A stretch of 64,000 nucleotides of DNA, taken from positions 5,327 to 69,326 of the forward strand of contig JAZOMF010000079.1 in the NCBI GenBank assembly GCA_045653805.1. The letters are read 5' to 3'. Positions 1 to 64,000 of this stretch are shown one piece after another (within the stretch, counting starts at the first letter, position 1; each line of letters begins with the position of its first letter). The notes beneath the pieces are model-generated. The model was not told the origin of the DNA and did not search any database. It saw only the letters and a program-made list of their open reading frames with translations. This stretch comes from Eubacteriales bacterium. Lineage in GTDB: Bacteria > Bacillota > Clostridia > Oscillospirales > CAG-272. Both the position numbers and the translations under genes were made by a program.

Positions 1-1
1 T

Positions 2-868
2 ATGCGCAGAGCTTTTGCGGAAGGCGGCGTGGCAAGTCCTGCTTCCTATAAGGTTTCAAGTAAAGAGGAATTTGACGAAATAGTAAAGCGCTTTCAAGGT
101 GACTTCATTATAAAGCCCGCCGACAATTCGGGAAGCAGAGGAATTTTTCTTGTTGATAATGCTTCCAATGCGGCAGAGGCGTATGAATACAGCCGCAAAT
201 ATTCCAGAGGTGGAGACGTGGTTGTTGAGGAGTTTATGAGAGGCCCGGAGGTAAGCGTTGAGCTTTTGGTTGTGAACGGAGAATATCACGTTCTTCAAGT
301 CACTGACAAGTTGACGACGGGCGCGCCTCATTTTGTTGAGATCGGTCACTCTCAGCCCTCACGTTTGCCCGAAGCATCGGTAAACGCCATTAAAGAATTG
401 GCTATACAAGCGGCAAAGGCTGTCGGTATTGAAAACGGTCCGGGGCATGCCGAGATAATTCTTACTAAAAACGGTCCTAAAATGGTGGAAATCGGCGCAA
501 GAATGGGTGGCGGATGCATTACCACTCATTTGGTTCCTCTTTCGACGGGAATCAATATGACAGGGGCAACTATATTGACGGCGCTCGGCGAAACACCTGA
601 TCTTGAAGCGAAGCACAGTAAAGGCTCCGCTATCAGATTTATTATTCCAAAGAAGGGTAAGGTAGTAAATATCTCGGGCGAAGAGGCGGCCAGAGCGGTT
701 CCCGGTGTAGTTGAGGTCGAGATTCAGTGCAAGATAGGTCAGATGTTGGGCGAGCTTGAAAGCGGTGCATCAAGAATCGGTTACGTTATAGCGGAAGCTG
801 AGACCGCAGAGGAAGCTGTGTGCATCTGCGAGAGTGCCCTTAAAATGATCAAAATCGATACAAAATAA
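2..868 (+). CDS. ATP-grasp domain protein (carboxylate-amine ligase type); the ATG at position 2 may not be the true start
   Basis: The translation has the ATP-grasp pattern (FIIKPADNSGSRGIF, EEFMRGPEVSVE, HFVEIGHSQP, AEIILT...GPKMVEIGARMGG). It sits directly upstream of and co-directional with the polysaccharide genes. Confidence 0.7.
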   Translation: MRRAFAEGGVASPASYKVSSKEEFDEIVKRFQGDFIIKPADNSGSRGIFLVDNASNAAEAYEYSRKYSRGGDVVVEEFMRGPEVSVELLVVNGEYHVLQVTDKLTTGAPHFVEIGHSQPSRLPEASVNAIKELAIQAAKAVGIENGPGHAEIILTKNGPKMVEIGARMGGGCITTHLVPLSTGINMTGATILTALGETPDLEAKHSKGSAIRFIIPKKGKVVNISGEEAARAVPGVVEVEIQCKIGQMLGELESGASRIGYVIAEAETAEEAVCICESALKMIKIDTK

Positions 869-889
869 ATTTTGACGGGGAGACAATCC

Positions 890-1531
890 ATGTATAAATT
901 TTTTAAACGCTTATTTGACATAATTATCTGTTTGGCGGCGTTTCCTGTTTTTTGTTTGATTTTACTTGTTGTTTCAATTTTGATAAAAGCGGAGGACGGT
1001 GGCCCCGTATTCTATAAGGCAGAGCGTATTGGCAAAGACGGAAAGAAGATCTTGATGTATAAATTCCGTTCTATGAAGGTTAATGCTCCCGATATCAGAA
1101 ATGAGGACGGAAGTACATACAATGCAAAAGATGAAGTGAGAGTTACCAAGATTGGAAAGTTCTTGCGCGAGACAAGCATTGATGAAACTGCCCAAATACT
1201 CAATGTTCTTAAGGGTGATATGAGCATTATCGGTGCCAGAGCAAGCAACTGGGATGCGTTGGAATCATATCTTCCGGATGAGATGGATAAGCTTAAGGTT
1301 CGCCCCGGTATCACAGGCTACGTTCAGGCATATTACAGAAACAATGCAACTCCTCACGAAAAAAGAGTTTATGACGGATGGTATGCTAATCATCTTTCGC
1401 TTGCCTTGGATTTGAAAATTATCTTTAAGACCATAGCGGTAGTATTGAAGCGCGAAAATCTGTACACCGATACCAACAAGGCTAATTCTTTGGAAACAGC
1501 CGAGAAGATACAGGAAGAAGCAAAAAAATAA
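890..1531 (+). CDS. Small initiating phosphoglycosyl transferase (bacterial sugar transferase family, PglC/WbaP C-terminal type)
   Basis: It has an N-terminal re-entrant hydrophobic helix (KRLFDIIICLAAFPVFCLILLVV), PVFYKAERIGKDGK, YKFRSM and DETAQILNVLKGDMSIIGAR motifs. I prefer the ATG at 890, which has a GGGGAG RBS, over the TTG at 872 used by the ORF track. Confidence 0.85.
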   Translation: MYKFFKRLFDIIICLAAFPVFCLILLVVSILIKAEDGGPVFYKAERIGKDGKKILMYKFRSMKVNAPDIRNEDGSTYNAKDEVRVTKIGKFLRETSIDETAQILNVLKGDMSIIGARASNWDALESYLPDEMDKLKVRPGITGYVQAYYRNNATPHEKRVYDGWYANHLSLALDLKIIFKTIAVVLKRENLYTDTNKANSLETAEKIQEEAKK

Positions 1532-1558
1532 ATTATCTCTGATAGAGAAGAGGATTTT

Positions 1559-2794
1559 ATGAAGATCTTAAGAACTCCGTCGTATTGCTATCCCGAAATT
1601 ATTGCAAGTACCCATCTTGAAAATGATCGTTTTCAAGCGTTTACGGCAGCCGGATTTGAGATAGTGGTTCATACACCCGTACCCACCAGAGGTATTGATG
1701 AAGATACTTATAAAAAGTACAAAACCATCAAATTTGAAGAGTTGTATGAGGGAAATGTTAAAATCCACCGCTTTTCAATGATGCGCGAAAAACGAAACCC
1801 TATCTTCAGAGCTTTGAGATATGTGTTTGTTAACGTTGTTCAGTATAGTAAAAGCATAAAAGAAAAGGGAATAGACGTTGTATACGGAGGCAGCACCCCC
1901 CCTACACAAGGTATGCTTTGCGCTCTTGTGGCAAAAAAACTATCGAAAAAATATCGAAAAAAGGTGCCGTTTGTCTACAATTTGCAGGATGTTTTCCCTG
2001 ACTCGTTGGTAACCACGGGACTGACGAAAAAGGGTTCGATTCTCTGGAAGATCGGGCGCAAGATCGAAAATTATACATACTCACACGCAGATAAGATCAT
2101 AGTTATCAGTGAGAGTATGAAGAAAAATATTATGGAAAAGGGAGTTCCCGAGGAGAAGATCGTAGTGGTATCAAACTGGATCGACACCGAGGTAACAAAG
2201 CCCGTTCCAAAAGAAGAAAACCGACTCTTTGAGGAATTTGGTATCTCGCGCGACAAATTCACCGTGGTCTATGCCGGAAATTACGGCAAGGCGCAGGGTG
2301 CTGACGTGGTTCTTGACGCGGCAGAACGCTTGAAGGATCACGCTGACGTGCAGTTCGTAATTTTTGGCGGTGGCGCGGAGTTCGAGAGCGCAAAAGAAAA
2401 GGCGAAAGCTCTCCCGAATGTTATGATCAACGGACTCTTGCCCCAAGACCGCGTGTCCGAGGTTTACAGTCTTGGTGACGTTGCAATAATCACCTGCAAA
2501 AAGGGTGTCGGTAATAGCGGAATGCCCAGTAAGACCTGGAGCATTATGGCTTGTAATACCCCTATCATTGCCGCTTTTGACACCGATAGTGAGCTTGCTG
2601 AGGTCATCGAAAAAGCTAATGCGGGGGTTACTGTTGAACCCGAGGATGCCGAAAGCCTTGTTTCTGCTATTCTCGAAATGAAAAACGGCAGAGCAGAGAG
2701 CTTTACCGGCGGCAGAGAATATGCCGTCGAGAACGCCTCCAAGGAAAAGTGCACCGCGAAGTATGTTGAGACGATAAAACAACTACTAAATTAG
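1559..2794 (+). CDS. Glycosyltransferase family 4 (WcaI-like)
   Basis: It has a GT-B C-terminal domain pattern (VYAGNYGKAQG ... GMPSKTWSIMACNTPIIA ... E) and a good RBS (GAGAAGAGG). Confidence 0.8.
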   Translation: MKILRTPSYCYPEIIASTHLENDRFQAFTAAGFEIVVHTPVPTRGIDEDTYKKYKTIKFEELYEGNVKIHRFSMMREKRNPIFRALRYVFVNVVQYSKSIKEKGIDVVYGGSTPPTQGMLCALVAKKLSKKYRKKVPFVYNLQDVFPDSLVTTGLTKKGSILWKIGRKIENYTYSHADKIIVISESMKKNIMEKGVPEEKIVVVSNWIDTEVTKPVPKEENRLFEEFGISRDKFTVVYAGNYGKAQGADVVLDAAERLKDHADVQFVIFGGGAEFESAKEKAKALPNVMINGLLPQDRVSEVYSLGDVAIITCKKGVGNSGMPSKTWSIMACNTPIIAAFDTDSELAEVIEKANAGVTVEPEDAESLVSAILEMKNGRAESFTGGREYAVENASKEKCTAKYVETIKQLLN

Positions 2795-2803
2795 GAGAAG
2801 TTT

Positions 2804-3898
2804 ATGAAGATATTGATCATTTCCGATTTTACGGCCCCATATAGAATAGCAGTTTTTAAAGGACTTTCTGAGAAATTTGAAACAACAACATTTTTTAATG
2901 TTGCGAAAAACGAGTCCCGCAATCCCGACTGGTACAAAAAATCCAGCAACGAGTTTTATTTTGAAATACTTGACAATGAAGAGTCGATAGCGCACTATAA
3001 CGAGTGTGTAAAAAACATTAAAGATTTTGATCTGGTGCTTGTCTACGACCCGTGGAACAAACGCTCACGAGCTTTGCAGAGACTTTGTATGCGCAAAAAA
3101 ATCCCTTATGTTTTAAACGCTGATGGGGCACTTGGAATCAACACCAGTTTTCCTAAAAAGCAAATAAAAACCTTTTACTGCAAGAGAGCAACTCTTTGCT
3201 TTGCGGGATGTGAGCGAGCAGCGGAGTATTTCAGAACCTATGGTGCGAGAAACGAAAAAATCGTCAAGCATCCTTTTACATCTCTTTTCAAGGATCAGAT
3301 ATTGGCTTCTCCCTATACAAAAGAGCAGAAAACGGAGTATAAAATAGAGCTCGGGATCGAAGAAAAGGTTACTTTTATAACTGTTGGACAGTTTATTTAC
3401 CGCAAAGGCTTTGATTTGTTACTTGATGCTTGGTCGAAAACAGAACAAAATGCACAGCTTTATATTGTCGGCGGTGGTCCGCTTGAGAATGAATATAAAC
3501 AAATTATTTCCGATAAAGCTCTCCAAAACGTGCATTTGATCGGCTTTAAAAAGCCGGAGGAGCTGCAGAAGTATTATGCGGCATCAGATGCTTTCGTTCT
3601 TCCTACGCGCGAGGATATATGGGGACTTGTTATAAATGAGGCGCTTGCAAACGCGCTTCCTACAATTTCCTCCAACCACTGTACTGCGGGAAACGAGCTT
3701 GTGACAAACGATTTTAATGGATATGTCTACGATTGTGAAGATACCACGGCACTTGCCGAGTTCATAAACAAGATTGCGAAGGACGAGAGGTTGAGAGAAA
3801 GATTTGCTGTAAATGCCCTGAAGTCTATAGAAGAGTATACTTTGGAAAATATAATCAGCAGTCATATTGATAGCATCAACGATGTTGTTGCAAAATAA
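2804..3898 (+). CDS. Glycosyltransferase family 4
   Basis: It has the GT4 EX7E-type motif region (PTREDIWGLVINEALANALPTISS) and an AGGAG RBS. Confidence 0.75.
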   Translation: MKILIISDFTAPYRIAVFKGLSEKFETTTFFNVAKNESRNPDWYKKSSNEFYFEILDNEESIAHYNECVKNIKDFDLVLVYDPWNKRSRALQRLCMRKKIPYVLNADGALGINTSFPKKQIKTFYCKRATLCFAGCERAAEYFRTYGARNEKIVKHPFTSLFKDQILASPYTKEQKTEYKIELGIEEKVTFITVGQFIYRKGFDLLLDAWSKTEQNAQLYIVGGGPLENEYKQIISDKALQNVHLIGFKKPEELQKYYAASDAFVLPTREDIWGLVINEALANALPTISSNHCTAGNELVTNDFNGYVYDCEDTTALAEFINKIAKDERLRERFAVNALKSIEEYTLENIISSHIDSINDVVAK

Positions 3899-3917
3899 AG
3901 CAAAGAGGTAGTTTTCA

Positions 3918-5099
3918 GTGAACATTATCTACATTTCGAGCACGTGTTCCAGAGAAAAATATGCTGAATACGTTGAAAGCAAGGGAGCGCGTGTATCTCA
4001 ACAGGCGCAGAAATATAATCTTTTGCTGGCCGAGGGACTTGTTAGCACGGGCGCAAATGTAAATTTAATATCAAGCCGACCAATCAACCGCGGAATTGAC
4101 TCTCGGTTGTGGTTTAAAGGTGAGAAGGAAACGGCTAATGGAATAAAATTTAATTATGTAAATTTTATTAATCTTCCGATTTTACGTAATGTTTCCATCC
4201 TGTTTTCAGTGTTTTTCAGAGTGCTGTTTTCACCTGTAAAACAACGCGAAAGTGCGGTAGTATGCGATGCATTGAATATCGTAGCGTCTATGGCGGCTAT
4301 CGCGGCGTCGGCTATCAGAGGTTATAAGACCGTGGGTATCGTAACTGACGTCCCTTGCCACTTTTCCAATATGGAGAATATTTCGTTTAGTCAAAAGCTT
4401 AACCTATTTGTTATGAAGAGATTTAAATCTTATCTGCTTTTGACCGAGCCGATGAGTGAAATCGTTAATCCTAAAAACCGTCCATACATCGTAATGGAGG
4501 GGCATGCAGATATGGCGATGGAAAATGTTGAAAATTGCATCGAAAACAAAGCGGATAAAAAGATTTGTTTTTATGCTGGGTCTTTAATGAAGATATATGG
4601 CATCAAAAACCTTGTTGAAGGATTTGTTAAAGCGAATATTCCGGAAACAGAGCTTCATATTTACGGAAATGGCGATTACACCGAGGAACTGAAGGTTTTA
4701 GCCGAAAAGTATGATAACGTAAAGTATCTCGGAATCGCACCCAATAGCGAGATAGTCAAGGCGGAGCTGAAGGCGACACTTTTGGTTAACCCTCGCCCCA
4801 CCAACGAAGAATACACGAAATATTCCTTCCCGTCCAAAAATATGGAATATATGGCATCGGGAACTCCTGTGCTCACAACAAAATTGCCGGGTATGCCAAA
4901 GGAATATGATGAGTACGTATATCTCTTGGAGGAGGAGACCGCCGACGGCGTTTGTAAATCACTCAGAGAGATATTTGCAAAAACTCCCGAGGAGCTTCAC
5001 CAAAAGGGAATGGAAGCTAAGGAGTTCACTTTAAGAGAAAAGAATAACGTAAAGCAAGCGGAGAAATTGTTGAAATTAATTAAAGATTTACGGAAGTAA
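3918..5099 (+). CDS. Glycosyltransferase (GT4-like), GTG start
   Basis: The C-terminal motif is FPSKNMEYMASGTPVLTTKLPG. It is co-directional within the locus. Confidence 0.7.
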   Translation: MNIIYISSTCSREKYAEYVESKGARVSQQAQKYNLLLAEGLVSTGANVNLISSRPINRGIDSRLWFKGEKETANGIKFNYVNFINLPILRNVSILFSVFFRVLFSPVKQRESAVVCDALNIVASMAAIAASAIRGYKTVGIVTDVPCHFSNMENISFSQKLNLFVMKRFKSYLLLTEPMSEIVNPKNRPYIVMEGHADMAMENVENCIENKADKKICFYAGSLMKIYGIKNLVEGFVKANIPETELHIYGNGDYTEELKVLAEKYDNVKYLGIAPNSEIVKAELKATLLVNPRPTNEEYTKYSFPSKNMEYMASGTPVLTTKLPGMPKEYDEYVYLLEEETADGVCKSLREIFAKTPEELHQKGMEAKEFTLREKNNVKQAEKLLKLIKDLRK

Positions 5100-5132
5100 A
5101 TTAAAACAAACGTAAACCAAAAGGAGTTAGTA

Positions 5133-6359
5133 ATGGATCTATCCCAAAGAAAAAAAGGTACAACGCCGTTGATGTATATTGTTTTATTTTTGGTTTTTCT
5201 TGCATCAATGAACGTTATTAGTAGATATTATGTTTTCATGTTTGTAGCTTTGGGATTGTTCTTCCTGAAACCCCGAAGAAAGCTATATTTTGACATGGTG
5301 CCTACATCACTTCTGTTCGTGCTGGGTATTTCATGGGTGCTGATTTCTCCCGATTCCACCATCTCAATATTTCGAGTCGTGAAGCCCTTTACATATTTGT
5401 TGTGCTATATTATGGGATGCGCAATGATAAGAGATGATACAGGGTATTCGTCGGACAACACGCCCTATAATCTGTTTTATAAAACGGTGCTGGCAGTAGC
5501 CTTAGGTGCTTTTGCTCACTATATTGCAAATTGGATCTCCAACGCAGGCACAATGAACAGAAACACCGTGGATATTTGGACGGGAGAGGTTATGGCTGCA
5601 ACAGGACAGGCATCCCTTGCTTGTATTCCGCTTGCTTTGGCGATTGCATGCATTTTCTGCAAAAATAATACGTTTATAAAAATTGCATCAATAGTAACCG
5701 TTGTTTTGGTTTTGATGTATAATCTGGTGCTTTCGGGAAGAACGCTGCTGCTTATGTTTTTGGCGATCATCGCCATTGCGCTTGGGCATAGATTGATCAT
5801 GCAGAAGAAGGGAAGCTTAAAGGTTCTTGTTATATTTATCGTTATTGTCTTGCTGCTGTTGGCTCTCTATCAAACGAATGCCTTTGGAATAAAATCATAT
5901 GTTGAGGAGTCGCCTCTATTTGATCGTTTCTTTGCAGAAGACAGCTCTTTGGAGCTTGATGAAGACAGTAGAATGGATAAAAAGCTGTATTATTTGAATA
6001 ATTTTGCAGACCATCTATTTGGCGGAGCTAATATGCGAAAAGTGAGAGGATATGCACACGATCTTTATTTGGACACCTATGATGAAGCGGGAATTTTCGC
6101 TTTTATTGCAGTAGTAGCATATATCTTAATGACTGTATGGCGTTTGATACAGTGTGTTAAAGATAAAAGTCTGCCCTTTGCATTCCGCCAAATCGTTTTG
6201 TGTGTTTACGTTGCTATGTATATCGAATTTATGATAGAGCCTATTCTCCAGGGAATGCCTTGGTTATTTGCTGCATTCTGCCTCATAGACGGATACGTTT
6301 GCGGTATTTTAAGTCACCATAAAACTGTTAAAACAAATCAAATGCAGGAGAAAGTATGA
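5133..6359 (+). CDS. Wzy-type polysaccharide polymerase / O-antigen ligase family membrane protein
   Basis: It is polytopic (about 10 or more hydrophobic segments) with one larger hydrophilic loop (VEESPLFDRFFAEDSSLELDEDSRMDKK). It lies between glycosyltransferase genes in a locus that also encodes Wzx. Confidence 0.65.
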   Translation: MDLSQRKKGTTPLMYIVLFLVFLASMNVISRYYVFMFVALGLFFLKPRRKLYFDMVPTSLLFVLGISWVLISPDSTISIFRVVKPFTYLLCYIMGCAMIRDDTGYSSDNTPYNLFYKTVLAVALGAFAHYIANWISNAGTMNRNTVDIWTGEVMAATGQASLACIPLALAIACIFCKNNTFIKIASIVTVVLVLMYNLVLSGRTLLLMFLAIIAIALGHRLIMQKKGSLKVLVIFIVIVLLLLALYQTNAFGIKSYVEESPLFDRFFAEDSSLELDEDSRMDKKLYYLNNFADHLFGGANMRKVRGYAHDLYLDTYDEAGIFAFIAVVAYILMTVWRLIQCVKDKSLPFAFRQIVLCVYVAMYIEFMIEPILQGMPWLFAAFCLIDGYVCGILSHHKTVKTNQMQEKV

Positions 6360-7573
6360 GAATTGCTGAGATAAATATGCTCCACAAGGGGAGCACAGGA
6401 AATATAATGCTTCAGATAGCTTGCGTTGCCCGTGAAAAGGGGAACGAGGTTAAAACCTATAGCCCTATATGCTTTTCAAGAGGAAACAATGCGACTTTTC
6501 CCGCTATTGATGAACACACATACTGGGGTAGCAAAATGGAATCGTGTTTCCATTATTATGTGGGTGCTCTTTTGGGAAAAAACGGTATGTTTTCTCGCCG
6601 AGGTACAAAGCAGATAATTGACGATCTGGACAAATTCAAGCCTGATATTATCCACCTGCATAATCTCCACGCGTTTTGCATCAATCTCCCCATGCTTTTT
6701 GAGTATATCAAGAAGAATAATATCAAGGTCATCTGGACACTCCACGATTGTTGGACGTTTACGGGACACTGTCCGTATTTTGATATTGTTAAGTGTGACA
6801 AGTGGAAAACAGGATGCCATCACTGTCCTCAGCCGAGAATATATCCCAAGATGTACATTGATACCTCGAAAAGGATGTACGAATTGAAGCAAAAATGGTT
6901 CTGCGGTGTTGAGGATATGACTATAGTAACCCCTTCGCAATGGTTGGCAGATCTTGTTAAGCAGTCCTTTTTGAAAGATTATCCCGTAAAGGTAATTAAT
7001 AACGGTATCGATCTATCAATTTTTAAGCCTACGGAGAGCGATTTCGGAGAAAAACACGGTTTGAAAGATAAAAAGATCGTTTTGGGTGTTGCTTTCGGCT
7101 GGGGATATCGCAAGGGTCTTGACGTTTTTATTGAGCTTGCGAAAAGACTTAGCGACGATTACAGGATAGTACTTGTGGGAACTGATTCAACTGTGGATGC
7201 AAGTCTTCCCGAGAATATTATTTCGATACACCGAACTGATAATCAGACCGAGCTTGCAAAAATATATACCGCCGCGGATGTGTTTGTTATTCCCACAAGA
7301 GAAGAGAACTATCCTACAGTAAATATGGAGTCTATCGCTTGCGGAACGCCTGTTTTGACCTTCAGAACCGGTGGAAGCCCCGAAATCATCGACGAAAGCT
7401 GCGGAAGTGTAGTTGACGTTGACGATGTTGACGCTATGGGAAGAGAAATCATTCGTATCTGCGAGCATAAGCCCTACACCGCGGCGGCTTGCCTTGAGAG
7501 AGCGAAGTCATTTAATATGTATGATAGATTTGAAGAATACGTAAAGCTTTACGAAGAGGTACAAAATAAATGA
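6356..7573 (+). CDS. Glycosyltransferase family 4
   Basis: It has the motif PTREENYPTVNMESIACGTPVLTFRTGGSPEII. Its start overlaps the upstream stop codon, which suggests translational coupling. Confidence 0.75.
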   Translation: MRIAEINMLHKGSTGNIMLQIACVAREKGNEVKTYSPICFSRGNNATFPAIDEHTYWGSKMESCFHYYVGALLGKNGMFSRRGTKQIIDDLDKFKPDIIHLHNLHAFCINLPMLFEYIKKNNIKVIWTLHDCWTFTGHCPYFDIVKCDKWKTGCHHCPQPRIYPKMYIDTSKRMYELKQKWFCGVEDMTIVTPSQWLADLVKQSFLKDYPVKVINNGIDLSIFKPTESDFGEKHGLKDKKIVLGVAFGWGYRKGLDVFIELAKRLSDDYRIVLVGTDSTVDASLPENIISIHRTDNQTELAKIYTAADVFVIPTREENYPTVNMESIACGTPVLTFRTGGSPEIIDESCGSVVDVDDVDAMGREIIRICEHKPYTAAACLERAKSFNMYDRFEEYVKLYEEVQNK

Positions 7574-8727
7574 AAATAGCTTTTGTGTCTAATTTCTATA
7601 ATCATCACCAAAAGCCCTTAGCTGATGCTCTGTATTCTATGATAGGTGAAGGATATCACTTTATAGAGACTGCGCCGATCAGTACTGAAAGATTAAATAT
7701 GGGCTGGGGTGGAGATCAAAGACCATCTTACATATTGCAAAGCTATATTGATGATGCATCAAAGGAAAAATGTCAGCAGATAATTGACGAGGCTGACGTG
7801 GTGATCTTCGGTAGTGCTCCGTATTCAATGATCCTGCCTCGTTTGCAAAAAGGAAATCTTACCTTTATGTATTGCGAAAGACTATACAAAACGGGAGTTC
7901 CGTATCTTAAATTGCCGGTACATATATTAAAAGCATTTAAGAATTATACGAGATATAAGAATTTTTACGTTCTTTGTGCCAGCGCTTATACTGCAGCGGA
8001 CTTTTCTAAAAGACTTGCGTTTATTGGAAAGACCTATAAGTGGGGATATTTCCCTGCGGTTAAGAAATATGAAAATATAGATAAGCTCATTGAAGAAAAA
8101 AATCCACGCTCTATTTTGTGGACTGCAAGATTTATTGATTGGAAGCACCCCGAAATACCCGTGGCGGTAGCGAAGCGCCTGCAGGCTGACGGCTACGAAT
8201 TTGAGCTTAATATGATAGGAAACGGTGAGCTTGAAGAATATACGAAAGAGCTGATAGAGCGTGAGGGCGTTGCCGATTGCGTTAAACTGCTTGGCTCGAT
8301 GAAGCCTGAGCAGGTTCGAGAGCGTATGGAGAAGAGCGAGATATTCCTCTTTACTTCTGATAGAAATGAGGGCTGGGGCGCGGTGCTCAATGAGAGCATG
8401 AATTCCGGATGCGCCGTGGTCGCCAACAGCGCCATAGGTTCGGTTCCATTCCTTATAAATGACGGTGAAAACGGTTATATGTATAAGGACGGCGACGTGG
8501 ACGATCTATATAATAAGGTAAAGAGCTTGCTTGACAATGCAGACGAGCGCAAGAGTATGGCTAAGAATGCATATAAAACCATGGCGGAAGAGTGGAATGC
8601 CGAAAATGCGGCAGAGAAGCTTGTTGCCCTATGTGAAAAAATGCTCGCCGGTGAATATAAGCCCTTCCCCTATGAGAGCGGAGTTTGCAGTAAGGCGGAG
8701 AGACTTAAAGATAATTGGTACAAATAA
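7570..8727 (+). CDS. Glycosyltransferase family 4
   Basis: It has the motif SDRNEGWGAVLNESMNSGCAVVANSAIGSVPFLINDGENGYMY and an ATGA start/stop overlap with the upstream gene. Confidence 0.7.
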   Translation: MKIAFVSNFYNHHQKPLADALYSMIGEGYHFIETAPISTERLNMGWGGDQRPSYILQSYIDDASKEKCQQIIDEADVVIFGSAPYSMILPRLQKGNLTFMYCERLYKTGVPYLKLPVHILKAFKNYTRYKNFYVLCASAYTAADFSKRLAFIGKTYKWGYFPAVKKYENIDKLIEEKNPRSILWTARFIDWKHPEIPVAVAKRLQADGYEFELNMIGNGELEEYTKELIEREGVADCVKLLGSMKPEQVRERMEKSEIFLFTSDRNEGWGAVLNESMNSGCAVVANSAIGSVPFLINDGENGYMYKDGDVDDLYNKVKSLLDNADERKSMAKNAYKTMAEEWNAENAAEKLVALCEKMLAGEYKPFPYESGVCSKAERLKDNWYK

Positions 8728-8746
8728 TTAACTTGAAAGGTTTTTT

Positions 8747-10174
8747 ATGGATAAATCTACAAAAAAACTGTTAAGCGGCTCGGTGGTATATTTTGTCGGT
8801 AGTGCATTGACCCAGTTAATAAGCTTACTGCTTATGCGCTTTGTTACTGGAAATATATCTCCTGAAGAATATGGATTTTTTAATTTAGTAACAACTGTAT
8901 CGAATCTTGCAATACCATTCGTTACACTACAGATGGCAGATGCTGTTTTTAAGTTTGTTCTAAAATCGGAAACCGAAAATGAGAAAAAAGAATATCTTTC
9001 CATTTGTTTTGTTGTTTCTGCTATCAGCGTTGCTTTGATATACGCAATAGTATGCGGCGTATCATTTTTCTATAAAATACCGCATACTTTTTTGGTTGCA
9101 ACGTATGTTGCTTCCCATGCTTTGATAGGTATATATCATAAAATCACTCGTTGCCTTGGTAAAAACAAGATTTATGTAACGGTAAATTTGATAAAAACCG
9201 CAATTTTTTTGATACTTGAAATCATACTCCTATCTGTTATGGATATGGGAATTGAAGCGTTACTGTTGGCGCACATTATATCTACGATTTTCGGAATAGT
9301 TTGTACGGAGATATGTGTGCGTGCGCTTAAATATTTCAGCTTTAAATCAATTTGCTGGTCAAAATTTAAGAACATGGTTTACTTTTCGATACCTCTTATT
9401 CCTAACGCGGTCTTTTGGTGGTTGACTAATTCTGTTAACTCAGTTATCGTATCCGCAAGATTAGGAATGGATGTTAATGGAATTTATTCGGTATCTAATA
9501 AATTTACCTCTGTTCTTGTTCTCGTTACAAGTGTGCTAAATATGTCTTGGCAGGATACAGCTATTGCCGATTACGGTCAAGATGGCTTTAGTCGTTTCGT
9601 TACCAAGACCTTTAATACATACATAAAATTGATCTTTTCTGCAATAGCAGTTGCGTGTCCTTTGATTGCTTTGGTAATACCTTATATGATAGCTCCTGTA
9701 TATTATGATGCAATTCAATATACCCCATTTTTGATGCTTGCTTCCGGAGTTGCGGCTATGTCTGGTTTTGCAGCACAGATATTTGTTGGAAAGGGAAAAA
9801 CCAAGAGCTTGCTGATAACTTCGTTGTTTGGAATGATTTCTAATATTGCTGTAATCATAGCTCTCGTTGATAAAATTGGACTTTGGGCGGCTGTTTTTGG
9901 TTCTCTTGCGGCGGACTTAGTTATTTTTGTCATAAGAATATTCTTGGCAAGAAAGGATTTTGCTAAGGGTATAAATTTTGTAAGCTTTTCAATAATATTC
10001 GTTATTACGGCAATAAGTATTGTTTTGTATTTTAATGCTGATCCAGTATTGAATGCAGTATGGTATGGAGTTTCCGCCATCATAGCGGTGATCTTGAATT
10101 GGTCGTTTATACGTGATATGATCACTTTGACGTTCGGTAAATTTTTAAATAAATTTATTAAGGGTGAGCAATGA
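8747..10174 (+). CDS. wzx: Wzx-type flippase (MOP/polysaccharide biosynthesis protein family)
   Basis: It is a 475-aa protein with about 12-14 hydrophobic segments. The N-terminus (KKLLSGSVVYFVGSALTQLISLLLMRFVT) is typical of oligosaccharide flippases. Confidence 0.75.
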   Translation: MDKSTKKLLSGSVVYFVGSALTQLISLLLMRFVTGNISPEEYGFFNLVTTVSNLAIPFVTLQMADAVFKFVLKSETENEKKEYLSICFVVSAISVALIYAIVCGVSFFYKIPHTFLVATYVASHALIGIYHKITRCLGKNKIYVTVNLIKTAIFLILEIILLSVMDMGIEALLLAHIISTIFGIVCTEICVRALKYFSFKSICWSKFKNMVYFSIPLIPNAVFWWLTNSVNSVIVSARLGMDVNGIYSVSNKFTSVLVLVTSVLNMSWQDTAIADYGQDGFSRFVTKTFNTYIKLIFSAIAVACPLIALVIPYMIAPVYYDAIQYTPFLMLASGVAAMSGFAAQIFVGKGKTKSLLITSLFGMISNIAVIIALVDKIGLWAAVFGSLAADLVIFVIRIFLARKDFAKGINFVSFSIIFVITAISIVLYFNADPVLNAVWYGVSAIIAVILNWSFIRDMITLTFGKFLNKFIKGEQ

Positions 10175-11247
10175 AAAACTTATTTATAATGCATACTCAA
10201 TATAATCTTATATTGTCAGCGGCGGTTATGTCGAGGTTCACACCCGCGGAGAACACATTAATTTTATATTCGGAGTTTGACTTGAAAGATGAAATGCGTG
10301 AATCGCTTTCGCGGGTTTTTTACAGAGTAATAGTAATCAGAGATAAATTTGCTCCGGTAATGAAACCGTTGGAAGAAACAAGATTTATTCGCAAATGCAT
10401 GAAAAAAGTTAGGTCTATTAGAAACGAGCGCTTTGATAACGTGTATATGTCGCAGGAGCGTATCTTTGATATGATAGTTTGCGCCAGAGCCAAAAAGATC
10501 AATCCCAATCTAAAATGCTACAATATTGAAGAAGATGCTTATTATTCGATAAACGAAAAATATAATGCAGATGATTACCTTCATATTGAAAGTAAGCGAG
10601 CAAAGCGCAGGAAGTTTTTGTTTGCTTTGTTGCTTGCCGGCTATCCTTATAATTATAAGGACGTTCATTACTGCTACGGCATGAGCAGTGAGTATGACGG
10701 TGCGAATATTTTGTACCCTCATCTTGCAAGACGAGAATTAAGGGGAAAAGATCTGATTGAGATAACAAAAGACGAGCTTGTTCGCGGAATAGACGCGATA
10801 TATTCCAAAATTAATATCGAATATCCCAAAAGCGACAAATACACTTTGTTTTTCTTTGATCTAATGAATCGATATAAGAATCCGGAAAGAGTCAAAGAAA
10901 TTGTCAGAGAGATAATACGAATTTCTCGTGAAGAGGGAAGAACGGTTCTTTTAAAATACCATCCCAGAGAAACCGATAAATTTGAGGATGTTGAAGGTGT
11001 AGTTGAATTACCGCATATTATTCCTGCCGAAAAGGTACTGTATGACCTTCTGGGAACCGATACGGTAATTATGGGAAATGCGACTACCTCATGTATTGTT
11101 GCCGCAAAGCTTGGATATGATGTAATATCGATTAGTAAGCTTGAATTTCCTACTAACGAAAAGATACATAATACGATGAAAAAAATGGGCATCTTTTGTG
11201 TCGATAACACCCAAAATATAAATAGTATAATTAGAAAGGATTTTTAA
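10171..11247 (+). CDS. Hypothetical GT-B-like protein; possible bacterial sialyltransferase / polysialyltransferase-like transferase
   Basis: The N-terminus MKNLFIMHTQYNLILSAAVM, an acidic NIEEDAYY segment and a KYHPRE (HP) motif resemble the D/E-D/E-G and HP motifs of bacterial sialyltransferases. It is translationally coupled to the adjacent cytidylyltransferase. The assignment rests on motifs only. Confidence 0.4.
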   Translation: MKNLFIMHTQYNLILSAAVMSRFTPAENTLILYSEFDLKDEMRESLSRVFYRVIVIRDKFAPVMKPLEETRFIRKCMKKVRSIRNERFDNVYMSQERIFDMIVCARAKKINPNLKCYNIEEDAYYSINEKYNADDYLHIESKRAKRRKFLFALLLAGYPYNYKDVHYCYGMSSEYDGANILYPHLARRELRGKDLIEITKDELVRGIDAIYSKINIEYPKSDKYTLFFFDLMNRYKNPERVKEIVREIIRISREEGRTVLLKYHPRETDKFEDVEGVVELPHIIPAEKVLYDLLGTDTVIMGNATTSCIVAAKLGYDVISISKLEFPTNEKIHNTMKKMGIFCVDNTQNINSIIRKDF

Positions 11248-11248
11248 A

Positions 11249-11944
11249 ATGAGTTTTACAGCCGTTATTCCAGTAAGAGAGGGAAGCAGAAGATTAAAAA
11301 ACAAGAATATCGCTCCCTTTGCAGGTACTAATCTTCTTATTAATAAGATTAACCAGTTAAAGCAGGTTCACGAGATTGAAAATATTGTAGTTTCATCAGA
11401 TTCCGAGTTGATGCTTCAAATGGCAGAATCCCAGGGAGTTATGACACACAAAAGAGCTATTGAGTTTTGTGATGAAAAGACTAAAACCTTTGGTGAGGTT
11501 GTTGCTCATGTGTGTGAAAATGTTCCAGGGGACCATGTCATCTGGGCAACCTGTACCGCTCCCTTGGTGTTCCCGAAGCACTATAAGGAGGCTATAGGAT
11601 TATACAACGATGCTTTGGCGAATGGATATGATTCTCTTGTGTCTATGGAGCAGTTTAAGCGTTATTTGTGGGACGATAACGGACCTGTAAACTATGAGCT
11701 TGGTATCAAGCACGTACCTTCACAGCAGTTGAAGCCCTTGTATTTTTGTACTGACGGCATTCTTATTGCTCCCAGAGAGAAGATGATTGAATGGAAGTAT
11801 TTCCACGGAACCAATCCTTATAGATATATTTTGGACAAGAGAACAAGTGTTGACATTGATGATGGGCTTGATCTTGCTTGTGCAAGAGCATGGCTTGATA
11901 TGGATGAAACTGTTTCTCAGATTGATCCGTATATGACAAAGTAA
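11249..11944 (+). CDS. Cytidylyltransferase of the acylneuraminate cytidylyltransferase (CMP-NeuAc/CMP-Kdo synthetase-like) family
   Basis: The N-terminus AVIPVREGSRRLKNKNI is the signature of this family. The length (231 aa) fits. Confidence 0.75.
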   Translation: MSFTAVIPVREGSRRLKNKNIAPFAGTNLLINKINQLKQVHEIENIVVSSDSELMLQMAESQGVMTHKRAIEFCDEKTKTFGEVVAHVCENVPGDHVIWATCTAPLVFPKHYKEAIGLYNDALANGYDSLVSMEQFKRYLWDDNGPVNYELGIKHVPSQQLKPLYFCTDGILIAPREKMIEWKYFHGTNPYRYILDKRTSVDIDDGLDLACARAWLDMDETVSQIDPYMTK

Positions 11945-11963
11945 TTAATTCAAGGAACCCAAA

Positions 11964-12143
11964 ATGAAAGCCCTAATTTTAAACTCCGGTCTTGGTCGCA
12001 GAATGGGAGTGCTTACAAGCGAGCATCCCAAGTGTATGACCGAGATCTCGGCAAAGGATACTATACTTTCCCGTCAGCTGAAGCTTATCGCTGAGGCTAT
12101 GATACTTAAGGATGTATTCCCAAAGAAAAACAGGAGTAAATAA
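11964..12143 (+). pseudogene. Truncated duplicate of the 5' end of the nucleotidyltransferase-PepM fusion gene (59 codons, then stop)
   Basis: By hand alignment, nt 11964-12079 match 13723-13838 with about 5 mismatches in 116 nt. The encoded MKALILNSGLGRRMGVLTSEHPKCMTEISAKDTILSRQL is identical to the start of the 669-aa protein. The sequence then diverges and stops at 12141-12143. Confidence 0.8.
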
Positions 12144-12979
12144 TGAAACTGACAGAAAATCAATTAAAAGAAACAAAAGTTATTGACGCAACTATTGATA
12201 TAGATGGTTTAAAAAAAATTGAATTGCAAATCTTAAAGGATGTACATGTCTTTTGTGAGTCAAATGAAATACGCTATTTCCTATGGGGTGGGACACTGTT
12301 AGGGGCAATTCGGCATGAAGGATTTATCCCTTGGGATGATGACGTAGATATAGCAATGTTCCGCGAAGATTATGAAAAATTTTTGAAGGATTTTAATGTT
12401 GATCAATACGGCATCACCGAATGCTATGGAGATAAGGGACATCCTTTCTGGCACGCAAAGGTCTATCGAAAAGATACAGAGAAAATTGAGAGCGTGTACT
12501 ATAGAAAGGGCTATTCTGTTGGAGTAGATATAGATGTGTTTGTGTTGGATAGCTATAACAATTATGAAGATGTGCTCAAAACTGTGGAATGGCGCCAAAA
12601 ACAGATCAAATGGTATTTTAGAAGTCTTTACTCATCCAAGTCCCGATCCTTAAAGGCAAAGTTTACGGGTTTTTTAACTCGCAATATTCTGTTTTGTAAT
12701 GCGAATAAGACTTCGCGCGCTATAAATAACAAAGCGACAGAGTTTGGACGAGAAGGCGACGGGCTTATGCTGTATGCCGATTCTAATTTGAAACGACCAC
12801 TCAAATTGGAACGAAGCTGGTTTGAAAGCAGAGTTCTGACAAAGTTTGAGGATACGGCATTTTATGTTCCCGGTAACTATGATGCACTGCTCACAGCTTG
12901 CTATGGAGATTATATGACGCCTCCTCCTAAAGAAAAGCAGATTACTCATCACAGTTTTGTTGCTTATTATAAAAACTAA
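12143..12979 (+). CDS. licD: LicD family phosphotransferase (transfers a phospho- or phosphono-substituent from a CDP/CMP-activated donor to a glycan)
   Basis: It has the LicD signature region YFLWGGTLLGAIRHEGFIPWDDDVDIAM, and GDYMTPPP near the C-terminus. Confidence 0.85.
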   Translation: MKLTENQLKETKVIDATIDIDGLKKIELQILKDVHVFCESNEIRYFLWGGTLLGAIRHEGFIPWDDDVDIAMFREDYEKFLKDFNVDQYGITECYGDKGHPFWHAKVYRKDTEKIESVYYRKGYSVGVDIDVFVLDSYNNYEDVLKTVEWRQKQIKWYFRSLYSSKSRSLKAKFTGFLTRNILFCNANKTSRAINNKATEFGREGDGLMLYADSNLKRPLKLERSWFESRVLTKFEDTAFYVPGNYDALLTACYGDYMTPPPKEKQITHHSFVAYYKN

Positions 12980-12994
12980 AGGGAGAAATATATT

Positions 12995-13699
12995 ATGGTT
13001 ACTGCAATTGTAATTTCCGGTGGTAGCGGAACCAGAACAGGACAGGCAATACCAAAGCAATATTTGACTGTTAATGATATTCCTGTTATTGCATATACCT
13101 TGACGAATTTGCAAAAGGTTGAAGAAATTGACAAAATTATTGTGGTGGTTGCTAAAGGATGGGAGAGCTTTGTGTATGCCTATGCGGTTCAGTTCGGCAT
13201 TACCAAGTGTAAGGAGGTAGTTTTTGGAGGGGTAACACGCAATGAGTCCATATATAACGGCTTGTGTGCGCTCAAAGATGATGGAGAAACAGAAAAAGTG
13301 TGTCTTGTAGACGCCAATCGCCCAATGATACCTCAAGAGGTCTTTAGTGGGGCTATTAGTCTCATTGATCAATGTGACGTGGTTTTAACTGCGGATCCTT
13401 GCTATGATAGTATGTTTTATTCGCCCGACGGTGAATGTGCGACACAGAATGTTGAACGTAAAAATCTGTTTAAGGGGCAAACACCTGAGTGCGCAAGGCT
13501 TGACACTATGTTGGAACTATATGCGGATGAATCTTCTCGTTTGGACAACTCACTAAGTACAAGTGCTCTTGCTATAAAAAAAGGTAAACGTGTACTTCTG
13601 GCTAAAGGACATATTAAATGCTTTAAAATAACTACTGTTGATGACTTTACACTATTTAAAGCATTTCTGTCTGCGGAGTCTTCTAAAAATCTTATATAA
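12995..13699 (+). CDS. IspD/TarI-family cytidylyltransferase
   Basis: The N-terminus AIVISGGSGTRTGQAIPKQYL and the 234-aa length are typical of the 2-C-methyl-D-erythritol-4-P / ribitol-5-P cytidylyltransferase family. Confidence 0.75.
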   Translation: MVTAIVISGGSGTRTGQAIPKQYLTVNDIPVIAYTLTNLQKVEEIDKIIVVVAKGWESFVYAYAVQFGITKCKEVVFGGVTRNESIYNGLCALKDDGETEKVCLVDANRPMIPQEVFSGAISLIDQCDVVLTADPCYDSMFYSPDGECATQNVERKNLFKGQTPECARLDTMLELYADESSRLDNSLSTSALAIKKGKRVLLAKGHIKCFKITTVDDFTLFKAFLSAESSKNLI

Positions 13700-13722
13700 A
13701 TAAACACTTCAAAGGAATTAAA

Positions 13723-15732
13723 ATGAAAGCCCTAATTTTGAACTCCGGACTTGGTCGCAGAATGGGAGTGCTTACAAGCGAGCACCCGAAGTGCATGACC
13801 GAGATCTCGGCAAAGGATACTATACTTTCCCGTCAGCTTCGCCTGATCGCAGAGGCGGGAATAAGTGAAGTGGTTATGACCACGGGATATTTTGACGAGG
13901 TGCTGGTAAATTACTGCCACTCGCTGAATCTTCCCCTGCATTACACCTTTGTAAACAATCCCGTTTACGACACAACTAACTACATTTATTCGATATACTG
14001 CGCTCGTGACACTCTTGAGGGCGACGACATCGTGCTTATGCACGGTGATCTGGTGTTTGAGGGCGAGGTTTTCGATAAGGTCATCGCCAGTGAAGTGAGC
14101 TGTATGACCGTCAGCTCGACCCTGCCTCTGCCCGAAAAGGATTTCAAGGCGGTAATAGGCGAGGGAAGAGTGAAGGCTGTTGGCATCGAGTTCTTTACCG
14201 ATGCGCTGGCGGCTCAACCCCTTTACAAGCTTTGCAAAAATGACTGGAAGGTCTGGCTCGACGAGATAGTTGCATTCTGCGAGAGAGATGACCGCAAGTG
14301 TTACGCTGAAAACGCCTTTAACAAGGTGTCGGACAAGTGCCTCATTTATCCCCTTGACGTTGAAAATGCCCTCTGCGGCGAGATCGACACTCCCGAGGAT
14401 CTGGCAGTTGTGGCATCTCGAATTGCCGAGCTTGAAAGCCGTACCGTTTATATGTGCTTTTCTACCGATATGATCCATTCGGGTCACATTTCCATCATCA
14501 AGAAGGCGCAGAAGCTGGGCAGATTGATCATCGGCGTGCTTTCGGACGAGGCGGTTGCCTCCTACAAGCGATTTCCTCTTATGCCTTATGCCGAAAGGAA
14601 ATCCTTGGTTGAAAATATCAACGGCGTGTCTGAGGTTATCGAGCAAAAGGAGCTTTCCTACGCCGCAAATATCCGCGTGCTGAAGCCCGACTTTGTGGTT
14701 CACGGCGATGATTGGCGCGAGGGCTTCCAGAAGCCTATCCGCGACGAGGTCGTTGAGCTTTTGGCAAGCTATGGCGGAAAGCTGGTTGAGTATCCCTATT
14801 CCAAGGCCGAAACATATCTTGAAATGGAAAAGCTCTCCCGAGCGCAGCTTTCTATGCCCGACATGCGCCGTGGCAGACTTAAAAAGCTTATCTCTATGAA
14901 GGGTCTCGTTACCGCCATGGAGGCTCATAGCGGTATCACAGGACTTATCGTTGAGCAGACCAAGGTGCTTAAAGAGGGCAAGACCTATCAGTTTGATGCT
15001 ATGTGGGTATCCAGCCTTTGCGACTCTACCGCCAAGGGCAAGCCTGACATCGAGCTTGTTGATATGACCTCTCGTTTCCGCACCATAGACGACATAATGG
15101 AGGTTACCACCAAGCCCATCATCTTCGACGGCGACACAGGCGGACTTACCGAGCATTTCGTTTATACCGTCAAGAGCCTTGAGCGAATGGGCGTTTCCAT
15201 GGTAATCATCGAGGACAAGACCGGACTTAAAAAGAACTCGCTCTTCGGCACCGAGGTCGAGCAGACCCAGGATAGCATTGAGAACTTCTGCGAGAAGATC
15301 AGGGCGGGTAAGAAGGCGCAGAAGACCAAGGAATTTATGATCTGTGCGCGTATTGAGTCGCTCATTCTTGAAAGAGGAATGGAGGACGCGCTGGAAAGAG
15401 CGTTTGCCTTCTCTGATGCAGGTGCTGATGCTATTATGATCCACAGCCGCAAGAAGGATCCTGCGGAGATATTTGAGTTTGTGGAGAAGTTCCGTCAAAA
15501 GAATAAGGCAACTCCCATTGTGGTAGTTCCTACCTCCTTTAATACCGTCACCGAGCAGGAGTTTAAGCAGATAGGCGTCAACGTGGTTATCTACGCAAAT
15601 CAGTTAACTCGTAGCGGTTTCCCCGCAATGCAAAAGACCGCCCTCACCATCCTTGAAAACCACCGTGCCAAGGAAGCGGATGATATGTGTATGTCCATCA
15701 AAGAGATAATTACACTTATTCCGGAGGAATAA
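13723..15732 (+). CDS. pepM: Three-domain fusion: LicC-like nucleotidyltransferase, HxGH cytidylyltransferase and phosphoenolpyruvate mutase (PepM)
   Basis: aa 1-235 carry the NTP-transferase motif LNSGLGRRMG. aa 240-370 form a cytidylyltransferase-like domain with MIHSGHI (HxGH). aa 375-669 are PepM with DGDTGG and the diagnostic EDK-x5-NS motif (IEDKTGLKKNS). Confidence 0.9.
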   Translation: MKALILNSGLGRRMGVLTSEHPKCMTEISAKDTILSRQLRLIAEAGISEVVMTTGYFDEVLVNYCHSLNLPLHYTFVNNPVYDTTNYIYSIYCARDTLEGDDIVLMHGDLVFEGEVFDKVIASEVSCMTVSSTLPLPEKDFKAVIGEGRVKAVGIEFFTDALAAQPLYKLCKNDWKVWLDEIVAFCERDDRKCYAENAFNKVSDKCLIYPLDVENALCGEIDTPEDLAVVASRIAELESRTVYMCFSTDMIHSGHISIIKKAQKLGRLIIGVLSDEAVASYKRFPLMPYAERKSLVENINGVSEVIEQKELSYAANIRVLKPDFVVHGDDWREGFQKPIRDEVVELLASYGGKLVEYPYSKAETYLEMEKLSRAQLSMPDMRRGRLKKLISMKGLVTAMEAHSGITGLIVEQTKVLKEGKTYQFDAMWVSSLCDSTAKGKPDIELVDMTSRFRTIDDIMEVTTKPIIFDGDTGGLTEHFVYTVKSLERMGVSMVIIEDKTGLKKNSLFGTEVEQTQDSIENFCEKIRAGKKAQKTKEFMICARIESLILERGMEDALERAFAFSDAGADAIMIHSRKKDPAEIFEFVEKFRQKNKATPIVVVPTSFNTVTEQEFKQIGVNVVIYANQLTRSGFPAMQKTALTILENHRAKEADDMCMSIKEIITLIPEE

Positions 15733-15768
15733 GAGTATCCCCGAAGAATAATTTTTGAGGAATAAAAA

Positions 15769-16878
15769 GTGAAACAAAGAATTATTGAAGGAAGTGCATC
15801 CTACAGGGAGATTGGAGAAGCGCTCCGCTCCCTTGGGGTCACCAAATATATGCTGGTTTATAGCGGATCGGCAAAAAGACTTCCCGTGTGGGAGTATCTT
15901 GCTCATCTTGACATCCCTCGCGTGCTCTTTTCGGACTTTACCCCCAATCCCAAGTATGAGGAGATCGTGGGCGGTGTTGACCTGTTTAGAGCAGAGAATT
16001 GCGACGGGATCCTTGCCGTAGGTGGCGGAAGCGCGATCGACGTGGCAAAATGCATCAAGCTCTACTCAAAAATGAGCAAGGACAAGCTCTATCTTGATCA
16101 AAAATGTACCGACACGGGCATTCCGCTTATAGCTCTGCCCACCACGGCAGGAACCGGAAGCGAGTCTACTCCTTTCTCGGTTATATATTATAAAGGAGAG
16201 AAACAGTCGGTCAAGCACCCGAGCATTTTGCCAGACGTGGCGATTTTGGACGGTGACGTGCTTGAAAATCTGCCGCTTTATCAGAAAAAATGTACCGTTC
16301 TGGATGCCTACTGTCAAGCAATCGAGGCTTGGTGGAGTGTCAATTCGTGCGACGAGAGTATAGCCTGCTCAAAAGCCGCCATCGAGTTGATAAAGGACTA
16401 TATCTTTGAATACGTGGAGCAAAACACCTGCGTGTCGCGTCACAAGATAATGACGGCATCAAACCTTGCGGGTCAGGCGATAGCGTACACCGCTACTACC
16501 GCCCCCCACGCTATGAGCTATAAGCTGACCACCACCTACGGTTATCCCCATGGTCATTCGGTAGGAATCAGCCTGCCGCGAGTGTGGAAATATATGATTG
16601 AAAATTACGAGAGCTGTAATGATAGTCGAGGAGCAGACTACGTTCTTGCCACCTTTGACGAGATAGCAAACGCGCTTGGGTACGCGACCGCAAAAGATGC
16701 GGCAGAGGGCTTTGAAGCAATGCTTTCAAGGCTTGAAATAGGCTATCCTCACGATGAAAACAGGGAAGAGATGGCGAAATATCTTGCCGACTCGGTGAAC
16801 GTGGAGCGACTTGGCAACAACCCCGTAGCTCTTGATAACAAAGAACTTTACGATCTTTATCTGGAGATGTTTATATAA
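15769..16878 (+). CDS. Iron-containing (group III) alcohol dehydrogenase; predicted phosphonoacetaldehyde reductase (GTG start)
   Basis: It has Fe-ADH motifs (AVGGGSAIDVAKC, ALPTTAGTGSE, the histidine-rich PHAMSY...HGHSVG). It lies between pepM and the phosphonopyruvate decarboxylase gene. PhpC, FomC and DhpG belong to this family. Confidence 0.65.
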   Translation: MKQRIIEGSASYREIGEALRSLGVTKYMLVYSGSAKRLPVWEYLAHLDIPRVLFSDFTPNPKYEEIVGGVDLFRAENCDGILAVGGGSAIDVAKCIKLYSKMSKDKLYLDQKCTDTGIPLIALPTTAGTGSESTPFSVIYYKGEKQSVKHPSILPDVAILDGDVLENLPLYQKKCTVLDAYCQAIEAWWSVNSCDESIACSKAAIELIKDYIFEYVEQNTCVSRHKIMTASNLAGQAIAYTATTAPHAMSYKLTTTYGYPHGHSVGISLPRVWKYMIENYESCNDSRGADYVLATFDEIANALGYATAKDAAEGFEAMLSRLEIGYPHDENREEMAKYLADSVNVERLGNNPVALDNKELYDLYLEMFI

Positions 16879-17987
16879 TGAAGCTTGATTTTTTAAAGGA
16901 ATTTGAATTTTTTGCAGGAGTTCCCGATTCACTTCTCAAGCCTCTTTGCAATTACCTTATGGCGACCTACGGCATTTCAAGTAAGCACGTGATTGCCGCT
17001 AATGAGGGTAACGCCGTGGGACTTGCGGCGGGCTACCACTTGGCAACGGGAAAGGTGCCGGTGGTCTATATGCAGAACAGTGGACTGGGAAATATTATTA
17101 ACCCCGTGGCGTCACTTATGAACGATAAGGTTTACGGCATCCCCTGCCTCTTTATCGTAGGCTGGCGAGGTGAGCCGGGCGTTCACGATGAGCCCCAGCA
17201 TATCTATCAAGGCGAGGTTACAGTCCGTCTCCTTGAGGACATGGATATTGCTACCTTTGTAGTAAGCAAGAGCACTACCGCCAAGGAGCTTGAAGAGAAG
17301 ATGACGGAGTTCCGCGCTCTTTGGGCAATCGGAAAGCAGACCGCCTTGGTTATCCGCAAGGGCGCCCTTGAATTTGACGGAAAGGTCAAGTATTCAAACG
17401 AAAACAGCATGGTGCGCGAGGAGATAATCGAGCATATCGCCTCGGCAAGTGAGGGTGACGTAGTAGTATCCACCACTGGCAAAGCCTCGAGAGAGCTTTT
17501 CGAGATTCGAGAGCGAAGAGGTCAGGCACACGGTTCTGATTTCCTAACGGTTGGCTCTATGGGTCATTCCTCGTCGATTGCCCTTGCAATCGCCAATGAA
17601 AAGCCCGACCGCAAGATCTGGATAATCGACGGAGACGGAGCGCTGCTTATGCACATGGGCTCTATGGCGCTTCTTGGAGCCAACGCTCCCAAAAACGTGG
17701 TTCACATCGTTATAAATAATGGAGCACACGAGACGGTTGGCGGACTTCCCACTGTGGCAGAGAAGATCGACCTTATGAAGATAGCAGAAGGATGTGGATA
17801 TCCCTCGTTTGAGAGTGTGGATAGCTTTGATGCGCTGGATAACGCGCTGGATAGAGCAAAGGTATCGGATCAACTCTCGTTTATTGAGGTCAAATGCTCC
17901 ATCGGAGCGAGAGACGACCTCGGCAGACCCACGACCACAGCAAAAGAAAACAAAGAGAACTTTATGAAGTATCTGGAGGATAAATAA
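16878..17987 (+). CDS. aepY: Phosphonopyruvate decarboxylase (TPP-dependent)
   Basis: The N-terminus FFAGVPDSLLKPLCNYL...ANEGNAVGLAAGYHLATGK...MQNSGLGN and the TPP-binding segment IIDGDGALLMHMGS...NN are characteristic of Ppd/AepY. Confidence 0.85.
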   Translation: MKLDFLKEFEFFAGVPDSLLKPLCNYLMATYGISSKHVIAANEGNAVGLAAGYHLATGKVPVVYMQNSGLGNIINPVASLMNDKVYGIPCLFIVGWRGEPGVHDEPQHIYQGEVTVRLLEDMDIATFVVSKSTTAKELEEKMTEFRALWAIGKQTALVIRKGALEFDGKVKYSNENSMVREEIIEHIASASEGDVVVSTTGKASRELFEIRERRGQAHGSDFLTVGSMGHSSSIALAIANEKPDRKIWIIDGDGALLMHMGSMALLGANAPKNVVHIVINNGAHETVGGLPTVAEKIDLMKIAEGCGYPSFESVDSFDALDNALDRAKVSDQLSFIEVKCSIGARDDLGRPTTTAKENKENFMKYLEDK

Positions 17988-17988
17988 A

Positions 17989-19041
17989 ATGGGACTTTTT
18001 ACAGGTAAAACACTTTTGATCACAGGTGGTACAGGCTCTTTCGGTAATGCCGTACTCAACCGTTTTCTTGACACCGATATCGGTGAGATCAGAATTTTCT
18101 CCCGCGACGAAAAGAAGCAGGACGATATGCGTCACTATTTTCAGGTAACAAAGCCCGAGGTAGCAGAGAAGATCAAGTTCTACATTGGTGATGTGCGCGA
18201 CATCGCAAGCGTGCGCAACGCTATGCACGGAGTTGACTACATATTCCACGCGGCGGCATTGAAGCAGGTGCCCTCTTGCGAGTTTTTCCCCATTGAGGCG
18301 GTAAAGACCAACGTGCTTGGTACTGAAAACGTGCTTACTGCGGCAATCGATGCAGGCGTTAAGAACATCGTTTGTCTTTCCACCGACAAGGCGGCTTACC
18401 CCGTAAACGCTATGGGAACAAGTAAGGCGATGATGGAGAAGGTAATCGTGGCGAAGTCCAGAACAGTCAGCCCCGAGAAGACCAAGATCTGCTGCACCCG
18501 TTACGGCAACGTAATGTGCTCTCGCGGCTCTGTAATTCCGCTTTGGATAGACCAGATAAGAGCAGGTAACCCCATAACCGTTACCGACCCCACAATGACC
18601 AGATTTATTATGTCGCTTGACGAGGCGGTGGATCTCGTTCTCTTTGCATTTGAGCATGGTGAGAGCGGTGACATTCTTGTACAGAAAGCGCCTGCTTGTA
18701 CCATCAAGACACAGGCAGAGGCGGTTTGCGAGCTTTTCGGCGGCGACAAAAACGCTATCAAGGTTATCGGTATCCGTCACGGTGAGAAGATGTATGAAAC
18801 TCTCCTTACCAACGAGGAGTGCGCGAATGCTATCGACCTCGGCAACTTCTACCGTGTGCCCTGCGACAAGCGTGGACTTAATTACGATAAGTACTTCAAT
18901 AAGGGCGATACCGAGAGAAATACCCTCACCGAGTTCAATTCTCACAATACCCAGCTTCTTAACGTGGAAGAGACCAAGGCGAAGATCGCTTCTCTCGCGT
19001 ATATTCAGGAAGAGTTGGCGAAATTTGTGGGCAAAAAATGA
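17989..19041 (+). CDS. fnlA: UDP-N-acetylglucosamine 4,6-dehydratase/5-epimerase (FnlA/CapE type)
   Basis: It has KTLLITGGTGSFGNAV, IRIFSRDEKKQ, CLSTDKAAYPVNAMGTSKA and RYGNVMCSRGSVIPLW, the CapE/FnlA pattern. Confidence 0.85.
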   Translation: MGLFTGKTLLITGGTGSFGNAVLNRFLDTDIGEIRIFSRDEKKQDDMRHYFQVTKPEVAEKIKFYIGDVRDIASVRNAMHGVDYIFHAAALKQVPSCEFFPIEAVKTNVLGTENVLTAAIDAGVKNIVCLSTDKAAYPVNAMGTSKAMMEKVIVAKSRTVSPEKTKICCTRYGNVMCSRGSVIPLWIDQIRAGNPITVTDPTMTRFIMSLDEAVDLVLFAFEHGESGDILVQKAPACTIKTQAEAVCELFGGDKNAIKVIGIRHGEKMYETLLTNEECANAIDLGNFYRVPCDKRGLNYDKYFNKGDTERNTLTEFNSHNTQLLNVEETKAKIASLAYIQEELAKFVGKK

Positions 19042-19691
19042 AACGTTTTTTAAAAAAAATAATTAGAAAATACTATCGTTTGTTTAATTATTTGCCTTTC
19101 AATAACAAATACAGATTGAGAGGAAATAAGATCAAAAACTATGGTAAATCTCTCTATAAGTGTAAGTTTTTGTGTGCCGGAAAAGGTAATACTATAATTT
19201 TACACGACGACGGGATGATAAGAAATACCACTTTTTGTATAAAGGGAAACAATAATACCATCGAAATAGGCAAAAACTCCTATATAGTTAACGGAGATTT
19301 GTATATTGAGGATGATGGCAACATTATCAGTATCGGAGATCAGACACGATTGTGTGGAAAGATACATTTAGCATGCACCGAGTCTAAACGTATAAAAATA
19401 GGTAATGACTGCCTTTTTTCGTCGGAAATAGTGTTTAGAACAGGGGATTCGCATTCACTGTTGGATATGGATGGCAATCGTATTAACCCTGCCGCAGACA
19501 TTGTTATTGATGATCATGTATGGATCGGTTACAGGGTGTTGGTGAACAAAGGCGTACATATCGCTTCAAATAATATGGTGGGAACTGGGTCAGTGGTTAC
19601 AAAAAGATTTGATGATAGTAACACAGTGATTGCTGGTGTTCCTGCAAAAGTGATTAAAAATGGTACCGATTGGTGTATTGAAAGAAAATAA
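19038..19691 (+). CDS. Left-handed beta-helix (hexapeptide-repeat) acetyltransferase
   Basis: The C-terminal half has hexapeptide repeats (IGNDCLFSSEIVFRTGDSH ... IDDHVWIGYRVLVNKGVHIASNNMVGTGSVV). It is a markedly AT-rich gene lying between fnlA and fnlB. Confidence 0.65.
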   Translation: MKRFLKKIIRKYYRLFNYLPFNNKYRLRGNKIKNYGKSLYKCKFLCAGKGNTIILHDDGMIRNTTFCIKGNNNTIEIGKNSYIVNGDLYIEDDGNIISIGDQTRLCGKIHLACTESKRIKIGNDCLFSSEIVFRTGDSHSLLDMDGNRINPAADIVIDDHVWIGYRVLVNKGVHIASNNMVGTGSVVTKRFDDSNTVIAGVPAKVIKNGTDWCIERK

Positions 19692-19709
19692 ACGGGTGAG
19701 TACGAATAT

Positions 19710-20906
19710 ATGAAAATACTTATAACCGGAGCTTACGGCTTCGTTGGAAAAAACCTCACCGAGGTATTGAAAAACATTAAAGACGGCAAGGACAGACGCT
19801 TTCCCTCTCTCTCTATCGACGAGCTTTATCTCTACGATATAGACACCGACGAAAGCGTGCTGGAGGAGGCTTGCCGGCAGGCTGACTTCGTTTTCAACCT
19901 TGCAGGCGTCAACCGCCCACAAAACCCCGAGGAGTTTATGCAGGGTAACTTCGGATTTGCCTCAAAGCTTTTGGAAACGCTGAAAAAATACGGCAACAAA
20001 TGCCCCGTGATGATCTCGTCGTCTATTCAGGCTACCTGTATCGGTCGCTATGATAGTGATTACGGCAGAAGCAAAAAGGCAGGCGAGGAGCTGATCTTTG
20101 CCTATGGTGAAGAGAGCGGCGCCAAGGTGCTGGTCTACCGCTTCCCAAATCTCTTCGGTAAGTGGTGCAGACCTAATTATAACAGCGCGGTGGCAACCTT
20201 CTGCAACAATATTGCAAACGACCTGCCCATCACGGTAAATGATCCCTCGGTCTGCCTTGAATTGCTCTATATCGACGATCTTGTGGACGAAATGATCGCC
20301 GCGCTCGAAAAAAGAGAGCATCGTTGCACCTTTGACGGTATCGAAACCGTGCTTTGCGAGGACGGTCGCTATTGCGCTGCTCCCGTGACACATAAGGTCA
20401 CTCTTGGCGAAATAGTTTCGCTTCTTGAATCCTTCCGTGATCAGCCAAAGACTCTCGTTATGCCCGAAATTCCCGAAAATAGCTTTGCAAAGAAGCTTTA
20501 TAGCACCTATTTGTCTTATCTCCCAAAGGAAAAGGTCTCTTTCCCCTTGAAGATGAACGTGGATGCAAGAGGCAGCTTCACCGAACTGCTGAAAACCGAA
20601 AAATGCGGTCAGTTCTCGGTAAATATCTCAAAGCCTGGTATTACCAAGGGTCAGCATTGGCATAACACGAAGTGGGAATTCTTTATAGTTGTAAGCGGCA
20701 AGGGGCTTATTCAGATGCGCAAGATCGGCTCTGACGAGGTGCTGAATTTTGAGGTTTCGGGGGAGAAGATCGAGGCTATACATATGCTCCCCGGTTATAC
20801 ACACAACATAATCAATCTCTCGGACAGCGAGGATCTCGTAACCCTTATGTGGGCAAACGAGCAGTTTGATCCCACAAGCCCCGATACTTTTTTTGAGACA
20901 GTTTAA
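19710..20906 (+). CDS. fnlB: CapF/FnlB-type bifunctional reductase/epimerase (N-terminal SDR plus C-terminal cupin)
   Basis: It has the N-terminal Rossmann motif ILITGAYGFVGKNL and a C-terminal cupin region (GSFTELLKT...GQHWHNTKWEFFIVVSGKG). It sits in fnlA/fnlC context. Confidence 0.8.
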   Translation: MKILITGAYGFVGKNLTEVLKNIKDGKDRRFPSLSIDELYLYDIDTDESVLEEACRQADFVFNLAGVNRPQNPEEFMQGNFGFASKLLETLKKYGNKCPVMISSSIQATCIGRYDSDYGRSKKAGEELIFAYGEESGAKVLVYRFPNLFGKWCRPNYNSAVATFCNNIANDLPITVNDPSVCLELLYIDDLVDEMIAALEKREHRCTFDGIETVLCEDGRYCAAPVTHKVTLGEIVSLLESFRDQPKTLVMPEIPENSFAKKLYSTYLSYLPKEKVSFPLKMNVDARGSFTELLKTEKCGQFSVNISKPGITKGQHWHNTKWEFFIVVSGKGLIQMRKIGSDEVLNFEVSGEKIEAIHMLPGYTHNIINLSDSEDLVTLMWANEQFDPTSPDTFFETV

Positions 20907-20927
20907 CTTGAAAGAGAAGGTTTATTT

Positions 20928-21860
20928 ATGACTATTGAAGGTAAAAGAAAGCTGATATTTATTCCATACGCTGAAATTGTTAATGCAGAATCCGGAGTTA
21001 ATATTTCTGCCAAGTCAGCCCGAAAGGAAATATATTTGAAAAATTGCTGTGTTTCTCTTGTTTCAGCTAAAGCTTATAATGATTGTGATGTGGCCTTGGT
21101 TACCAATATTGACGTGCCGGAACAATACAAAAAAGTGTTAGAGGCTAATGGGGTACTTATTTTAAAATGTGAATTCGATCAATTTTTGTTTGGCTTGAAT
21201 TACAAGTGGAATTTGGCATTCTATAAGTTGTGTGCATTGTATCACATCTCTCGAGAGTATGAATATGATTTTTATTCATATCTTGATGCCGACGTATATG
21301 TTAAAGCTTCATTTAACGATATATGGGATGAATGTAGTAATAATATTTTATTATATGATATATGTCACGGACTCCAAGTGAGAGATTATCGAATTTTTTT
21401 GGATGAAGTGAGAGCATTTAATGGATACAGTTTAATTACTCACTTTGGGGGAGAATTTTTTGCGGCAAATAGAGAACAAGCTCTTGCGTTTTCTGATAGA
21501 TGCCTTGAGATACATAAGGAAATGATACAAAAAGATTTCCTTACTACAAAGGGCGATGAGTTTATTTTATCTATTGCCGCGTATGACATGAAGCAACAAG
21601 TAAAGAATGCGGGAGCATATATATATAGATATTGGACTGATATTAATTTCAGACTGGTTTCTACTAACTACATGTATAATCCTGTTGCTATACTCCATGT
21701 TCCCAATGAAAAAGAAAAGGGATTGTTGGAAATCTATGATAAATACATCAGAATTAATAAGATTCCAGAGACAGAGAAAGTGTATAATATGTTGAGAATC
21801 AAAAGGCAGCCAATGGTAGATGTATTTAAAAAGAAAATTAGAGGAATGATGAAAAAATGA
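20928..21860 (+). CDS. Hypothetical protein, possible GT-A fold (DxD) transferase
   Basis: Only a DxD-like YLDADVYV motif and locus context support this call. The gene is AT-rich compared with the flanking fnlB and fnlC. Confidence 0.3.
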   Translation: MTIEGKRKLIFIPYAEIVNAESGVNISAKSARKEIYLKNCCVSLVSAKAYNDCDVALVTNIDVPEQYKKVLEANGVLILKCEFDQFLFGLNYKWNLAFYKLCALYHISREYEYDFYSYLDADVYVKASFNDIWDECSNNILLYDICHGLQVRDYRIFLDEVRAFNGYSLITHFGGEFFAANREQALAFSDRCLEIHKEMIQKDFLTTKGDEFILSIAAYDMKQQVKNAGAYIYRYWTDINFRLVSTNYMYNPVAILHVPNEKEKGLLEIYDKYIRINKIPETEKVYNMLRIKRQPMVDVFKKKIRGMMKK

Positions 21861-23044
21861 TGAACATAAAACTTGATTACAGCGACGTTTCTTTCAAGAA
21901 CGACGGCAGACTTAAGCTGCTTATCATCGTAGGCACACGCCCCGAGATCATTCGTCTTGCGGCGGTAATAAACAAGTGCCGTAAATATTTTGACTGCGTT
22001 TTAGCCCACACGGGTCAGAACTACGATTATAACCTCAACGGCGTTTTCTTCAAGGACTTAAAGCTTGAAGCTCCCGAGGTCTATATGGATGCGGTTGGCG
22101 ACGATCTTGGCGCAACCGTGGGCAATATCATCAACTGCTCCTATAAGCTGATGAATGCAATTAAACCCGATGCGCTCCTCATTCTCGGAGACACCAACTC
22201 TTGTCTTTCCGCGATCGCGGCAAAGAGATTGCATATTCCGATCTTCCACATGGAAGCAGGAAACCGTTGCAAGGACGAGTGCTTGCCCGAGGAAACCAAC
22301 CGCCGCATAGTTGACATCATTTCCGACGTCAATCTGGCGTACAGTGAGCAGGCGAGAACATACCTCCACGATTGCGGTCTCCCAAAGGAGAGAACCTACG
22401 TTACAGGCTCGCCCATGGCAGAGGTTCTTCACGAAAATCTTGATGAGATCAGAGCCAGCGACGTTCACGCTCGGTTAGGTCTCGAAAAGAAGAAATACAT
22501 CCTTCTTTCGGCACACAGAGAAGAGAACATCGACACCGAGAAGAACTTTTTGTCGCTCTTCACCGCTATAAATAAGATGGCAGAGAAGTACGATATGCCC
22601 GTGCTTTACTCCTGCCACCCCAGAAGCAAAAAGAGACTTGAAGCAAGCGGCTTCCAGCTTGACAAGAGAGTTATTTGCAACCAGCCTCTCGGATTCCACG
22701 ATTATAACTGCTTGCAGATGAACGCATTTGCGGTAGTTTCGGATAGCGGCACACTTCCCGAGGAAAGCTCCTTCTTCACAAGTGTGGGCAATCCTTTCCC
22801 CGCGGTCTGCATTCGAACCTCTACTGAGAGACCCGAGGCGCTTGACAAGGCTTGCTTTATTCTTGCGGGAATTGACGAAAATTCACTTCTTCAGGCGGTA
22901 GAAACCGCGGTTTCAATGACCGAGGCAGGCGACTACGGTATCCCCGTGCCTACCTATACCGACGAGATAGTTTCCACCAAGGTAGTTAAGATCATCCAGT
23001 CTTACACCGGCGTGGTAAATAAAATGGTTTGGAGAAAATTCTGA
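21857..23044 (+). CDS. fnlC: UDP-N-acetylglucosamine 2-epimerase, non-hydrolysing (FnlC/CapG type)
   Basis: It has LLIIVGTRPEIIRLA, HTGQNYD, ILGDTNS, HMEAGNRC and PEE.NRR, the WecB/FnlC family signatures. Confidence 0.85.
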   Translation: MMNIKLDYSDVSFKNDGRLKLLIIVGTRPEIIRLAAVINKCRKYFDCVLAHTGQNYDYNLNGVFFKDLKLEAPEVYMDAVGDDLGATVGNIINCSYKLMNAIKPDALLILGDTNSCLSAIAAKRLHIPIFHMEAGNRCKDECLPEETNRRIVDIISDVNLAYSEQARTYLHDCGLPKERTYVTGSPMAEVLHENLDEIRASDVHARLGLEKKKYILLSAHREENIDTEKNFLSLFTAINKMAEKYDMPVLYSCHPRSKKRLEASGFQLDKRVICNQPLGFHDYNCLQMNAFAVVSDSGTLPEESSFFTSVGNPFPAVCIRTSTERPEALDKACFILAGIDENSLLQAVETAVSMTEAGDYGIPVPTYTDEIVSTKVVKIIQSYTGVVNKMVWRKF

Positions 23045-23064
23045 TTTTTAAGAAAGGAGCGCAA

Positions 23065-24234
23065 ATGAACGAATTAAATAATAAGCTGTTTGCTCTTTTG
23101 CGCTCGGTGCTTGGCGGAGAGGAGCTGAATAAGAGTTTGTTTGAGGACTTAAACGAGGAAACTCTTGCAGAGCTTTATAAAATATCAAAAAAGCACGATA
23201 TGGCGCACATTGTAGGTGAGGCTCTTGACTGCGCGGGTCTACTTGGTGATGGCGATATCTCGCGCAAGCTTGCTAAGCAGCAGTTGGTGGCTATCTATCG
23301 CTACGAAAACATACAGTATGAGATCGACAGCATCTGCGCTGCCTTTGATAAGGCAAATATCGCATATATCCCCCTCAAAGGTGCGGTCATCCGCGCGCTT
23401 TATCCCGAGCCGTGGATGAGAACAAGTTGCGACATTGATATTCTTGTGCACGAGAATGACCTTGACACGGCGGTGGATACGCTGAAAAACGACCTTGTTT
23501 ACAAATCCGAAAAAACACGTGATTATCACGATATATCCCTTTATTCCGAAAGTGGAGTGCATCTCGAATTGCATTTTAGTATAAAGGAAAATATCTCAGA
23601 TCTTGACCGCGTGCTCAGCCGTGTTTGGGAGTATGCTACCCACTCTGGGCAGGGTTACAGATATGACCTTTTCAAGGAATTTTTCATCTATCACGCTGTC
23701 GCCCACGATTCCTATCATTTTGCAAATGGCGGTTGCGGTATAAGAGCCATAGTTGACCTTTGGTATCTTACGAAAGACGGAAATTTTGACGATGATTTAG
23801 TCCTCTCGCTCTGCCGAGAAAGTGGTATAGAGCGATTCTACTTGGCTATTTTGGAGCTTTCGCAGGTTTGGTTTGGCAAGCGTGCACATAGTGAGCTCAG
23901 CCGCAGAATGGAGAATTACATTCTGTCGGGAGGAGCTTACGGTGAAACAGAAACGGGAATTGCGATGAAGCAGGATGCAAGAGGCGGAAAAGTCGGCTAT
24001 ATTCTTTCTAAAATTTTTGTTTCATACGAGCATTTGAGGGGGCAATATCCATCCTTGAAATGCCGCGCTATGATACCCGTATATCAGGTGCGCCGTTGGA
24101 TAGATTCTATTGCCAAGGGTAGACTGGCGCGATCGGCAAAAAGTCTTAAAACCAATGCTAAAGTTGATAAAAGCAACTTTGGAGAGGCAATCAATCTTCT
24201 TTCCGAGCTTGGCCTTAAGAATCATTTGAAATAA
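23065..24234 (+). CDS. Uncharacterised nucleotidyltransferase-family protein (NTP_transf_5-like)
   Basis: It has a CDIDILVHENDLD motif. I chose the ATG at 23065, which has an AGGAG RBS, over the ORF-track start at 23029, which overlaps fnlC. Confidence 0.5.
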   Translation: MNELNNKLFALLRSVLGGEELNKSLFEDLNEETLAELYKISKKHDMAHIVGEALDCAGLLGDGDISRKLAKQQLVAIYRYENIQYEIDSICAAFDKANIAYIPLKGAVIRALYPEPWMRTSCDIDILVHENDLDTAVDTLKNDLVYKSEKTRDYHDISLYSESGVHLELHFSIKENISDLDRVLSRVWEYATHSGQGYRYDLFKEFFIYHAVAHDSYHFANGGCGIRAIVDLWYLTKDGNFDDDLVLSLCRESGIERFYLAILELSQVWFGKRAHSELSRRMENYILSGGAYGETETGIAMKQDARGGKVGYILSKIFVSYEHLRGQYPSLKCRAMIPVYQVRRWIDSIAKGRLARSAKSLKTNAKVDKSNFGEAINLLSELGLKNHLK

Positions 24235-24264
24235 GTGCGGAGAGATTTTCTCCGATAAAAAAGT

Positions 24265-24296
24265 ACCGCAGACTTTTGTCTGCGGTGCTTTTTTAT
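24265..24296. terminator. Bidirectional rho-independent terminator between the polysaccharide locus and the convergent permease gene
   Basis: It is a 9-bp perfect stem (ACCGCAGAC TTTT GTCTGCGGT) flanked by an A-run upstream and a T-run downstream. Confidence 0.8.
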
Positions 24297-24310
24297 GTTT
24301 GATCGATAAA

Positions 24311-25879
24311 TTATTCAGCCTTGTTTTGTCTCGCCTTGTTTACGAGGATGTTAACAAGGATACCAAGTATAAGAGCGCAAGCGATGCTGGTGATGGTCAC
24401 CTGACCGAAGGTGAGGGTAAGACCTCCGATACCGGAAATAAGGATAGCTGAAACCGTGAAAAGGTTGGAGCTGTGCTCAAGGTCAACCTTCTTGATCATC
24501 TTAAGACCCGAAACCGCAATAAATCCGTAAAGTGCCATACAAACGCCACCCATTACGCAAGAGGGAATAGAGTTTACCACAGCCACAAAGGGAGCAAGGA
24601 AGGAAATGGCAATAGCACCGATGGCGGTGGTGATGATAGTAACAACAGAAGCGTTTCCGGTGATAGCCACACATGCAACGCTCTCACCGTAGGTGGTGTT
24701 GGGGCATCCGCCGAAGAGAGAACCTACCATAGAGCCTACGCCGTCACCGAGGAGAGTGCGGTGGAGACCGGGATCCTCAAGCAGATCCTTGCCGATGATG
24801 GAGGATATGTTCTTGTGGTCTGCGATATGCTCGGCAAATACAACGAATGCAACGGGAACGTAAGCAACCGCGATGGAAGCGACGTATGTGCCGTTAAGCT
24901 CGGAGAAGCTGCCGAATGCGGTGAGGAATGTGAACTCGGGAATGGTAAAGAATGTGGAGAGAGTCACGCCGTCAGCCACAAGTGCGGTAAAGGGTGAGAA
25001 ATCAATGATCATAAGCGCAGGATTGCTTGTGAGTACGCCCACGATATAGAATGCCGAGGCGGTAGCATAGCCAGCGCCGATACCGATAATAAAGGGAATA
25101 AGCTTTATGAACTTCTTGCCGTAAACCGAGCAGATTATGGTAACTGCCAGAGTAACCAGTGCGCAGATGATGGCAACGTAGTTAGAGCCGAGGTTGGCGG
25201 TGTAGACGTAATTGCCGTCTGCATCCTTATCAAGAGTTATCTCATTGTGGATCTTGTCTGCGGGGATAACGCCATTTTCGTCTGCTACGGCATCAGCGTC
25301 GGCAATAATGTAGTCAACGCCGTCATCCTTGACAAGGTTGCCGTCCTCGTCGATGTAGCTATCCTTGGCGATCTCAATGACCTGATAATTTTCGGGGTCG
25401 AGAGTGGTGATAACGTTGGTTTTGTTCATATCACCCACCGCATTACCTGCAAGGGAAAGACCGATAAGAGCAACTGTCGGGCCGATAACCACTGCGGGCA
25501 TAAGCTTGTTGATCCACTTAACGCCTGCGAACTTAACTATAACAGCAATAACTACGTAAACCAGACCTGCAAAGACTGCACCGAGAATAAGACCGATGTA
25601 GCCAAGGCCTACCGAAACGCCCCCTGCAAAGGCCGCCGCCATAGAGCCGAGGAACGCGAAGGAAGAACCCAAGAAAACAGGGCTGCGGAACTTAGTGAAT
25701 AGCAGATAAACGAGAGTACCGATACCCGCACCGAAGAGTGCCGCAACAGGGCTCATGCCGTGTCCGATAATAACGGGAACTACGAGGGTTGCCGCCATAA
25801 TTGCGAGAAGCTGCTGGATAGCAAAGACGATTACCTGACCGAATTTTGGCTTGTCCTTGACACCGTAAATAAGTTTCAT
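24311..25879 (-). CDS. NCS2-family nucleobase (uracil/xanthine) permease with a hydrophilic insertion of about 85 aa
   Basis: The N-terminus KPKFGQVIVFAIQQLLAIMAATLVVP and the overall polytopic pattern are typical of UraA/PyrP-type permeases. At 522 aa it is longer than the roughly 430 aa usual for the family. Confidence 0.8.
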   Translation of the reverse strand: MKLIYGVKDKPKFGQVIVFAIQQLLAIMAATLVVPVIIGHGMSPVAALFGAGIGTLVYLLFTKFRSPVFLGSSFAFLGSMAAAFAGGVSVGLGYIGLILGAVFAGLVYVVIAVIVKFAGVKWINKLMPAVVIGPTVALIGLSLAGNAVGDMNKTNVITTLDPENYQVIEIAKDSYIDEDGNLVKDDGVDYIIADADAVADENGVIPADKIHNEITLDKDADGNYVYTANLGSNYVAIICALVTLAVTIICSVYGKKFIKLIPFIIGIGAGYATASAFYIVGVLTSNPALMIIDFSPFTALVADGVTLSTFFTIPEFTFLTAFGSFSELNGTYVASIAVAYVPVAFVVFAEHIADHKNISSIIGKDLLEDPGLHRTLLGDGVGSMVGSLFGGCPNTTYGESVACVAITGNASVVTIITTAIGAIAISFLAPFVAVVNSIPSCVMGGVCMALYGFIAVSGLKMIKKVDLEHSSNLFTVSAILISGIGGLTLTFGQVTITSIACALILGILVNILVNKARQNKAE

Positions 25880-26100
25880 AAAGAATCCTCCATTTATGAA
25901 ATATTAAATTTGTGTAAGTTGCGGCATTTGACAAAAAACGCCACACACTTAAGTTTATTGTATCACATTGGTACGGCTTTGTAAATAGATTTTGCAATTT
26001 AGTGGCGTGTGGAATGTAGAAAAATGCTGCAAAAAACTGTGTATAATGCCAAAAATTGAAAAAAAGAGGACAAAAACGTAAAAAGTATGCAATATTACGA

Positions 26101-26129
26101 TTGACAACTTGCAAAAATAGGTATATAAT
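26101..26129 (+). promoter_or_regulatory. Sigma-A type promoter upstream of the rpiR-family gene
   Basis: TTGACA (26101-26106), a 17-nt spacer, then TATAAT (26124-26129). Confidence 0.6.
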
Positions 26130-26190
26130 ATAAAATGTATTATTTTGTGCTCATGCTTTCAATTATTTTTGTAAAGGGTAAGGAGTTTTT

Positions 26191-27054
26191 ATGAAAACTG
26201 ACATTTTAAAGTACATAGAGGACAATTATTCCGGTTTTTCAAAAGGTCAGAAGCAGATAGCTTCGTTTATAACCAATCATTTTGACAAGGCGGCTTATAT
26301 GACTGCCGCAAGATTAGGTCAAGAGGTTGGCGTCAGCGAATCCACCGTGGTTCGTTTCGTAATCGAACTTGGATTTGAGGGATATCCCGATTTCCAGCGT
26401 TCTCTTCGCGAGCTCATTCGCGCAAAGCTGACCGCGGTGCAGAGAATCGAGGTTACCAATAACCTTATCGGTGAGGGTGACGTTATCCAAAAGGTGCTCA
26501 GCTCCGATATAGATAAAATAAAGAGAACCCTTGAGGGAATTGACAAGGAGGCGTTCTATGCGGCGGTAAAGAATATTATCGACGCAAAGACCTGCTACAT
26601 CATTGGCTTGCGCTCCTCTTCCTACCTTGCGGAATTTTTAAATTACAGCCTTCGTATGCTCTCGGACAACGTGCGCCTCATCCAGACTACGTCAGGTAAC
26701 GAGACATTTGAGCAGATGATGAATATTGGTGAGGGCGACGTGCTTTTTGCAATCAGCTTCCCTCGATATTCCAGAAGTATAATCAAGAGTGTGGATTTCG
26801 CCAAGCGTGCAGGGGCAGACGTTATAGCTCTTACCGATAGCGAAAGCTCGCCCATCGTTCCCTTGGCAGACCAGCTCCTCATAGCACAGAGCGATATGGC
26901 ATCCTTTGCGGATTCACTTGTTGCGCCCATGTCGGTTATCAATGCCCTTATCGTAGGCATCACAAAGGAGCGCAGCAAAGAATTCTCCGCAAGACTCCAC
27001 CGCCTTGAAGAGGTCTGGGACGAATACAACGTATACGACACGAATAACGGCTGA
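26191..27054 (+). CDS. MurR/RpiR family transcriptional regulator (HTH plus SIS domain)
   Basis: It has the N-terminal HTH_6 pattern (FSKGQKQIASFITNH...AARLGQEVGVSESTVVRF) and a C-terminal SIS domain (CYIIGLRSSS...). Confidence 0.85.
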   Translation: MKTDILKYIEDNYSGFSKGQKQIASFITNHFDKAAYMTAARLGQEVGVSESTVVRFVIELGFEGYPDFQRSLRELIRAKLTAVQRIEVTNNLIGEGDVIQKVLSSDIDKIKRTLEGIDKEAFYAAVKNIIDAKTCYIIGLRSSSYLAEFLNYSLRMLSDNVRLIQTTSGNETFEQMMNIGEGDVLFAISFPRYSRSIIKSVDFAKRAGADVIALTDSESSPIVPLADQLLIAQSDMASFADSLVAPMSVINALIVGITKERSKEFSARLHRLEEVWDEYNVYDTNNG

Positions 27055-27055
27055 T

Positions 27056-28315
27056 ATGAGTGAAATAAATAATAGTGCAAAGACCGTTGCGGTCATTGGC
27101 GGCGGTGCTGCCGGAATGATGGCGGCGATACACGCGGCTTATATGGGGGCAGAGGTAATGCTCTTTGAGAAGAACGACCGCCTCGGTAAAAAGCTGAAGA
27201 TAACCGGCAAGGGAAGGTGCAACGTTACCAACGATTGCCCGACAAACGAGTTTTTGAATAACGTGCCCACTAATCCTCGTTTCCTTTACGCGGCTCTCAA
27301 CCGCTTTTCCACCTCGGATGCTATGGACTTTTTCGAGGGCTGCGGAGTGCCCTTGAAGGTGGAGCGAGGCAGACGAGTTTTCCCTGTGTCCGACAAGGCG
27401 GGAGACGTAGTCAAGGCGTTGAGCGACAGATGTCGCAACGTGGGTGTGCAGGTGATACACAATAAGATCACTGCTCTTGAAATAGAAGAGGGCAGAGTGA
27501 TAGGAGTTCGCACATGCGAGCGATTTTATGACTGTGACAGCGTGATAGTTTGTACGGGTGGTAAATCCTACCCCGCCACAGGCTCTGACGGCGATGGCTA
27601 CCGTTTTGCTCGTCAGGCAGGGCATACCGTCACCGAGCTTCGCCCATCTCTCGTGCCCATCGTTGCAGGTGGTAACCTTTGCCAGAGAATGCAAGGGCTT
27701 TCGCTGAAAAACGTTGCTCTTAAAGTGGTTCGCCGTGACAGTGGTAAGGCGGTCTACGATGATTTCGGTGAGATGATGTTCACCCACTTTGGTATGACAG
27801 GTCCCATGGTGCTTTCCGCCTCGGCGCACATTCCCGATATTGAAAAGGGGATATACGATGCGATCATAGACTTGAAGCCCGCCCTTGACGAGCAAGCAAT
27901 GGATACTCGCATAAGAGCAGACTTTGCGAAGTACAATAATAAGGATTTCGTCAATTCATTGGGCGATCTGCTGCCCTTAAAGGCAATCGAGCCTATAATC
28001 GACCTCTGCGGAATAGATCCTCGCAAAAAGGTCAACTCGATCACAAAGGAAGAGCGTAGAAAACTGCTTGAAGCTATTAAATATATGAGAATACCCCTCC
28101 AGCGCTTCCGTCCAATCGACGAAGCGATAATCACCAAGGGCGGCGTTGCCGTTACGGAGATCGACCCAAAAACCATGGCATCTAAGTTGGTATCGGGGCT
28201 CTATTTTGCAGGCGAGGTCCTCGACCTCGACGCCTATACCGGCGGCTTCAACCTCCAGATAGCCTATTCCACCCCCGTCCTTGCCGGCGAGAGCGCAGGG
28301 GAGAGCGGTGCGTAG
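27056..28315 (+). CDS. HI0933/BaiN-like NAD(P)/FAD-dependent oxidoreductase
   Basis: It has VAVIGGGAAGMMAA, KLKITGKGRCNVTN, TGGKSYPATGSDGDGY and YFAGEVLDLDAYTGGFNLQ. I prefer the ATG at 27056, immediately after the rpiR stop codon. Confidence 0.8.
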   Translation: MSEINNSAKTVAVIGGGAAGMMAAIHAAYMGAEVMLFEKNDRLGKKLKITGKGRCNVTNDCPTNEFLNNVPTNPRFLYAALNRFSTSDAMDFFEGCGVPLKVERGRRVFPVSDKAGDVVKALSDRCRNVGVQVIHNKITALEIEEGRVIGVRTCERFYDCDSVIVCTGGKSYPATGSDGDGYRFARQAGHTVTELRPSLVPIVAGGNLCQRMQGLSLKNVALKVVRRDSGKAVYDDFGEMMFTHFGMTGPMVLSASAHIPDIEKGIYDAIIDLKPALDEQAMDTRIRADFAKYNNKDFVNSLGDLLPLKAIEPIIDLCGIDPRKKVNSITKEERRKLLEAIKYMRIPLQRFRPIDEAIITKGGVAVTEIDPKTMASKLVSGLYFAGEVLDLDAYTGGFNLQIAYSTPVLAGESAGESGA

Positions 28316-28326
28316 CACCGCAGTTC

Positions 28327-28492
28327 TATTCGCCTTTGGCGAGTGATATTGCTTCGCAGTGATATTCGTCTTGCGACGAGTGATATTTGCTACGCAAGTT
28401 TTGGCGGCGAATAGAATATCACTGTTCGGCAACGACGAACAATATCACTTTCCAAAAGGAAAATATCACTGTTGCGAAGCAACAATATCACT
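28327..28492. repeat. Array of a 9-mer: three AGTGATATT followed by four copies of its exact reverse complement AATATCACT, interleaved with short variable hairpins
   Basis: AGTGATATT occurs at 28342, 28358 and 28379. AATATCACT occurs at 28415, 28441, 28462 and 28484. A 9-bp outer pairing CTATTCGCC (28327) / GGCGAATAG (28406) is also present. The array is intergenic between the flavoprotein gene and cmk. Confidence 0.85.
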
Positions 28493-28557
28493 TTTCAATT
28501 ACCCCTACAAATCAAAATTTGAAGAATTGAAATTATAAAATAAAGGAACAAACAATC

Positions 28558-29241
28558 ATGAAAAAATTCGCAGTAGCAATAGACGGCCCAGGCGGAGCGG
28601 GTAAATCTACCATTTCCAAGGAGATCGCAAAGCGCCTCGGCATTATCTACGTTGATACCGGCGCTGTCTATCGTACCGTAGGCTATTATGCCCGTGAAAA
28701 CGGTCTTTCCGTAGAGGATAGCAAGGTCAGTGAGCTTATCACCCCCCTGCTCGATCAAATAAATATCGAAATAGCATACGTTGACGGCGCACAGCACGTC
28801 ATTCTCAACGGCGAGGATTTGGGCGACAAGATCCGTCAGCCCGACATCTCTATGTACGCCTCGGCTTGCTCCTCTGTGGCAACGGTTAGAGCGTTTTTGC
28901 TGGAAGCCCAGAAGAAGCTGGCGAGAGAGAACAGTGTCATTATGGACGGACGTGACATCGGTACGGTTATCCTCCCCGATGCAGAGGTGAAGATATTCCT
29001 CACCGCCTCCGATGAGGCAAGAGCCACCCGCCGTTATAAGGAGCTTACCGAAAAGGGCAAGGAGGTTAAATATGAGGACGTTCTCCGTGAGCTTGTAGAG
29101 CGCGACAGAGCCGACTCCAGCCGCGCGGTAGCACCCCTCAAGCCCGCAGACGATGCTCACATTTTCGATAACTCCGGATATAACTTTGAGGAATCAGTAG
29201 AGTATATCATTAATCATATTAAGGGAAAAATCGGAGCATAA
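28558..29241 (+). CDS. cmk: Cytidylate kinase
   Basis: It has IAIDGPGGAGKSTISK, DTGAVYR and MDGRDIGTVILPDA motifs. Confidence 0.9.
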   Translation: MKKFAVAIDGPGGAGKSTISKEIAKRLGIIYVDTGAVYRTVGYYARENGLSVEDSKVSELITPLLDQINIEIAYVDGAQHVILNGEDLGDKIRQPDISMYASACSSVATVRAFLLEAQKKLARENSVIMDGRDIGTVILPDAEVKIFLTASDEARATRRYKELTEKGKEVKYEDVLRELVERDRADSSRAVAPLKPADDAHIFDNSGYNFEESVEYIINHIKGKIGA

Positions 29242-29246
29242 GAGAC

Positions 29247-29888
29247 ATGAAAACAAAGTTTTATATTTTCATAAGAGCTATCGTAGGCCCTCTTGCAACC
29301 TTTCTTTTCAGAATTAAGTTTCATGGCGCAGAGAATGAGCCGACCCAAGAGGAAGGCCCGTATATCGTCATCTGCAACCATATCTCCAATCCCGACCCCG
29401 TAATGATCTGCTCGGGACTTAAACATCAGCAGCCCAACTATATGGCTAAAAAGGAGCTTTTTAAGGTACCACTCTTGGGTCGCCTTGTAAAGGCTTTGGG
29501 CGCATATCCCGTAAACCGTGGCGGTGCTGACGTTTCGGCTATCAAGAACACTATTTCCATACTCAAAAGCGGCAGATGCGTGGGAATCTTCCCACAGGGT
29601 CACCGCGAGCCGGGCAAGACTCCTATGGAGGCAGACCTCAAGACAGGTGCGGCTATGGTGGCAGTTAAGGCGGAGGCTACTATTTTCCCTTGTTGCATAA
29701 AGACAAAGGATAATAAATTCAAGCTTTTCAGAAAAATCGACGTTTATTACGGCAAGCCCATCAAATTCGAGGAACTGGGATATAACCACGAGGCTTCCGG
29801 TGAGTATATCAGAATAACCAATCTTATCTTCGACAGAGTTTGTGACCTCTACCGCGCGGCGGAGGAGGCAGAGAAGAGTGGTAAGTGA
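29247..29888 (+). CDS. plsC: 1-acyl-sn-glycerol-3-phosphate acyltransferase
   Basis: It has the NHISNPDP (HX4D) motif, FPQGHR and a length typical of the AGPAT family. Confidence 0.8.
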   Translation: MKTKFYIFIRAIVGPLATFLFRIKFHGAENEPTQEEGPYIVICNHISNPDPVMICSGLKHQQPNYMAKKELFKVPLLGRLVKALGAYPVNRGGADVSAIKNTISILKSGRCVGIFPQGHREPGKTPMEADLKTGAAMVAVKAEATIFPCCIKTKDNKFKLFRKIDVYYGKPIKFEELGYNHEASGEYIRITNLIFDRVCDLYRAAEEAEKSGK

Positions 29889-31914
29889 TATTAAAGTAAC
29901 GGTGGCAAAATCCGCAGGCTTCTGCTTCGGCGTGGCCCGTGCGGCGAGTGCCGTTGAAAATGAGATCAAAACCGCTCGCGCCGGCGAGCGCATCTTTACC
30001 CTCGGCAAGCTTATTCACAACGATACCTACAACGCGCGTCTGGCTTCAACGGGCGTTGGCGTTGCAGAGGTCCACGATATCGAAAAGCTTTGTGCCCAGG
30101 CGAGGGAAGATGCACCTGTGAAGATCTTCGTAAGAGCTCACGGTATCACCAAGGAGACCGAGGATCTGCTCATTAAATGTGCAAAGGAAAATCAGCATTT
30201 TTCCTTCGTTGATTGCACCTGTGTTTTCGTGCAGAAGATACACAAAATCGTTGAGGAAAATAATGATCCCGATGGACTTTTATTGGTGCTGGGAAGTGCC
30301 GATCATCCCGAGGTAAAAGGATTTTGCTCAAGGTTTTTGGGCAGAGTTTTCGCCTTTGAAAAGGCAGAGGAGTTGGAAAGAGCAGTAGCATTAGAACAAG
30401 AAAATTTTGTGTGCACAAAAGCACCAATTTTGGTTGCTCAAACTACCCAAAATTTGGTAGAATGGGAGAAAACTAAAAAATTTACAAAATATCTATATAC
30501 TAATGCTGCAATTTATGATACAATATGTAATGTTACGGAAAAACGGCAGACAGAGGCGGCAGAACTATCAAGGCAAAATGACCTTATGGTCGTAATTGGC
30601 AGTAAGGGAAGCTCAAATTCCGCAAAGCTTTACGCGATTTGTAAGGCGGAATGCAGGAATGCCATTATGATAGAAAATGTCGAGGAATTGAAGCCGCTCA
30701 TTCCGTTCATCCACGAAAAAGTGGGAATCGTAGCGGGAGCGTCAACTCCCCACGATATAATTCAGGAGGTAGAAAAAACCATGAGCAAAGAGAATTTTGC
30801 AGAACTTCTCGAAACATCTTTCAAAACTTTAAATACAGGAGACGTTGTTACCGGCTATGTAACCGCAGTTAACGATACCGAGCTTCAGCTTGACATCGGC
30901 GCAAAGGTTACAGGAATCATCAAGGCAGATAAGATAACAGATGATCCTTCTGCTAAGCTTACTGAGATGTTCAAGATCGGTGACGCTGTTGAGGCGTTTG
31001 TAGTACGTGTTAGCGATGTTGACGGCTTCGCAACACTTGACAAGAAGAGAGTAGACTCCGACAGAAACTGGGGTAAGATCGTTGCAGCTAAGGAAGCTGG
31101 CGAGATCCTTGAGGGTACCGTAATCGAGACCGTTAAGGGCAACGTAGGTGTTATCGTTCTTTGCGACAGCACTCGCGTATTTATCCACGCTTCTCAGACC
31201 GGCACTCCCAAGAATTCCAACCTCTCCGAGATGATCGGTAAGACCGTAAGCTTCAGACTTACTGAGGTTGAAAACAAGAAGGCAAAGGGCTCCATCAGCT
31301 CCGTTCTCCGTGAGGAGAGAAAGAAGGCTGAGGCTGAGTTCTGGGCAAACATCGAAGAGGGCAAGCAGTACACCGGTACTGTTAAGAGCATGACTTCCTT
31401 CGGCGCATTTGTAGACCTTGGCGGTGTAGACGGTATGGTACACACCACAGAGCTTTCTTGGAAGAGAGTTAAGTCTCCTGCAGACGTAGTTGCTATCGGT
31501 GACGTTATCACTGTTACCGTTAAGAGCTTCGATGCAGAGAAGAAGAGAATTTCTCTTACATACAAGACCGAGGAGAACAATCCTTGGAACATCTTCAAGG
31601 CTAACTATGCAGTTGGCGACATCGTTTCCGTAAAGATCGTTAGCATGATGCCCTTCGGCGCTTTTGCAGAGATCGTTGACGGCGTAGATGGACTTATCCA
31701 CATTTCTCAGATCTCCATGACCAAGATCGCAAAGCCCGCAGACGTTCTTGAGATCGGTCAGACCGTAGATGCAAAGATCGTTGAGGTTGATGATGAGAAG
31801 AAGAAGGTTAACCTTTCCATCAGAGTTCTCCTTGAGGAGGCTCAGGCTCTTCTCGAGGCTATGCCCGAGGAAGAAGCAGCTGAAGAGGTTGCTGAGGCAG
31901 CAGACGCTGAATAA
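29878..31914 (+). CDS. ispH: Bifunctional 4-hydroxy-3-methylbut-2-enyl diphosphate reductase (IspH/LytB) / ribosomal protein S1 domain fusion
   Basis: The N-terminal 280 aa are IspH-like (AKSAGFCFGV, VRAHG, VGSKGSSNS). Four S1 repeats follow (GDVVTGYV..., GTVIE..., GTVKSMTSFGAFVDLG, GDIVSVKIVSMMPFGAFAEI). The start is uncertain: the GTG at 29878 is preferred over the ATG at 29842, which lies deep inside plsC. Confidence 0.85.
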   Translation: MVSDIKVTVAKSAGFCFGVARAASAVENEIKTARAGERIFTLGKLIHNDTYNARLASTGVGVAEVHDIEKLCAQAREDAPVKIFVRAHGITKETEDLLIKCAKENQHFSFVDCTCVFVQKIHKIVEENNDPDGLLLVLGSADHPEVKGFCSRFLGRVFAFEKAEELERAVALEQENFVCTKAPILVAQTTQNLVEWEKTKKFTKYLYTNAAIYDTICNVTEKRQTEAAELSRQNDLMVVIGSKGSSNSAKLYAICKAECRNAIMIENVEELKPLIPFIHEKVGIVAGASTPHDIIQEVEKTMSKENFAELLETSFKTLNTGDVVTGYVTAVNDTELQLDIGAKVTGIIKADKITDDPSAKLTEMFKIGDAVEAFVVRVSDVDGFATLDKKRVDSDRNWGKIVAAKEAGEILEGTVIETVKGNVGVIVLCDSTRVFIHASQTGTPKNSNLSEMIGKTVSFRLTEVENKKAKGSISSVLREERKKAEAEFWANIEEGKQYTGTVKSMTSFGAFVDLGGVDGMVHTTELSWKRVKSPADVVAIGDVITVTVKSFDAEKKRISLTYKTEENNPWNIFKANYAVGDIVSVKIVSMMPFGAFAEIVDGVDGLIHISQISMTKIAKPADVLEIGQTVDAKIVEVDDEKKKVNLSIRVLLEEAQALLEAMPEEEAAEEVAEAADAE

Positions 31915-31937
31915 TGCTTTGAATTATGATAATAAAA

Positions 31938-31964
31938 CCCGAGGAAAAATCCTCGGGTTTTTTG
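31938..31964 (+). terminator. Rho-independent terminator after ispH-rpsA
   Basis: CCCGAGGA AAAA TCCTCGGG followed by TTTTTT. Confidence 0.85.
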
Positions 31965-31991
31965 TATTTCAATAAAGGGGACAAACAAAAA

Positions 31992-32019
31992 GCCCTTCAC
32001 CGAGGTGAGGGGCTTTTTT
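31992..32019 (-). terminator. Rho-independent terminator for the convergent minus-strand gene (usable on both strands)
   Basis: GCCCTTCACC GAG GGTGAGGGGC with an A-run on one side and a T-run on the other. Confidence 0.75.
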
Positions 32020-32028
32020 GATACAAAA

Positions 32029-33105
32029 TTAAATGCTGCCGTAAAGCTTGTGGCGCTCGGTAAGGTAGTTAACGTCCTTAGCAAGCACGGAACTGTTTAC
32101 GTTAGACTTTCTCAAGAGAGCATTCTGCTCAGTAACACCGGTGCGGAGAGCGTCTGCCTGAGCGGAAGCGGCTGCAGAAGCCTCTCGGATAGCATGTACG
32201 GTAGAAGCATTGCTCTTTTCGATTCTGCTGCCAAGAGCCTCCATATGTGCGCCAATCTGTGCGCCCAGCATGCCGATGCTGTCGGTAAGAGTACGCTGAA
32301 CCTCCTTGGAGGCGTTGTCGATAGCCGAGAGAATATCCTGATGACGGAGCTCTGCGCCAAGGATCTCAAGCGCCTTAGGAAGAGTGTCTGCACGGTTGGT
32401 TTCGTAAACGTAAATAAGGTAGTCTACGTTGCCCCAGTCGCGGTTGTCAAGAGTGTCGTTGTAGTTTGCGTAGGTCGCATCGTAAAGAGCCTTGCTCTTT
32501 TCAGCACAATCCTTACAGATAGCCTTGAATTCGGTGTAGTACTGATCATATTCAGCCTCTTCCTTTGCCAGCTCTGCGGAAAGGGCATCAAGCTCGGCCT
32601 TGCGCTCGTTAAGTTGCTTATCAAGGGACATGAGCTCGTTGAGAACAAGCTTGCGCGCACCCTTGGAGAGCCCCTTTTTCAAAAGGTTGATGCCGACGAT
32701 AAGCATAGCAAAAATAATACCGAATCCGATGAAAAATCCCGCAAGCGCAATGGCTAAATTACCAAAGCTCATAACGAGAGCCAATATAAATGTAAAGGGA
32801 AGTATAGACAACAAGCTGACTACAGAAAGAACAGCGCCGATAATAATATTGCGGATCATAGCTGCTTTATCTATGGCTGCCTTGGCATCAAGCAATTTCT
32901 TCTTTGCAGAAAGGTCATCGTATCTCCTCTGGAGATCATTTTTGCGATATTGCTTAAGCTCAATGCTCTCGCGCATGCCGCTTTCTTTACTTTCTGCAGC
33001 TCTCAGGCGGTCAGCCTCATCCGAAAGCATGGAAAGGCAGGTCTTAAGACCGTATAGCCCGATTACAAATTCTTTGTTAGCATCTGTCATAGTGTTAAAT
33101 GACAT
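32029..33105 (-). CDS. Hypothetical membrane protein with flanking coiled-coil regions
   Basis: It has a strong RBS (GAGGAGGAAACAAACT-ATG) and its own promoter. A central block of about 90 aa holds 3-4 hydrophobic helices (IIIGAVLSVVSLLSILPFTFILALVMSFGNLAIALAGFFIGFGIIFAMLIVGINLL) between charged, heptad-like segments. I recognise no family. Confidence 0.6.
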   Translation of the reverse strand: MSFNTMTDANKEFVIGLYGLKTCLSMLSDEADRLRAAESKESGMRESIELKQYRKNDLQRRYDDLSAKKKLLDAKAAIDKAAMIRNIIIGAVLSVVSLLSILPFTFILALVMSFGNLAIALAGFFIGFGIIFAMLIVGINLLKKGLSKGARKLVLNELMSLDKQLNERKAELDALSAELAKEEAEYDQYYTEFKAICKDCAEKSKALYDATYANYNDTLDNRDWGNVDYLIYVYETNRADTLPKALEILGAELRHQDILSAIDNASKEVQRTLTDSIGMLGAQIGAHMEALGSRIEKSNASTVHAIREASAAASAQADALRTGVTEQNALLRKSNVNSSVLAKDVNYLTERHKLYGSI

Positions 33106-33165
33106 AGTTTGTTTCCTCCTCGTGTCTGAAAGCGGAATAAATCTACCCGCGCATATATTAATTTT

Positions 33166-33194
33166 AGTATAGCATATATAGAAGTTTTTGTCAA
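33166..33194 (-). promoter_or_regulatory. Sigma-A type promoter for the 358-aa membrane protein gene
   Basis: On the minus strand: TTGACA (33194-33189), a 17-nt spacer, then TATACT (33171-33166). Confidence 0.55.
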
Positions 33195-33289
33195 CTTATC
33201 TGCCAAATTTTAGCGATAATTTAATTGAACTTGTGCGTTTTACGGCATATTGTATAAAAAATTAATTCTAACTTTTTTTCTGAAACCTA

Positions 33290-33318
33290 TTGCATTTTAT
33301 AAAACTTTGTGATATAAT
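33290..33318 (+). promoter_or_regulatory. Sigma-A type promoter for tRNA-Val
   Basis: TTGCAT (33290-33295), a 17-nt spacer ending in TGTGA, then TATAAT (33313-33318), about 17 nt upstream of the tRNA 5' end. Confidence 0.65.
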
Positions 33319-33335
33319 ATCAAAGTCGTCAATAC

Positions 33336-33412
33336 GGAGGCATAGCTCAGTTGGTTAGAGTACTTGCTTGACATGCAAGGGGTCGCAGATTCGAGTTCTG
33401 CTGTCTCCACCA
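33336..33412 (+). tRNA. tRNA-Val (anticodon GAC), CCA encoded
   Basis: Cloverleaf read by eye. The acceptor is GGAGGCA/TGTCTCC, the D-arm AGCTCAGTTGGTTAGAGT, the anticodon arm CTTGC-TTGACAT-GCAAG and the T-arm GCAGATTCGAGTTCTGC, with a terminal ACCA. Confidence 0.9.
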
Positions 33413-33493
33413 AAAAGAAAAAAGAGGGTTTAGGCTCGTTCTCATAAGGATATTTAACACAATGTTTGTAGGGGTCGACGTCCTCGGCGACCC
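33412..33493. repeat. Left arm of an imperfect inverted repeat of about 82 bp, starting at the last base of tRNA-Val
   Basis: AAAAAGAAAAAAGAGGG ... TTCTCATAAGGAT ... TTGTAGGGGTCGACGTCCTCGGCGACCC. The reverse complement recurs at 34366-34448. The outer 17 nt and the inner 28 nt are identical, and the middle is diverged. Confidence 0.8.
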
Positions 33494-33803
33494 GCAATAT
33501 ACAAATTTCGGCAGAGAACTTGTTTTCTCTGCCGATTTGTGTTATAATGGGGTTAGCAAAAAGCCTCCCTCCGAGAGGGAGGTGGCACGGCATAGCCGTG
33601 ACGGAAGGAGCCTGCGTAACTTGGGGCTTGTGCTTACTTTATTGTAACGCACTCTCCCTCACCCGACTTTGTCGGGAGCTCCCTCCCGGAGGGAGCCTTT
33701 GGGTTCGTGCAACCTCAGGGGTATGGGCTTTGCCCGATGTGCCTTTGTAATACAAAGGCGAAACTTGCGATAAATAGATTTAAGTTTATGATAGGGGATA
33801 TTT

Positions 33804-34292
33804 ATGACGAGAACCAATATTTTGGCTTCTATGCTATATCGAATAGCGGTAAGTTTAAAAAACATGAACTTCAGCAAATTAGTATGGAAACATAATCGAG
33901 AAAAATTGATATCTACTCTTTCCGCAATGCAATTCATCACCGGGTGTATTGGCTTAAAAAACATATCTCTTACACAAACCGAAGAAATTATTTCCATTTT
34001 ATCCACATCGTACGGTTGCTACAAAGATGAGCTTTCAAATTCCTTAAAAGAGGCTACCGCTATGTCTGATTATTCTGATGAATACGAAGAATTGCTTTTT
34101 GATATGCATTTTATCTTATCCGAATGTATCAATAACGCAGTAGAAAGAAAAAAAGGTTATGTTAGCACTATTAGTCGATATATAAAGGCTTTTCATAATT
34201 ATCCGAGAGCTTTTTTGTCACTTGATGATAAATCAAAGATTTCTCCCACAGATGCCATTGAATATTCAAAATCATATTTGAAACTTGATTAA
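33804..34292 (+). CDS. Hypothetical 162-aa protein (no recognisable family)
   Basis: It has an AGGGGA RBS 6 nt upstream of the ATG and a terminator immediately downstream. It is AT-rich and lies inside the inverted-repeat-bounded cassette. Confidence 0.5.
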   Translation: MTRTNILASMLYRIAVSLKNMNFSKLVWKHNREKLISTLSAMQFITGCIGLKNISLTQTEEIISILSTSYGCYKDELSNSLKEATAMSDYSDEYEELLFDMHFILSECINNAVERKKGYVSTISRYIKAFHNYPRAFLSLDDKSKISPTDAIEYSKSYLKLD

Positions 34293-34299
34293 AGATTAA

Positions 34300-34340
34300 C
34301 CCCGGCAGACAAAAATCTGTCGGGGTTATCTCTTTGTTTT
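34300..34340 (+). terminator. Rho-independent terminator after the 162-aa ORF
   Basis: CCCCGGCAGA CAAAAA TCTGTCGGGG (one G-T pair) followed by a T-rich tract. Confidence 0.7.
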
Positions 34341-34365
34341 CTGTGGATCAATTTTGGGTCTTAAC

Positions 34366-34448
34366 GGGTCGCCGAGGACGTCGACCCCTACAAGGAGGAA
34401 TCCAACATCCTTATGAGAAGTAGCCTTTATCCCTCTTTTTTCTTTTTG
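34366..34448. repeat. Right arm of the inverted repeat (partner of 33412-33493)
   Basis: GGGTCGCCGAGGACGTCGACCCCTACAA ... ATCCTTATGAGAA ... CCCTCTTTTTTCTTTTT is the reverse complement of the left arm. Confidence 0.8.
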
Positions 34449-34613
34449 CCGAAAGCAAAAACAACGAAGAATCTCTCAAATGCTTGCATTTGACCGCTTT
34501 GCGGAATTGTAACGTTTATATAAATTTGGATACTTCTGCGAAAAAAAGGAAGATTTAACAGAAATTTAATAAAAATATGTTATAGTGTAAAAAATGATAA
34601 AAAAGGAGTCCTT

Positions 34614-35477
34614 ATGTTAGAAAAGATCATTATTGCAAGCGACAGCACCTGTGATCTGGGGGCTGAGCTTATTGAAAAATACGGCGTTAAAATCCTTCCT
34701 CTTGGAGTTACTCTTGGAGAGAAGAATTACACCGACGGCGTTGATATTGACCCCGATATGATCTACGCCAATTATGAAAAGACAGGTCAGCTTCCCAAGA
34801 CCAGTGCGGTAAATCTCACCGATTTTGAGGATTTTTTTGAGGAGTATACAAATGAAGGCTATTCGATAGTTGTTTTCACTATCAGCTCGGAAATGTCGTC
34901 CACATATCATAATGCTCACTTGGCGGCAGAGGACTTCGACAACGTTTATGTTGTTGATACTCGCAATCTCTCCACCGGCGGCGGACTTTTAGTTGCCACT
35001 GCTGCTGAAATGGCGAATAATGGCAAGAGTGCATACGAGATAGCGGAGGAGTGCCAAAGACTTGTAAATAACGTTGATGCTTCCTTCGTTATCGACAGTT
35101 TGGAATTTCTTCACAAGGGTGGCAGATGCTCGGCTCTTGCGGCATTCGGCGCAAATCTTCTTCAGCTCAAGCCCTGCATTACCGTCAAAAACGGCAAGAT
35201 GAGTGTTAGCAAAAAGTATCGTGGAAGATTTGACGCAGTACTCTCTCAATATATCGATGACAGAATGAACTATCTCTCCGACATCTGCCTTGATAAGGTA
35301 TTCGTGACCCACGCAGGATGCGACAAGGAGATCATCGATGCCTGTGTGAGCCGCGTTAAATCCATCGCACCCGAAGCAGAGGTGATGATCACCCGTGCGG
35401 GCTGCACAGTTTCCTCTCACTGTGGCAGAAACACCCTAGGCGTGCTCTTTATCAGAAAAACACCCATAAGCGAATAA
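34614..35477 (+). CDS. DegV family fatty-acid-binding protein
   Basis: The N-terminus IIASDSTCDLGAELIEKYGVKILPL, the later FVIDSLEFLHKGGR motif and the length of about 287 aa fit the family. Confidence 0.85.
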   Translation: MLEKIIIASDSTCDLGAELIEKYGVKILPLGVTLGEKNYTDGVDIDPDMIYANYEKTGQLPKTSAVNLTDFEDFFEEYTNEGYSIVVFTISSEMSSTYHNAHLAAEDFDNVYVVDTRNLSTGGGLLVATAAEMANNGKSAYEIAEECQRLVNNVDASFVIDSLEFLHKGGRCSALAAFGANLLQLKPCITVKNGKMSVSKKYRGRFDAVLSQYIDDRMNYLSDICLDKVFVTHAGCDKEIIDACVSRVKSIAPEAEVMITRAGCTVSSHCGRNTLGVLFIRKTPISE

Positions 35478-35490
35478 ACGCAAAATTAAA

Positions 35491-35518
35491 GCCCTTCACG
35501 AGAGTGAAGGGCTTTTTA
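35491..35518 (+). terminator. Rho-independent terminator after degV
   Basis: GCCCTTCAC GAGA GTGAAGGGC followed by TTTTT. Confidence 0.85.
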
Positions 35519-35589
35519 TATTTTCGGTGAATTATACTATCAAGTGCAACGCCAAAATAAAAGAGAAGTCGCCATTTTTAAAAGTATAA

Positions 35590-36741
35590 TCAGATAGTCC
35601 AGGGATTAAATTCCGAGCCCTTGAGCTTGAGGATCGCCTCGGCGTAGAAGAAGTCACCGTAGATAATGGGGTGGCTCATACCGAAGTGGTACTCCTCCTT
35701 ACCGCAATCAAGGAAGGCGTCGATATTGTCTTCCCAACGGCAGAAGCTCTTGTCCATAGCCTGGAGAGTTTTGAGAGCCGCCTTGAGATAAAGCTTTTTC
35801 TCATGCTCGGGGCAGTGCTTTGCGATCTCGATAAAGCCGCAGGATGCGACAGCGCCCGCAGTAGAATCGTACTGCACAGGTTCTGCGGGAGCGCGGAAGT
35901 CAACTAAAGGCAACCAATCCTCAACAGAGAGGTTAGCGATAAAGTCGTTTGCAACTTTCTTTGCGATATTGAGATACTTTTCGTCCTTGGTGTGAGCATA
36001 AGCCAGTGCAAAGCCGTAAACAGCCCAGGATGCGCCGCGCGACCAAGTTGAGCCAACTGCATAGCCCTGACCGCGATGAGTGCCGGTCATCTCACCTGTC
36101 TCCACATCGTGGAAAACGATGTGATTTACGCTACCGTCCTGACGGATATGGTGCTCAGCAACCATATCAAGGTGAGAGAGCGCGATCTGTGCAAAACGAT
36201 CGTCACCAACCTCGCGGCTTGCCCAGAAGAGGAGAGGAAGATTCATAAGACAGTCGATAATAGTCCAACCGTCGTTATTCTCCCCCTTCCACTCGCCGTT
36301 CCATGCGCGGATGTATCCGCCGTTGAGCTTGAAACGGGAAGCGAGGGTCATGGCGCAAAGAAGATCCTTGTTTCTTGCGTCCTTTTCGCCTGTGAGAGCG
36401 TATCTAGCGCCCGTCATAATGTGCCACATGAAGCCAACGTCGTGATGGAGCAGATCCATGTCATCAAAGCAAGCGTCCATCACCTTTTCGCAATTTCTTG
36501 CAGTGATTGCAAAATCCTCATTCCTTGTAGCCTCGTACATAAGCCACATGTAAGCACCCCAGAAGCCGTTGGTCCACATATGAGGATCCTTCGATTTGTC
36601 GGTGTGATTACCATTGGCATCGGTGGTATAGGGGATCTTGTTACGGCTCTTAACTGCCGCCGCAGATGCTTTCTTTTCGATCTTTGCCCAGGTTTCGTCG
36701 ATCCAAGCCTGATTTTGAGCAATTATTTCATCATAATACAT
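35590..36741 (-). CDS. ugl: Glycoside hydrolase family 88 unsaturated glucuronyl hydrolase
   Basis: It aligns by eye with Bacillus UGL motifs: WTNGFW, HHDVGF, IIDCLMNLPLL, STWSRGASWAVYGFA and GDFFYAEAILKL. The start is set at the ATG with a GGAGG RBS (36741), not the upstream ORF-track ATG (36780). Confidence 0.9.
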   Translation of the reverse strand: MYYDEIIAQNQAWIDETWAKIEKKASAAAVKSRNKIPYTTDANGNHTDKSKDPHMWTNGFWGAYMWLMYEATRNEDFAITARNCEKVMDACFDDMDLLHHDVGFMWHIMTGARYALTGEKDARNKDLLCAMTLASRFKLNGGYIRAWNGEWKGENNDGWTIIDCLMNLPLLFWASREVGDDRFAQIALSHLDMVAEHHIRQDGSVNHIVFHDVETGEMTGTHRGQGYAVGSTWSRGASWAVYGFALAYAHTKDEKYLNIAKKVANDFIANLSVEDWLPLVDFRAPAEPVQYDSTAGAVASCGFIEIAKHCPEHEKKLYLKAALKTLQAMDKSFCRWEDNIDAFLDCGKEEYHFGMSHPIIYGDFFYAEAILKLKGSEFNPWTI

Positions 36742-36825
36742 TATTTTGTCCTCCAAAAAGGATATTTTTTGCCAAGCCAAAAATACGAGCTTGTAAGCTT
36801 AATATGGCTTTATCCTTTAAATGGT

Positions 36826-36990
36826 TATTGAAATTCGCTCTGCGAATTTCTACCTTAACGCTTCGCTTGCGAAGCATTTCACTCGCGCATAGCACGAATT
36901 TCACGTTTTGTAAAACAAAACATTTCACATTTGGGTTGGCTTTGAGCCAACCCAAATATTTCACTGTAATACTTCGACACAACCGAAATA
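36826..36990. repeat. Array of perfect or near-perfect variable hairpins punctuated by four copies of ATTTCAC
   Basis: ATTTCAC occurs at 36876, 36898, 36922 and 36958. Intervening palindromes include GAAATTCGC-TCT-GCGAATTTC, GCTTCGC-TT-GCGAAGC, GTTTTG-TAAAA-CAAAAC and ATTTGGGTTGGC-TTTGA-GCCAACCCAAAT. The array is intergenic between ugl and kduD. Confidence 0.8.
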
Positions 36991-37788
36991 TTACTTAGGC
37001 TGCTTACCGATATAAGCGAGAATACCGCCGTCAACGTAAAGGATGTGGCCATTTACGAAGTCAGAAGCTTCGGACGCAAGGAATACTGCAGGGCCTGCGA
37101 GGTCCTCGGGATTACCCCAACGAGCCGCGGGAGTCTTTGCGATGATGAAGCTGCCAAAGGGATGACGGCTACCGTCGGGCTGAGTCTCGCGGAGAGGAGC
37201 AGTCTGGGGAGTAGCGATATAACCGGGGCCGATACCGTTACACTGAATGTTGAATTCGCCGTACTCGGAAGCGATATTCTTGGTAAGCATCTTAAGACCG
37301 CCCTTAGCAGCCGCATAAGCGGAAACGGTCTCGCGACCAAGCTCACTCATCATAGAGCAGATGTTAATGATCTTACCGTGACCCTTCTTGATCATAGAGG
37401 GGATAACTGCCTTAGCGCAGATAAAGGGGGCGTTGAGGTCAACGTCGATAACCTGACGGAACTCTGCTGCGCTCATCTCGCACATAGGAATGCGCTTGAT
37501 AATGCCTGCATTGTTAACGAGAATGTCGATAACACCAACGGTAGCTTCGATGTCTGCAACCATTGCATTAACTGCGTCCTCATCGGTAACGTCACAAACA
37601 TAGCCCTTAGCGTCGATGCCTGCCTCGGCATAAGCAGCAACACCCTTGTCAACGAATTCCAGCTTAATGTCGTTGAAAACTATCTTAGCGCCTGCGCCTG
37701 CGAGTGCCTGAGCGATTGCAAAGCCGATACCGTAGGATGCGCCGGTTACGAGAGCGATCTTGCCCTCAAGAGAAAACTTGTTGTTCAT
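36991..37788 (-). CDS. kduD: SDR-family 2-dehydro-3-deoxy-D-gluconate 5-dehydrogenase / gluconate 5-dehydrogenase
   Basis: It has TGASYGIG, NNAG, S...YAAAKGG (catalytic YxxxK) and ASDFVNGHILYVDGG. It is adjacent to kduI. The start is set at MNNKFSLEGK (37788), not the long ORF-track extension. Confidence 0.75.
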   Translation of the reverse strand: MNNKFSLEGKIALVTGASYGIGFAIAQALAGAGAKIVFNDIKLEFVDKGVAAYAEAGIDAKGYVCDVTDEDAVNAMVADIEATVGVIDILVNNAGIIKRIPMCEMSAAEFRQVIDVDLNAPFICAKAVIPSMIKKGHGKIINICSMMSELGRETVSAYAAAKGGLKMLTKNIASEYGEFNIQCNGIGPGYIATPQTAPLRETQPDGSRHPFGSFIIAKTPAARWGNPEDLAGPAVFLASEASDFVNGHILYVDGGILAYIGKQPK

Positions 37789-37835
37789 AATTTTGTTCCT
37801 TTCAATAATTTTATGTTGTGGTTTTTTGTTCTGAA

Positions 37836-39512
37836 TTAAAGCAGATCCTTGGTCTGGATGTGGTCCATGTCGTCGAAATCCTGGTTTTCGCCGCACATAG
37901 CCCAGATGAAGGAGTAGTTCTTTGTACCAACACCGGAGTGGATGGACCAAGAGGGAGAAATAACTGCCTCTTCGTTATGCATAACGATGTGACGGGTCTC
38001 GGTGGGCTCGCCCATCATATGGAATACAACGTCGTTCTCGCCCATATCGAAGTAGAAGTAAACCTCCATACGTCTATCATGGGTGTGGGAGGGCATAGTG
38101 TTCCAGTTAGAGCCGGGATCGAGCTGGGTAAGACCCATAGAGAGCTGGCAGGTCTTGAGAACTGCGGGATGAATGTACTGATTGATAACTCTCTTGTTGC
38201 AATCTTCAACTGAACCGAGAGGACGCTTTGCCGCCTTTTCGATGTCGATCTTAACGATGGGGTAAGTAGTGTGAGCGGGGCAGGAGCTTACGTAGAACTT
38301 TGCGGGATTTGTCTCATCGCAGCTCTTAAAGGTGATGTCCTTGCTACCCATACCAACGTAGATACCGTCTCTGGGGTTCATTTCGTATTCAACGCCGTCA
38401 ACGGTGATGATACCCTTGCCGCCAACGTTGATACAACCCATCTCACGTCTCTCAAGGAAGTATGCAGCTGCAAGCTCCTTGCCTGCCTCAAGCTTGAGGG
38501 TCTGACGAACAGGCATAAGACCTGCGGTGATGATACGGTCGATGTGGCTGTAAACCATTCTAATGTTGTCCTTTGTGAAAAGGTTTGCGATGTGGAACTC
38601 CTCGCGAAGTCTCTCTGTTGTGTAGTGCTTTACGTCTTTAGCGTTAGCTGCCTGTCTTACTTCCATTTTACTTAAATCCTCCTTAATGTACGTTCCGAAT
38701 GCTTGGAATTGGGTCAAAGCCGCAAAAGAAAGCACCTCGGTAACCTGTCTGAAATTGAATAAGCGAATAGTGCGAGTCACTTTTTTCTCGAATTCGATAG
38801 AAATACCCGTCGAATTAGCGGGATTGAGATCTGTGCCATCCATCTGGAATTCGCCGTGAATTACCTCACCGTCGGAGAACTCGATGTCGATGTTCTTCCA
38901 ATAGGAGTCGTGGGGGATACCTGTGATGGGATCGTGAGCGAAATCGGCACGGAGGAAGAAGACCAGCTTGTCTACTTCAACGTCGCGACCGAAGTCGATT
39001 GTCCACTGAATGTCTTCGCGTGCGCCGCCTGCCCAAGAGTGGAAGGGATAGCCGCCGTGTCCCTGATTGTTTATAACGCCGTCGATAGCGTTTCTTTCAA
39101 AGAAGCAAGGCTCGTCACGAGTGACGAAGTTTGCAGTAGCGTGGGGGAAGGCTTTTCTTTTACCGCGAAGGTCGTGGGGGTTGAGCGAGATCTGTCTATA
39201 AGCGTAGATCTCCTCGTCGTCGGGCTCTCGGACGGAAATTGGGTGAACGTCACCGGAAAAAGCACCGGGGGCGTATCCTGCGCGCAGAACCGAGGGCGAG
39301 GGAATGACGTAATCAAAGCTCTTATTGGGAACCCAAACTATGCTCTCGGCAAGTGTGGGATCAAGCTTTATCGCAATGAAATCGCAGTTTTGAAGTGAGA
39401 CGTGAATGTTGTAGCCTGCTTCAAGCTTACCCTCGTAAGAGTCGCTGATGTTCATACCCGAGCGCTCGAAGAGCAAAGCGCCGCTTGCATCCGTGATCTT
39501 AAGATTCAGCAT
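37836..39512 (-). CDS. kduI: KduI (5-dehydro-4-deoxy-D-glucuronate isomerase) preceded in frame by a 282-aa domain of unknown function; a single 558-codon ORF
   Basis: The C-terminal 276 aa (from the ATG at 38666) are full-length KduI (cupin, [14 protein letters not shown]). No stop codon separates the upstream 282 codons, which have their own AGGAGG RBS at 39512. An AAGGAGG RBS also precedes the internal ATG. Confidence 0.75.
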
Positions 39513-39619
39513 TTATGTACCTCCTGATCATAATTTTTTAGTAATGTAGTGAACATAATACTTCATTATCATTTTAACATAAATTTTTGCAAAAAAACAG
39601 GCAAATTTCAATGAAAATG

Positions 39620-39648
39620 TTGCAATTCTCACCATTGTGTGATATAAT
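39620..39648 (+). promoter_or_regulatory. Sigma-A type promoter for the AraC-family gene, within a divergent control region
   Basis: TTGCAA (39620-39625), a 17-nt spacer with an extended -10 TGTGA, then TATAAT (39643-39648). Confidence 0.55.
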
Positions 39649-39719
39649 GTATAATATAATAAACATAAAACGTAAAAAAAGCGGCAAAATTCCGCGTTTT
39701 TTGAAAGCGAGACAAAAAA

Positions 39720-40571
39720 ATGAAACACATATTTGAAAGCTGCTCCGGTGCTATCTCACATGCCTGTGAGAACGCAAGCTTTGGTGTCTACTACTCCGAG
39801 GAACGCAATCCTAACCCCAATATACATATACACGATTGCTGTGAGCTTTTTTTCTGCATCTCGGGCGGCAAAAGCTTCCTTATCGGCGGTCAGATATATG
39901 AAGTTCACGATAATGACCTTTTCGTGATAAATCAGTACGAGGCGCACAAGATAACCTACGAGCACGGCGAGGAGTTTCGTCGTTACGTATTCCAGATAAG
40001 CCCCGCATTTTTGCACGATTGCTCCACCCGCGACACTGACCTTTCCAAGTGTTTTTATCCCCATAAGCACGGATTTGACCACCGAGTCCATCTTACCGCA
40101 GAGGGGGCAGAGAAGCTGAAAAGAATGCTCACATTGTTGTCAAGTGAAACGGGATACGGTGATGACCTTATAAAGCGTGCTATTATGACCGAAATTCTCA
40201 TCGACGTCAACCGCGCCATTCTGGAGCGCGAGGGCGTAGATAGCCGCTCCTATTCCCATAAGGCGGTCAACCTTGCCATGGACTATATAAATAAGAATTT
40301 CGGTGAGCCTATAACCCTTGAGAGCGTTGCAAAGGCATCCTATCTTTCGGTAAATCAGCTTTGCCGACTTTTCTCGGAGCATTGTGGCACTACCGTGGCA
40401 AAGTATATCACTTCAAAGCGCATAACCGAGGCTAAAAAGATGCTGGCGGCGGGCAGGAGCGTCACCGAAGTGGCTATGCTCTGCGGCTTTGGCGACTATT
40501 CGGGTTTTATCCGCGTTTTTAAGAAAAACGTGGGCGTTACCCCCGGAAAATATAGGTCATCGGCAGAATAA
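39720..40571 (+). CDS. AraC family transcriptional regulator (N-terminal cupin, C-terminal HTH)
   Basis: It has a cupin-like N-terminus (HIHDCCELFFCISG) and a C-terminal AraC HTH (LESVAKASYLSVNQLCRLF ... GFGDYSGFIRVFKKNVGVTP). Confidence 0.85.
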   Translation: MKHIFESCSGAISHACENASFGVYYSEERNPNPNIHIHDCCELFFCISGGKSFLIGGQIYEVHDNDLFVINQYEAHKITYEHGEEFRRYVFQISPAFLHDCSTRDTDLSKCFYPHKHGFDHRVHLTAEGAEKLKRMLTLLSSETGYGDDLIKRAIMTEILIDVNRAILEREGVDSRSYSHKAVNLAMDYINKNFGEPITLESVAKASYLSVNQLCRLFSEHCGTTVAKYITSKRITEAKKMLAAGRSVTEVAMLCGFGDYSGFIRVFKKNVGVTPGKYRSSAE

Positions 40572-40594
40572 TTGATTATCCGAACAATCAAAAA

Positions 40595-40619
40595 ACCGCA
40601 CCATTGGGTGCGGTTTTTA
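40595..40619 (+). terminator. Rho-independent terminator after the first AraC gene
   Basis: ACCGCACC ATTG GGTGCGGT followed by TTTTT. Confidence 0.8.
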
Positions 40620-40792
40620 AATATTTTAATGAAAGGTCTGATATCCCATGCGCCGCGGTGTGAATGGTAAAACCGTAAAATCAATAAAAATTCCTGAAAT
40701 TATGAGTAAAAGTTCTTGCAATTTTACGGATAGTATGCTATGATGTATGAAAGATGATTAAAATAATTCTCGGGAGCAAAAAGAAAATTAGT

Positions 40793-41644
40793 ATGTTGAA
40801 AATAGAAGATATTCTGCAAAGCTTTTATGAAATATCGGGTATGGACATTGCCATAGTAAACAAAAAGAATAAAATTATCGCAAGGCGCTATTCCGGTGCG
40901 CTTTATTGCTCTCATATACATAGATCTCCCAAATGTATGGAAATGTGCCTTGAATCTGACCGTTGCGGTATCATAGCGGCGACAGATAAGAGGGACCTAC
41001 ACGTGTATAAATGCCCATTTGGAATTTATGAGGCACTGATGCCCATATATAAGAATGATGATATAGTTGCATACATTTTTGTGGGTATGGGGATCGAGGA
41101 TAGTGAGGAAAGCTTTAAGCAGCTTATGAATTCGGTGCTGGATGTCTCACCGAATCTTAATAAAAAGCAGCTTGAAAGCAGTATTGGTAATCTGCCAAGA
41201 TACTCCAAGGAAAAGCTCGAAGCATTTTCGATTTTACTGCCTATGATCGCCGAGTATATTGAGACAAATAACCTGCTTGTTGATAATGATATGACCATAG
41301 GTCAGCTGGTGAAATCATACGTGAAAAACAACCTTTCAAAAAAAATAACGCTTTCCGATCTTGCATGGAATCTCCATTGTAGCACCGTTACCATAACCGA
41401 GCATTTTAAGGACGAATTCGGCATAACAATAATGGAGTACGTTATGAAAAAACGCATGGAAAAGGCGGTGCGATTGCTCTCAAACAGTGAGCTTTCCATC
41501 CACGAGGTTGCCGAAGAGTGCGGGTTTGGGGATGACGAATATTTCTCCAAATGCTTTAAAAAACACTATGGCTCAGCCCCGAAGCATTGGCGCCGACAGA
41601 AGCTTGGATTGCGAAAAAAAGAACAAATTGACGTCCAAAAATGA
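40793..41644 (+). CDS. AraC family regulator with an N-terminal PocR-like sensory domain
   Basis: It has a Cys-rich PocR-type N-terminus (YCSHIHRSPKCMEMCLESDRCG ... YKCPFG) and a C-terminal AraC HTH (LSDLAWNLHCSTVTITEHF ... GFGDDEYFSKCFKKHYG). The start is uncertain (40754 or 40793). Confidence 0.75.
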   Translation: MLKIEDILQSFYEISGMDIAIVNKKNKIIARRYSGALYCSHIHRSPKCMEMCLESDRCGIIAATDKRDLHVYKCPFGIYEALMPIYKNDDIVAYIFVGMGIEDSEESFKQLMNSVLDVSPNLNKKQLESSIGNLPRYSKEKLEAFSILLPMIAEYIETNNLLVDNDMTIGQLVKSYVKNNLSKKITLSDLAWNLHCSTVTITEHFKDEFGITIMEYVMKKRMEKAVRLLSNSELSIHEVAEECGFGDDEYFSKCFKKHYGSAPKHWRRQKLGLRKKEQIDVQK

Positions 41645-41714
41645 TTATTTTGTTAACTAAATATTAGATATTGTAAATTTTATTGAATTTTTGCTTTGTA
41701 TCACGATGATTGTA

Positions 41715-41743
41715 TTGACAAATCATATTATTAATGGTAAAAT
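41715..41743 (+). promoter_or_regulatory. Sigma-A type promoter upstream of the large secreted protein gene
   Basis: TTGACA (41715-41720), a 17-nt spacer, then TAAAAT (41738-41743). Confidence 0.5.
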
Positions 41744-41806
41744 TAATCGATAATATCTGCGAGCGCTATCGACTTGCGGATAAATATTTGTAATGGATGG
41801 TGTATT

Positions 41807-44800
41807 ATGAGAAAGCGACCTACAAAATTGTTATCTTTATTGATGACTGTAGCTATGGCTCTGCCAATTTTTTGCATCGGTACTCTGCCTGCTTTAGCAG
41901 AGGAGAGAATAGTCGATGTTGACGAAGCTAATACGGCGATTGTTGAAAATGCCAACTCACTGGCAAACGGTGTTCAGGCTTATTTCAAAGATCCCAGCAG
42001 AAATTATTTCATTGTTGAAAACCAGCAAATGAAATTCGAGTATAACCTCAGAGACCTCGAAGAATCTAAGAAAATGCAGCTTGTATATCTCAAGGATAAG
42101 GCAGGCAACTCTTATATCGAGAATACCATGGATGCCTTTGTGGTTACGAAGGGCGGTGAAACGCTCTACGCTTCAAATTCTAACACCACAGCTTCTCCTA
42201 ACCTCCATAGATTTGGTTATTACTACTACGATGCCAGAATGGAGGGTCAGAACTTTATCAGTGAAGAGATTAATAACGGTAATGTTAAAAAAACGACAGC
42301 TCTGAAATTTGCTGTTAAAGAAGCAAAGGAAATTACTTACAATAATTCTTATTACGGTAAGGTTTCGGGTACGATAGACAACACTGATGACCCCTATTTG
42401 CGCTTCCAAGCGAACTCTTCGTGGAATACGTATAAAGCCGATGATTATCAGTTTATTAGAATAACCATGTCCTCCGATGCTGCTATCACAGGCGGAAGCT
42501 TTTACTTTAGCGATACCGAAACCGACTTTGACGAGGGTAGAAGAGTTAATTTCTCCATAAGTGGTAATGGTGTTAGCGGCGATCAGATGGTGTATTACGT
42601 TCCCATGTATACCAATGCAAATTATAAGGGAACAATCCTCGGTCTCCGTCTTGACTTTAACGCAATCGAAAAGGGAGCAGAGTTTAAAATCACCAATCTT
42701 GAGGTTGTTCAGGTTAAAGACACAAGTAGCTACCCCTACGGTCTCTACGTTAACCGTGACTTCCTTGTTTACTCCGATAAGATGCACAGCTTTACTCAGT
42801 TCACCGCAACTCAGGAGTTGAATAACGTTGCTAAGGTTGGTGTTGAGGTCAAGATCCCCAAGACAGACGTTTTAGGATATGTTGTTAAGGCAGACGACAC
42901 TCTTTATTATGACTCTCTCCCAGTAAGCGATTTGAGTAGCGCAGAGTACGTAGGCTTTATCATTGAGGGCGCAGGTGTGTTCGGTTATATTATGCCCGCA
43001 GATAATTCGGGTGGAAAGCTTACCGTTACCGATGACGGAGAGAATTACGTTATCTCTCAAACCCTTCCCCTTGATAACAATACTATAAGTCCTTCCGAAG
43101 CCGGAACGAAGAACGGAAACGATATTTTCATGGGTCAGCGACTCTATACCGACGATAATTTCGACCTTGCAACCTTTATAACAGAAGCAGAAAACGAGAG
43201 AAATCCCATTCCTAAGGAAAACTTCATCGTTAGCGATGATTCTAACGGTACTTATGCAGGCTACGATGCAATTCGTGGTTGCTACAAATTTAATATCAAT
43301 AGCTTCACCGGATTTGGTACTCCTTATTACTCTGCACAGAATAAGCAGTTCAAGATCAACTACACCATAATCGGTGAAGAGAATCAGGATAGAAATATCT
43401 GGGTCATGACCTACGGAACCGGCGGTTGTCTTGAATGTGCGGCAATCCTTGATGAAAATGAAATGATGATCCCCGTACCCCTCCAGGTTGGTAAAAACTT
43501 CAGTGAAGCCAACGGTGAGAGAAACAAGTTCAATTTTGACGACCCCACATACAGCGAAGTTATCTATCCTATGGATATAAAGAAGGGATCTGAAAACGAG
43601 TACACTATTCTTAATATGTACCAGAACTGGGGTCAGTTCCCCATCAAGCAGCTCTCTTGGATCCAGTTTGACGCTCCTTACTATCACATCTCCACAGGTG
43701 TAAGTGAGTCTAACTGTATAACGCCTCTTTACAATATGGGTCAGGTCGCCACAAATAGCACACTCCCCGACTTCAGAGGAATGTCATCCCCCTTGTGGAG
43801 CAAAGATCCCCAGCATAATAGCTGCGGTAATCACAGATGGTTGATCTATACCGATGAAAGCGGAAAGAAATTTGCAACCGAAAGCACCGCAAATATCATT
43901 AACTCCTACGGTCCTAACTATGCCTCGGTAGATATGCACTATATTACCGACGACGGCAAGATCAAGGCAACCTACACTCACATGGAGATGCCTCAGACCG
44001 ACGAGAACAGAACCTATTATGAAATGAAGTTTGAGGTTCTTAAGGACGTTACCTTCACCGATTTCAAGAATCAGCTTCAGTTCTATTCAGTAAGATCTAA
44101 TGACCCCACAGGTTACTATACTCGCCTCGGCTACCTTAACGACAAAAACGAAAGCACGGTAGTTGATGCAAAGATAGAGGAAAGCGGTACGGCGCAGTAC
44201 GTTCTTGGAGACAAGTGCCCTTACTTCTCCTATTTCGATATGGATAACGCTACCTCCCAGCATAACGAGCCTAAAGCAGCCGGTTACTCCAACGTAGCAT
44301 TCCTCGTTTACAACTCCGAAATCAGCATTACCGGAGTGGATGAAACTCCTAACTTTATTATCACTGACCGCGGAGGTGAGATAGCTGTCTCCCTTGACCT
44401 TGACGGAGTTACCTTGATGGCGGGCGATAAGATCACCATTAACGCTATCCTCCTTCCTTGGGGAAGCCAGGAAATGGAAGGTAGCTACGATACCATTCAG
44501 GATCAGAACGTTCGTGACGTAAGAAAGAACACTCTTCTTGATCCTATTACCGCAAAACCCACAGCAGACCCCACCGTAACTAATGCTACTATAACTACCG
44601 AAAAGGTAGCGTCCGCATTCCTCCCCAGAGTTAAGACCACTAACGGCAAGGAAGCAGTATTTACCCTTTCGGGCGGCGAAAATAACCAGACCGTAAGAGT
44701 TGACGGTTTCAAAAAGCTTACCGACCCCAAGATCTACGAGCTTGTGAACGGTGCTTGGGTTGAATACAACGTATGCTCCGCCCTTACTCCCGACGGAAAC

Positions 44801-46219
44801 GGCGACGGATACAGCTACGACGGCTACGGCGTCTACTTCGATAGCGATAGCGAGACCCCCACCTACAGCTATACCTTCGTTGTGGATATGACCGGAAACG
44901 TGGAAAGAACCTTTAAGGTAGTTGCATCCGAGGACTTCGACGGCTGGGATATCACCCTTGCCGACTTCCAGATCAACCAGGGAATGAACTTTATCGCAAG
45001 CGGTGAAAAGCTTTATGAGGCTTCTTTGAAATATAAGGATAACTTCGGCGGCATTGAGTCTAAAAACGAGAATGGTATTGATTACGTAAGATATACCAGT
45101 AATTCCTCTGGTGAGTCCTCTGTCTATCTTTTCAGTAGTGAAGGCTCTACCATAATTACCGGTAACTACATAGTAATGAAGTACCGAACCTATAATAAGC
45201 AAGCGGGTGAGCGTATTGAATTTCATACAAAAACCACCAGCACAGTTCCAAACAACACCTACTACTCCTTTATCGATCATAAAACAGATGGTGAGTGGCA
45301 TGTTGTAGTTTTGGACATTAAACAGATGAAACCTGCTGACGAGAGCATTGTACCCGATGAAAACGACGGTACTCTTAGATCAAAGTTCCTTCGTGTTGAT
45401 ATCTTCAACTACGTGAAGAAAGTTCAGACTTTCGACGTGGCTTACATAGGAATGTGCGATAGCATCAGCGAGGTATTCTCATATGATCCCAGCCTCACCG
45501 ACACCAAGATCACACACATTACATCCACCCCAAAAGGAGCAGATGGAGTATACTACGATGATGGAAGAGATGTAACTAAGAGTGATCTTGAAAGCGTTAA
45601 TATATCGGTGAAAAAAGATACTGTAGCAGATATTAACGGTTCCTTTAGTGTACCGGTTCTCATCGAAAATAACACCGACACCGGATTCTCTTACCTTGAC
45701 ATAATGCCTACATATGATAAGGATAAGTTTGTTTTCACGGGTTATACAATTGGCGACGTTGCCGACGAAGTGGAAATAATCGGAAACAGATTGATCTTTA
45801 AGAATACATCCGATATCATAAAAGATGGAACGCTTATAAATCTCAACTTCAAGCACAAGAGTGTCATGGAAATTGGTTCAACTGCTGAGTTCTCGGTTAA
45901 GGTTGTCGATGCAAATAATATCCAGGGCTATGGTGTCAATACTGTGATCGAATCCGGAGAAGTCACCTTTGTAATACCTGACAGAGGTAACGTTGACGGC
46001 GATCCTGACAACAAAATAACCCTTGCTGATGTTATGTTGTTGAGAAAATATCTCACGGATAAGGATAGCGTGTATATCGATGTAAATAATGCCGACGTAG
46101 ATCTCGACGGAGATGTTGATGTCATCGACCTTATTCATATCCGTAAGTATATTGCGAATTATAATTTTGATGATAATAAGCCCGAATATGATTTTCCCGG
46201 ATATAACGTTGATGAATAA
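41807..46219 (+). CDS. Large secreted multidomain protein: signal peptide, about 1250 aa of unknown function, a cohesin-like module and a C-terminal type I dockerin
   Basis: It has a signal peptide (MRKRPTKLLSLLMTVAMALPIFCIGTLPALAEE). A cohesin-like segment (FSVPVLIENNTDTGFSYLDIMPTYDKDKFVFTGY...) follows, then duplicated dockerin Ca-binding loops (GNVDGDPDNKITLADVMLLRKYL ... DVDLDGDVDVIDLIHIRKYI). Confidence 0.8.
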   Translation: MRKRPTKLLSLLMTVAMALPIFCIGTLPALAEERIVDVDEANTAIVENANSLANGVQAYFKDPSRNYFIVENQQMKFEYNLRDLEESKKMQLVYLKDKAGNSYIENTMDAFVVTKGGETLYASNSNTTASPNLHRFGYYYYDARMEGQNFISEEINNGNVKKTTALKFAVKEAKEITYNNSYYGKVSGTIDNTDDPYLRFQANSSWNTYKADDYQFIRITMSSDAAITGGSFYFSDTETDFDEGRRVNFSISGNGVSGDQMVYYVPMYTNANYKGTILGLRLDFNAIEKGAEFKITNLEVVQVKDTSSYPYGLYVNRDFLVYSDKMHSFTQFTATQELNNVAKVGVEVKIPKTDVLGYVVKADDTLYYDSLPVSDLSSAEYVGFIIEGAGVFGYIMPADNSGGKLTVTDDGENYVISQTLPLDNNTISPSEAGTKNGNDIFMGQRLYTDDNFDLATFITEAENERNPIPKENFIVSDDSNGTYAGYDAIRGCYKFNINSFTGFGTPYYSAQNKQFKINYTIIGEENQDRNIWVMTYGTGGCLECAAILDENEMMIPVPLQVGKNFSEANGERNKFNFDDPTYSEVIYPMDIKKGSENEYTILNMYQNWGQFPIKQLSWIQFDAPYYHISTGVSESNCITPLYNMGQVATNSTLPDFRGMSSPLWSKDPQHNSCGNHRWLIYTDESGKKFATESTANIINSYGPNYASVDMHYITDDGKIKATYTHMEMPQTDENRTYYEMKFEVLKDVTFTDFKNQLQFYSVRSNDPTGYYTRLGYLNDKNESTVVDAKIEESGTAQYVLGDKCPYFSYFDMDNATSQHNEPKAAGYSNVAFLVYNSEISITGVDETPNFIITDRGGEIAVSLDLDGVTLMAGDKITINAILLPWGSQEMEGSYDTIQDQNVRDVRKNTLLDPITAKPTADPTVTNATITTEKVASAFLPRVKTTNGKEAVFTLSGGENNQTVRVDGFKKLTDPKIYELVNGAWVEYNVCSALTPDGNGDGYSYDGYGVYFDSDSETPTYSYTFVVDMTGNVERTFKVVASEDFDGWDITLADFQINQGMNFIASGEKLYEASLKYKDNFGGIESKNENGIDYVRYTSNSSGESSVYLFSSEGSTIITGNYIVMKYRTYNKQAGERIEFHTKTTSTVPNNTYYSFIDHKTDGEWHVVVLDIKQMKPADESIVPDENDGTLRSKFLRVDIFNYVKKVQTFDVAYIGMCDSISEVFSYDPSLTDTKITHITSTPKGADGVYYDDGRDVTKSDLESVNISVKKDTVADINGSFSVPVLIENNTDTGFSYLDIMPTYDKDKFVFTGYTIGDVADEVEIIGNRLIFKNTSDIIKDGTLINLNFKHKSVMEIGSTAEFSVKVVDANNIQGYGVNTVIESGEVTFVIPDRGNVDGDPDNKITLADVMLLRKYLTDKDSVYIDVNNADVDLDGDVDVIDLIHIRKYIANYNFDDNKPEYDFPGYNVDE

Positions 46220-46248
46220 CCACTATCGAATATAATTGGAGTTTCTAA

Positions 46249-46944
46249 ATGAAATTAAGTTTAAAAATAACGGTATTTATGCTTTTGATTGCATTTATCC
46301 TGGCGAGCATTTGCCCCGCAATATCGGCATCTTCTGCTGATACTCTTTCCATTACCTCTGAGGAGGTAATGGCGGAGAGAGGAGATACCGTTGATGTTAC
46401 CTTGGTTGTTACGCAGAATCCAGGAATCGTTGCATTACACTTAGATGTTGCTCAGGTTGAAGGATTTGAACTTTTAGAAGTAACAGTAGGAAACATCTTA
46501 ACAATAATTACTGCAGATAAGAGCATTCTTCTGGAAAATTCCAGTGTTTCAAATAATAACACTGAAACAGGAATTCTTCTTACCCTTAAATTCAAAATAA
46601 GTGAAAATGCTTGTGTAGGAAGAAATTACATTAACGTATCATCAATAAGTTGTTGTGATTCTACTCCTGAAGACGTCAAAACCAGTATTTCGCCTATTGT
46701 TATCAATGTTAAAGAAGATTCCTCCGAGGAGTCATCATCTGAAGATACATCTGCACCTACTGTTGAGACTGAGCCCGCTACTGAATCAACCGATGAGCCC
46801 GCATCGGAAAGCGATACCGAGCCTGCTGTTCCTTCAGATACTCGTGTAGGATGGTTAGGCGGTTGCTTCGGTGAGATCGGCATCGGCGGAATGATCATTA
46901 CCACACTTGTTGCAGGTGCTTGGTTCTTTAGAAAAAAGCACTAA
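46249..46944 (+). CDS. Small cohesin-domain protein with a signal peptide, an acidic Ser/Thr/Glu/Pro linker and a C-terminal membrane anchor
   Basis: It has a signal peptide (LKITVFMLLIAFILASICPAISASSA). A cohesin-like module (GDTVDVTLVVTQNPGIVALHLDVAQVEGFELL) follows, then the linker SSEESSSEDTSAPTVETEPATESTDEPASESDTEPAVPSD. The terminal hydrophobic helix ends in RKKH. There is no LPXTG motif. Confidence 0.7.
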   Translation: MKLSLKITVFMLLIAFILASICPAISASSADTLSITSEEVMAERGDTVDVTLVVTQNPGIVALHLDVAQVEGFELLEVTVGNILTIITADKSILLENSSVSNNNTETGILLTLKFKISENACVGRNYINVSSISCCDSTPEDVKTSISPIVINVKEDSSEESSSEDTSAPTVETEPATESTDEPASESDTEPAVPSDTRVGWLGGCFGEIGIGGMIITTLVAGAWFFRKKH

Positions 46945-46963
46945 TAAAGTAAAATAAAGCTCT

Positions 46964-47010
46964 AACTCGTCCGCAAGCGGAGATACACCGCCTACGGACG
47001 AGTTTTTTGT
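46964..47010 (+). terminator. Rho-independent terminator after the cohesin gene
   Basis: AACTCGTCCG ... CGGACGAGTT stem followed by TTTTT. Confidence 0.75.
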
Positions 47011-47086
47011 CTAAAATGAGTTTTGATATTGACAAAGATAAATAATTATGATAAAATAAGCGTAGTTTTATGTTTGGAGGAAAATA

Positions 47087-48319
47087 TTGATGATAGTATT
47101 CAATATCGTATTGTTTGCAATCGGTCTTTTCTTGCTCATCAAGGGCGGCGACTGGTTTGTTGACGGTTCGACGGGGGTTGCGAGAAAGTTCCGCATTCCC
47201 GAAATTCTTATAGGTGCAACTGTTGTATCCATTGGTACAACTCTGCCTGAGGTAATGGTTTCCGCAACTGCGGCATCGCAGGGAAGTGGCTCTACCGCTT
47301 ACGGTAATGCAATCGGCTCTATTATTTGTAATACCGCGCTTATAGCGGCGTTGACTATTGCCATCAAGCCTGCAAAGGCAGATAAAAAATCCTTGAGATT
47401 CCCGGTTATCTTCTTCTTTGGCGCAGCAGTTGTTTATGCTCTGATCGCATATTTCTTCGGTGAATTTTATCGTTGGACAGGAATTGTCCTGCTTGTCGGA
47501 TTCATTGGATACATGGCGTTCCAGGTGGTTCAGGCTGTCAAGAGCATGAAGCCCCAGCCTAATGCAGACAACGTAATGGACGCACTCGATGATGAGGTAG
47601 AGGAAGAAAACCAAAGCACAAAGGGCGATTTTCTCGGCTTTATTCTTATCGGTATTTCTCTTATTGCCTCCCAGATCATAGATGTTGCAGTTCGTCTCAT
47701 TAACGGCACTCCTGCTATCGGTCAGCTTCCCGAGGAGGTAACCTTTGGCGCATTGATGAGTACCTATTTTGTTGTAGGCATCGTTGGTGTTATCCTGCTT
47801 GCAATCGGTCTTCTTAAGCTCTATACCAAAAACACCCTCGGTATACTCAATTCCAATATCGTCTACATGCTTTTCGGCGCTGTTGTTATTGCTGTTGGTG
47901 CAACCCTCTTGGTAGATAACGGAACTGTCATCGCAGAGGCACTCCACGTTCCCGAGACTGTTATAGCACTCACATTCGTAGCACTTGGCACCTCGCTCCC
48001 CGAGCTTGTTACCGCAGTTACGGCGCTGGCAAAAGGACATAGTTCGTTGTCTCTCGGTAATATAATCGGTGCCAATATTTTCAATCTTGTGCTTGTTAGT
48101 GGTGCGGCTATTACCATCAAGCCCTTTGACGTACCTGCAGAAAAGCTTATTAATGGTATGAACGCATCTCTGCTTATCGATGTTCCACTGGTATTTATCG
48201 CCATGGGTATCCTCACTATTCCTACACTTATCAGAGGCAAGCTTGCGCGCTGGCAGGGAATTTCTCTCCTTTGCATCTATGCTGCATTCTGCGCAGTTCA
48301 GTTCCTGCCTATCGGATAA
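47087..48319 (+). CDS. CaCA-family sodium/calcium (cation) antiporter, YrbG-like, with a long central loop
   Basis: It has two alpha-repeat signatures (GATVVSIGTTLPEVMVS and ALTFVALGTSLPELVTA ... GNIIGANIFNL). Confidence 0.8.
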   Translation: MMIVFNIVLFAIGLFLLIKGGDWFVDGSTGVARKFRIPEILIGATVVSIGTTLPEVMVSATAASQGSGSTAYGNAIGSIICNTALIAALTIAIKPAKADKKSLRFPVIFFFGAAVVYALIAYFFGEFYRWTGIVLLVGFIGYMAFQVVQAVKSMKPQPNADNVMDALDDEVEEENQSTKGDFLGFILIGISLIASQIIDVAVRLINGTPAIGQLPEEVTFGALMSTYFVVGIVGVILLAIGLLKLYTKNTLGILNSNIVYMLFGAVVIAVGATLLVDNGTVIAEALHVPETVIALTFVALGTSLPELVTAVTALAKGHSSLSLGNIIGANIFNLVLVSGAAITIKPFDVPAEKLINGMNASLLIDVPLVFIAMGILTIPTLIRGKLARWQGISLLCIYAAFCAVQFLPIG

Positions 48320-48343
48320 TTTGATTTTGGATAAAACAAAAAA

Positions 48344-48371
48344 GCGACTCGACGAGTCGCCTTTTGTTTTT
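48344..48371. terminator. Bidirectional terminator between convergent genes
   Basis: GCGACTC GAC GAGTCGC with an A-run before and a T-rich tract after. Confidence 0.75.
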
Positions 48372-48423
48372 AACACTTTTTGTAGGGAGAGCATTATCTC
48401 GCCTTTACTCTATATATTTGAAT

Positions 48424-49206
48424 TTATACAAATATGATCCAAATCAGCTTTGATACGATATGGCATCCGCCATGAGCAATCATCGCATAACGTAAACCGT
48501 ATTTTCTGTATAACCAACCAAACAACAAGCCCACACCGCCATTCAGCAAAAAACATCTGAATACGATCATGGGGGATAGGCCCAACATTGTAGCTGTGGC
48601 AGGAAGATGCCCGGCGGCGAACAGAAGGGCAGCGATAATATTGGCAGTAATAAGAACCCACGTTGACGGGCGTACGTTCTTTCTATCAAATATTTTCCAC
48701 ATAACGAATGCAACCAAAGACAACCAGAAAAGGCGAAGCATGACCTCTTCGATCACACCGCCATATAAGACAGATGCGATCAAGTATGATATTGTTGGTT
48801 TTACAACGTATGAGTTCATGATAATTTCCGAGTATTTTCCAAAGAAAAGTACGTCGAATAAGATCAAAGCCATACCACCGGTGATAGCAACCACAATAGA
48901 AGCGATCAGCGGCTTTTTTGTTATCTTTTTTTCATCCTTCCAAAGCCTGATCTTTTTGCCGAGCCAAATACCTGCCGCCCCTAAGAGAAAGCCGTATCCC
49001 GCTGCCTGCATTGCGGTAATAACGCCCATAATAATATCAGGAGGAAATCCTCCAAGGCCACTGGCAGCCAACTCATCGAGAAGTTGCTGTTGCGTTTCCG
49101 GTGGATAACTGTCTAAGACATAAATACCTGTAAAGAAACCGCCAATGACACCTATGATTGCGAAAAACAAAATGGTTTTCCAGTATGATTTTATAAACCG
49201 TTTCAT
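48424..49206 (-). CDS. CPBP-family intramembrane glutamic endopeptidase (CAAX protease / Abi family)
   Basis: It is polytopic, with the EExxxR motif (GGVIEEVMLRLFW), a FxxxH motif (LLFAAGH) and a distal His (IAHGGCH). Confidence 0.75.
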   Translation of the reverse strand: MKRFIKSYWKTILFFAIIGVIGGFFTGIYVLDSYPPETQQQLLDELAASGLGGFPPDIIMGVITAMQAAGYGFLLGAAGIWLGKKIRLWKDEKKITKKPLIASIVVAITGGMALILFDVLFFGKYSEIIMNSYVVKPTISYLIASVLYGGVIEEVMLRLFWLSLVAFVMWKIFDRKNVRPSTWVLITANIIAALLFAAGHLPATATMLGLSPMIVFRCFLLNGGVGLLFGWLYRKYGLRYAMIAHGGCHIVSKLIWIIFV

Positions 49207-49212
49207 AATTTA

Positions 49213-50307
49213 TTACTTTTCCTCAATGCAAGATACTATTTCATTGTAGAGTGCGGTGGTTTCGTCTGCGTTTTCAAGGGCTATAACTACAACTTGCTGG
49301 TCCTTGAGATGCAATACGATTGCGGGAGCTTTTCCGCGGTATGCGTAGCTGGTGTAATATCCAAGCTCGGAATTTTTGAAGCCGCCGAGGAGAAGCTTTG
49401 CAGAGTCAAAGCCGTTGATCTTACTACCTGAAACACCGTCCTCGTCAAGCTCGACGGAGGCAATATCGGAGTAATTTACTGTCAGCTTGCCGCTGAAGGT
49501 GGAGCTTAAGGTGAAGCCATCATTACCTTTTGCAACATCGATCTTACCCGTGAACATTATGACCGCCAAGAAGATGACCAGCGCCGCAATAAGGACTGCA
49601 ACAGTTACCTTGCTTGCAGGCTTAGCGGATGCCGCTTTAACCTGCTCGTCTGTGATCTTTCCTTCATCTAACTGCTTTTTGTAGAGCCTGTAAGAATATA
49701 CCATAGGAACAACGACTACTACAAGCAGGAGCGCGGGCAGGAAAATCATAAGATAAACGTCGGTGAAGAAAACGCCGAGAAGGGAAGCAAGACCGCAAAT
49801 GACCCAAAGCTTGCCTGCGAAACGGTGGGTAGCCGTCCAGTTTTCTTCACTTGCCAAAGCCCACTTGATCTTGATACCAAACGTGCGGTTAAGAGTGGAT
49901 TTCGGCAATATATTACCGATAACTATCAAACCGATACCAATAAGAGGCGCTATGATAAGATTTACGTTAACCTCCATTCCAAAGGCGGTGGCGTAGATTA
50001 TGCCGTTTACGTAAAGAGAAAGCACGGGCATTATCCAAAAGGTCGCATTTAAGATCTTGGGATTTTGATTTCTGGTCTTGTTGTCAAGGCAGGTAACAAG
50101 AATGCAGACCCAATTCATAATGAGCAGAATAATGGGCAGAGCAAATACCGCGATCGCCGTGCCTACGTATCCGTCAGGCTCTCCGCTGATACCCCAATGA
50201 ATCGCCATCTGCTCGGGCAGCTTATCCCAAACTGTTACTCCGAAAATGATGGGGAGCAGGGTTATTAAGGATGAAATTATAAGCTTCCATTTATTCTTTC
50301 TTATCAT
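49213..50307 (-). CDS. SdpI/YhfL-like membrane protein (DUF1648-type N-terminus) with an extra C-terminal soluble domain
   Basis: The N-terminus LPIIFGVTVWDKLPEQMAIHWGISGEPDGY and the later NRTFGIKIKWALASEENW are typical of SdpI-family proteins. The gene overlaps the upstream ArsR gene by 17 nt. Confidence 0.65.
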   Translation of the reverse strand: MIRKNKWKLIISSLITLLPIIFGVTVWDKLPEQMAIHWGISGEPDGYVGTAIAVFALPIILLIMNWVCILVTCLDNKTRNQNPKILNATFWIMPVLSLYVNGIIYATAFGMEVNVNLIIAPLIGIGLIVIGNILPKSTLNRTFGIKIKWALASEENWTATHRFAGKLWVICGLASLLGVFFTDVYLMIFLPALLLVVVVVPMVYSYRLYKKQLDEGKITDEQVKAASAKPASKVTVAVLIAALVIFLAVIMFTGKIDVAKGNDGFTLSSTFSGKLTVNYSDIASVELDEDGVSGSKINGFDSAKLLLGGFKNSELGYYTSYAYRGKAPAIVLHLKDQQVVVIALENADETTALYNEIVSCIEEK

Positions 50308-50599
50308 TACCGTTATCTCCTTTCAATGTTGCTATCCATAGCATTATGTCCTCGAGGACCGAGGTATTCAGCTCGTAGTAAATAAATTTACCCTCGCGTG
50401 TGTCACGGATAAGGTCGGCATCCTTCAGCACAGATAAATGCCGAGAGATGGCGGCTCCCGTAATATCAAAGTGCGCCACGATCGCGCCGGCAGAAAGCCT
50501 ACCGCCTTTGAGCAGATCGAGAATTTCCCGCCTGACAGGATCGGATAACGCACGCAAAGTGTTTTGTATCGCCACGTTTATAACCTCCTCATTTAACAT
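50291..50599 (-). CDS. ArsR/SmtB family (SdpR-like) transcriptional repressor
   Basis: It has the winged-helix pattern LSDPVRREILDLLKGGRLSAGAIVAHFDITGAAISRHLSVLKDADLI. Confidence 0.85.
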   Translation of the reverse strand: MLNEEVINVAIQNTLRALSDPVRREILDLLKGGRLSAGAIVAHFDITGAAISRHLSVLKDADLIRDTREGKFIYYELNTSVLEDIMLWIATLKGDNGNDKKE

Positions 50600-50617
50600 T
50601 TAACCTAAGTGTTAAAT
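50591..50617. promoter_or_regulatory. Candidate operator: a perfect 8-bp inverted repeat overlapping the ArsR start codon
   Basis: ATTTAACA (50591-50598), 11 nt, then TGTTAAAT (50610-50617). Its position is consistent with autoregulation, but no experiment or search supports this. Confidence 0.3.
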
Positions 50618-50734
50618 ATAGTATACCATGATTTTATGCGTTTGTCAATAGGGGAGTGAAGGAAATTTTGAAATTCAAGCAAAAAATTAAAAATTCAAGC
50701 AAAAAAAGAGAGGCATAAAGCCTCTCTTTTGCTA

Positions 50735-50816
50735 TGGTCGAAGTGGCGGGACTCAGAACCTTTACACAAAATTGCAAGCAATTTTGGTGGTAGATTCAAA
50801 TGGCACCGTACGATCC
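50735..50816 (-). repeat. Unit 1 of a tandem 82-nt element whose 3' end imitates the 3' end of tRNA-Pro, flanked by a terminator hairpin
   Basis: Read on the minus strand it ends ...AGGTTCTGAGTCCCGCCACTTCGACCA, against GGGTTCGAATCCCGTCACACCGACCA in tRNA-Pro. It is nearly identical to unit 2 except in the loop of its internal 7-bp stem. Confidence 0.75.
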
Positions 50817-50858
50817 AAGAATAACAAAAAGAGAGGTGTAAAAACCTCTCTTTTTGCT

Positions 50859-50940
50859 TGGTCGGAGTGACGGGATTCAGAACCTTTACACAAAATTGCG
50901 GGCAATTTTGGTGGTAGATTCAAATGGCACCGTACGATCC
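50859..50940 (-). repeat. Unit 2 of the tandem element resembling the tRNA-Pro 3' end
   Basis: The minus strand reads GGATCGTACGGTGCCATTTGAATCTACCACCAAAATTGCCCGCAATTTTGTGTAAAGGTTCTGAATCCCGTCACTCCGACCA. It lies 124 nt from unit 1 and 122 nt from the true tRNA. Confidence 0.75.
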
Positions 50941-50980
50941 AGGCATAAAAAAGCAGAGGCATCAAGCCTCTGCTTTTTTA

Positions 50981-51057
50981 TGGTCGGTGTGACGGGATTC
51001 GAACCCACGACCTCTTGGTCCCGAACCAAGCGCACTACCAAACTGTGCCACACCCCG
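50981..51057 (-). tRNA. tRNA-Pro (anticodon CGG), CCA encoded
   Basis: The minus strand reads CGGGGTGTGGCACAGTTTGGTAGTGCGCTTGGTTCGGGACCAAGAGGTCGTGGGTTCGAATCCCGTCACACCGACCA. The anticodon arm is CTTGG-TTCGGGA-CCAAG. By eye there is one G-A mismatch in the acceptor stem. Confidence 0.8.
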
Positions 51058-51197
51058 AGAAATAAAATTGTTCAAAATAATCGCGCACTAACTGTTGTGA
51101 CTAAGGTTCAAGCTTCGTCGCGCGCAACTCGCTTTCACCAAGTCACTGCCACTCCTTATTGCTCCCTTCATCCGCCACCGGCGGCGGTCGCAAACGT

Positions 51198-51218
51198 CCC
51201 AAACTGTGCCACACCCCG
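51198..51218 (-). repeat. Duplicated 5' fragment of tRNA-Pro, about 140 nt upstream of the intact gene
   Basis: AAACTGTGCCACACCCCGA occurs at both 51040-51058 and 51199-51218 on the plus strand. This corresponds to tRNA positions 1-19. Confidence 0.75.
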
Positions 51219-51441
51219 AAAACAGTATTAACGCGAACAACAGTTAGTATAACACATCGCAAAACTTTTGTCAAGGGGGTGGAGAGGGAAAAAAGCAAAT
51301 AATGAGGCTTTTTTATTGGGTTTATTCTGAAAACTGACCGAAAAGGTCAGCCGTTCACAAAATTTTGGTAATTAAACGCCTCATATTAAATATATATAAT
51401 AATAATTTAAAAAAATTTAAAAAATATATATTAAAAATAGG

Positions 51442-51470
51442 TTGTAAAAAGCACAAAAATGTAGTATAAT
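51442..51470 (+). promoter_or_regulatory. Sigma-A type promoter for the A-T-R / plsAR operon
   Basis: TTGTAA (51442-51447), a 17-nt spacer, then TATAAT (51465-51470), within a very AT-rich region. Confidence 0.55.
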
Positions 51471-51523
51471 GTATGATGGTTTTATATGTCCGCGCGAATT
51501 TGCACTTGAATGGAGTTTAAATT

Positions 51524-54475
51524 GTGAAAAAAGTTCTTCGTGATCTTCAGGAATATATGAGCGAAATTGCCAAGGCGTACGGCAAAAAAGATGCCTATCG
51601 CTACTTTGTCAATGACCGTGTAGTATCCAAGACATTTATCGAATTTGAAAGAGACGTTAATGCTGTCGCTTCTTATTTCGTTAAAAATAGATGGCACGGT
51701 AAGCACATCGCTATAATTGGATCAACAAGCTACCCTTGGGTGGTGACCTTTTTGGCGGTTGAGTGCAGTGGTAACGTGGTTATCCCTATCGACAAAATGC
51801 TTCCTGAAGTTGACATGATCAATCTCTTGGCAATGGGTGATGCAGACGTTGTGTTTCTTGCTGATGAGTTCGCGTCTATGGCAACTCCTATAAGCGCGGC
51901 AGAGAATAATGTTCAGGAAATCATCTGCTTCACCGGAAAAAAATATGAAGAATGCCTTGCTACAGAGCCTGTTGATCTGCCCAAGATCGATCCCGATGCT
52001 ATGGCAGAGATACTTTTCACTTCGGGCACGACCGGCGTGAGCAAGGGTGTTATGCTTACACAAAGAAACATTGTTTCCAATATTTGCGACATATATAGAA
52101 TGGACTTCAGACAGAATCTTGATTGTGATGCTATCGTTATGTCGGTTCTTCCCATTCACCATACCTTTGAGTTGACGGTGGACAACCTTGGCGTGCTTTA
52201 TTGCGGTGCGACCGTATGCATTAACGATAAGCTCGAGAATATCGTTGCAAACCTTAACCTTTTCAAGCCATCCGTAATTTTGGTAGTTCCCGCAATAGCA
52301 GAGGCTTTCTACAAAAAGGTTATGGACGGACTTTCCAGCGGAAGCAATAAGAGAAAGATTGCCTTTGCCCGCAAGTTAAGCAAGATATGCAAGTTCTTTA
52401 AGATCAACGCCAAGCGCAAGATATATAAGTCGGTTCTCAAGAAGTTTGGCGGCAATCTTACTAACGTTATCGTCGGCGGCGCAGCACTTCGCCCCGAGAT
52501 AGCCGAGGCATTCGACGAGTTTGGTGTAAATATGTATCAGGGCTACGGACTTACCGAGTGCGCCCCCCTTATTTCTGCAAACTATCCGGGGTGCAATAAA
52601 TTCGGTTCTGTGGGTAAGCCCGTAGAGTATATGGACGTGAAGATCGTTGACGGCGAGATCATGGTAAAGGGCTCAGGCGTGATGTTGGGATACTACAAGA
52701 ATCCCAAGGCAACTGCAGAGGCTTTCACCGAGGACGGATATCTCCACACAGGAGACCTGGGCTGGCAGGACGAGGATGGCTACCTCTACATAACAGGCCG
52801 CTCCAAGAACCTTATAATTCTCGACAACGGAAAAAATATATACCCCGAGGAGCTTGAGTCTCACATCGGAAATATCGTAGGCATCAAGGACGTAATGGTT
52901 TACGAGAACAAGGGTAAGATCTGTGCCGCAGTTCTCCCCGTCAACGCCAATGACGAAAATCTTATCAAGCAGATAAAGCAGGGAATAAAGGATTTTAATG
53001 CCGAACAGCCATCCTATAAGAGAATAGTTTCTATTGTCTTTATTTCCAAGGAGTTCCCCAAGACCACTACCTTAAAGATAAAGCGTAAGGAAGCGGTTAA
53101 GATGATAAAGGAGCAGGTGGTTAAAAAGACCGTGGCTCACGTTCCTCCCACCACTCGCGAGCAGAAAAAGATAGTTACAGCCTACGAAAACGTGCTCGGA
53201 TGCAAGAACATCGGCATCAAGGATGATTTCTTCGACCTTGGAGGCGATAGCCTTGCAGCACTTGAGGTGGCATCAATCATCGGCGTTCCTGCGCAGGAGC
53301 TTTACGAGAATCCCACCGCAGAGCTGCTTGAAAAGGTGCTTATCGAGGCAAAGGTCAAGGCAAAGACAGAGAGAAGCGGCGTTGACGTAAACGAGCTTAT
53401 CAAACACAAGGCTAATATAGATAGCAATCAGGAGGTCGAGCGCATACTGTTGACGGGTGCGACGGGATACCTCGGTGCCCACATTCTCCGTGAGCTTATG
53501 CGCCGTGGAATCAAGGTTCGTTGCCTTGTGCGAAGTGAAGAAAAGCTTCGACAGGTGCTTGAATATTATTTCCCCAAGGAATATAAAAAGTTCAATTATA
53601 AAGTGGTAATCGGTGACATAACCCAGCCCAAACTCGGTCTTACCGATGAAAAATACCACAGTCTTGCGAAAAAGATTGATATGGTTATCCACACTGCGGC
53701 AAACGTAAGCCATGCGGGTCACTACGAGGAGTTTGAGCTGACCAACGTCATAGGTACACAAAATGTTATTGATTTTTGTAGTTTTGCAGGCGCGGTGCTT
53801 CAGCATACCTCAACCGCCAGTGTTCACGGTGCGGGAACGGTTGCGCAGAAGAATCCCGACGCGATTTTTGACGAGTTCTGCCTCGACGTAGGTCAAAATT
53901 ACGTTCAGAACGTTTATATTCACTCAAAGTATAAAGCAGAGGAGAGAGTTCTCCTTGCAAGAGAAGAGGGACTTCGTGCAAACATTTTTCGAATCGGTAA
54001 CCTCACTTGGCGCGCAAAGGACGGAAAGTTCCAGAAAAATGCAGGATCCAACGGGTTCCTTGGTCGTTGTCGCGGAATTTTGCAGGTAGGCGTTTATTGT
54101 AGCGAGATCGACGAATACCCCATCGACTTTACAGCAGTAGACGAGTGTGCAGACGCCTTTGTTCGTCTTTCCCTCAACCACAAGGTTAATAACATTTATC
54201 ATATGTACAACCCTGACCTTTTCTCAATCGGAAGGTTTGGTAAAAAGTGCTTTGTGAAGTTAAAGAAGGTATCCCACGAGGAATTTGAAAAGAAGGTAAG
54301 AGATAATATCAGCGAAAAGGATGTTGCAATTCTTTCCTTCTACAGTACCATAGCATCTGAATCTGCCAACGTGCCTATGAGCAACGATTTTACCGTTAAG
54401 GAGCTTAAAAAGCTCGGGTTTAAGTGGTCTAAGATCAAGCTCAAATACCTCAGCTTCATGAGAAAGCTCAAATAA
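51524..54475 (+). CDS. Tridomain fatty acyl-AMP/CoA ligase, carrier protein and thioester reductase (carboxylic-acid-reductase-like, ElbD-like N-terminal architecture); GTG start
   Basis: It has adenylation motifs ILFTSGTTGVSKGV, QGYGLTE, TGDLGWQDEDGYLYITGRSKN and GKNIYPEELE. The carrier motif is FFDLGGDSLAALE. The reductase has LLTGATGYLGAHILREL and YIHSKYKAE (YxxxK). Confidence 0.85.
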   Translation: MKKVLRDLQEYMSEIAKAYGKKDAYRYFVNDRVVSKTFIEFERDVNAVASYFVKNRWHGKHIAIIGSTSYPWVVTFLAVECSGNVVIPIDKMLPEVDMINLLAMGDADVVFLADEFASMATPISAAENNVQEIICFTGKKYEECLATEPVDLPKIDPDAMAEILFTSGTTGVSKGVMLTQRNIVSNICDIYRMDFRQNLDCDAIVMSVLPIHHTFELTVDNLGVLYCGATVCINDKLENIVANLNLFKPSVILVVPAIAEAFYKKVMDGLSSGSNKRKIAFARKLSKICKFFKINAKRKIYKSVLKKFGGNLTNVIVGGAALRPEIAEAFDEFGVNMYQGYGLTECAPLISANYPGCNKFGSVGKPVEYMDVKIVDGEIMVKGSGVMLGYYKNPKATAEAFTEDGYLHTGDLGWQDEDGYLYITGRSKNLIILDNGKNIYPEELESHIGNIVGIKDVMVYENKGKICAAVLPVNANDENLIKQIKQGIKDFNAEQPSYKRIVSIVFISKEFPKTTTLKIKRKEAVKMIKEQVVKKTVAHVPPTTREQKKIVTAYENVLGCKNIGIKDDFFDLGGDSLAALEVASIIGVPAQELYENPTAELLEKVLIEAKVKAKTERSGVDVNELIKHKANIDSNQEVERILLTGATGYLGAHILRELMRRGIKVRCLVRSEEKLRQVLEYYFPKEYKKFNYKVVIGDITQPKLGLTDEKYHSLAKKIDMVIHTAANVSHAGHYEEFELTNVIGTQNVIDFCSFAGAVLQHTSTASVHGAGTVAQKNPDAIFDEFCLDVGQNYVQNVYIHSKYKAEERVLLAREEGLRANIFRIGNLTWRAKDGKFQKNAGSNGFLGRCRGILQVGVYCSEIDEYPIDFTAVDECADAFVRLSLNHKVNNIYHMYNPDLFSIGRFGKKCFVKLKKVSHEEFEKKVRDNISEKDVAILSFYSTIASESANVPMSNDFTVKELKKLGFKWSKIKLKYLSFMRKLK

Positions 54476-54489
54476 GAGAAAGGAATACT

Positions 54490-57414
54490 ATGAGAATAGG
54501 TATTGATATAGGATCAACCACAATCAAATGTGTTGTGCTTGACGATAACGGCAATCTTCTCCATAAGAGCTATGAGCGTCACTACGCCATGATCACCGAG
54601 AAGACCCGTGAAGTCATCAAAGGATTAATCGAAAAATTTAATATAACCGAGCCTGTAGTCTGTGCGGTTTCGGGCTCTGCGGGTATGGGACTTGCCGAGC
54701 GTGCAGGCGTACCATTCGTGCAGGAGGTTTATGCTACCAAGGTTGCTATCAGCAACCGTCTGCCCGATACCGACGTAGTTATTGAGCTTGGCGGCGAGGA
54801 TGCAAAGATACTCTTCCTTAAAGGAAATCTTGAGGTTAGAATGAACGGTACCTGTGCCGGCGGTACGGGTGCGTTTGCCGACCAGATGGCAAGCCTTATG
54901 CAGATCGAAACGGGCGAGATGAACGAGCTGGCAAAGAGCTACGAGAAGATATACTCCATCGCATCGCGTTGCGGAGTTTTCGCAAAGACTGACATCCAGC
55001 CCCTCTTGAATCAGGGCGCGAGAAAAGAGGACATCTCGGCAAGTATCTTCTACGCGATCGTTAACCAGACCATCACAGGTCTTGCACAGGGTCACCCCAT
55101 CGAGGGCAATATAGTGTATCTCGGCGGTCCCTTGACCTTCCTCTCCGAGCTTCGTCGTGCATTTGATAAGACTATCGGATGCGAGGGCACTTGCCCCGAG
55201 GATTCTCTTGTGTTCGTTGCTCTCGGAGCGGCTTACTACGCCGAGGAGAAGGTAGACCTTCAAAAGGCTTACGAAATAATCGGTGAGAAGGCGGATTTCA
55301 CCGCCGACACCTCTCTCCGTCCTCTCTTTACCGACAGAGCTGAGTACGATGAGTTTATGGAGCGCCACAACGCTCACAGAGTGCCCCGAAACGAGGGAGT
55401 TGAGTATTCGGGCGATGCCTACCTCGGTATCGACTCGGGTTCTACCACCTTGAAGCTGGTTTTGACCGATAAGGACGGCTCTATCATCTTCTCTAAGTAT
55501 CAGTCTAATCAGGGTAAGCCCATCGAGGTCGTAAGAGATACCCTTATTGAAATGTATGAGAAGTATCCTAACGTCAAGATCGTTTCCTCTGCGGTAACGG
55601 GTTACGGCGAGGATATGATGAGAAGTGCGCTTGGTATCGATATCGGCGTGGTTGAGACGGTGGCTCACTTTACCGCGGCTAAGTATTTTATGCCTGACGT
55701 TGAGTTTATCATCGACATCGGCGGTCAGGATATGAAGTGCTTTAAGATTCGAAACGGCGCTATTGATAATATATTCCTCAACGAGGCTTGCTCCTCGGGT
55801 TGCGGCTCCTTCCTCCAGACCTTTGCCAACTCCTTGGGTTACCCCATCGACGAGTTTGCAAATCTCGGTCTTTTTGGAAACAATCCCGTTGACCTGGGAT
55901 CGAGATGCACCGTATTTATGAACTCATCGGTAAAGCAGGCGCAGAAGGAAGGCGTTACCGTTGAGAATATCTCTGCTGGACTTTCCATCAGCGTAGTTAA
56001 GAACGCGCTTTATAAGGTTATAAGAGTTCACTCGGCAGAGGAGCTTGGAAAGAGAATAGTTGTTCAAGGCGGTACCTTCCTCAATAACGCGGTTCTTCGT
56101 GCATTTGAGCAGGAGATCGGAGTAGAGGTCATTCGTCCCGACATCGCAGGAATGATGGGTGCTTATGGTGCGGCACTTTACGCCAAGCAGATGAAAAAGC
56201 ATAAGGGTTATTCGGGAATTCTCTCCTACGAGGATATGAAGAGCTTTACATATTCCATCAAGAGCGTGACCTGTAAGGGCTGTAACAACCGCTGTCAGCT
56301 TACCGTCAACGATTTCGGCGGCGGACGCAGATTTATCGGTGGCAACCGTTGTGAAAAGCCGGTTACCAACAAGGCGCAGGACGATTCTCTCAATCTCTAC
56401 GAATATAAGCTCCAAAAGCTTGCTTCTTACCCCGAGGGAGAGGGAAGTCGCGGAGTTATCGGTCTTCCTATGGCACTTAATATGTATGAGCTGTATCCTT
56501 TCTGGAATACGCTCTTCCGCGAGCTTGGATTTACCGTTAAAATGAGCGGATTTTCCAACCGTAAGCTCTATCTTAAGGGTCAGGGAACTATCCCATCGGA
56601 TACCGTATGCTTCCCCGCAAAGATGGTGCACGGACATATCCAGCAGCTGATAGAGATGGGTGTTGATACTATCTTCTACCCCTGTATGACCTACAATTTC
56701 AATGAAAAGAAGGCCAAAAACTGCTTTAACTGTGCGGTTATCGCAGGATATCCCGAGGTTATCGAGGCAAATACCCTCAACTTCGGTAAGATAAAGTACG
56801 TAAACGATTACGTAGGCCCTCACAACAGAGGAGAGTTTGCTTCGCGCTTTACAAAGGTGCTTGAAAAGCATTTCGGCTCGTTCAAGGCAAGCGACGTGAA
56901 GAAGGCTTGTAAGAAGGCTTACGAGGCGTATGACGAATATATGGCAGACGTAAACCGCGAGGGCTTGCGCATCGTCGAGGCGGCAAGAGCAGAGGATAAG
57001 AAGATAATCGTTCTTGCAGGTCGCCCCTACCACGCCGACCCCGAGATAAACCACGGAATACATAAGCTCATCGCCGCACTCGGCTTTGCCGTTGTGTCGG
57101 AGGATGCGGTCGCTTGTATGGTTGATAAGTTCAACGTCAACCTTATGAGCCAGTGGACGTATCACCAAAGACTTTTCTCTGCGGCAAAGTACGTGTCGGA
57201 GCAGAACGACATGTTCATCGTTCACTTGGTTTCCTTCGGATGCGGTCTCGACGCGCTTACTACCGACGAGGTGAGAAGTCTGCTTGAGCACTACGGACAT
57301 CTTTACACCCAGATCAAGATCGACGAGGTAACTAACCTGGGTGCTATCAAAATAAGACTGAGAAGCCTTATCGCGGCAATAGAACAGAAGAACAAGGAGA
57401 AGGGTAATGAATAA
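54490..57414 (+). CDS. plsA: PlsA-like protein: two BcrAD/BadFG-type ATPase (activase) domains plus a C-terminal HgdA/B-related Cys-containing domain; predicted anaerobic plasmalogen synthase component
   Basis: There are two acetate/sugar-kinase-fold ATPase starts (RIGIDIGSTTIKCVVLD and YLGIDSGSTTLKLVLTD). A CKGCNNRCQLT motif and a dehydratase-component-like tail follow. This matches the architecture reported for Clostridium perfringens PlsA. Confidence 0.65.
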   Translation: MRIGIDIGSTTIKCVVLDDNGNLLHKSYERHYAMITEKTREVIKGLIEKFNITEPVVCAVSGSAGMGLAERAGVPFVQEVYATKVAISNRLPDTDVVIELGGEDAKILFLKGNLEVRMNGTCAGGTGAFADQMASLMQIETGEMNELAKSYEKIYSIASRCGVFAKTDIQPLLNQGARKEDISASIFYAIVNQTITGLAQGHPIEGNIVYLGGPLTFLSELRRAFDKTIGCEGTCPEDSLVFVALGAAYYAEEKVDLQKAYEIIGEKADFTADTSLRPLFTDRAEYDEFMERHNAHRVPRNEGVEYSGDAYLGIDSGSTTLKLVLTDKDGSIIFSKYQSNQGKPIEVVRDTLIEMYEKYPNVKIVSSAVTGYGEDMMRSALGIDIGVVETVAHFTAAKYFMPDVEFIIDIGGQDMKCFKIRNGAIDNIFLNEACSSGCGSFLQTFANSLGYPIDEFANLGLFGNNPVDLGSRCTVFMNSSVKQAQKEGVTVENISAGLSISVVKNALYKVIRVHSAEELGKRIVVQGGTFLNNAVLRAFEQEIGVEVIRPDIAGMMGAYGAALYAKQMKKHKGYSGILSYEDMKSFTYSIKSVTCKGCNNRCQLTVNDFGGGRRFIGGNRCEKPVTNKAQDDSLNLYEYKLQKLASYPEGEGSRGVIGLPMALNMYELYPFWNTLFRELGFTVKMSGFSNRKLYLKGQGTIPSDTVCFPAKMVHGHIQQLIEMGVDTIFYPCMTYNFNEKKAKNCFNCAVIAGYPEVIEANTLNFGKIKYVNDYVGPHNRGEFASRFTKVLEKHFGSFKASDVKKACKKAYEAYDEYMADVNREGLRIVEAARAEDKKIIVLAGRPYHADPEINHGIHKLIAALGFAVVSEDAVACMVDKFNVNLMSQWTYHQRLFSAAKYVSEQNDMFIVHLVSFGCGLDALTTDEVRSLLEHYGHLYTQIKIDEVTNLGAIKIRLRSLIAAIEQKNKEKGNE

Positions 57415-58681
57415 GACGACGCATTACAGAGAAAGAGTTAAATTTACCCTTAAAATGAAGAAGGATTACACCATCCTCACTCCCAGCATGGCGCCTATCC
57501 ACTTCAAGATATTGCGCCCCATTCTTCAACGCGAGGGTTATAAGATCGACATTATGGAGAACGAGGGCCCCGAGGTTCTGGAGCTTGCCCTCAAATATCT
57601 CCACAACGATATGTGCTATCCTGCAATGCTTACCACGGGTCAGATGCTTGCAACCATGAAGAGCGGCAAATACGACCCCGATAAGGTTGCAATGATCATC
57701 ACCCAGTCGGGTGGCGGTTGCCGAGATAGTAACTATATCAACATTATGCGTAAGGCTTTCGAAAAGGCGGGCTACCCCAACGTACCCTTCATTTCGGCTA
57801 ACGTATGGCTTATGGAGCTTAATCCCGGCGTATTTATGAGCCCCGCAGGCTTCCTTCAGGCGGTCGCAGGACTTATCTACGGAGATATGATAATGATATG
57901 CTCCAATCAGATCCGCCCCTACGAGGTCAATAAGGGCGAAACCGACGCTATGATCGAAAAGTGGACCACCAAGCTTGGCGAGACCTTCTATAAGGGTCGC
58001 GGATACAGCGTTGGCGCAATTAAGAAGAATCTTAAAGCAATTGCCGACGATTTTGCTTCTATTAAGATAGAAAAGACCGATAAGGTCAAGGTTGCAGTTA
58101 TCGGAGAGCTTTTCCTTAAATATTCCGCGCCAGGTAACAACCACCTTGAAGAATTCCTCGCAGAGCAGGATTGCGAGGTCTACGTGCCCTCCATTCTCGG
58201 CTTTGGTATCTACAAGACCAACGGCGCGCTTGAGGACATCCGCCTTTACGGTGGCAACCCCTTCAAGAAGCTGATACTTGAAGTGGTTATGAAGTATATG
58301 TTCTGGATGGAGGATATACTCATTTCGGCAATCGAGGCTAACCCCGCATTCGTTCCCCCCGAGAGAGTCAACGACCTCAAAAAGAGAGCCGAGGGCGTTA
58401 TCGGAATCGGAAACAGTATGGGCGAGGGCTGGTATCTTGCGGCAGAAATGCTGGAGTTTGCCGACCACGGATATGAAAATATCGTTATCGTTCAGCCCTT
58501 CGGATGCCTGCCCTGCCACGTTGCGGCAAAGGGAATGATCAATAAGGTAAGACGAGTTGACCCCAGACTCAACATCGTCGATATCGAGTACGACCCCGGC
58601 GCAACCAAGGTAAATCAGGAAAACCGTATCAAGCTTATGCTTGTAGTCGCAAAGGAAAATTTGCAGAAGAAAAACAAGTAA
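57407..58681 (+). CDS. plsR: PlsR-like protein (2-hydroxyacyl-CoA dehydratase D-component-like); predicted anaerobic plasmalogen synthase component
   Basis: It is a 424-aa HGD-D-like protein (CYPAMLTTGQ, ITQSGGGCRDSNY, QPFGCLPCHV). It overlaps plsA by 8 nt, which suggests translational coupling. Confidence 0.65.
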   Translation: MNKTTHYRERVKFTLKMKKDYTILTPSMAPIHFKILRPILQREGYKIDIMENEGPEVLELALKYLHNDMCYPAMLTTGQMLATMKSGKYDPDKVAMIITQSGGGCRDSNYINIMRKAFEKAGYPNVPFISANVWLMELNPGVFMSPAGFLQAVAGLIYGDMIMICSNQIRPYEVNKGETDAMIEKWTTKLGETFYKGRGYSVGAIKKNLKAIADDFASIKIEKTDKVKVAVIGELFLKYSAPGNNHLEEFLAEQDCEVYVPSILGFGIYKTNGALEDIRLYGGNPFKKLILEVVMKYMFWMEDILISAIEANPAFVPPERVNDLKKRAEGVIGIGNSMGEGWYLAAEMLEFADHGYENIVIVQPFGCLPCHVAAKGMINKVRRVDPRLNIVDIEYDPGATKVNQENRIKLMLVVAKENLQKKNK

Positions 58682-58688
58682 AAATAAA

Positions 58689-58721
58689 GGACAGAGAATT
58701 AGTTTTCTCTGTCCTTTTTTG
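58689..58721. terminator. Rho-independent terminator between plsR and the convergent metH
   Basis: GGACAGAGAA TTAGTT TTCTCTGTCC followed by TTTTTT. Confidence 0.85.
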
Positions 58722-58733
58722 TTTGCAAATTAT

Positions 58734-61136
58734 TTATTTCAATTCTGCTTCAACCACTTCTGCGTATCTTACCGCCTCCATAGCGTCGGCGGCGTATTTG
58801 TCCGCTCCGATGGTTGCGGCATGCTCCTCGGTAAGCACCGCGCCGCCCACGATTATCTTTCGCTGGGGGCATTTTTCGCGGAGAAGTTTAATGGTTTCCT
58901 CCATGGCGGGCACTGTTGTAGTCATTAATGCACTAAGTCCTACAATAGCCGCATCGTGTGCCTCTGCCGCCGCCACTATTGCCTCGGCAGACACGTCACG
59001 ACCCAAATCGATCACCTTAAAGCCGTAATTTTCAAGGAGTAGGCAAACGATATTTTTGCCTATATCGTGGATGTCGCCCTTGACCGTCGCCATTATAATG
59101 GTAAGACGCTCCGCTGAATCATCCTTGCTCTTCGAAAGCTCTTCACTGATAGGCTCAAAGGCGAATTTAGCCGCCTCTGCGCTCATAAGCAGAGAGGGAA
59201 GATATATCGTGTGATTTTCAAATCCCTTGCCCACGGTGTCGAGGGCGGGAATTATATGACCCTTTACAATGTCAAGGGGAGCGGACGAACTAAGCATTGA
59301 AACGGTCAGCTCGCGCGCCTTGTCCTTAAGTCCTTTAATTATGGCATCGGTCAGGTCATTTGCTCCGCTCTCGCTATTTTGAGCCGATTCGATTTTACGA
59401 GCACCGCCTATATCCACACTTGAAGCGAAGCGGATGTAGTCGGCGCAATTTTCGTCAAGACCGTGGAGCGCCCTAAACGAATGATAGGTTTTCATCATTT
59501 CAAGGGAGTAGGGGTTCATTATAGCGGCGGTAAGACCGTTTTCCAGCGCGTTTGCGAAGAAAATACTGTTGAGAATGTCGCGGTTTGGCAGACCGAAGGA
59601 TACATTGGAAACGCCAAGCACGGTGTTGCATCCAAGCTCGTTTCGGATTCGGCGGAGAGATTCAAGTGTGACCTTTGCCGCTTTCGGCTCGGCAGAAACT
59701 GTCATTGTCAGGGTGTCAAAGATAATATCTTTCTTGTCGATGCCGTATTCTGCCGCAAACGAGAGGATCTTTTGTGCGATCGCAAATCTGCCCTCTACGG
59801 TTGAGGGGATACCGCTCTCGTCAAGGGTAAGAGCCACCACCACGCCACCGTATTTTTTTACCAAGGGGAAAACCGCGCTCATGCTCTCGGCTTTTCCGTT
59901 GACCGAATTGATCATCGCCTTGCCGTTGTAGCGGCGGAGCGCCGCCTCCATGGCAGAGGAGTTGGACGTGTCTATCTGCAAGGGGAGATCGCAGACTGCT
60001 TGTAGCTCGCAGACCACCTTTTCTATCATTTCAACCTCGTCGATCTCGGGAAGTCCCACGTTGACGTCAAGAATATGAACGCCGCAAGCCTCCTGATCGA
60101 GACCCTCCTTGAGGATAAAATCGAGGTCACGGTTGCGCAAAGCATCCTTAAAGGGCTTTTTGCCAGTGGGGTTTATGCGCTCACCGATAAGAATGGGGGC
60201 ATCTTCAAGATCAACCGCGTGAGTGTATGAGGATACAAGGGAATAAGCCTTTTTGTATGTCTCCATAGGCTTTTGAGGGCTTGATTTAACCACCTCGGCA
60301 ATATATTCGGGCGTTGTGCCACAGCATCCGCCCGCAATTCTAACTCCACGGGATATAAGGGAAGCCACCGCCTCACCAAACTCATGAGGGGTAATATCGT
60401 AAAAGGTTTTGCCGTTCTTGATGTCGGGAAGTCCCGCGTTGGGCTTGAGCAGAACGGGAACAGAGGCGTATTTCAAAAGCTCCTCAACCACGGGAACAAG
60501 CTGACGGGGACCAAGCGAGCAGTTAGCGCCGATTGCGTCCGCGCCCATACCCTCAAGCATTGCAACCATAGCGGCAGGTGACGCGCCCGTCATAAGGCGC
60601 ATATCCGAGCCGTAGGCGTTGGAAACGAATACAGGCAGGTCGCAGTTTTCCTTTGCCGCCAAAAGTGCCGCCTTGGTTTCATAGGAGTCGTTCATGGTCT
60701 CGATGAAAATAAGGTCAACGCCGTATTTTACGCCCAGCTTTACCGTTTCGGCAAAGAGGGAAACCGCGTCCTCAAAATCAAGGTCGCCATAGGGCTTCAG
60801 TAGCTTTCCTGAAGGGCCGATGTCAAGGGCTATAAACTTTTCACCGCCATTTTTTGTTTCCAGCATGGCTTTGCGCGCGTTTTTCACCGCCGCGCCAACG
60901 ATCTCATCAAGCTCCTCTCGGCTAAACTTCAAAAGGTTAGCGCCAAATGTGTTGGTAGACACCACGTTAGAGCCCGCATCGTAGTAATTGCGGTGTATCT
61001 CCTTGATAACTTCGGGATGAGAGATGTTCCATCTCTCGGGAAGCTCGCCGGCTTCAAGACCTTTAACTTGAAGCAAAGTGCCCATGCCACCGTCAAGAAA
61101 AAGCAAATTGTTCTTTAAATAATCAAGTATCTTCAT
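58734..61136 (-). CDS. metH: Cobalamin-dependent methionine synthase lacking the fused reactivation domain (Hcy-binding, pterin-binding and B12-binding modules)
   Basis: The Hcy S-methyltransferase N-terminus is LFLDGGMGTLL ... GGCCGTTPE. It also has a pterin-binding barrel, and a B12 domain with the GDIHDIGKNIV (DxHxxG) motif. The protein is 800 aa. Confidence 0.85.
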   Translation of the reverse strand: MKILDYLKNNLLFLDGGMGTLLQVKGLEAGELPERWNISHPEVIKEIHRNYYDAGSNVVSTNTFGANLLKFSREELDEIVGAAVKNARKAMLETKNGGEKFIALDIGPSGKLLKPYGDLDFEDAVSLFAETVKLGVKYGVDLIFIETMNDSYETKAALLAAKENCDLPVFVSNAYGSDMRLMTGASPAAMVAMLEGMGADAIGANCSLGPRQLVPVVEELLKYASVPVLLKPNAGLPDIKNGKTFYDITPHEFGEAVASLISRGVRIAGGCCGTTPEYIAEVVKSSPQKPMETYKKAYSLVSSYTHAVDLEDAPILIGERINPTGKKPFKDALRNRDLDFILKEGLDQEACGVHILDVNVGLPEIDEVEMIEKVVCELQAVCDLPLQIDTSNSSAMEAALRRYNGKAMINSVNGKAESMSAVFPLVKKYGGVVVALTLDESGIPSTVEGRFAIAQKILSFAAEYGIDKKDIIFDTLTMTVSAEPKAAKVTLESLRRIRNELGCNTVLGVSNVSFGLPNRDILNSIFFANALENGLTAAIMNPYSLEMMKTYHSFRALHGLDENCADYIRFASSVDIGGARKIESAQNSESGANDLTDAIIKGLKDKARELTVSMLSSSAPLDIVKGHIIPALDTVGKGFENHTIYLPSLLMSAEAAKFAFEPISEELSKSKDDSAERLTIIMATVKGDIHDIGKNIVCLLLENYGFKVIDLGRDVSAEAIVAAAEAHDAAIVGLSALMTTTVPAMEETIKLLREKCPQRKIIVGGAVLTEEHAATIGADKYAADAMEAVRYAEVVEAELK

Positions 61137-61146
61137 AATTTTCCAA

Positions 61147-61743
61147 TCAATAAATTCCTATAATTGCCGTCACGCTTTTGGTGGGCGACATAAGAAGGCT
61201 GTCGTTTAGAGTAAGACCGATTCGCTTTTCACATTCAAGAGAGGCAAAAATTTCCTTTTGAAGTGAGAGGGGAAGGTCTCCGTAGCCTGCGCTGAAGCGT
61301 GGGCGCATTTTTTTGCCCTCGGTGGCAAATCTTGCCTTCATTTCGTCGCAAAATGTGTCGCAAAGAGCCTCTATCCGCTCCGCCCCGAGAGCTTGAATAC
61401 AAAGCGCCAATGACGGTTCAATTATGCCGTATCGCAATATAAGTCGGTCAATTTCAAGTCCTACCGTTGCGGCAAAAACCAATGTTTTCTCACACCCCGA
61501 AAGGCATTTTGCAAGATCACGGCTTTCCGCCTCGGCAAAATCGAGATGACATTTTCTATCAATTATTTCTAAAGGAAACTCTGAGTAGCACACCTTGTAT
61601 GAAAGCTTGCCCTCGCACAGTGATATGGCACGGTCTATAAGGGATTCAAGCTCGCGTGAGCTATCCTTACAGCCCATATAGCGCAATATCTCGCGGCGAT
61701 TGATGGCGGGTGCGGAGTATTCCCGTGTGATTACAGTCCTCAT
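61147..61743 (-). CDS. Stand-alone methionine synthase activation-domain-like protein
   Basis: It is a 198-aa protein immediately upstream of metH in the same operon, and it overlaps the metF stop codon. The C-terminal pattern (PRFSAGYGDLPL..Q) is as in vitamin-B12-dependent methionine synthase activation-domain proteins. Confidence 0.6.
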   Translation of the reverse strand: MRTVITREYSAPAINRREILRYMGCKDSSRELESLIDRAISLCEGKLSYKVCYSEFPLEIIDRKCHLDFAEAESRDLAKCLSGCEKTLVFAATVGLEIDRLILRYGIIEPSLALCIQALGAERIEALCDTFCDEMKARFATEGKKMRPRFSAGYGDLPLSLQKEIFASLECEKRIGLTLNDSLLMSPTKSVTAIIGIY

Positions 61744-62618
61744 TTGCCGATAATTGCCGAAAGATTGCTCTGTATCTTCTCGGCAATCTCGGGCTTGTTC
61801 ATGGAATAAACGTGCACGTTAGTAATTCCGTTGGCGTATAGGTCGATTATCTGATCTGTGGCGTAGGCAATGCCGGCCTGCTTCATCGCCTCGGGATTCG
61901 AGCCGAATTTATCAACCAAGCTCTTAAATCTCTGTGGCATAAATGAGCCCGAAAGCTTGATGGAGCGAGCCACCTGATTTGCATTTGTGATAGGCATAAT
62001 GCCGGGGATAACGGGCACGGTAATGCCTGCCTCACGAATCTTGTAGAGGAAGGTGTAGAGCAGATTGTTGTCGAAAAACATCTGTGTGGTAAGGAAATCA
62101 CAGCCTGCGTCAATCTTTTCTTTGAGGTGCTTGATGTCTTCCATTTGGTTGGCACTTTCTGGGTGAATCTCGGGGTAGCAAGCGCCACCAATGCAGAAAT
62201 CCGCACCCGATTCGCGTAGCTCGCGGATAAGGTCTATGGCGTGGTGATATTCCCAGCCGCTTCTGTCCTCGTCAAGTCTGTCAGCAGGGATGTCGCCGCG
62301 GAGGGCCATTACGTTCTGAATACCGGCATCCTTGATGCGCTCTATCATATCCTTGACCGTCTCACTTGTGGAGGAAACGCAAGTAAGATGCGCCACGGTA
62401 GGCACGCCGTAAAGCTCCTTTATGTTCTTGGCAATATCGAGAGTATATTGACTTGTTCCGCCGCCTGCGCCGTATGTCACACTCATAAAAGAGGGCTTCA
62501 GCTTTGCGATCTCCTCGGTAGCCGACTTCACACTTTCAAATGCGGTAGTGTTCTTGGGAGGAAAGACCTCAAAGGAGAGGTGGGGAATGTCTTTATTTAA
62601 AATATCAGTCAGTTTCAT
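61740..62618 (-). CDS. metF: 5,10-methylenetetrahydrofolate reductase
   Basis: It has SFEVFPPK, SVTYGAGG, HLTC and ALRGD motifs. The protein is 292 aa. Confidence 0.9.
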   Translation of the reverse strand: MKLTDILNKDIPHLSFEVFPPKNTTAFESVKSATEEIAKLKPSFMSVTYGAGGGTSQYTLDIAKNIKELYGVPTVAHLTCVSSTSETVKDMIERIKDAGIQNVMALRGDIPADRLDEDRSGWEYHHAIDLIRELRESGADFCIGGACYPEIHPESANQMEDIKHLKEKIDAGCDFLTTQMFFDNNLLYTFLYKIREAGITVPVIPGIMPITNANQVARSIKLSGSFMPQRFKSLVDKFGSNPEAMKQAGIAYATDQIIDLYANGITNVHVYSMNKPEIAEKIQSNLSAIIGK

Positions 62619-62719
62619 AGTAATTTACCGTCCAAAAGAATATTCCATTATATTTTATCACAAATTAGAGGATTTTTCAATATATTTAACTTAAATAATA
62701 TTATATTTTATAAAGGGTC

Positions 62720-62748
62720 TTGACTTTGATTCTTTTTTTGTGTATAAT
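62720..62748 (+). promoter_or_regulatory. Sigma-A type promoter for the MATE transporter gene
   Basis: TTGACT (62720-62725), a 17-nt spacer ending in TGTG, then TATAAT (62743-62748). Confidence 0.6.
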
Positions 62749-62780
62749 ACTTTCGTTTATGAAAAAATATGGAGATAACT

Positions 62781-64000
62781 ATGAAGATCAAGCTTTCGGA
62801 TCATTTCAGCTACGGCAGACTTCTGCGATTTACTCTGCCGAGCATTGCAATGATGATATTTACGTCGATCTACGGTGTAGTTGACGGTTTTTTTATATCG
62901 ACCTTTACAAATAAGACCTCTTTTGCGGCGGTCAACTTTATTTTTCCCTTTATAATGATGCTTGGCGCTATAGGATTTATGTTTGGCGCGGGCGGCAACG
63001 CCCTTGTAGCGAAAACTCTTGGAGAGGGAGATAGAGAAAAGTCCAATAAGCTTTTCTCAATGATAATTTACCTTTCCATTATTGTGGGCGCAGTAATTAC
63101 CGTGTTGGGACTCGTCTTTATTCGACCGGTAGCGGATCTTCTTGGAGCAGAGGGACAGATGTTGGATGATTGCGTAACCTATGGGCGAATCGTACTACTT
63201 TCAATGATACCCTTTATGCTTCAGATTGAATTTCAAAGCTTTTTTATCACGGCAGAGAAGCCAAAGCTCGGTCTCTTCGCTACTTTGGCGGCAGGAATTG
63301 CCAATATGGTGCTTGACTTTCTCTTCGTCGGTGTATTTGGCTTTGATCTTGTGGGCGCGGCGTGTGCAACTGCCATAAGCCAAGCGATCGGTGGATTTTT
63401 CTCCCTTGGATATTTCATTTTGCCGATAAATAACAGCCTTTTAAAGCTTACTCGTTTCAGCTTTGATTTCGGAGCACTTGTAAATACCTGCACCAACGGT
63501 TGCTCCGAACTTATGAGCAATATCTCGATGTCACTTGTAAGTATGCTCTATAATTTCCAGCTTATGAGGATAGAGGGCGAGGACGGCGTTGCGGCATACG
63601 GCGTGCTGATGTACGTTTGTATGATATTTTTATCAATTTTTATCGGTTATTCCATCGGCACAGCGCCCATAATCGGATTCAACTACGGCTCAGGAAATCA
63701 CGCAGAGCTTAAAAATATGCTAAAAAAGAGCATAGTGCTTATAAGTGTTAGCTCGGTTGCTATGATGATTTTGTCATTGGTGATGGCGTCTCCCTTGTCG
63801 CACCTTTTTGTGGGATATGACGATGAGCTCTTACAGCTGACGAAACGAGGATTTTATATCTTCTCGGCATCGTTTTTGTTCTGCGGAATAGGAATTTTCG
63901 GCTCGTCCTTCTTCACGGCGCTGAATAACGGAGTAATATCCGCAGTTATCTCGTTTATGAGAACACTGGTTTTTCAAACCGCGGCGGTGCTGATCCTACC
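62781..64000 (+). CDS. MATE family efflux transporter (3' end beyond the window)
   Basis: This gene is not in the ORF track because no stop codon is reached. I translated it by hand. MKIKLSDHFSYGRLLRFTLPSIAMMIFTSIYGVVDGFFIS... stays open to position 64000 with the typical MATE pattern. It has a GGAG RBS. Confidence 0.8.
   Translation, partial: MKIKLSDHFSYGRLLRFTLPSIAMMIFTSIYGVVDGFFISTFTNKTSFAAVNFIFPFIMMLGAIGFMFGAGGNALVAKTLGEGDREKSNKLFSMIIYLSIIVGAVITVLGLVFIRPVADLLGAEGQMLDDCVTYGRIVLLSMIPFMLQIEFQSFFITAEKPKLGLFATLAAGIANMVLDFLFVGVFGFDLVGAACATAISQAIGGFFSLGYFILPINNSLLKLTRFSFDFGALVNTCTNGCSELMSNISMSLVSMLYNFQLMRIEGEDGVAAYGVLMYVCMIFLSIFIGYSIGTAPIIGFNYGSGNHAELKNMLKKSIVLISVSSVAMMILSLVMASPLSHLFVGYDDELLQLTKRGFYIFSASFLFCGIGIFGSSFFTALNNGVISAVISFMRTLVFQTAAVLIL

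Follow-up and report, generated by a model that had tools for sequence, protein, structure and literature searches.

Two described enzymes with which those treated here can be compared are Fom1 and PhpC. In a passage of PMC6697681 that cites Cho 2017, the characterised substrate of the Fom1 cytidylyltransferase (CyTase) domain is given as 2-hydroxyethylphosphonate (HEP). In PhpC, a constellation of Lys, Thr, Tyr and Arg forms the modelled HEP-binding site, where the Tyr is strictly conserved and is replaced by Phe in sulfoacetaldehyde reductase (PMC13576164). The Clostridium-class bacterium Cellulosilyticum lentocellum carries pepM, aepY and phpC together with LicD-type neighbours (PMC9381506). 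We compared these systems with a 64-kb stretch of DNA (the window) from a gut or rumen Clostridia genome, in which the genes for a PEP mutase (PepM), a PhpC-type alcohol dehydrogenase (ADH) and a phosphonopyruvate decarboxylase (Ppd) form a trio. On balance we think it probable that this operon yields CMP-HEP by means of PepM, Ppd, the ADH and a Fom1-type CyTase, and that LicD adds HEP to a glycan.

Organisation of the polysaccharide operon

The predicted HEP cassette, a conserved module of four activities, is part of a Wzx/Wzy-dependent heteropolysaccharide operon which extends from position 2 to about 24290 on the + strand (Table 1). The operon is incomplete at the left edge of the window because the ATP-grasp reading frame runs off at base 2, and a stem-loop (24265-24286) is its closing element. 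The variable upstream genes (2 to 11944) have GC3 values of 0.31-0.49. Downstream of the trio, GC3 is 0.58-0.60 in the FnlA/B/C-type genes versus 0.30-0.34 in the two inserts between them, and the same sugar genes were observed to be contiguous in related loci L087 and L091. The NTP_transf_5 gene probably starts with the ATG at 23065, since its homologues are about 389 residues long. Within the lineage of the window this gene often accompanies the trio (L087, L088, L091, L092 and L093), and the predicted fold of its product gives only weak matches to polymerase-beta nucleotidyltransferases.

Table 1. Features of the operon and of the HEP cassette within the window
Feature	Position	Strand	Evidence or remark
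ATP-grasp ligase	2-868	+	Pfam/NCBIfam scans; incomplete at window start
Polyprenyl-phosphate sugar-phosphate transferase	872-1531	+	Pfam/NCBIfam scans
GT4 glycosyltransferases (n=5)	1559-5099 and 6356-8727	+	Pfam/NCBIfam scans
Putative Wzy	5133-6359	+	9 hydrophobic segments; TIGR04370 29.6 bits (cut-off 40)
Wzx	8747-10174	+	Pfam/NCBIfam scans
Polysialyltransferase-like protein	10171-11247	+	Pfam/NCBIfam scans; weak match
CTP_transf_3 cytidylyltransferase, CMP-sugar type	11249-11944	+	Pfam/NCBIfam scans
Truncated PepM 5'-end duplicate (ribosome-binding site and ~45 codons)	11961-12097	+	Direct repeat
LicD-family phosphotransferase	12143-12979	+	PF04991 138.2 bits, full model covered
TarI-like (IspD-family) cytidylyltransferase	12995-13699	+	PF01128 112 bits
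PepM, three-domain fusion	13723-15732	+	669 aa; TIGR02320 410.7 bits (cut-off 319.55)
PepM domain 1, LicC/PntC-like nucleotidyltransferase (PF12804)	13723-14427	+	NTP_transf_3 37.8 bits
PepM domain 2, Fom1-type cytidylyltransferase	14443-14805	+	PDB 5x3d (Fom1 CyTase domain), E 2.6e-41, 145 bits
PepM domain 3, PEP mutase	14878-15732	+	TIGR02320; solved PEP mutase 1m1b, E 5e-40
PhpC-type Fe/Zn alcohol dehydrogenase	15769-16878	+	Fe-ADH and ADH_Fe_C domains
Ppd (phosphonopyruvate to phosphonoacetaldehyde and CO2)	16878-17987	+	TIGR03297 470.1 bits (cut-off 312.5)
FnlA, UDP-L-FucNAc-type sugar gene	17989-19041	+	TIGR04130 526 bits, below 730 cut-off; best match
Hexapeptide acetyltransferase	19038-19691	+	Low-GC insert between sugar genes
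FnlB/WbcJ-like reductase	19710-20906	+	NF047837 354 bits, below 500 cut-off; best match
310-aa protein	20928-21860	+	Low-GC insert between sugar genes; no family match
FnlC/WecB-type 2-epimerase	21857-23044	+	TIGR00236 218.8 bits, above 210.15 cut-off
NTP_transf_5 protein, last operon gene	23065-24234	+	PF14907 140 bits

The first-pass annotation had proposed a PepM with an EDK-x5-NS motif, an iron-type ADH between PepM and a TPP-dependent Ppd, a LicD and several cytidylyltransferase domains upstream, and no aminotransferase in the locus. All of these were borne out, the cytidylyltransferases being the CTP_transf_3 and IspD/TarI-family genes and two more domains inside the PepM reading frame. 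The three-domain nature of that frame had been overlooked.

The predicted route to CMP-HEP

The PepM domain contains the motif EDKTGLKKNS (EDKx5NS) at residues 497-506 (nt 15211-15240) and would convert PEP to phosphonopyruvate. Ppd, in which both the TPP N-terminal and the TPP C-terminal domains are present, would then form phosphonoacetaldehyde and thereby draw the unfavourable PepM equilibrium forward. The GTG start of the ADH agrees with the N-termini of its homologues, and the ADH stop and the Ppd start share one base, so that the two genes are translationally coupled. With NAD(P)H the ADH is predicted to reduce phosphonoacetaldehyde to HEP. Its residues K145, T243, Y251 and R347 align with the HEP-binding Lys157, Thr256, Tyr264 and Arg349 of PhpC, and this signature was found in 18/18 PepM/Ppd-linked ADHs from the fetched loci (Clostridia, Lentisphaeria, Defluviitaleaceae and two Streptomyces). 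Neighbour-joining places the window's ADH in a single clade with the PepM-linked ADHs from outside Streptomyces.

The CyTase domain fused ahead of PepM shares 64 of 121 residues (53%) with the Fom1 CyTase domain 5x3d and has an HSGH motif at nt 14476-14487. It is predicted to join HEP and CTP to give CMP-HEP. Domain 1 carries the GxGxR...PK signature as SGLGRRMG...PK and is 65-91% identical among related loci; among solved structures it matches LicC of S. pneumoniae best (1jyk, E 8.5e-8), with the PntC structure 6pd1 matching weakly.

A general or sulfoacetaldehyde-type Fe/Zn-ADH, with phosphonoacetaldehyde put to another use or passed to a transaminase outside the window to give 2-aminoethylphosphonate (AEP), seems to us the least credible of the alternatives. 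The metal ligands of the ADH are D179, Q183, H247 and H261; the first ligand, a Gln, is shared with sulfoacetaldehyde reductase, whereas modelled PhpC has His, and the top match in both sequence and fold is sulfoacetaldehyde reductase 6jko. The ADH also passes no curated equivalog threshold (TIGR03405 135.6 bits vs 423.7), homologues at 56% identity that NCBI names phosphonoacetaldehyde reductase are located far from any PepM, and the sequence view covers 64 kb of the genome. Nevertheless, the Tyr at the binding site is that of PhpC and not the Phe of sulfoacetaldehyde reductases, and the slot between PepM and Ppd is fixed in the lineage even though ADH identity falls to 39-43%. The fused CyTase, moreover, is closer to the HEP-specific Fom1 domain than to the AEP-specific PntC.

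The search for transaminases likewise argues for HEP. Scans of the long reading frames across the whole 64-kb window detected no Aminotran_5, Aminotran_3 or DegT domain. The trio was observed to recur in all related loci fetched (Oscillospiraceae and rumen Clostridia metagenome genomes), and no transaminase lies beside it in those examined. It occurs with the same triple fusion, and without an aminotransferase, in L001, L087, L088, L090, L091, L093 and the rumen metagenome genomes L009-L017. The sole aminotransferase seen in the related loci is a HisC in L013, which adjoins HisD and is encoded on the opposite strand. The HEP glycan claimed earlier is thus strengthened in three respects, HEP and not AEP, CMP activation and surface attachment, by the PhpC signature, the Fom1-type domain and the trio without a transaminase.

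We consider it quite unlikely that HEP is merely a transient intermediate, as on the routes to fosfomycin, phosphinothricin and methylphosphonate, with a different phosphonate, either a small molecule or a modified head group, as the end product. On the fosfomycin pathway, Fom1-type cytidylylation is itself a transient step (PMC6697681). In L001 the trio is followed by a glycyl-radical enzyme of the 1,2-eliminase class with its activase, and in the window the proteins at 10171-11247 and 20928-21860 and NTP_transf_5 have no assigned function. However, the window's locus yielded no phosphonatase, no HEPD/MpnS-type dioxygenase and no radical-SAM methylase, and no Fom3-type radical-SAM/B12 methylase, NRPS or ATP-grasp tailoring gene lies beside its trio. 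Oxygen-dependent routes are also unlikely for what is presumably an obligate anaerobe, and a polysaccharide operon is the context of the trio in the window and most of its relatives.

LicD as the candidate transferase

CMP-HEP would serve as the donor for a CDP-alcohol-type phosphotransferase, most likely LicD here. LicD may esterify HEP to a hydroxyl group on a sugar in the lipid-linked repeat unit, ahead of Wzx flipping and Wzy polymerisation; the unit would include the L-FucNAc-type sugar made by FnlA/B/C. The DDDxD motif of LicD is invariant in an alignment of five LicDs, and the enzyme is a candidate for transferring the HEP group with CMP-HEP as donor, or else an alditol-phosphate with a CDP-alditol as donor.

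The LicD and TarI-like genes differ from the trio in composition, with GC3 values of 0.35 and 0.32 respectively versus 0.54-0.62. They are bracketed by a direct repeat of 159 nt (11939-12097 vs 13698-13856, 87%; core 92% identity over 137 nt). The PepM remnant in its left copy translates as MKALILNSGLGRRMGVLTSEHPKCMTEISAKDTILSRQL... and then diverges up to a stop. It reads as a recombination scar to the left of LicD and the TarI-like gene; the duplicated 5' end of PepM indicates that the two genes were swapped together as one cassette, with PepM as its anchor.

These features bear on a further explanation, which we regard as unlikely though it deserves some weight: the HEP module is real, but LicD and the TarI-like enzyme were gained by horizontal transfer as a separate pair and attach ribitol-phosphate, or a different alditol-phosphate, from a CDP-alditol. 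The user of CMP-HEP might then be NTP_transf_5, a GT-like protein or an enzyme encoded elsewhere, and the acceptor could be a teichoic-acid-like polymer or a lipid. The low GC3 and the scar are in keeping with this, and among solved structures the TarI-like enzyme (TIGR00453 139.9 bits, against a cut-off of 181.3) has its best relatives in the ribitol-5-phosphate cytidylyltransferases 2vsh, 4jis and 6xhp. The window has a LicD or TagF-like gene within 8-10 kb of its trio, as do just 3 of 11 distinct related loci with sufficient flank; L001, L009, L010, L013, L015, L088, L090 and L093 have none within reach, and in L090 no recognisable polysaccharide genes lie upstream.

On the other hand, the window contains no TarJ-type ribulose-5-phosphate reductase or other source of alditol-phosphate, and NTP_transf_5 resembles neither LicD nor any phosphotransferase structure to a significant degree. 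In four independent loci a CDP-alcohol-type transferase lies directly next to the PepM fusion: LicD in the window, in L011 and in L017, and a TagF-like enzyme in L091/L092. In a sister locus the TagF-like enzyme occupies the position of LicD. The order LicD, IspD-like, LicD, PepM recurs in L017 at a protein identity of only 26-30%, which suggests a functional link. LicD therefore stays our preferred transferase, at the level of a suggestion tempered by its TarI-like partner, its TagF-like substitute and its absence near most related trios.

Occurrence and comparison with published inventories

HEP decoration had been presented as a rarity in Firmicutes, which is overstated at the gene level. 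A search with the triple-fusion PepM returned at least 120 protein clusters, with identities of 80-96% among the matches listed; those listed with a named source were all Clostridia/Oscillospiraceae metagenome genomes. HEP glycan decoration in Clostridia is predicted from a complete and widely conserved CMP-HEP gene set. Metagenomes contain the cassette in abundance, and its elements are already in published inventories, where HEP-type loci make up 8.5% of ppm neighbourhoods (PMC8942020) and triple-fusion Ppm proteins number 42 (PMC6697681).

Operon layout and gene content

The phosphonate genes were found in a tightly packed single operon on the + strand, which runs from base 2 to about position 24290 of the window and is closed off by a stem-loop (24265-24286) towards a convergently oriented xanthine/uracil permease gene. 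Apart from this stem-loop, promoter and terminator scans gave matches no better than those in shuffled sequence. The features by which a Wzx/Wzy-dependent locus is recognized, namely a priming phosphoglycosyltransferase, a flippase and a polymerase, are all present, the polymerase being putative.

Features of the operon, in order along the window
Feature	Position	Strand	Remarks
ATP-grasp ligase, cut by the window start	2-868	+	
Polyprenyl-phosphate sugar-phosphate transferase	872-1531	+	Bac_transf, 193 bits
GT4 glycosyltransferases (five)	1559-5099 and 6356-8727	+	
Putative Wzy	5133-6359	+	9 hydrophobic segments; TIGR04370 29.6 bits, below the cut-off of 40
Wzx	8747-10174	+	Polysacc_synt 64.8 bits; 11 hydrophobic segments; GC3 0.31
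Weak polysialyltransferase-like protein	10171-11247	+	
CTP_transf_3 cytidylyltransferase	11249-11944	+	
LicD	12143-12979	+	PF04991
IspD/TarI-family cytidylyltransferase (TarI-like)	12995-13699	+	
PepM fusion	13723-15732	+	669 aa
Fe-type alcohol dehydrogenase (ADH)	15769-16878	+	
Phosphonopyruvate decarboxylase (Ppd)	16878-17987	+	
FnlA, FnlB-like and FnlC-like sugar genes, interrupted by two inserts	17989-23044	+	
PF14907 (NTP_transf_5) protein	23065-24234	+	Closes the operon

The operon is a mosaic in GC3, with values of 0.54-0.62 for the PepM-ADH-Ppd trio and FnlA/B/C as against 0.35 for LicD, 0.32 for the TarI-like gene and 0.31 for Wzx. Two low-GC3 inserts lie among FnlA, FnlB and FnlC (0.58-0.60): a hexapeptide acetyltransferase gene (19038-19691, 0.34) and a gene for a 310-aa protein without a family match (20928-21860, 0.30). 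FnlA/B/C are contiguous and uninterrupted in the related loci L087 and L091. In addition, the CTP_transf_3 enzyme is of the CMP-sugar type, weakly PseF/KdsB-like, and is paired with the polysialyltransferase-like protein, and the locus contains neither a nonulosonic-acid nor a Kdo synthase gene.

The first-pass annotation had predicted a glycan decorated with 2-hydroxyethylphosphonate (HEP), made with a reductase in place of the transaminase that gives 2-aminoethylphosphonate (AEP). Its description of the genes was correct, since PepM and Ppd pass their cut-offs, the catalytic motif was found and the aminotransferase domain is absent from the long ORFs of the entire 64-kb window; profile scores bear out the Fe-type ADH, LicD and cytidylyltransferases as well. 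PepM scores 410.7 bits with TIGR02320 (curated equivalog cut-off 319.55) and carries EDKTGLKKNS at residues 497-506 (nt 15211-15240), where the EDKxxxxxNS catalytic motif sets true Ppm apart from other PF13714 proteins (PMC6697681). Ppd scores 470.1 bits with TIGR03297 (cut-off 312.5), and both of its TPP domains (PF02776 and PF02775) were found. The Aminotran_5 AEP transaminase was detected neither in the long ORFs of the window nor adjoining the trio in related loci. These gene identities, motifs and synteny are direct observations.

Fused cytidylyltransferase domains and the dehydrogenase

The PepM ORF was observed to consist of three domains, which the first-pass annotation had missed: a LicC-like NTP_transf_3 domain, a CTP_transf_like domain and the PEP mutase. 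The middle domain (residues 241-361) matches the Fom1 cytidylyltransferase (5x3d_A) with an E value of 2.6e-41 and 64 of 121 residues identical (53%), and the next PF01467 structures are at 3e-13 or worse. CTP_transf_like was found at 52.5 bits over residues 249-343 with HSGH intact at residue 252, and the PepM domain begins at residue 386. The Fom1 domain of Streptomyces wedmorensis converts HEP and CTP to cytidylyl-activated HEP (CMP-HEP; PMC6697681). Judged by its sequence, the middle domain speaks for HEP over AEP, irrespective of the dehydrogenase.

The N-terminal domain, likewise fused to PepM, scores 37.8 bits with PF12804 (cut-off 27) over residues 3-122. Its best solved match is LicC (1jyk, E 8.5e-8), the PntC structure 6pd1 being a weak one (E 0.0086), and an enzyme forming AEP is absent from the window. 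This LicC-like domain is probably functional because its identity among loci is 65-91%.

The dehydrogenase was assigned to PF00465 (Fe-ADH, 137 bits) together with ADH_Fe_C. Its AF2 model (pLDDT 95.2) has a TM of 0.85 to 6jko, which is its top match in both sequence and fold, with other Fe-ADHs scoring nearly equally. The best NCBIfam matches are all far below cut-off; with TIGR03405 (Phn_Fe-ADH / PsrA), which appears to cover the PsrA subgroup only, the score is 135.6 bits, far below 423.7. In a scan of genome contigs, the ADH relatives among the matches listed are at most 43% identical. Homology by itself gives this enzyme no name.

In the model of PhpC, HEP is held by Lys157, Thr256, Tyr264 and Arg349, the metal ligands are Asp191, His195, His260 and His274, and the HEP-contacting Tyr is strictly conserved (PMC13576164, 2026). 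Residues K145, T243, Y251 and R347 of the window's ADH are located at matching offsets from its metal ligands D179, Q183, H247 and H261, the matching being made by alignment offsets and PepM-linked Streptomyces homologues. At these four predicted HEP-binding positions, 43 homologues and all 18 PepM-linked ADHs show no variation. The metal ligands differ from the Asp/His/His/His set of PhpC in that Gln (Q183) takes the place of the first His, as in the sulfoacetaldehyde reductase 6jkp. All PepM-linked ADHs from the window's lineage have this Gln, and so does L015. The enzyme thus pairs the residues modelled to bind the substrate in PhpC with a Gln ligand like that of sulfoacetaldehyde reductase.

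Among 133 aligned relatives, the signature K-D-[H/Q]-T-H-Y-H-R was found in every ADH adjoining PepM and Ppd (18/18, from Clostridia, Lentisphaeria, Defluviitaleaceae and two Streptomyces), and those without a PepM neighbour show many other residue patterns. The window's ADH and the non-Streptomyces PepM-linked ADHs form one clade of 63 sequences in a neighbour-joining tree, where only L008 and orphans of the P0113 type are known without PepM. The gene lies between PepM and Ppd in the window, L001, L087, L088, L090, L091 and L009-L017, and after Ppd in L093; synteny with pepM and ppd was the criterion for a PhpC-type reductase in PMC9381506. The earlier assignment of the enzyme to the PhpC/FomC/DhpG type is thus favoured by the predicted HEP-binding residues, PF00465 and synteny, whereas the exchanged His ligand and the TIGR03405 cut-off do not agree with it.

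The orphan homologue P0113 (L004-L006) calls for caution in naming the ADH because it is 56% identical to the window's enzyme and bears the NCBI name 'phosphonoacetaldehyde reductase', yet occurs in a PepM-less setting. It has the full K-D-Q-T-H-Y-H-R signature and follows mutS2 and precedes genes for an AraC regulator and a sugar ABC transporter; neither PepM nor Ppd was found near it. P0113 could be a catabolic enzyme, or its name could have been carried over by similarity.

Related loci and the transferase

A search with the triple fusion returned at least 120 protein clusters. Among the matches listed, the proteins are 80-96% identical and 649-671 aa long, and the named sources are Clostridia and Ruminococcaceae/Oscillospiraceae metagenome genomes; listed PepM proteins of 81-92% identity carry the same names at NCBI. 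Fusion, ADH and Ppd are adjacent and an aminotransferase is absent in all six contexts of the window's lineage (L001, L087, L088, L090, L091/L092 and L093). In five of these, L093 being the exception, the chromosomal site of the trio matches that in the window, directly upstream of a conserved block of permease, RpiR, HI0933-like, Cmk, PlsC and IspH-S1 genes.

A group of rumen metagenome loci (L007, L009-L014 and L017) carries a fusion of 65-84% identity together with an ADH of just 39-43%. None of 30 neighbouring ORFs of 300-500 aa in L009-L011, L013, L015 and L017 was found to be Aminotran_5, Aminotran_3 or DegT, and the sole aminotransferase seen there is HisC beside HisD on the opposite strand of L013. 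We considered whether the ADH of the window's lineage is a non-orthologous replacement, as it is 42% identical to the rumen-group ADH compared with 75-84% for PepM. This was rejected: in the neighbour-joining tree both groups share one PepM-linked clade, so that faster divergence of the ADH is the simpler reading.

Several other features were observed in the window. A Gut-1 RNA (Rfam RF01706; 28321-28391, + strand) lies between the HI0933-like gene and cmk, with 57.2 bits against a gathering score of 50. The sole Pfam match of a 1481-aa protein (41774-46219) is a C-terminal type I dockerin, which fits a cellulosome-bearing Ruminococcaceae/Oscillospiraceae host. Region 51524-57414 encodes an NRPS-like carboxylate reductase of 983 aa (AMP-binding, PP-binding and thioester reductase domains) followed by a 974-aa fusion of BcrAD/BadFG and DUF2229 'CoA enzyme activase'.

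At the same chromosomal site, the metagenome scaffold L001 (10214-13005; ADH 76% identical to the window's) has the trio followed by a short glycyl-radical enzyme of 657 aa and a radical-SAM activase, and a 1676-aa protein without a Pfam match upstream. The glycyl-radical enzyme is of the 1,2-eliminase class, with HypD, sulfopropanediol dehydratase and CutC as best matches. A member of this class cleaves isethionate, which is the sulfonate counterpart of HEP, and by this analogy action on HEP or CMP-HEP is conceivable.

The genes flanking the trio are variable. The window has LicD and the TarI-like gene, whereas L091/L092, with a PepM 91% identical, have a TagF-family CDP-glycerol-type phosphotransferase in LicD's position. 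Three LicDs are found in L011 and, together with an IspD-like gene, in L017; neither LicD nor a TagF-like enzyme was within reach in L001, L009, L010, L013, L015, L088, L090 or L093. The window's LicD matches the full PF04991 model (138.2 bits), and D65, D66, D67 and D69 are invariant in five LicDs.

The 198-nt 'gap' 5' of LicD was found to be a truncated PepM copy consisting of the ribosome-binding site and the first ~45 codons (remnant ORF 59 aa), so that the LicD/TarI-like pair is bracketed by direct repeats (11939-12097 and 13698-13856, core 92% identical over 137 nt). No second PepM 5' copy was found in the other fetched loci. The arrangement reads as a recombination scar, left when cassettes were exchanged with PepM as the anchor.

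That LicD or TagF-type enzymes repeatedly adjoin PepM supports a predicted CMP-HEP-dependent transfer to glycan. LicD may instead add alditol-phosphate, as its TarI-like partner is closest to ribitol-5-phosphate cytidylyltransferases, but TarJ is absent from the window.

In the window's lineage, the NTP_transf_5 protein occurs together with the trio at most loci; it is absent from those of the rumen group. It was set aside as a LicD-like HEP transferase: it showed no significant profile-profile similarity to LicD (probability 0.4%), and the AF2 model, though confident (pLDDT 91.7), has no significant PDB match, its weak fold matches being to polymerase-beta nucleotidyltransferase with none at E <= 0.001. 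Its ORF spans 23029-24234, and the ~389 aa of its homologues point to the ATG at 23065, which follows AAGAAAGGAG, as the probable start.

Predicted pathway and known systems

We infer the substrates, donor and acceptor of the pathway as follows. PepM would convert PEP to phosphonopyruvate, Ppd would convert this to phosphonoacetaldehyde, and the PhpC-type ADH would reduce the latter to HEP. The Fom1-type domain would then form CMP-HEP, from which LicD, or the TagF-like enzyme in sister strains, would pass the HEP group to a lipid-linked repeat unit for export and polymerisation by Wzx/Wzy. HEP itself is most likely the head group, since no enzyme that would modify HEP further was found in the locus: radical-SAM methylase, HEPD/MpnS dioxygenase and phosphonatase genes are absent.

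Unlike AEP or choline, HEP esterified through its phosphonate keeps a free hydroxyl. This hydroxyl, the two fused cytidylyltransferase domains, the TarI-like enzyme and the up to three LicD paralogues (L011 and L017) or TagF-type primase/polymerase-family enzyme (L091) suggest a further, rather improbable reading, where HEP is a bifunctional linker or repeating unit instead of a terminal decoration and the conserved PepM/ADH/Ppd module supplies a C-P-containing teichoic-acid-like chain or bridge. Such a linker might be glycan-O-P(=O)(O-)-CH2CH2-O-P-alditol or oligo-HEP, and the module might then be the lineage-wide invariant beside a hypervariable glycan island.

The first-pass annotation had called HEP glycans rare and a Clostridia example unusual. 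Isolated products are known from two actinomycetes only (PMC8942020, PMC13576164), but the gene pattern has already been catalogued. HEP-type ppm neighbourhoods form 8.5% of one inventory, with an isolated product in only two of ten gene-cluster families (PMC8942020), and a count made in 2019 gave 42 triple-fusion Ppm proteins (PMC6697681). Cellulosilyticum lentocellum has pepM, aepY and phpC together, and such clusters occur with LicD-type neighbours (PMC9381506). Our literature search found no published report of HEP chemistry in Firmicutes, and for Clostridia polysaccharides genomic inventories alone. The Gln-type PhpC variant, the interchangeable LicD/TagF-like partners and PepM as a recombination anchor may be new.

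Should the chemistry bear this out, Firmicutes would have their first demonstrated HEP-bearing surface glycan, and the triple-fusion PepM class, abundant in gut/rumen Oscillospiraceae and Clostridia metagenomes, its first assigned product. Phosphonate esters are resistant to phosphatases and phosphodiesterases. A conserved HEP epitope on strain-variable polysaccharides could therefore influence phage adsorption, recognition by host lectins or antibodies and what becomes of phosphorus in gut and rumen, the last being tied to newly described HEP-catabolic dehydrogenases.

The AEP pathways with PntC (Atopobium rimae Ari1348 and Treponema denticola Tde1415; PMC6697681) and the AEP polysaccharide of Bacteroides fragilis share with the window PepM and Ppd, PepM-fused nucleotidyl activation, nearby LicD-like transferases or glycosyltransferases and a cell-surface target. 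They use an Aminotran_5 transaminase and the AEP-specific PF12804 PntC, whereas the window has a PhpC-type reductase and a Fom1-type PF01467 domain. The Lic pathway of phosphocholine decoration in Streptococcus pneumoniae (LicC, LicD) likewise activates a small head group by cytidylylation before LicD-family transfer to glycan, but the window lacks choline kinase and transporter, and its predicted head group, built de novo from PEP, contains a C-P bond. The methylphosphonate exopolysaccharide cluster of Nitrosopumilus maritimus (pepM, ppd, pdh and mpnS) also reaches HEP through PepM, Ppd and Fe-ADH in a polysaccharide-type neighbourhood (PMC8942020, PMC9381506); MpnS is absent from the window, where the predicted head group is HEP instead of methylphosphonate.

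The early fosfomycin pathway of S. wedmorensis (Fom1 cytidylyltransferase-PepM fusion, Fom2 Ppd and FomC reductase) runs, as predicted here, from PEP through phosphonopyruvate, phosphonoacetaldehyde and HEP to CMP-HEP, and Fom1 and the window's fusion both have a PF01467 domain N-terminal to PepM. The window differs in lacking the Fom3 methylase, Fom4 epoxidase and FomD hydrolase and in its extra LicC-like domain. The setting in a Wzx/Wzy glycan operon of anaerobic Clostridia argues for CMP-HEP as a transfer donor and not a transient handle as in fosfomycin. The module also indicates that HEP cytidylylation of the Fom1 type, known from the making of an antibiotic, probably serves the tailoring of cell surfaces for the most part. 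PMC8942020 and PMC13576164, citing Yu et al. 2014, give the actinomycetes Stackebrandtia nassauensis and Glycomyces sp. as the sole sources of chemically proven HEP glycans. Their actinobacterial gene clusters appear to be different from the window's; what is shared is the predicted class of product, polysaccharide carrying 2-HEP in ester linkage.

Follow-up and report, generated by a model that had tools for sequence, protein, structure and literature searches.

Why should a phosphoenolpyruvate (PEP) mutase be joined, in one polypeptide, to two nucleotidyltransferase domains of unrelated fold? Phosphonate decoration of cell surfaces is widespread and its chemistry is barely mapped. The locus described here encodes such a tri-domain protein. 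The gene, together with those for an iron-dependent alcohol dehydrogenase (Fe-ADH) and a decarboxylase, forms a conserved cassette within the Wzx/Wzy-type capsule locus of an Oscillospiraceae-like bacterium, a gut member of the Clostridia. It is probable that the tri-domain enzyme heads a route from PEP through 2-hydroxyethylphosphonate (HEP) and CMP-HEP to a capsular glycan, and that its N-terminal domain also acts on HEP or an HEP-like alcohol. In the window, which is the whole 64-kb stretch of DNA that was analysed, the relevant features are:

11249..11944, + strand: CTP_transf_3 (NeuA/PseF/KdsB-like) cytidylyltransferase (Pfam; PseF model 61.7 bits, below the 205.7 cut-off)
11939..12097, no strand: upstream copy of a 159-nt direct repeat (87% identity), which with the downstream copy brackets licD and the ispD-like gene
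11964..12143, + strand: truncated 5' duplicate of the tri-domain gene (59-aa ORF)
12143..12979, + strand: LicD-family phosphotransferase, candidate for HEP transfer from CMP-HEP to a glycan (Pfam LicD, 6e-40)
12995..13699, + strand: IspD/TarI-family cytidylyltransferase (Pfam IspD, 3.9e-32)
13698..13856, no strand: downstream copy of the 159-nt direct repeat, at the 5' end of the intact tri-domain gene
13723..15732, + strand: tri-domain gene (669 aa), PntC/LicC-like nucleotidyltransferase, Fom1-type cytidylyltransferase and PEP mutase (Pfam, NCBIfam, model)
13723..14430, + strand: domain 1 (aa 1-236), PntC/LicC-like, PF12804 (profile match, Foldseek, conservation)
14431..14838, + strand: domain 2 (aa 237-372), Fom1-type cytidylyltransferase, PF01467 (5x3d match, conservation)
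14839..14877, + strand: helical linker between domains 2 and 3 (aa 373-385; predicted model)
14878..15729, + strand: domain 3 (aa 386-669), PEP mutase (TIGR02320, fold, conservation)
15769..16878, + strand: Fe-ADH, putative phosphonoacetaldehyde reductase yielding 2-HEP (Pfam Fe-ADH and ADH_Fe_C, context)
16878..17987, + strand: phosphonopyruvate decarboxylase (TIGR03297, 470.1 bits against a cut-off of 312.5)

A sequence-only reading of this DNA had counted four nucleotidyltransferase domains and a fragment of a fifth at the locus, and the count stands: the CTP_transf_3 enzyme, the IspD-like protein, two domains in the tri-domain protein and the ORF at 11964-12143. The CTP_transf_3 enzyme belongs to the capsule locus, not to the phosphonate cassette. 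The IspD-like protein reaches neither the ispD nor the ribitol-5-phosphate cut-off. The first 45 residues of the 59-aa ORF are those of the N-terminus of domain 1, except for Lys in place of Arg at position 40.

The identity of the three domains, the integrity and conservation of the tri-domain gene and its surroundings are matters of direct observation. The ORF starts with ATG, about 8 nt downstream of an AGGA ribosome-binding site, and has zero internal stops. The sequence-only reading had divided it into three domains and had proposed both a structure prediction and a database survey. Its domain calls and boundaries agree with Pfam and NCBIfam matches above their cut-offs and with PDB matches, and the motifs that it quoted are present (LNSGLGRRMG at aa 6-15, MIHSGHI at aa 250-256). 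The full-length AlphaFold2 model is confident (pLDDT 93.2, pTM 0.81). At the first junction a helix (224-239) runs straight into a strand (241-246), and the second is spanned by helices 363-376, 379-383 and 385-393, with a block-mean pLDDT of 86-88 over aa 361-380. The survey found all three domains in at least 120 clusters at the 90% identity level (length 649-671 aa, with 117 clusters at 668-671 aa; identity 80-96%), drawn from independent NCBI, ENA, JGI and Logan assemblies. A tri-domain ORF of 668-694 aa is also present in 69 of the 80 best-matching species-level genome loci. The idea that an assembly or annotation error fused separate genes can therefore be given practically no weight: it is ruled out by this recurrence, and the secondary structure is unbroken across both junctions. 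The ORF is real, as the earlier reading had supposed, and its layout is common in gut and rumen anaerobes.

The carriers among the 69 species genomes are Clostridia, Bacteroidales and one Sphaerochaetaceae MAG. Their tri-domain proteins form one tight family, about 70-95% identical, which clustering at 50% identity leaves undivided. A codon alignment of 68 distinct orthologues, on which the orthologue counts and dN/dS values rest, revealed purifying selection on all three domains, with a median dN/dS of 0.12 for domain 1, 0.14 for the middle domain and 0.07 for the PEP mutase domain. The contigs of P0128, P0163, P0225, P0122 and P0126 are 0.8-3.7 kb long and offer little gene context.

The sequence-only reading had presented the double fusion as going beyond the known fusions to one nucleotidyltransferase, which was overstated. 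The architecture is already catalogued, annotated as 'phosphoenolpyruvate mutase', and Rice et al. 2019 (Nat Commun, PMC6697681, Fig. 2b) explicitly counted the combination of PF12804, PF01467 and PF13714. Among their 1485 non-redundant PEP mutases, 33.0% were fused to PF12804, 23.6% to PF01467 and 2.9% to both. In that inventory the double fusion is counted but neither characterised nor placed in an HEP setting or a range of taxa, and no characterisation of it was found in the literature searched.

The EDKxxxxxNS motif distinguishes PEP mutases from their relatives in the isocitrate lyase family. Domain 3 carries it as E497-D-K-T-G-L-K-K-N505-S506, with E497, D498, N505 and S506 invariant in the 68 orthologues. 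It matches Pfam PEP_mutase over aa 386-643 (190 bits) and passes the NCBIfam PEP mutase equivalog TIGR02320 (410.7 bits against a cut-off of 319.55), and the TIM barrel of the model superposes on 5unc and 1pym with a TM of 0.89 and an rmsd of 2.1 A.

The middle domain, which lies directly 5' of the PEP mutase, matches CTP_transf_like over aa 249-343 (52.5 bits against a gathering cut-off of 21). Its closest parallel is the cytidylyltransferase domain of Fom1 from the fosfomycin pathway of Streptomyces wedmorensis (5x3d), with which it shares 64 of 123 residues (52%) and no gaps (E 1.4e-42). The motifs are H252-S-G-H255, S280-Y-K-R283 and H327-G-D-D-W331. H252 is kept in 67 of the 68 orthologues and H255 in 68 of 68, and K/R282-R283 and HGDDW are likewise conserved. 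Both HxGH and HGDDW are found in Fom1, as is the order of PF01467 followed by PEP mutase. The same upstream chemistry, a decarboxylase and an Fe-ADH leading to HEP, is encoded beside the tri-domain gene. PMC6697681, citing Cho et al. 2017, relates that the Fom1 cytidylyltransferase acts on HEP. Unlike Fom1, the tri-domain protein has an extra N-terminal PntC-like domain, and its cluster sits in a capsule locus and lacks tailoring genes of the Fom3, Fom4 and FomD types. CMP-HEP would therefore serve as a glycan donor rather than as a transient antibiotic intermediate.

The N-terminal domain is, judging by its residues, a second cytidylyltransferase of the PntC/LicC fold that is predicted to be catalytically intact. 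It matches NTP_transf_3 over aa 3-122 (37.8 bits against a gathering cut-off of 27). A subfamily profile matched LicC, the CTP:phosphocholine cytidylyltransferase of Streptococcus pneumoniae (1jyk), from end to end (E 7.7e-18), and also Tde-PntC (6pd1; E 6e-13). Because the PEP mutase domain dominated the Foldseek search with the full-length model, whose matches were mostly to that domain, the N-terminal domain was modelled separately, and its top match was PntC 6pd2 (TM 0.85). The motifs of domain 1 are G9-L-G11-R-R13...P22-K23, H107-G-D109, K139-D-F-K142, Y194-A-E196 and E220-I-D222-T-P-E-D226, and every residue numbered here is invariant in the 68 orthologues. The GXG(T/S)RX4-8PK consensus is present as G9-L-G11-R12-R13-x8-P22-K23; at the T/S position the window protein has Arg, and its orthologues have S, H, R, T or K.

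PntC enzymes, such as Tde1415 of Treponema denticola (Tde-PntC, 6pd1/6pd2) and Ari1348, share with domain 1 the fold, the GxGxR...PK motif and a place within a phosphonate cluster, but the sequence identity is only about 19%. Arg13 and Lys23 correspond to Arg15 and Lys25 of Tde-PntC, and Asp109 aligns with Asp106. In PntC the fusion partner is a 2-aminoethylphosphonate (AEP) transaminase and the cluster leads to AEP, whereas here the partners are a cytidylyltransferase and a PEP mutase and the cluster would lead to HEP. The AEP-binding acidic pair differs: Glu196 is retained, but the position of Glu104, which contacts the AEP amine in Tde-PntC, is His107. The domain is therefore not a PntC of the AEP type. 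His107 is invariant in 68 of 68 orthologues, and His also occupies this position where a PntC-like domain is fused directly to Fe-ADH, an arrangement that recurs; in PntC-like enzymes from transaminase clusters the residue is Glu in 120 of 120. The His-for-Glu change suggests that HEP or a similar compound is a substrate of the N-terminal domain too, and the domain may work on HEP much as PntC works on its own substrate. Given that the pocket changed in step with the switch from AEP-transaminase to HEP-dehydrogenase clusters, the substrate is most likely HEP or a close HEP-like alcohol. An AEP pathway was considered for the tri-domain locus and ruled out: a homology query for AEP transaminase, which did detect the transaminase in locus L161, had no match in the window and none in the 69 loci with the tri-domain gene.

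LicC follows the same logic, in which a CDP- or CMP-linked head group is passed to a LicD-family transferase, and such a transferase is also present at the tri-domain locus. However, LicA and LicB were not found there, and the LicC aromatic box YWDN, with Trp, corresponds to YAEN, with Ala, in the N-terminal domain. LicC Asp105 corresponds to His107 by transitivity through the Tde-PntC alignment.

From the domains and their neighbours we infer a route in every chemical step, as well as the glycan acceptor and the substrate of the N-terminal domain. The PEP mutase domain would convert PEP to phosphonopyruvate. The separate decarboxylase would convert this to phosphonoacetaldehyde and pull the unfavourable equilibrium. 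The Fe-ADH would then reduce phosphonoacetaldehyde to HEP, from which, with CTP, the middle Fom1-type domain would form CMP-HEP. Finally, a LicD-family transferase, or a TagF-like one in sister loci, would move the HEP-phosphonyl group to a sugar hydroxyl of the polysaccharide. The cassette most likely attaches HEP to the capsule sugar chain. Of the genes for HEP supply, that for the decarboxylase passes its equivalog cut-off; the Fe-ADH gene, which lies between the PEP mutase and decarboxylase genes, reached no NCBIfam equivalog cut-off and is assigned by context. Both genes adjoin the tri-domain gene in 63 of the 69 loci. A LicD or TagF-like Glyphos_transf homologue was detected near the cassette in 26 of the 69 by single-sequence queries, and in many loci it is the immediate neighbour. 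No report of HEP on glycans of these organisms or of gut anaerobes was found in the literature searched.

Relatives with only the cytidylyltransferase and PEP mutase domains bear on the role of the N-terminal domain. Among 80 sampled metagenomic loci of this two-domain type, 77 lack a PntC-like domain; the contig encodes both decarboxylase and dehydrogenase in 55 of the 80. The PntC-like domain is therefore dispensable for the basic pathway. Loci L005-L008 encode both nucleotidyltransferases in one cluster as separate genes, which prompted the proposal that both are obligatory in HEP clusters; the 77 two-domain loci rule it out.

The PEP mutase equilibrium is unfavourable, and phosphonopyruvate decarboxylase is the established driving step. 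The sequence-only reading had suggested that one nucleotidyltransferase domain pulls this equilibrium, by cytidylylating phosphonopyruvate or another early intermediate and so drawing the PEP mutase forward. The physical fusion of the nucleotidyltransferases to an enzyme with such an equilibrium is what speaks for the suggestion, but it was not borne out and is now very unlikely. The decarboxylase adjoins here, and with the dehydrogenase in nearly all of the tri-domain loci; the PntC-like domain is missing from most two-domain loci and occurs elsewhere without a nearby PEP mutase; and, in what PMC6697681 relates of Fom1, the fused cytidylyltransferase works three steps later, on HEP. Even less can be said for the idea that one of the two nucleotidyltransferase domains is catalytically dead and is kept for scaffolding, for oligomerisation or as an allosteric sensor of CTP or a CMP-phosphonate. 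The variable fourth position of GXG(T/S)R would fit such a role, and tandem cytidylyltransferases of unequal activity exist, such as ECT (3elb), which matched in two stretches. The catalytic residues, however, are invariant or nearly so (G9, G11, R13, K23, D109 and D222 in domain 1; H252, H255, R283 and HGDDW in the middle domain), dN/dS is low in both nucleotidyltransferase domains, and both are known with the same motifs as stand-alone proteins or in other fusions. For the middle domain in particular, the similarity to Fom1, the conserved catalytic motifs and the low dN/dS rule out degeneracy. Neither domain is the degenerate linker whose possibility the earlier reading had raised.

A division of labour between the domains deserves more thought, though we consider it unlikely. 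The Fom1-type domain would make CMP-HEP, and the N-terminal domain would activate a head group that is not a phosphonate, such as phosphocholine, phosphoethanolamine or glycerol phosphate. A single polypeptide would then provide two CDP/CMP donors, used either for separate decorations or for a polymer in which phosphonate and phosphate are mixed. Two enzymes for one substrate in one polypeptide would be redundant, and LicD occurs as two or three paralogues in many tri-domain loci. A PntC-like domain, either stand-alone or joined to a Fom1-type domain, also adjoins LicD without a PEP mutase within 10 kb; at L034 and L035 the dehydrogenase and decarboxylase are absent within that distance too. 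L048 and L055 likewise show no PEP mutase over that distance, and there the PntC-like domain and an APH-family kinase are one gene apart, which hints at a phosphate-ester substrate. However, in L175 the PEP mutase is separated from the other genes of the phosphonate cluster by over 9 kb, so that failing to find one close to a gene counts for little. In addition, the pocket residue tracks the phosphonate branch, being His in Fe-ADH clusters and Glu in transaminase clusters, and the domain is repeatedly fused directly to Fe-ADH, the putative HEP-forming enzyme. The Trp of the LicC aromatic box is replaced, and no homologue of a choline/ethanolamine (APH-type) kinase was found in the window.

The preferred reading, in which both domains would act on HEP or an HEP-like alcohol, has observations counting against it as well. 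If both act on HEP, the duplication has no obvious purpose. A LicD/TagF homologue was detected in only the minority of loci given above (single-sequence queries), most two-domain loci do without the PntC-like domain, and this domain is also encoded next to LicD where no PEP mutase lies within 10 kb. The Fe-ADH matches no curated equivalog, and the literature searched has no report of HEP on glycans of these organisms. A speculative extension, to which we give a low probability, is that the domains are non-redundant: CMP-HEP plus a second CDP-/CMP-linked alcohol, or two activated forms of HEP, would pass through LicD/TagF-type transferases into a capsule polymer that resembles teichoic acid and contains phosphonate, or into a glycan with two decorations, with the His-for-Glu change marking an HEP-specific PntC branch.

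To our knowledge, HEP on glycans has so far come from two actinomycetes only. The cassette predicts HEP-bearing capsules in many Clostridia and Prevotella-type bacteria that are prevalent in gut and rumen, and carriers such as [Clostridium] symbiosum ATCC 14940, Ruminococcus sp. FC2018 and Hominiventricola aquisgranensis are cultured and hence testable. Whether the pocket residue is His or Glu offers a simple candidate marker, readable from sequence, for separating HEP-type from AEP-type PntC-like enzymes. The tri-domain protein also offers a compact, soluble-looking test case for a question raised by the 2019 inventory, namely why two unrelated cytidylyltransferases occur so often in phosphonate clusters. 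Should it make two distinct donors, gut and rumen anaerobes would possess a capsule polymer or a doubly decorated glycan that is so far undescribed.

The tri-domain enzyme is a real, well conserved, further member of a catalogued architecture, and it is housed in an ordinary capsule locus. Its uninterrupted reading frame begins with ATG and is immediately preceded by an AGGA ribosome-binding site. The protein contains three non-overlapping Pfam domains, all above the gathering score. The reading frame and Pfam agree with the motifs and domain boundaries assigned in the sequence-only reading, whose tally of further nucleotidyltransferases in the locus (CTP_transf_3, IspD-like and a 59-aa partial copy) was also right.

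13723..15732, + strand, tri-domain gene, 669 aa
aa 3-122 of the tri-domain protein, NTP_transf_3
aa 249-343 of the tri-domain protein, CTP_transf_like
aa 386-643 of the tri-domain protein, PEP_mutase
11249-11944, CTP_transf_3 gene (NeuA/PseF/KdsB-like)
12995-13699, IspD-like gene
11964-12143, 59-aa ORF, truncated 5' duplicate of the tri-domain gene

The protein passes the NCBIfam PEP mutase equivalog (410.7 bits vs. a cut-off of 319.55). Among solved structures, the middle part matched the Fom1 cytidylyltransferase domain (5x3d, E 3.4e-41; 64/123 identities, 52%, gap-free), the C-terminal part PEP mutase (1m1b, 1e-39), and the N-terminal part LicC (1jyk, 4e-7). A profile of the N-terminal subfamily matched LicC end to end (E 7.7e-18) and PntC (E 6e-13). 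The full-length AlphaFold2 model is confident (pLDDT 93.2, pTM 0.81), with a TM of 0.89 between its PEP mutase part and 5unc and 1pym. When modelled on its own, the N-terminal domain (pLDDT 95.1) comes closest in the PDB to Treponema denticola PntC (6pd2; TM 0.85, rmsd 2.4 A), followed by inositol-phosphate cytidylyltransferase and LicC. Across 68 distinct orthologues aligned by codon, median pairwise dN/dS was 0.116 for the N-terminal, 0.144 for the middle and 0.066 for the PEP mutase domain. Invariant residues include G9, G11, R13, P22, K23, H107, G108, D109, K139-D-F-K142, Y194, E196, E220, D222 and D226 in the N-terminal domain, and are H255, R283, H327, G328 and W331 in the middle domain, where H252 is found in 67/68 and K282 in 65/68; the mutase domain retains the EDKxxxxxNS signature. 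A 588-aa ORF (13732-15498, - strand) runs antisense to nearly the whole gene; rather than a gene, it is most likely a shadow ORF cast by a coding region under strong constraint.

A search of 5.8 billion proteins yielded at least 120 tri-domain clusters at the 90% identity level (649-671 aa, 117 of them 668-671 aa; 80-96% identical), drawn from NCBI, ENA, JGI and Logan assemblies. Every cluster has PF01467 and PF13714, and a single one lacks PF12804. The clusters carry the name 'phosphoenolpyruvate mutase', come from Clostridia, Ruminococcaceae and Oscillospiraceae MAGs, and collapse at the 50% identity level to a single representative, P0121 (71% identical). When one genome for each GTDB species was scanned with the motif of the N-terminal domain, at least 581 stretches matched, and the same ORF is present in 69 of the best 80 loci (668-694 aa where complete). 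This recurrence excludes an assembly artefact, the origin that the sequence-only reading had allowed for. Hosts include Oscillospiraceae, Lachnospiraceae, Ruminococcus, Christensenellaceae, [Clostridium] symbiosum ATCC 14940, Hominiventricola, Prevotella, other Bacteroidales and one Sphaerochaetaceae MAG.

Rice et al. 2019 (PMC6697681) surveyed 1485 non-redundant PEP mutases and found 33.0% fused to PF12804, 23.6% to PF01467 and 2.9% to both; in some clusters one nucleotidyltransferase was mutase-fused and another lay one or two genes off. The architecture was therefore catalogued there, though not characterised. In the representative protein search, PEP mutase is a general fusion hub. Layouts found were cytidylyltransferase-mutase, PF12804-mutase, mutase-PF12804, mutase-decarboxylase, HD domain-cytidylyltransferase-mutase (P0176, 625 aa) and cytidylyltransferase-mutase-decarboxylase (P0194, 842 aa). 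A protein of 1174 aa (P0200) adds an AEP (2-aminoethylphosphonate) transaminase to the last of these and, judged by its domains, would hold the entire activated-AEP pathway within one polypeptide.

The surrounding Wzx/Wzy-type polysaccharide locus encodes an initiating sugar transferase, five GT4 glycosyltransferases, a polymerase-like protein, a flippase, a polysialyltransferase-like protein, CTP_transf_3, LicD, the IspD-like protein, the tri-domain enzyme, an Fe-alcohol dehydrogenase (Fe-ADH), a phosphonopyruvate decarboxylase (TIGR03297, 470 bits vs. a cut-off of 312.5) and a set resembling UDP-L-FucNAc synthesis genes. A 358-aa protein with a weak, below-cut-off polysialyltransferase match precedes the CTP_transf_3 gene (10171-11944), and the scan of locus genes (1-23044) showed no nonulosonic-acid or Kdo synthase. 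In sister loci a TagF-like Glyphos_transf gene, not licD, lies directly upstream of the cassette of tri-domain, Fe-ADH and decarboxylase genes. A query that was positive in L161, a transaminase cluster, found no AEP transaminase in the 64-kb window or in any of the 69 tri-domain loci. The gene content and this absence therefore place the encoded chemistry in the 2-hydroxyethylphosphonate (HEP) branch defined by Li and Horsman 2022 (PMC8942020), from PEP through phosphonopyruvate and phosphonoacetaldehyde to HEP. The cassette would carry PEP along this route, HEP would be activated by cytidylyl transfer, as described for Fom1 (PMC6697681), and would last be moved onto the glycan. The most likely product is an HEP-decorated polysaccharide made via CMP-HEP.

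It had been proposed that one nucleotidyltransferase pulls the PEP mutase equilibrium. This role is unneeded and unsupported: a true decarboxylase adjoins the gene, and decarboxylase and Fe-ADH both lie beside it in 63/69 tri-domain loci; the extra PntC-like domain is dispensable in 77/80 two-domain loci sampled; and Fom1, the one characterised precedent, uses its fused cytidylyltransferase on HEP, three steps further along the pathway. The N-terminal subfamily (motif TNYIYSIY) also occurs as stand-alone proteins of ~240 aa, with a cytidylyltransferase without mutase, and fused to Fe-ADH either directly (616 aa; L005-L007, 8001-9851, near a P-loop kinase, a cytidylyltransferase-mutase gene, methyltransferases and a decarboxylase) or through a cytidylyltransferase (751 aa; L008, 8001-10256, with four LicD genes and a separate cytidylyltransferase-mutase gene). 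These layouts first suggested that HEP clusters require both cytidylyltransferases, which was ruled out by 80 metagenome loci sampled with two-domain cytidylyltransferase-mutase seeds. The two-domain gene was present in 80/80, decarboxylase and Fe-ADH were on the contig in 55/80, and any PntC-like neighbour occurred in only 3/80; the widespread form is thus the Fom1-like two-domain cassette. In gut and rumen lineages, the PntC-like domain is typically added to it.

The decarboxylase precedes the dehydrogenase in every Bacteroidales/Prevotella locus showing both genes and in almost no other locus (loci compared with those of Clostridia: L026, L027, L051, L058, L060, L062, L063, L075, L087, L090 and L091), whereas the order is reversed in almost all Clostridia loci. 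The tri-domain proteins are about 70-75% identical. This suggests an old horizontal transfer, then rearrangement by lineage. Within the window, G+C rises from ~0.37-0.41 in the glycosyltransferase/licD/ispD region (~4000-14000) to 0.50 across the cassette (~14000-20000), which fits a mosaic phosphonate cassette passed on by horizontal exchange. A 159-nt direct repeat (87% identity; 11939-12097 and 13698-13856) flanks licD and the ispD-like gene; its upstream copy is the duplicated, truncated 5' end of the tri-domain gene, confined to the window among 92 compared sequences. That copy is 92.7% identical to the L014 allele, vs. 88.4% for the intact gene's own 5' end. By this pattern the repeat looks like the scar of a recombination in which capsule types swapped a cassette; homologous recombination between the copies could delete licD-ispD.

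In T. denticola PntC, Glu104 and Glu196 contact the AEP amine. Glu104 aligns with His107 of the tri-domain protein, and this His is invariant across the TNYIYSIY subfamily, Fe-ADH fusions included. PntC-like enzymes of transaminase clusters, sampled from L161 and 120 Prevotella/Hallella clusters with a LicD-decarboxylase-transaminase-PntC context, have Glu in 120/120 ('LESD' vs. 'MHGD' here).

Some tri-domain loci carry an extra stand-alone PntC-like gene. The copy in L040 (7707-8495) is of the His type ('MHGD'). The copy in L091 (16220-16939) has Asn at the pocket position ('INGD') and adjoins an IspD-like gene, a pairing that parallels the ispD-like gene beside licD in the window.

Genes of 373-380 aa encoding the PntC-like and Fom1-type domains alone (L020, L034, L048, L055, match ~10001-11140, and L009) have no PEP mutase, dehydrogenase or decarboxylase within 10 kb. 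LicD adjoins the gene in L034 and lies ~6 kb upstream in L020, an APH-family kinase is one gene away in L048 and L055, and some loci with the PntC-like domain only likewise have LicD and lack a mutase within 10 kb. Such loci hint that the N-terminal domain acts on a phosphate ester; however, they are weak evidence because a mutase can lie >9 kb from the rest of its cluster, as in L175. The co-variation of His/Glu with cluster type makes HEP, or another neutral alcohol like it, the more probable N-terminal substrate, and His/Glu at this position is a candidate marker of substrate specificity.

Follow-up and report, generated by a model that had tools for sequence, protein, structure and literature searches.

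The two tandem units that follow the tRNA-Pro(CGG) gene on the minus strand of the window, meaning the whole stretch of 64,000 nucleotides that was analyzed, are copies of a repeat family that is found throughout one genus of uncultured gut Clostridia. The family is linked to tRNA genes, its units carry two arms related to the neighboring tRNA and a central hairpin with paired changes, its copy number differs between relatives, and at several places it is accompanied by cargo genes. We consider, with confidence and reservation in about equal measure, that the units represent a DNA-level repeat of the tRNA-linked repeat (TLR) kind and a recombination hotspot, transcribed at most by read-through. 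Within this reading, what we infer is that recombination is the mechanism and that the units have no function as RNA.

The tRNA-Pro locus and the anatomy of its units

Read on the minus strand, the region 50690-51280 contains a promoter and then a copy of the first 20 nt of tRNA-Pro; these are followed, in order, by 108 nt of G+C-rich DNA, TAGTGCGCG, a spacer, tRNA-Pro(CGG) and an array of terminators and units. The promoter is of the sigma-70 type (TTGACA-17-TATACT with TG present, 51246..51274, 11/12 matches in the promoter scan) and is predicted to drive the leader, tRNA-Pro and any read-through. The intact tRNA-Pro(CGG) gene, with an encoded CCA, occupies 50981..51057 and is recognized both by ARAGORN and by the Rfam tRNA model (60.7 bits). 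Between the tRNA and unit 2 lies terminator T0 (50945..50980), a hairpin followed by a T run that, when compared with Rfam, returned only weak matches, as a hairpin, to unrelated RNA families. Unit 2 (50859..50941; 84.4 bits with the covariance model R1) is followed by the terminator hairpin T1 (50818..50858), the orthologue of which in the relative G015 lies directly behind the tRNA. Unit 1 (50735..50817; 83.1 bits with R1) comes next, and the array is closed by terminator T2 (about 50697..50730), which has an 11-pair stem and a T run. All of these features are on the minus strand. Tandem Repeats Finder reported a repeat at 50701-51005 with a period of 124, 2.5 copies and 85% matches, the period of 124 bp being that of one terminator plus one 83-nt element. 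The preliminary description of this locus had recognized tandem terminator and element units with a tRNA-like 3' end behind tRNA-Pro, and had noticed a stem (AAAATTG/CAATTTT) that is kept while its loop changes (CCCG versus CTTG); both observations are borne out here.

The two units are 94% identical. Unit 2 is composed of a left arm, the centre ACC-AAAATTG-CCCG-CAATTTT-GTGTAAAGGTTCTGA and a 19-nt box, AATCCCGTCACTCCGACCA, while unit 1 has the loop CTTG and the box AGTCCCGCCACTTCGACCA but is otherwise the same element, the central stem being common to both. The box of unit 1 is three changes away from that of unit 2, and these changes find no compensation in the left arms, which are identical. 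The last 19 nt of unit 2 match the end of the window's tRNA-Pro at 18 of 19 positions. At the single mismatch, unit 2 has the base that is also found in the relatives examined, whose tRNA-Pro(CGG) reads CACTCCG, whereas the acceptor 3' strand of the window's tRNA reads CACACCG, creating a G4.A69 mismatch. The difference between box and tRNA is a change in the window's own tRNA.

Across the family, the element is about 83 nt long and nearly palindromic. Its left arm, corresponding to the first ~30 nt of the unit, derives from the neighboring tRNA, repeating the T arm and the 3' strand of the acceptor as a reverse complement that has decayed, and in 23 units this arm aligns significantly to the reverse complement of the 3' 30 nt of that same tRNA. 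For example, ATTCGAACCCAC has become ATTTGAATCTAC by decay in the left arm at tRNA-Pro, as ATTCGAACCCCG has become ATTCTAAACTCG at tRNA-Gln. At some loci, for example tRNA-Arg(CCT) in the window's own genome and L104 and L085 in relatives, it is the left arm that is perfectly complementary to the tRNA end and the right arm that is decayed. The right arm is a direct copy of the last 19-20 nt of the neighboring tRNA, from the T loop through CCA. It starts with a T-arm-like GGTTC(W)GAATCC, usually with one extra loop base, and then runs through the 3' strands of the neighbor's T stem and acceptor to its discriminator base and CCA. About a third of the 75 tRNA-linked copies have a right arm that matches 18-20 of the last 20 nt of the tRNA; the remaining right arms are decayed or bear inserts. 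The element thus consists of a conserved centre of ~45 nt and, on either side of it, inverted arms that are specific for the tRNA. In the family as a whole, this centre consists of ACC, a perfect hairpin of variable sequence and GYGTAAAGGTTC(W)GA, and in the copies of the window's own genome it reads ACC-AAA, hairpin, TTT-G(Y)GTAAAGGTTC(T)GA.

Recognition of the left arm changes how the 5' part of the unit should be read. The 5' two-thirds had been described as unrelated to the tRNA, which does not hold for the first ~30 nt. We also considered the unit as a whole tRNA that had lost its anticodon loop. This reading was dropped, as the left arm does not correspond to a 5' acceptor strand followed by a D arm but is complementary, in reverse, to the T arm and the 3' strand of the acceptor.

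The central hairpin is a real and maintained structure. Over 57 distinct sequences, paired bases fill 99.4% of its cells, and changes on both sides are found at all 9 pairs (106 cells), a level that 0 of 500 shuffles reached. When the registers are slid against one another, the paired fraction falls to 34-57%. G.U pairs are found in only 7 of 503 cells.

A genus-wide family behind tRNA genes

A BLAST search with unit 2 against the window's own genome (1.76 Mb in 99 contigs) revealed partial copies on eight other contigs. The covariance model R1, seeded with 12 copies, gave 15 matches in this genome. Of 36 genomes from the same genus, 29 had matches, with 1-23 per genome, and the family numbers well over a hundred copies across these 29. 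The same model gave no matches in 24 other families of the same order, and an exact-pattern scan of the genome collection returned 19 matches, mostly due to chance. As the same architecture is found in the independent assemblies of 29 related genomes, it reflects neither chance nor an assembly artefact, a possibility that had been raised earlier.

In the window's own genome, the copies lie behind at least nine tRNA loci, with one to three copies per locus. The tRNAs concerned are Gln(CTG), Arg(CCG), Arg(ACG), Arg(CCT), Glu(CTC), Leu(CAA), Ser(CGA), Tyr and Pro(CGG), and in each copy the centre is followed by the 3' end of whichever tRNA is immediately upstream. Among the 108 distinct copies for which the genomic context was fetched, 75 have a same-strand tRNA no more than 320 nt upstream. 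First units begin 33-45 nt past the CCA of the tRNA, and at least 14 tRNA types are involved.

To follow the history of the copies, the inner parts of the 75 tRNA-linked copies were compared by nearest neighbor, with the tRNA-specific ends trimmed and each copy's own array left out. In 49 of the 75 cases the nearest neighbor is found at the same tRNA type, and in none of the 75 is it a copy from the same genome at a different tRNA type. The inner parts thus cluster by tRNA type across genomes, meaning that the copies travel with their tRNA locus, and these nearest neighbors give no sign of recent jumping between loci.

Unit number, on the other hand, varies, as was revealed by the comparison of the tRNA-Pro locus in relatives that had been proposed in the preliminary description. 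G015, the closest relative, has a single unit at its orthologous tRNA-Pro(CGG) locus versus two in the window, and its two terminators correspond to T1 and T2 of the window. One unit together with its terminator has been gained or lost between the 19-nt boxes. The tRNA-Pro(CGG) loci of other relatives carry compensated versions of the hairpin (AAATTTG/CAAATTT, AAATCCG/CGGATTT and AAAACCG/CGGTTTT), and those of further relatives hold a different and longer centre, the inverted arm alone, or nothing.

In several places, genes occupy the interval that separates the tRNA from the element, or one element from another. In the window's own genome, a lipoprotein gene lies between two tRNA-Gln units, and tRNA-Ser(CGA) is followed by an ORF that, judged by sequence motifs, resembles a cytidine or blasticidin deaminase. 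This ORF is missing from the tRNA-Ser(CGA) locus of G015 and is found elsewhere in five relatives, ~4 kb from uvrC. In G029, lipoprotein genes serve as cargo, and the 3' end of a large ORF that resembles a serine recombinase by sequence abuts one array. G016 holds an 11.8-kb island with Fic, type I restriction-modification and AbiH genes, the edges of which are formed by CACCTCCACCA repeats and elements and which has no integrase. A comparison of the tRNA-Gln locus between the window's own genome and G015 for the boundaries of the cargo gave no clean empty site. As cargo is present at several loci, the boxes are sites of DNA insertion, with the elements persisting with or without cargo.

These observations can be accommodated by the following scheme, which is the one we favor. 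The element would arise and persist at the DNA level, through recombination or template switching at the tRNA's 3' end, and would be inherited together with its tRNA locus. Copies, each with a terminator, would be gained and lost by unequal crossing-over between the 19-nt boxes, which would account for the 124-bp period and for the two units in the window versus one in the closest relative. In other genomes, the boxes may act as spots at which accessory genes and islands are inserted. Upstream of the tRNA, a spare piece of the tRNA 5' end would have been split after the D-loop GG by a folded module of 108 nt and would be transcribed as part of the tRNA leader.

The same observations bear on the alternative that the units are plain att scars, left by integrase-borne elements that repeatedly moved into and out of the T loop and 3' end of the tRNA, with each round leaving behind a displaced 3' end and a piece of the arm of the element. 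The T loop is a classic place of integrase crossover, and it is there that the 19-20-nt identity of the present units begins. Likewise, islands delimited by attL and attR, including those formed by tandem accretion and their integrase-less derivatives, have direct repeats that reproduce the tRNA from its T loop to its 3' end, in some genomes hold accessory genes in the stretch from the tRNA to the distal repeat, and vary in copy number. In the relatives studied here, copy number varies as well, and islands, together with the serine-recombinase-bearing element, abut such boxes. Unlike islands of the att type, however, the present units share a single conserved and folded centre at 14 tRNA types, and every unit also carries the tRNA end in inverted form, a feature left unexplained by scars. 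Moreover, the grouping by tRNA type across species is that of old residents and not of repeated fresh insertions. The repeats expected of scars are present in the window, yet these are separated by terminators only (~40 nt between boxes), with no island between them. No integrase gene was found in or beside the copies or the cargo examined, the islands of the relatives included; of the 8 tyrosine recombinases in the window's own genome, none is beside an element. Stacked att scars, which had been offered earlier as an alternative, are probably not the explanation, given the shared centre at at least 14 tRNA types, the inverted arm and the lack of an integrase gene beside the copies examined, and we regard this reading as unlikely.

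Small RNA genes or a DNA repeat

The preliminary description had read the layout of the units as that expected for independently terminated small-RNA genes, naming att scars and tRNA-derived decoys as alternatives. The terminators are indeed present, but the units are not independent genes, as the promoter scan found no promoter-like site on the minus strand between 50981 and 50700. Lacking a promoter of their own, the units would be transcribed only when the terminator of the tRNA is read through. Nor do the units pass for tRNAs. The search with ARAGORN and with the Rfam tRNA model that had been suggested earlier called only tRNA-Pro, the units being reported by neither, even at E <= 10 in the case of Rfam. 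At the position of the anticodon arm, the units instead have a hairpin of 7-10 bp with a loop of 3-4 nt. When the units and the upstream module were compared with Rfam at E <= 10, only terminator-like chance matches were obtained.

Read-through could nonetheless be productive, and the second explanation to be considered is that the units are functional small RNAs made in this manner, as are RrA, RrB and RrF of E. coli (PMC8144298). According to this explanation, the copy of the tRNA 3' end would serve processing or stability by giving the RNA an end like that of a tRNA, and the working part would be the conserved centre. Each unit of the window lies between two terminators and downstream of a strong tRNA promoter, the copies seem old and inherited with their locus, and the centre combines a maintained hairpin with conserved unpaired bases that persist across 14 tRNA types and many species. 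Such conservation could reflect function rather than mere persistence, although it should be considered that the search itself favors copies that keep the motif. In addition, when read on the sense strand, the changes relative to the cognate tRNA show a bias in both arms, despite the opposite base composition of the two, with C>T and A>G together counted 58 times and G>A and T>C together 30 times, counts that come from related copies and are thus not independent. Such a bias is compatible with the non-template strand being deaminated as the units are transcribed through, or with a sense-strand fold that tolerates G.U pairs.

Other properties of the units are less easily reconciled with RNA genes. 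Both strands fold equally well, with mean fold energies over 108 copies of -25.41 kcal/mol for the sense strand and -25.40 kcal/mol for the antisense strand, the sense strand folding better in 52 of the 108, and G.U pairs, as noted above, are rare. The fold of unit 2 as a whole is barely better than that of its shuffles (z = -1.5), the outer stem of the window's units being weak, and nothing in the left arm compensates for the three changes that set the unit 1 box apart. In some arrays in relatives, the units abut with a period of 63-72 bp and no intervening terminator. Furthermore, mean pairwise identity is not clearly higher for the inner part (0.63-0.82) than for the preceding terminator (0.60-0.83). 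Taken together, the missing promoter, the failure to score as tRNAs or as any other Rfam family, the equal folding of the strands, the weak fold, the uncompensated changes and the arrays without terminators argue against independently transcribed small RNAs selected for their structure. We consider a small-RNA function of the units possible but distinctly less probable than a DNA-level repeat. In turn, the conserved unpaired bases of the centre, the substitution bias on the sense strand and the three small RNAs made from E. coli TLRs could all speak against the DNA-level reading, as does the fact that no enzyme partner was found among the families sought.

The search for such a partner also touches on a further explanation, in which the units are gene-less relics of a GIY-YIG homing-nuclease element or of a hairpin element of the REP/RAYT type, the parent of which would have cut or copied tRNA genes and left broken copies behind. 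One weak GIY-YIG-like ORF was found ~500 nt behind an element in G016, and the window's own genome has RAYT-like genes and many hairpin arrays. However, GIY-YIG matches are essentially confined to UvrC in each genome, the few others not tracking the elements, and Y1_Tnp of the RAYT type is absent from five genomes (G029, G020, G027, G034 and G017) that hold 16-23 copies each. REPs and BIMEs resemble the present family in being small intergenic hairpin repeats with many copies. To our knowledge, REPs are not tied to tRNA 3' ends and are without copies of flanking genes; in contrast to REP/RAYT systems, moreover, Y1 or RAYT genes do not co-occur with the present family. An origin of this type is, in our view, very improbable.

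We also tried a guide-RNA-like reading, with a scaffold followed by a guide equal to the tRNA 3' end. This was rejected, as no TnpB, IscB or Cas was found among the neighboring ORFs examined and as the guide would face a matching inverted copy within its own unit.

Related repeats and the upstream module

The TLRs of E. coli have been known since 1978 (Egan and Landy 1978; Rudd 1999; as reviewed in PMC8144298). They comprise 22 sequences at ten loci, with one to five per locus, and lie behind tRNA or rRNA genes, their final 18-19 bp being an exact repeat of the 3' end of the gene they follow (PMC8144298). Three of them (rrA, rrB and rrF) give rise to small RNAs by terminator read-through, TLRs having previously had no known function, and no account of TLR origin is offered in that source (PMC8144298).

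The present family has every TLR feature that can be tested, without sequence homology to RtT. Its first units lie directly behind a tRNA on the same strand, unit 2 equals the end of the upstream tRNA at 18 of 19 nt, and the window's own genome has the 15 matches described above at at least nine loci, with one to three per locus. An RtT match in Rfam was not found at E <= 10 over 50000-52000. Given that the TLR definition applies and that homology to RtT is lacking, we file the units as an unrelated sequence family of the TLR kind. TLRs and the present units alike follow a tRNA or rRNA gene immediately and on its own strand, stand one to five times in tandem and are often bracketed by terminators; both also end with 18-20 nt equal to the 3' end of the gene and occupy about ten loci per genome. 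The resemblance extends to details of E. coli K-12 tyrV-rttR, where the identity begins in the T loop (AATCCTTCCCCCACCACCA, AATCC...), as it does in the present units. There, a pseudo T-arm 5' half, AAGGTTCGA, is found before the box, separated by a G+C-rich insert of 68 nt, and a 10-nt part of the box is found again upstream in inverted orientation (GGGGAAGGAT). The two differ in that the T loop of the E. coli tyrT units has the 68-nt G+C-rich insert, whereas that of the window's units has one extra T. The present units are also shorter (83 nt plus terminator) than the 178-bp tyrT-tyrV rtT/rttR repeats and, unlike TLRs, strongly palindromic, with a central hairpin that shows paired changes.

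An unrelated family in a distant phylum obeys the rules of TLRs, namely location behind the gene, a 19-20-nt 3' identity, a boundary in the T loop and tandem arrangement. This suggests that genes for stable RNAs are subject to some general process at their 3' ends. The family also offers comparative material that E. coli lacked, in the form of the inverted arm, the co-changing hairpin, the cargo insertions and the inheritance by locus. For annotation purposes, it should be noted that units of this sort are not tRNA genes and are probably not simple phage scars either.

A more speculative idea is that recombination takes place at the palindromic unit itself, which would act as a folded site in the manner of the attC site of integrons, with outer arms matched to the tRNA 3' end. 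Like attC, the element is a long imperfect palindrome with conserved feet and a terminal hairpin that is variable in sequence but paired, and it forms the boundaries of single-gene cassettes in arrays. Unlike attC, the present elements are anchored to tRNA genes, their outer arms copy the tRNA, no GTTRRRY core was seen, and the cassettes carry their own promoters. We find this idea rather improbable. Were it true, the family would be a tRNA-anchored cassette platform, either integrase-less or served in trans, that collects promoter-bearing accessory genes such as the lipoproteins, the deaminase-like gene and the defence islands, and the two units of the window would be empty cassettes. The same logic might then explain the TLRs of E. 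coli.

The upstream part of the locus is the product of a separate event of the same general kind, in which a module was inserted into a spare piece of the tRNA 5' end. The spare copy of tRNA-Pro positions 1-20, CGGGGTGTGGCACAGTTTGG, lies on the minus strand at 51199..51218, is identical to 51057-51038 and covers the acceptor 5' strand, the 5' side of the D stem and the D loop up to GG. It is followed, after the D-loop GG, by the folded G+C-rich module of 108 nt (51091..51198, minus strand), beyond which the interrupted D arm continues on its 3' side with TAGTGCGCG (tRNA positions 21-28; 51082..51090, minus strand). There the spare copy ends, and an A+T-rich spacer of 24 nt leads to the intact tRNA. 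The preliminary description had reported the duplicated 5' fragment, and its 20 identical nucleotides are found as described, although the D-arm continuation had been missed; its suggestion that the duplicate marks an insertion agrees with the presence of the module in the D loop of the spare piece. As the module lies between the promoter and the tRNA, it forms part of the precursor leader.

The module belongs to a separate multi-copy family with invariant GAGTGGCAG and CAACAG, copies of which are found in many relatives and on contigs C8, C72, C24 and C99 of the window's own genome. Its fold has 24 predicted pairs, 16 of which show changes on both sides, with few G.U and one A.C. No match to the module was found in Rfam, and a scan of viral contigs gave a single match, due to chance, in a coding region. 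Besides tRNA-Pro(CGG), the module is inserted after the D-loop GG of spare 5' pieces at tRNA-Pro(TGG) and tRNA-Ser(CGA) in the window's own genome and at tRNA-Ser(TGA) in G016. All of these spare pieces correspond to the tRNA of their own locus and resume for 8-12 nt past the module, the equivalents of the D-arm continuation being TAGCGCGCG at contig C8 and ACATAACGGGGC at contig C72. In other relatives, the spare tRNA-Pro 5' copies are riddled with unrelated perfect hairpins, or there are none. Variants of the module are also seen inside the downstream units behind tRNA-Ser(GGA) on contig C24, and contig C99 holds a near-identical unit with a module variant, no tRNA gene being called there. 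One further variant precedes an integrase-like gene and is flanked by a 37-40-nt direct repeat of the start of that gene.

tRNA-Pro genes in the window and in relatives

The acceptor 3' strand of the window's tRNA-Pro(CGG) gene (50981-51057, minus strand) reads CACACCG, which produces a G4.A69 mismatch, while CACTCCG is found instead in unit 2 of the tRNA-linked repeat (window 50859-50941, minus strand) and in the tRNA-Pro(CGG) genes of the relatives examined. The CACACCG of the window is either a genuine mutation or an error in the assembly consensus.

At two loci of same-genus relatives (L062, contig C85 of genome G035, and L078, contig C30 of G023), positions 1-37 of tRNA-Pro(CGG), i.e. its 5' half, stand about 200 nt ahead of a second, full tRNA-Pro gene. 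At L062 the stems of this second gene differ, and at L078 it is only a few bases off the first. The layout resembles a gene replacement with its junction in the anticodon loop.

Additional modules in or near the elements

Several elements, i.e. the ~83-nt near-palindromic repeats, carry a third small module of about 55 nt (TTACGTTCGC..CGCTCAC..CCGAGTTTTGC..GCAAAACGTCGCC) as an insertion that separates GATTC from the T-stem 3' strand of the right arm (loci L090, L092 and L098; in the assembly that contains the window, contigs C90:150-230 and C37:9300-9375). A second, longer centre type (..GATGAGAACC..hairpins..GCGCAAATRTAAAGGTTCWGA, then the tRNA 3' end) is present at C8:580-745 of the same assembly and at loci L069, L072 and L075; the tRNA gene ahead of it is tRNA-Pro(TGG) in the window's own genome and tRNA-Pro(CGG) in some relatives.

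A module of 45 nt that combines a promoter with a 5'-UTR (GTGTGATATAATAAACTCACCGATAAATAAGAATTTGACGAGGAG) was found in the own genome at C68:1920-1965 (minus strand) and at no fewer than 20 loci in relatives, with 93-100% identity at many loci genus-wide. The genes downstream of it vary, and three of its loci lie ~1-1.4 kb from tRNA-like matches on the same contigs.

Differing perfect mini-hairpins, many with C-GNA-G triloops, form arrays in the own genome (C1:19870-20080 and 20780-21000; C55:2960-3150; C68, behind tRNA-Ser; C99:1900-2000), placed after elements or after a tRNA terminator. Their spacer is TATATCATCA and, farther along, its complement TGATGATATA. These arrays are alike in kind to those at window positions 28305-28500 and 36781-36990.

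Gene neighbourhoods and a known repeat

An 11.8-kb island at L090 (contig C13 of G016, 1270-13150) is bordered by a tRNA-like 3' end on one side and by a distal CACCTCCACCA copy plus an element on the other. It encodes Fic/DOC, type I restriction-modification (HsdM, HsdS and HsdR), AbiH and a lipoprotein, but no integrase. At L080 (contig C239 of G017, 30-330), the folded upstream module also precedes a gene that, as judged from its first residues (MANKRRPQGDGTIRKRSDGRWEARI...), appears tyrosine-integrase-like; the module is bracketed there by a 37-40-nt direct repeat comprising the ribosome-binding site and the gene's first 26 nt.

In the tyrV-rttR repeats of E. coli K-12 (NC_000913.3, 1286700-1287330), a 68-nt G+C-rich, hairpin-rich insert splits the pseudo T loop (GGTTCGA|ATCC), and a portion of the 19-nt box, the sequence shared with the tRNA 3' end, is found again upstream in inverted orientation.
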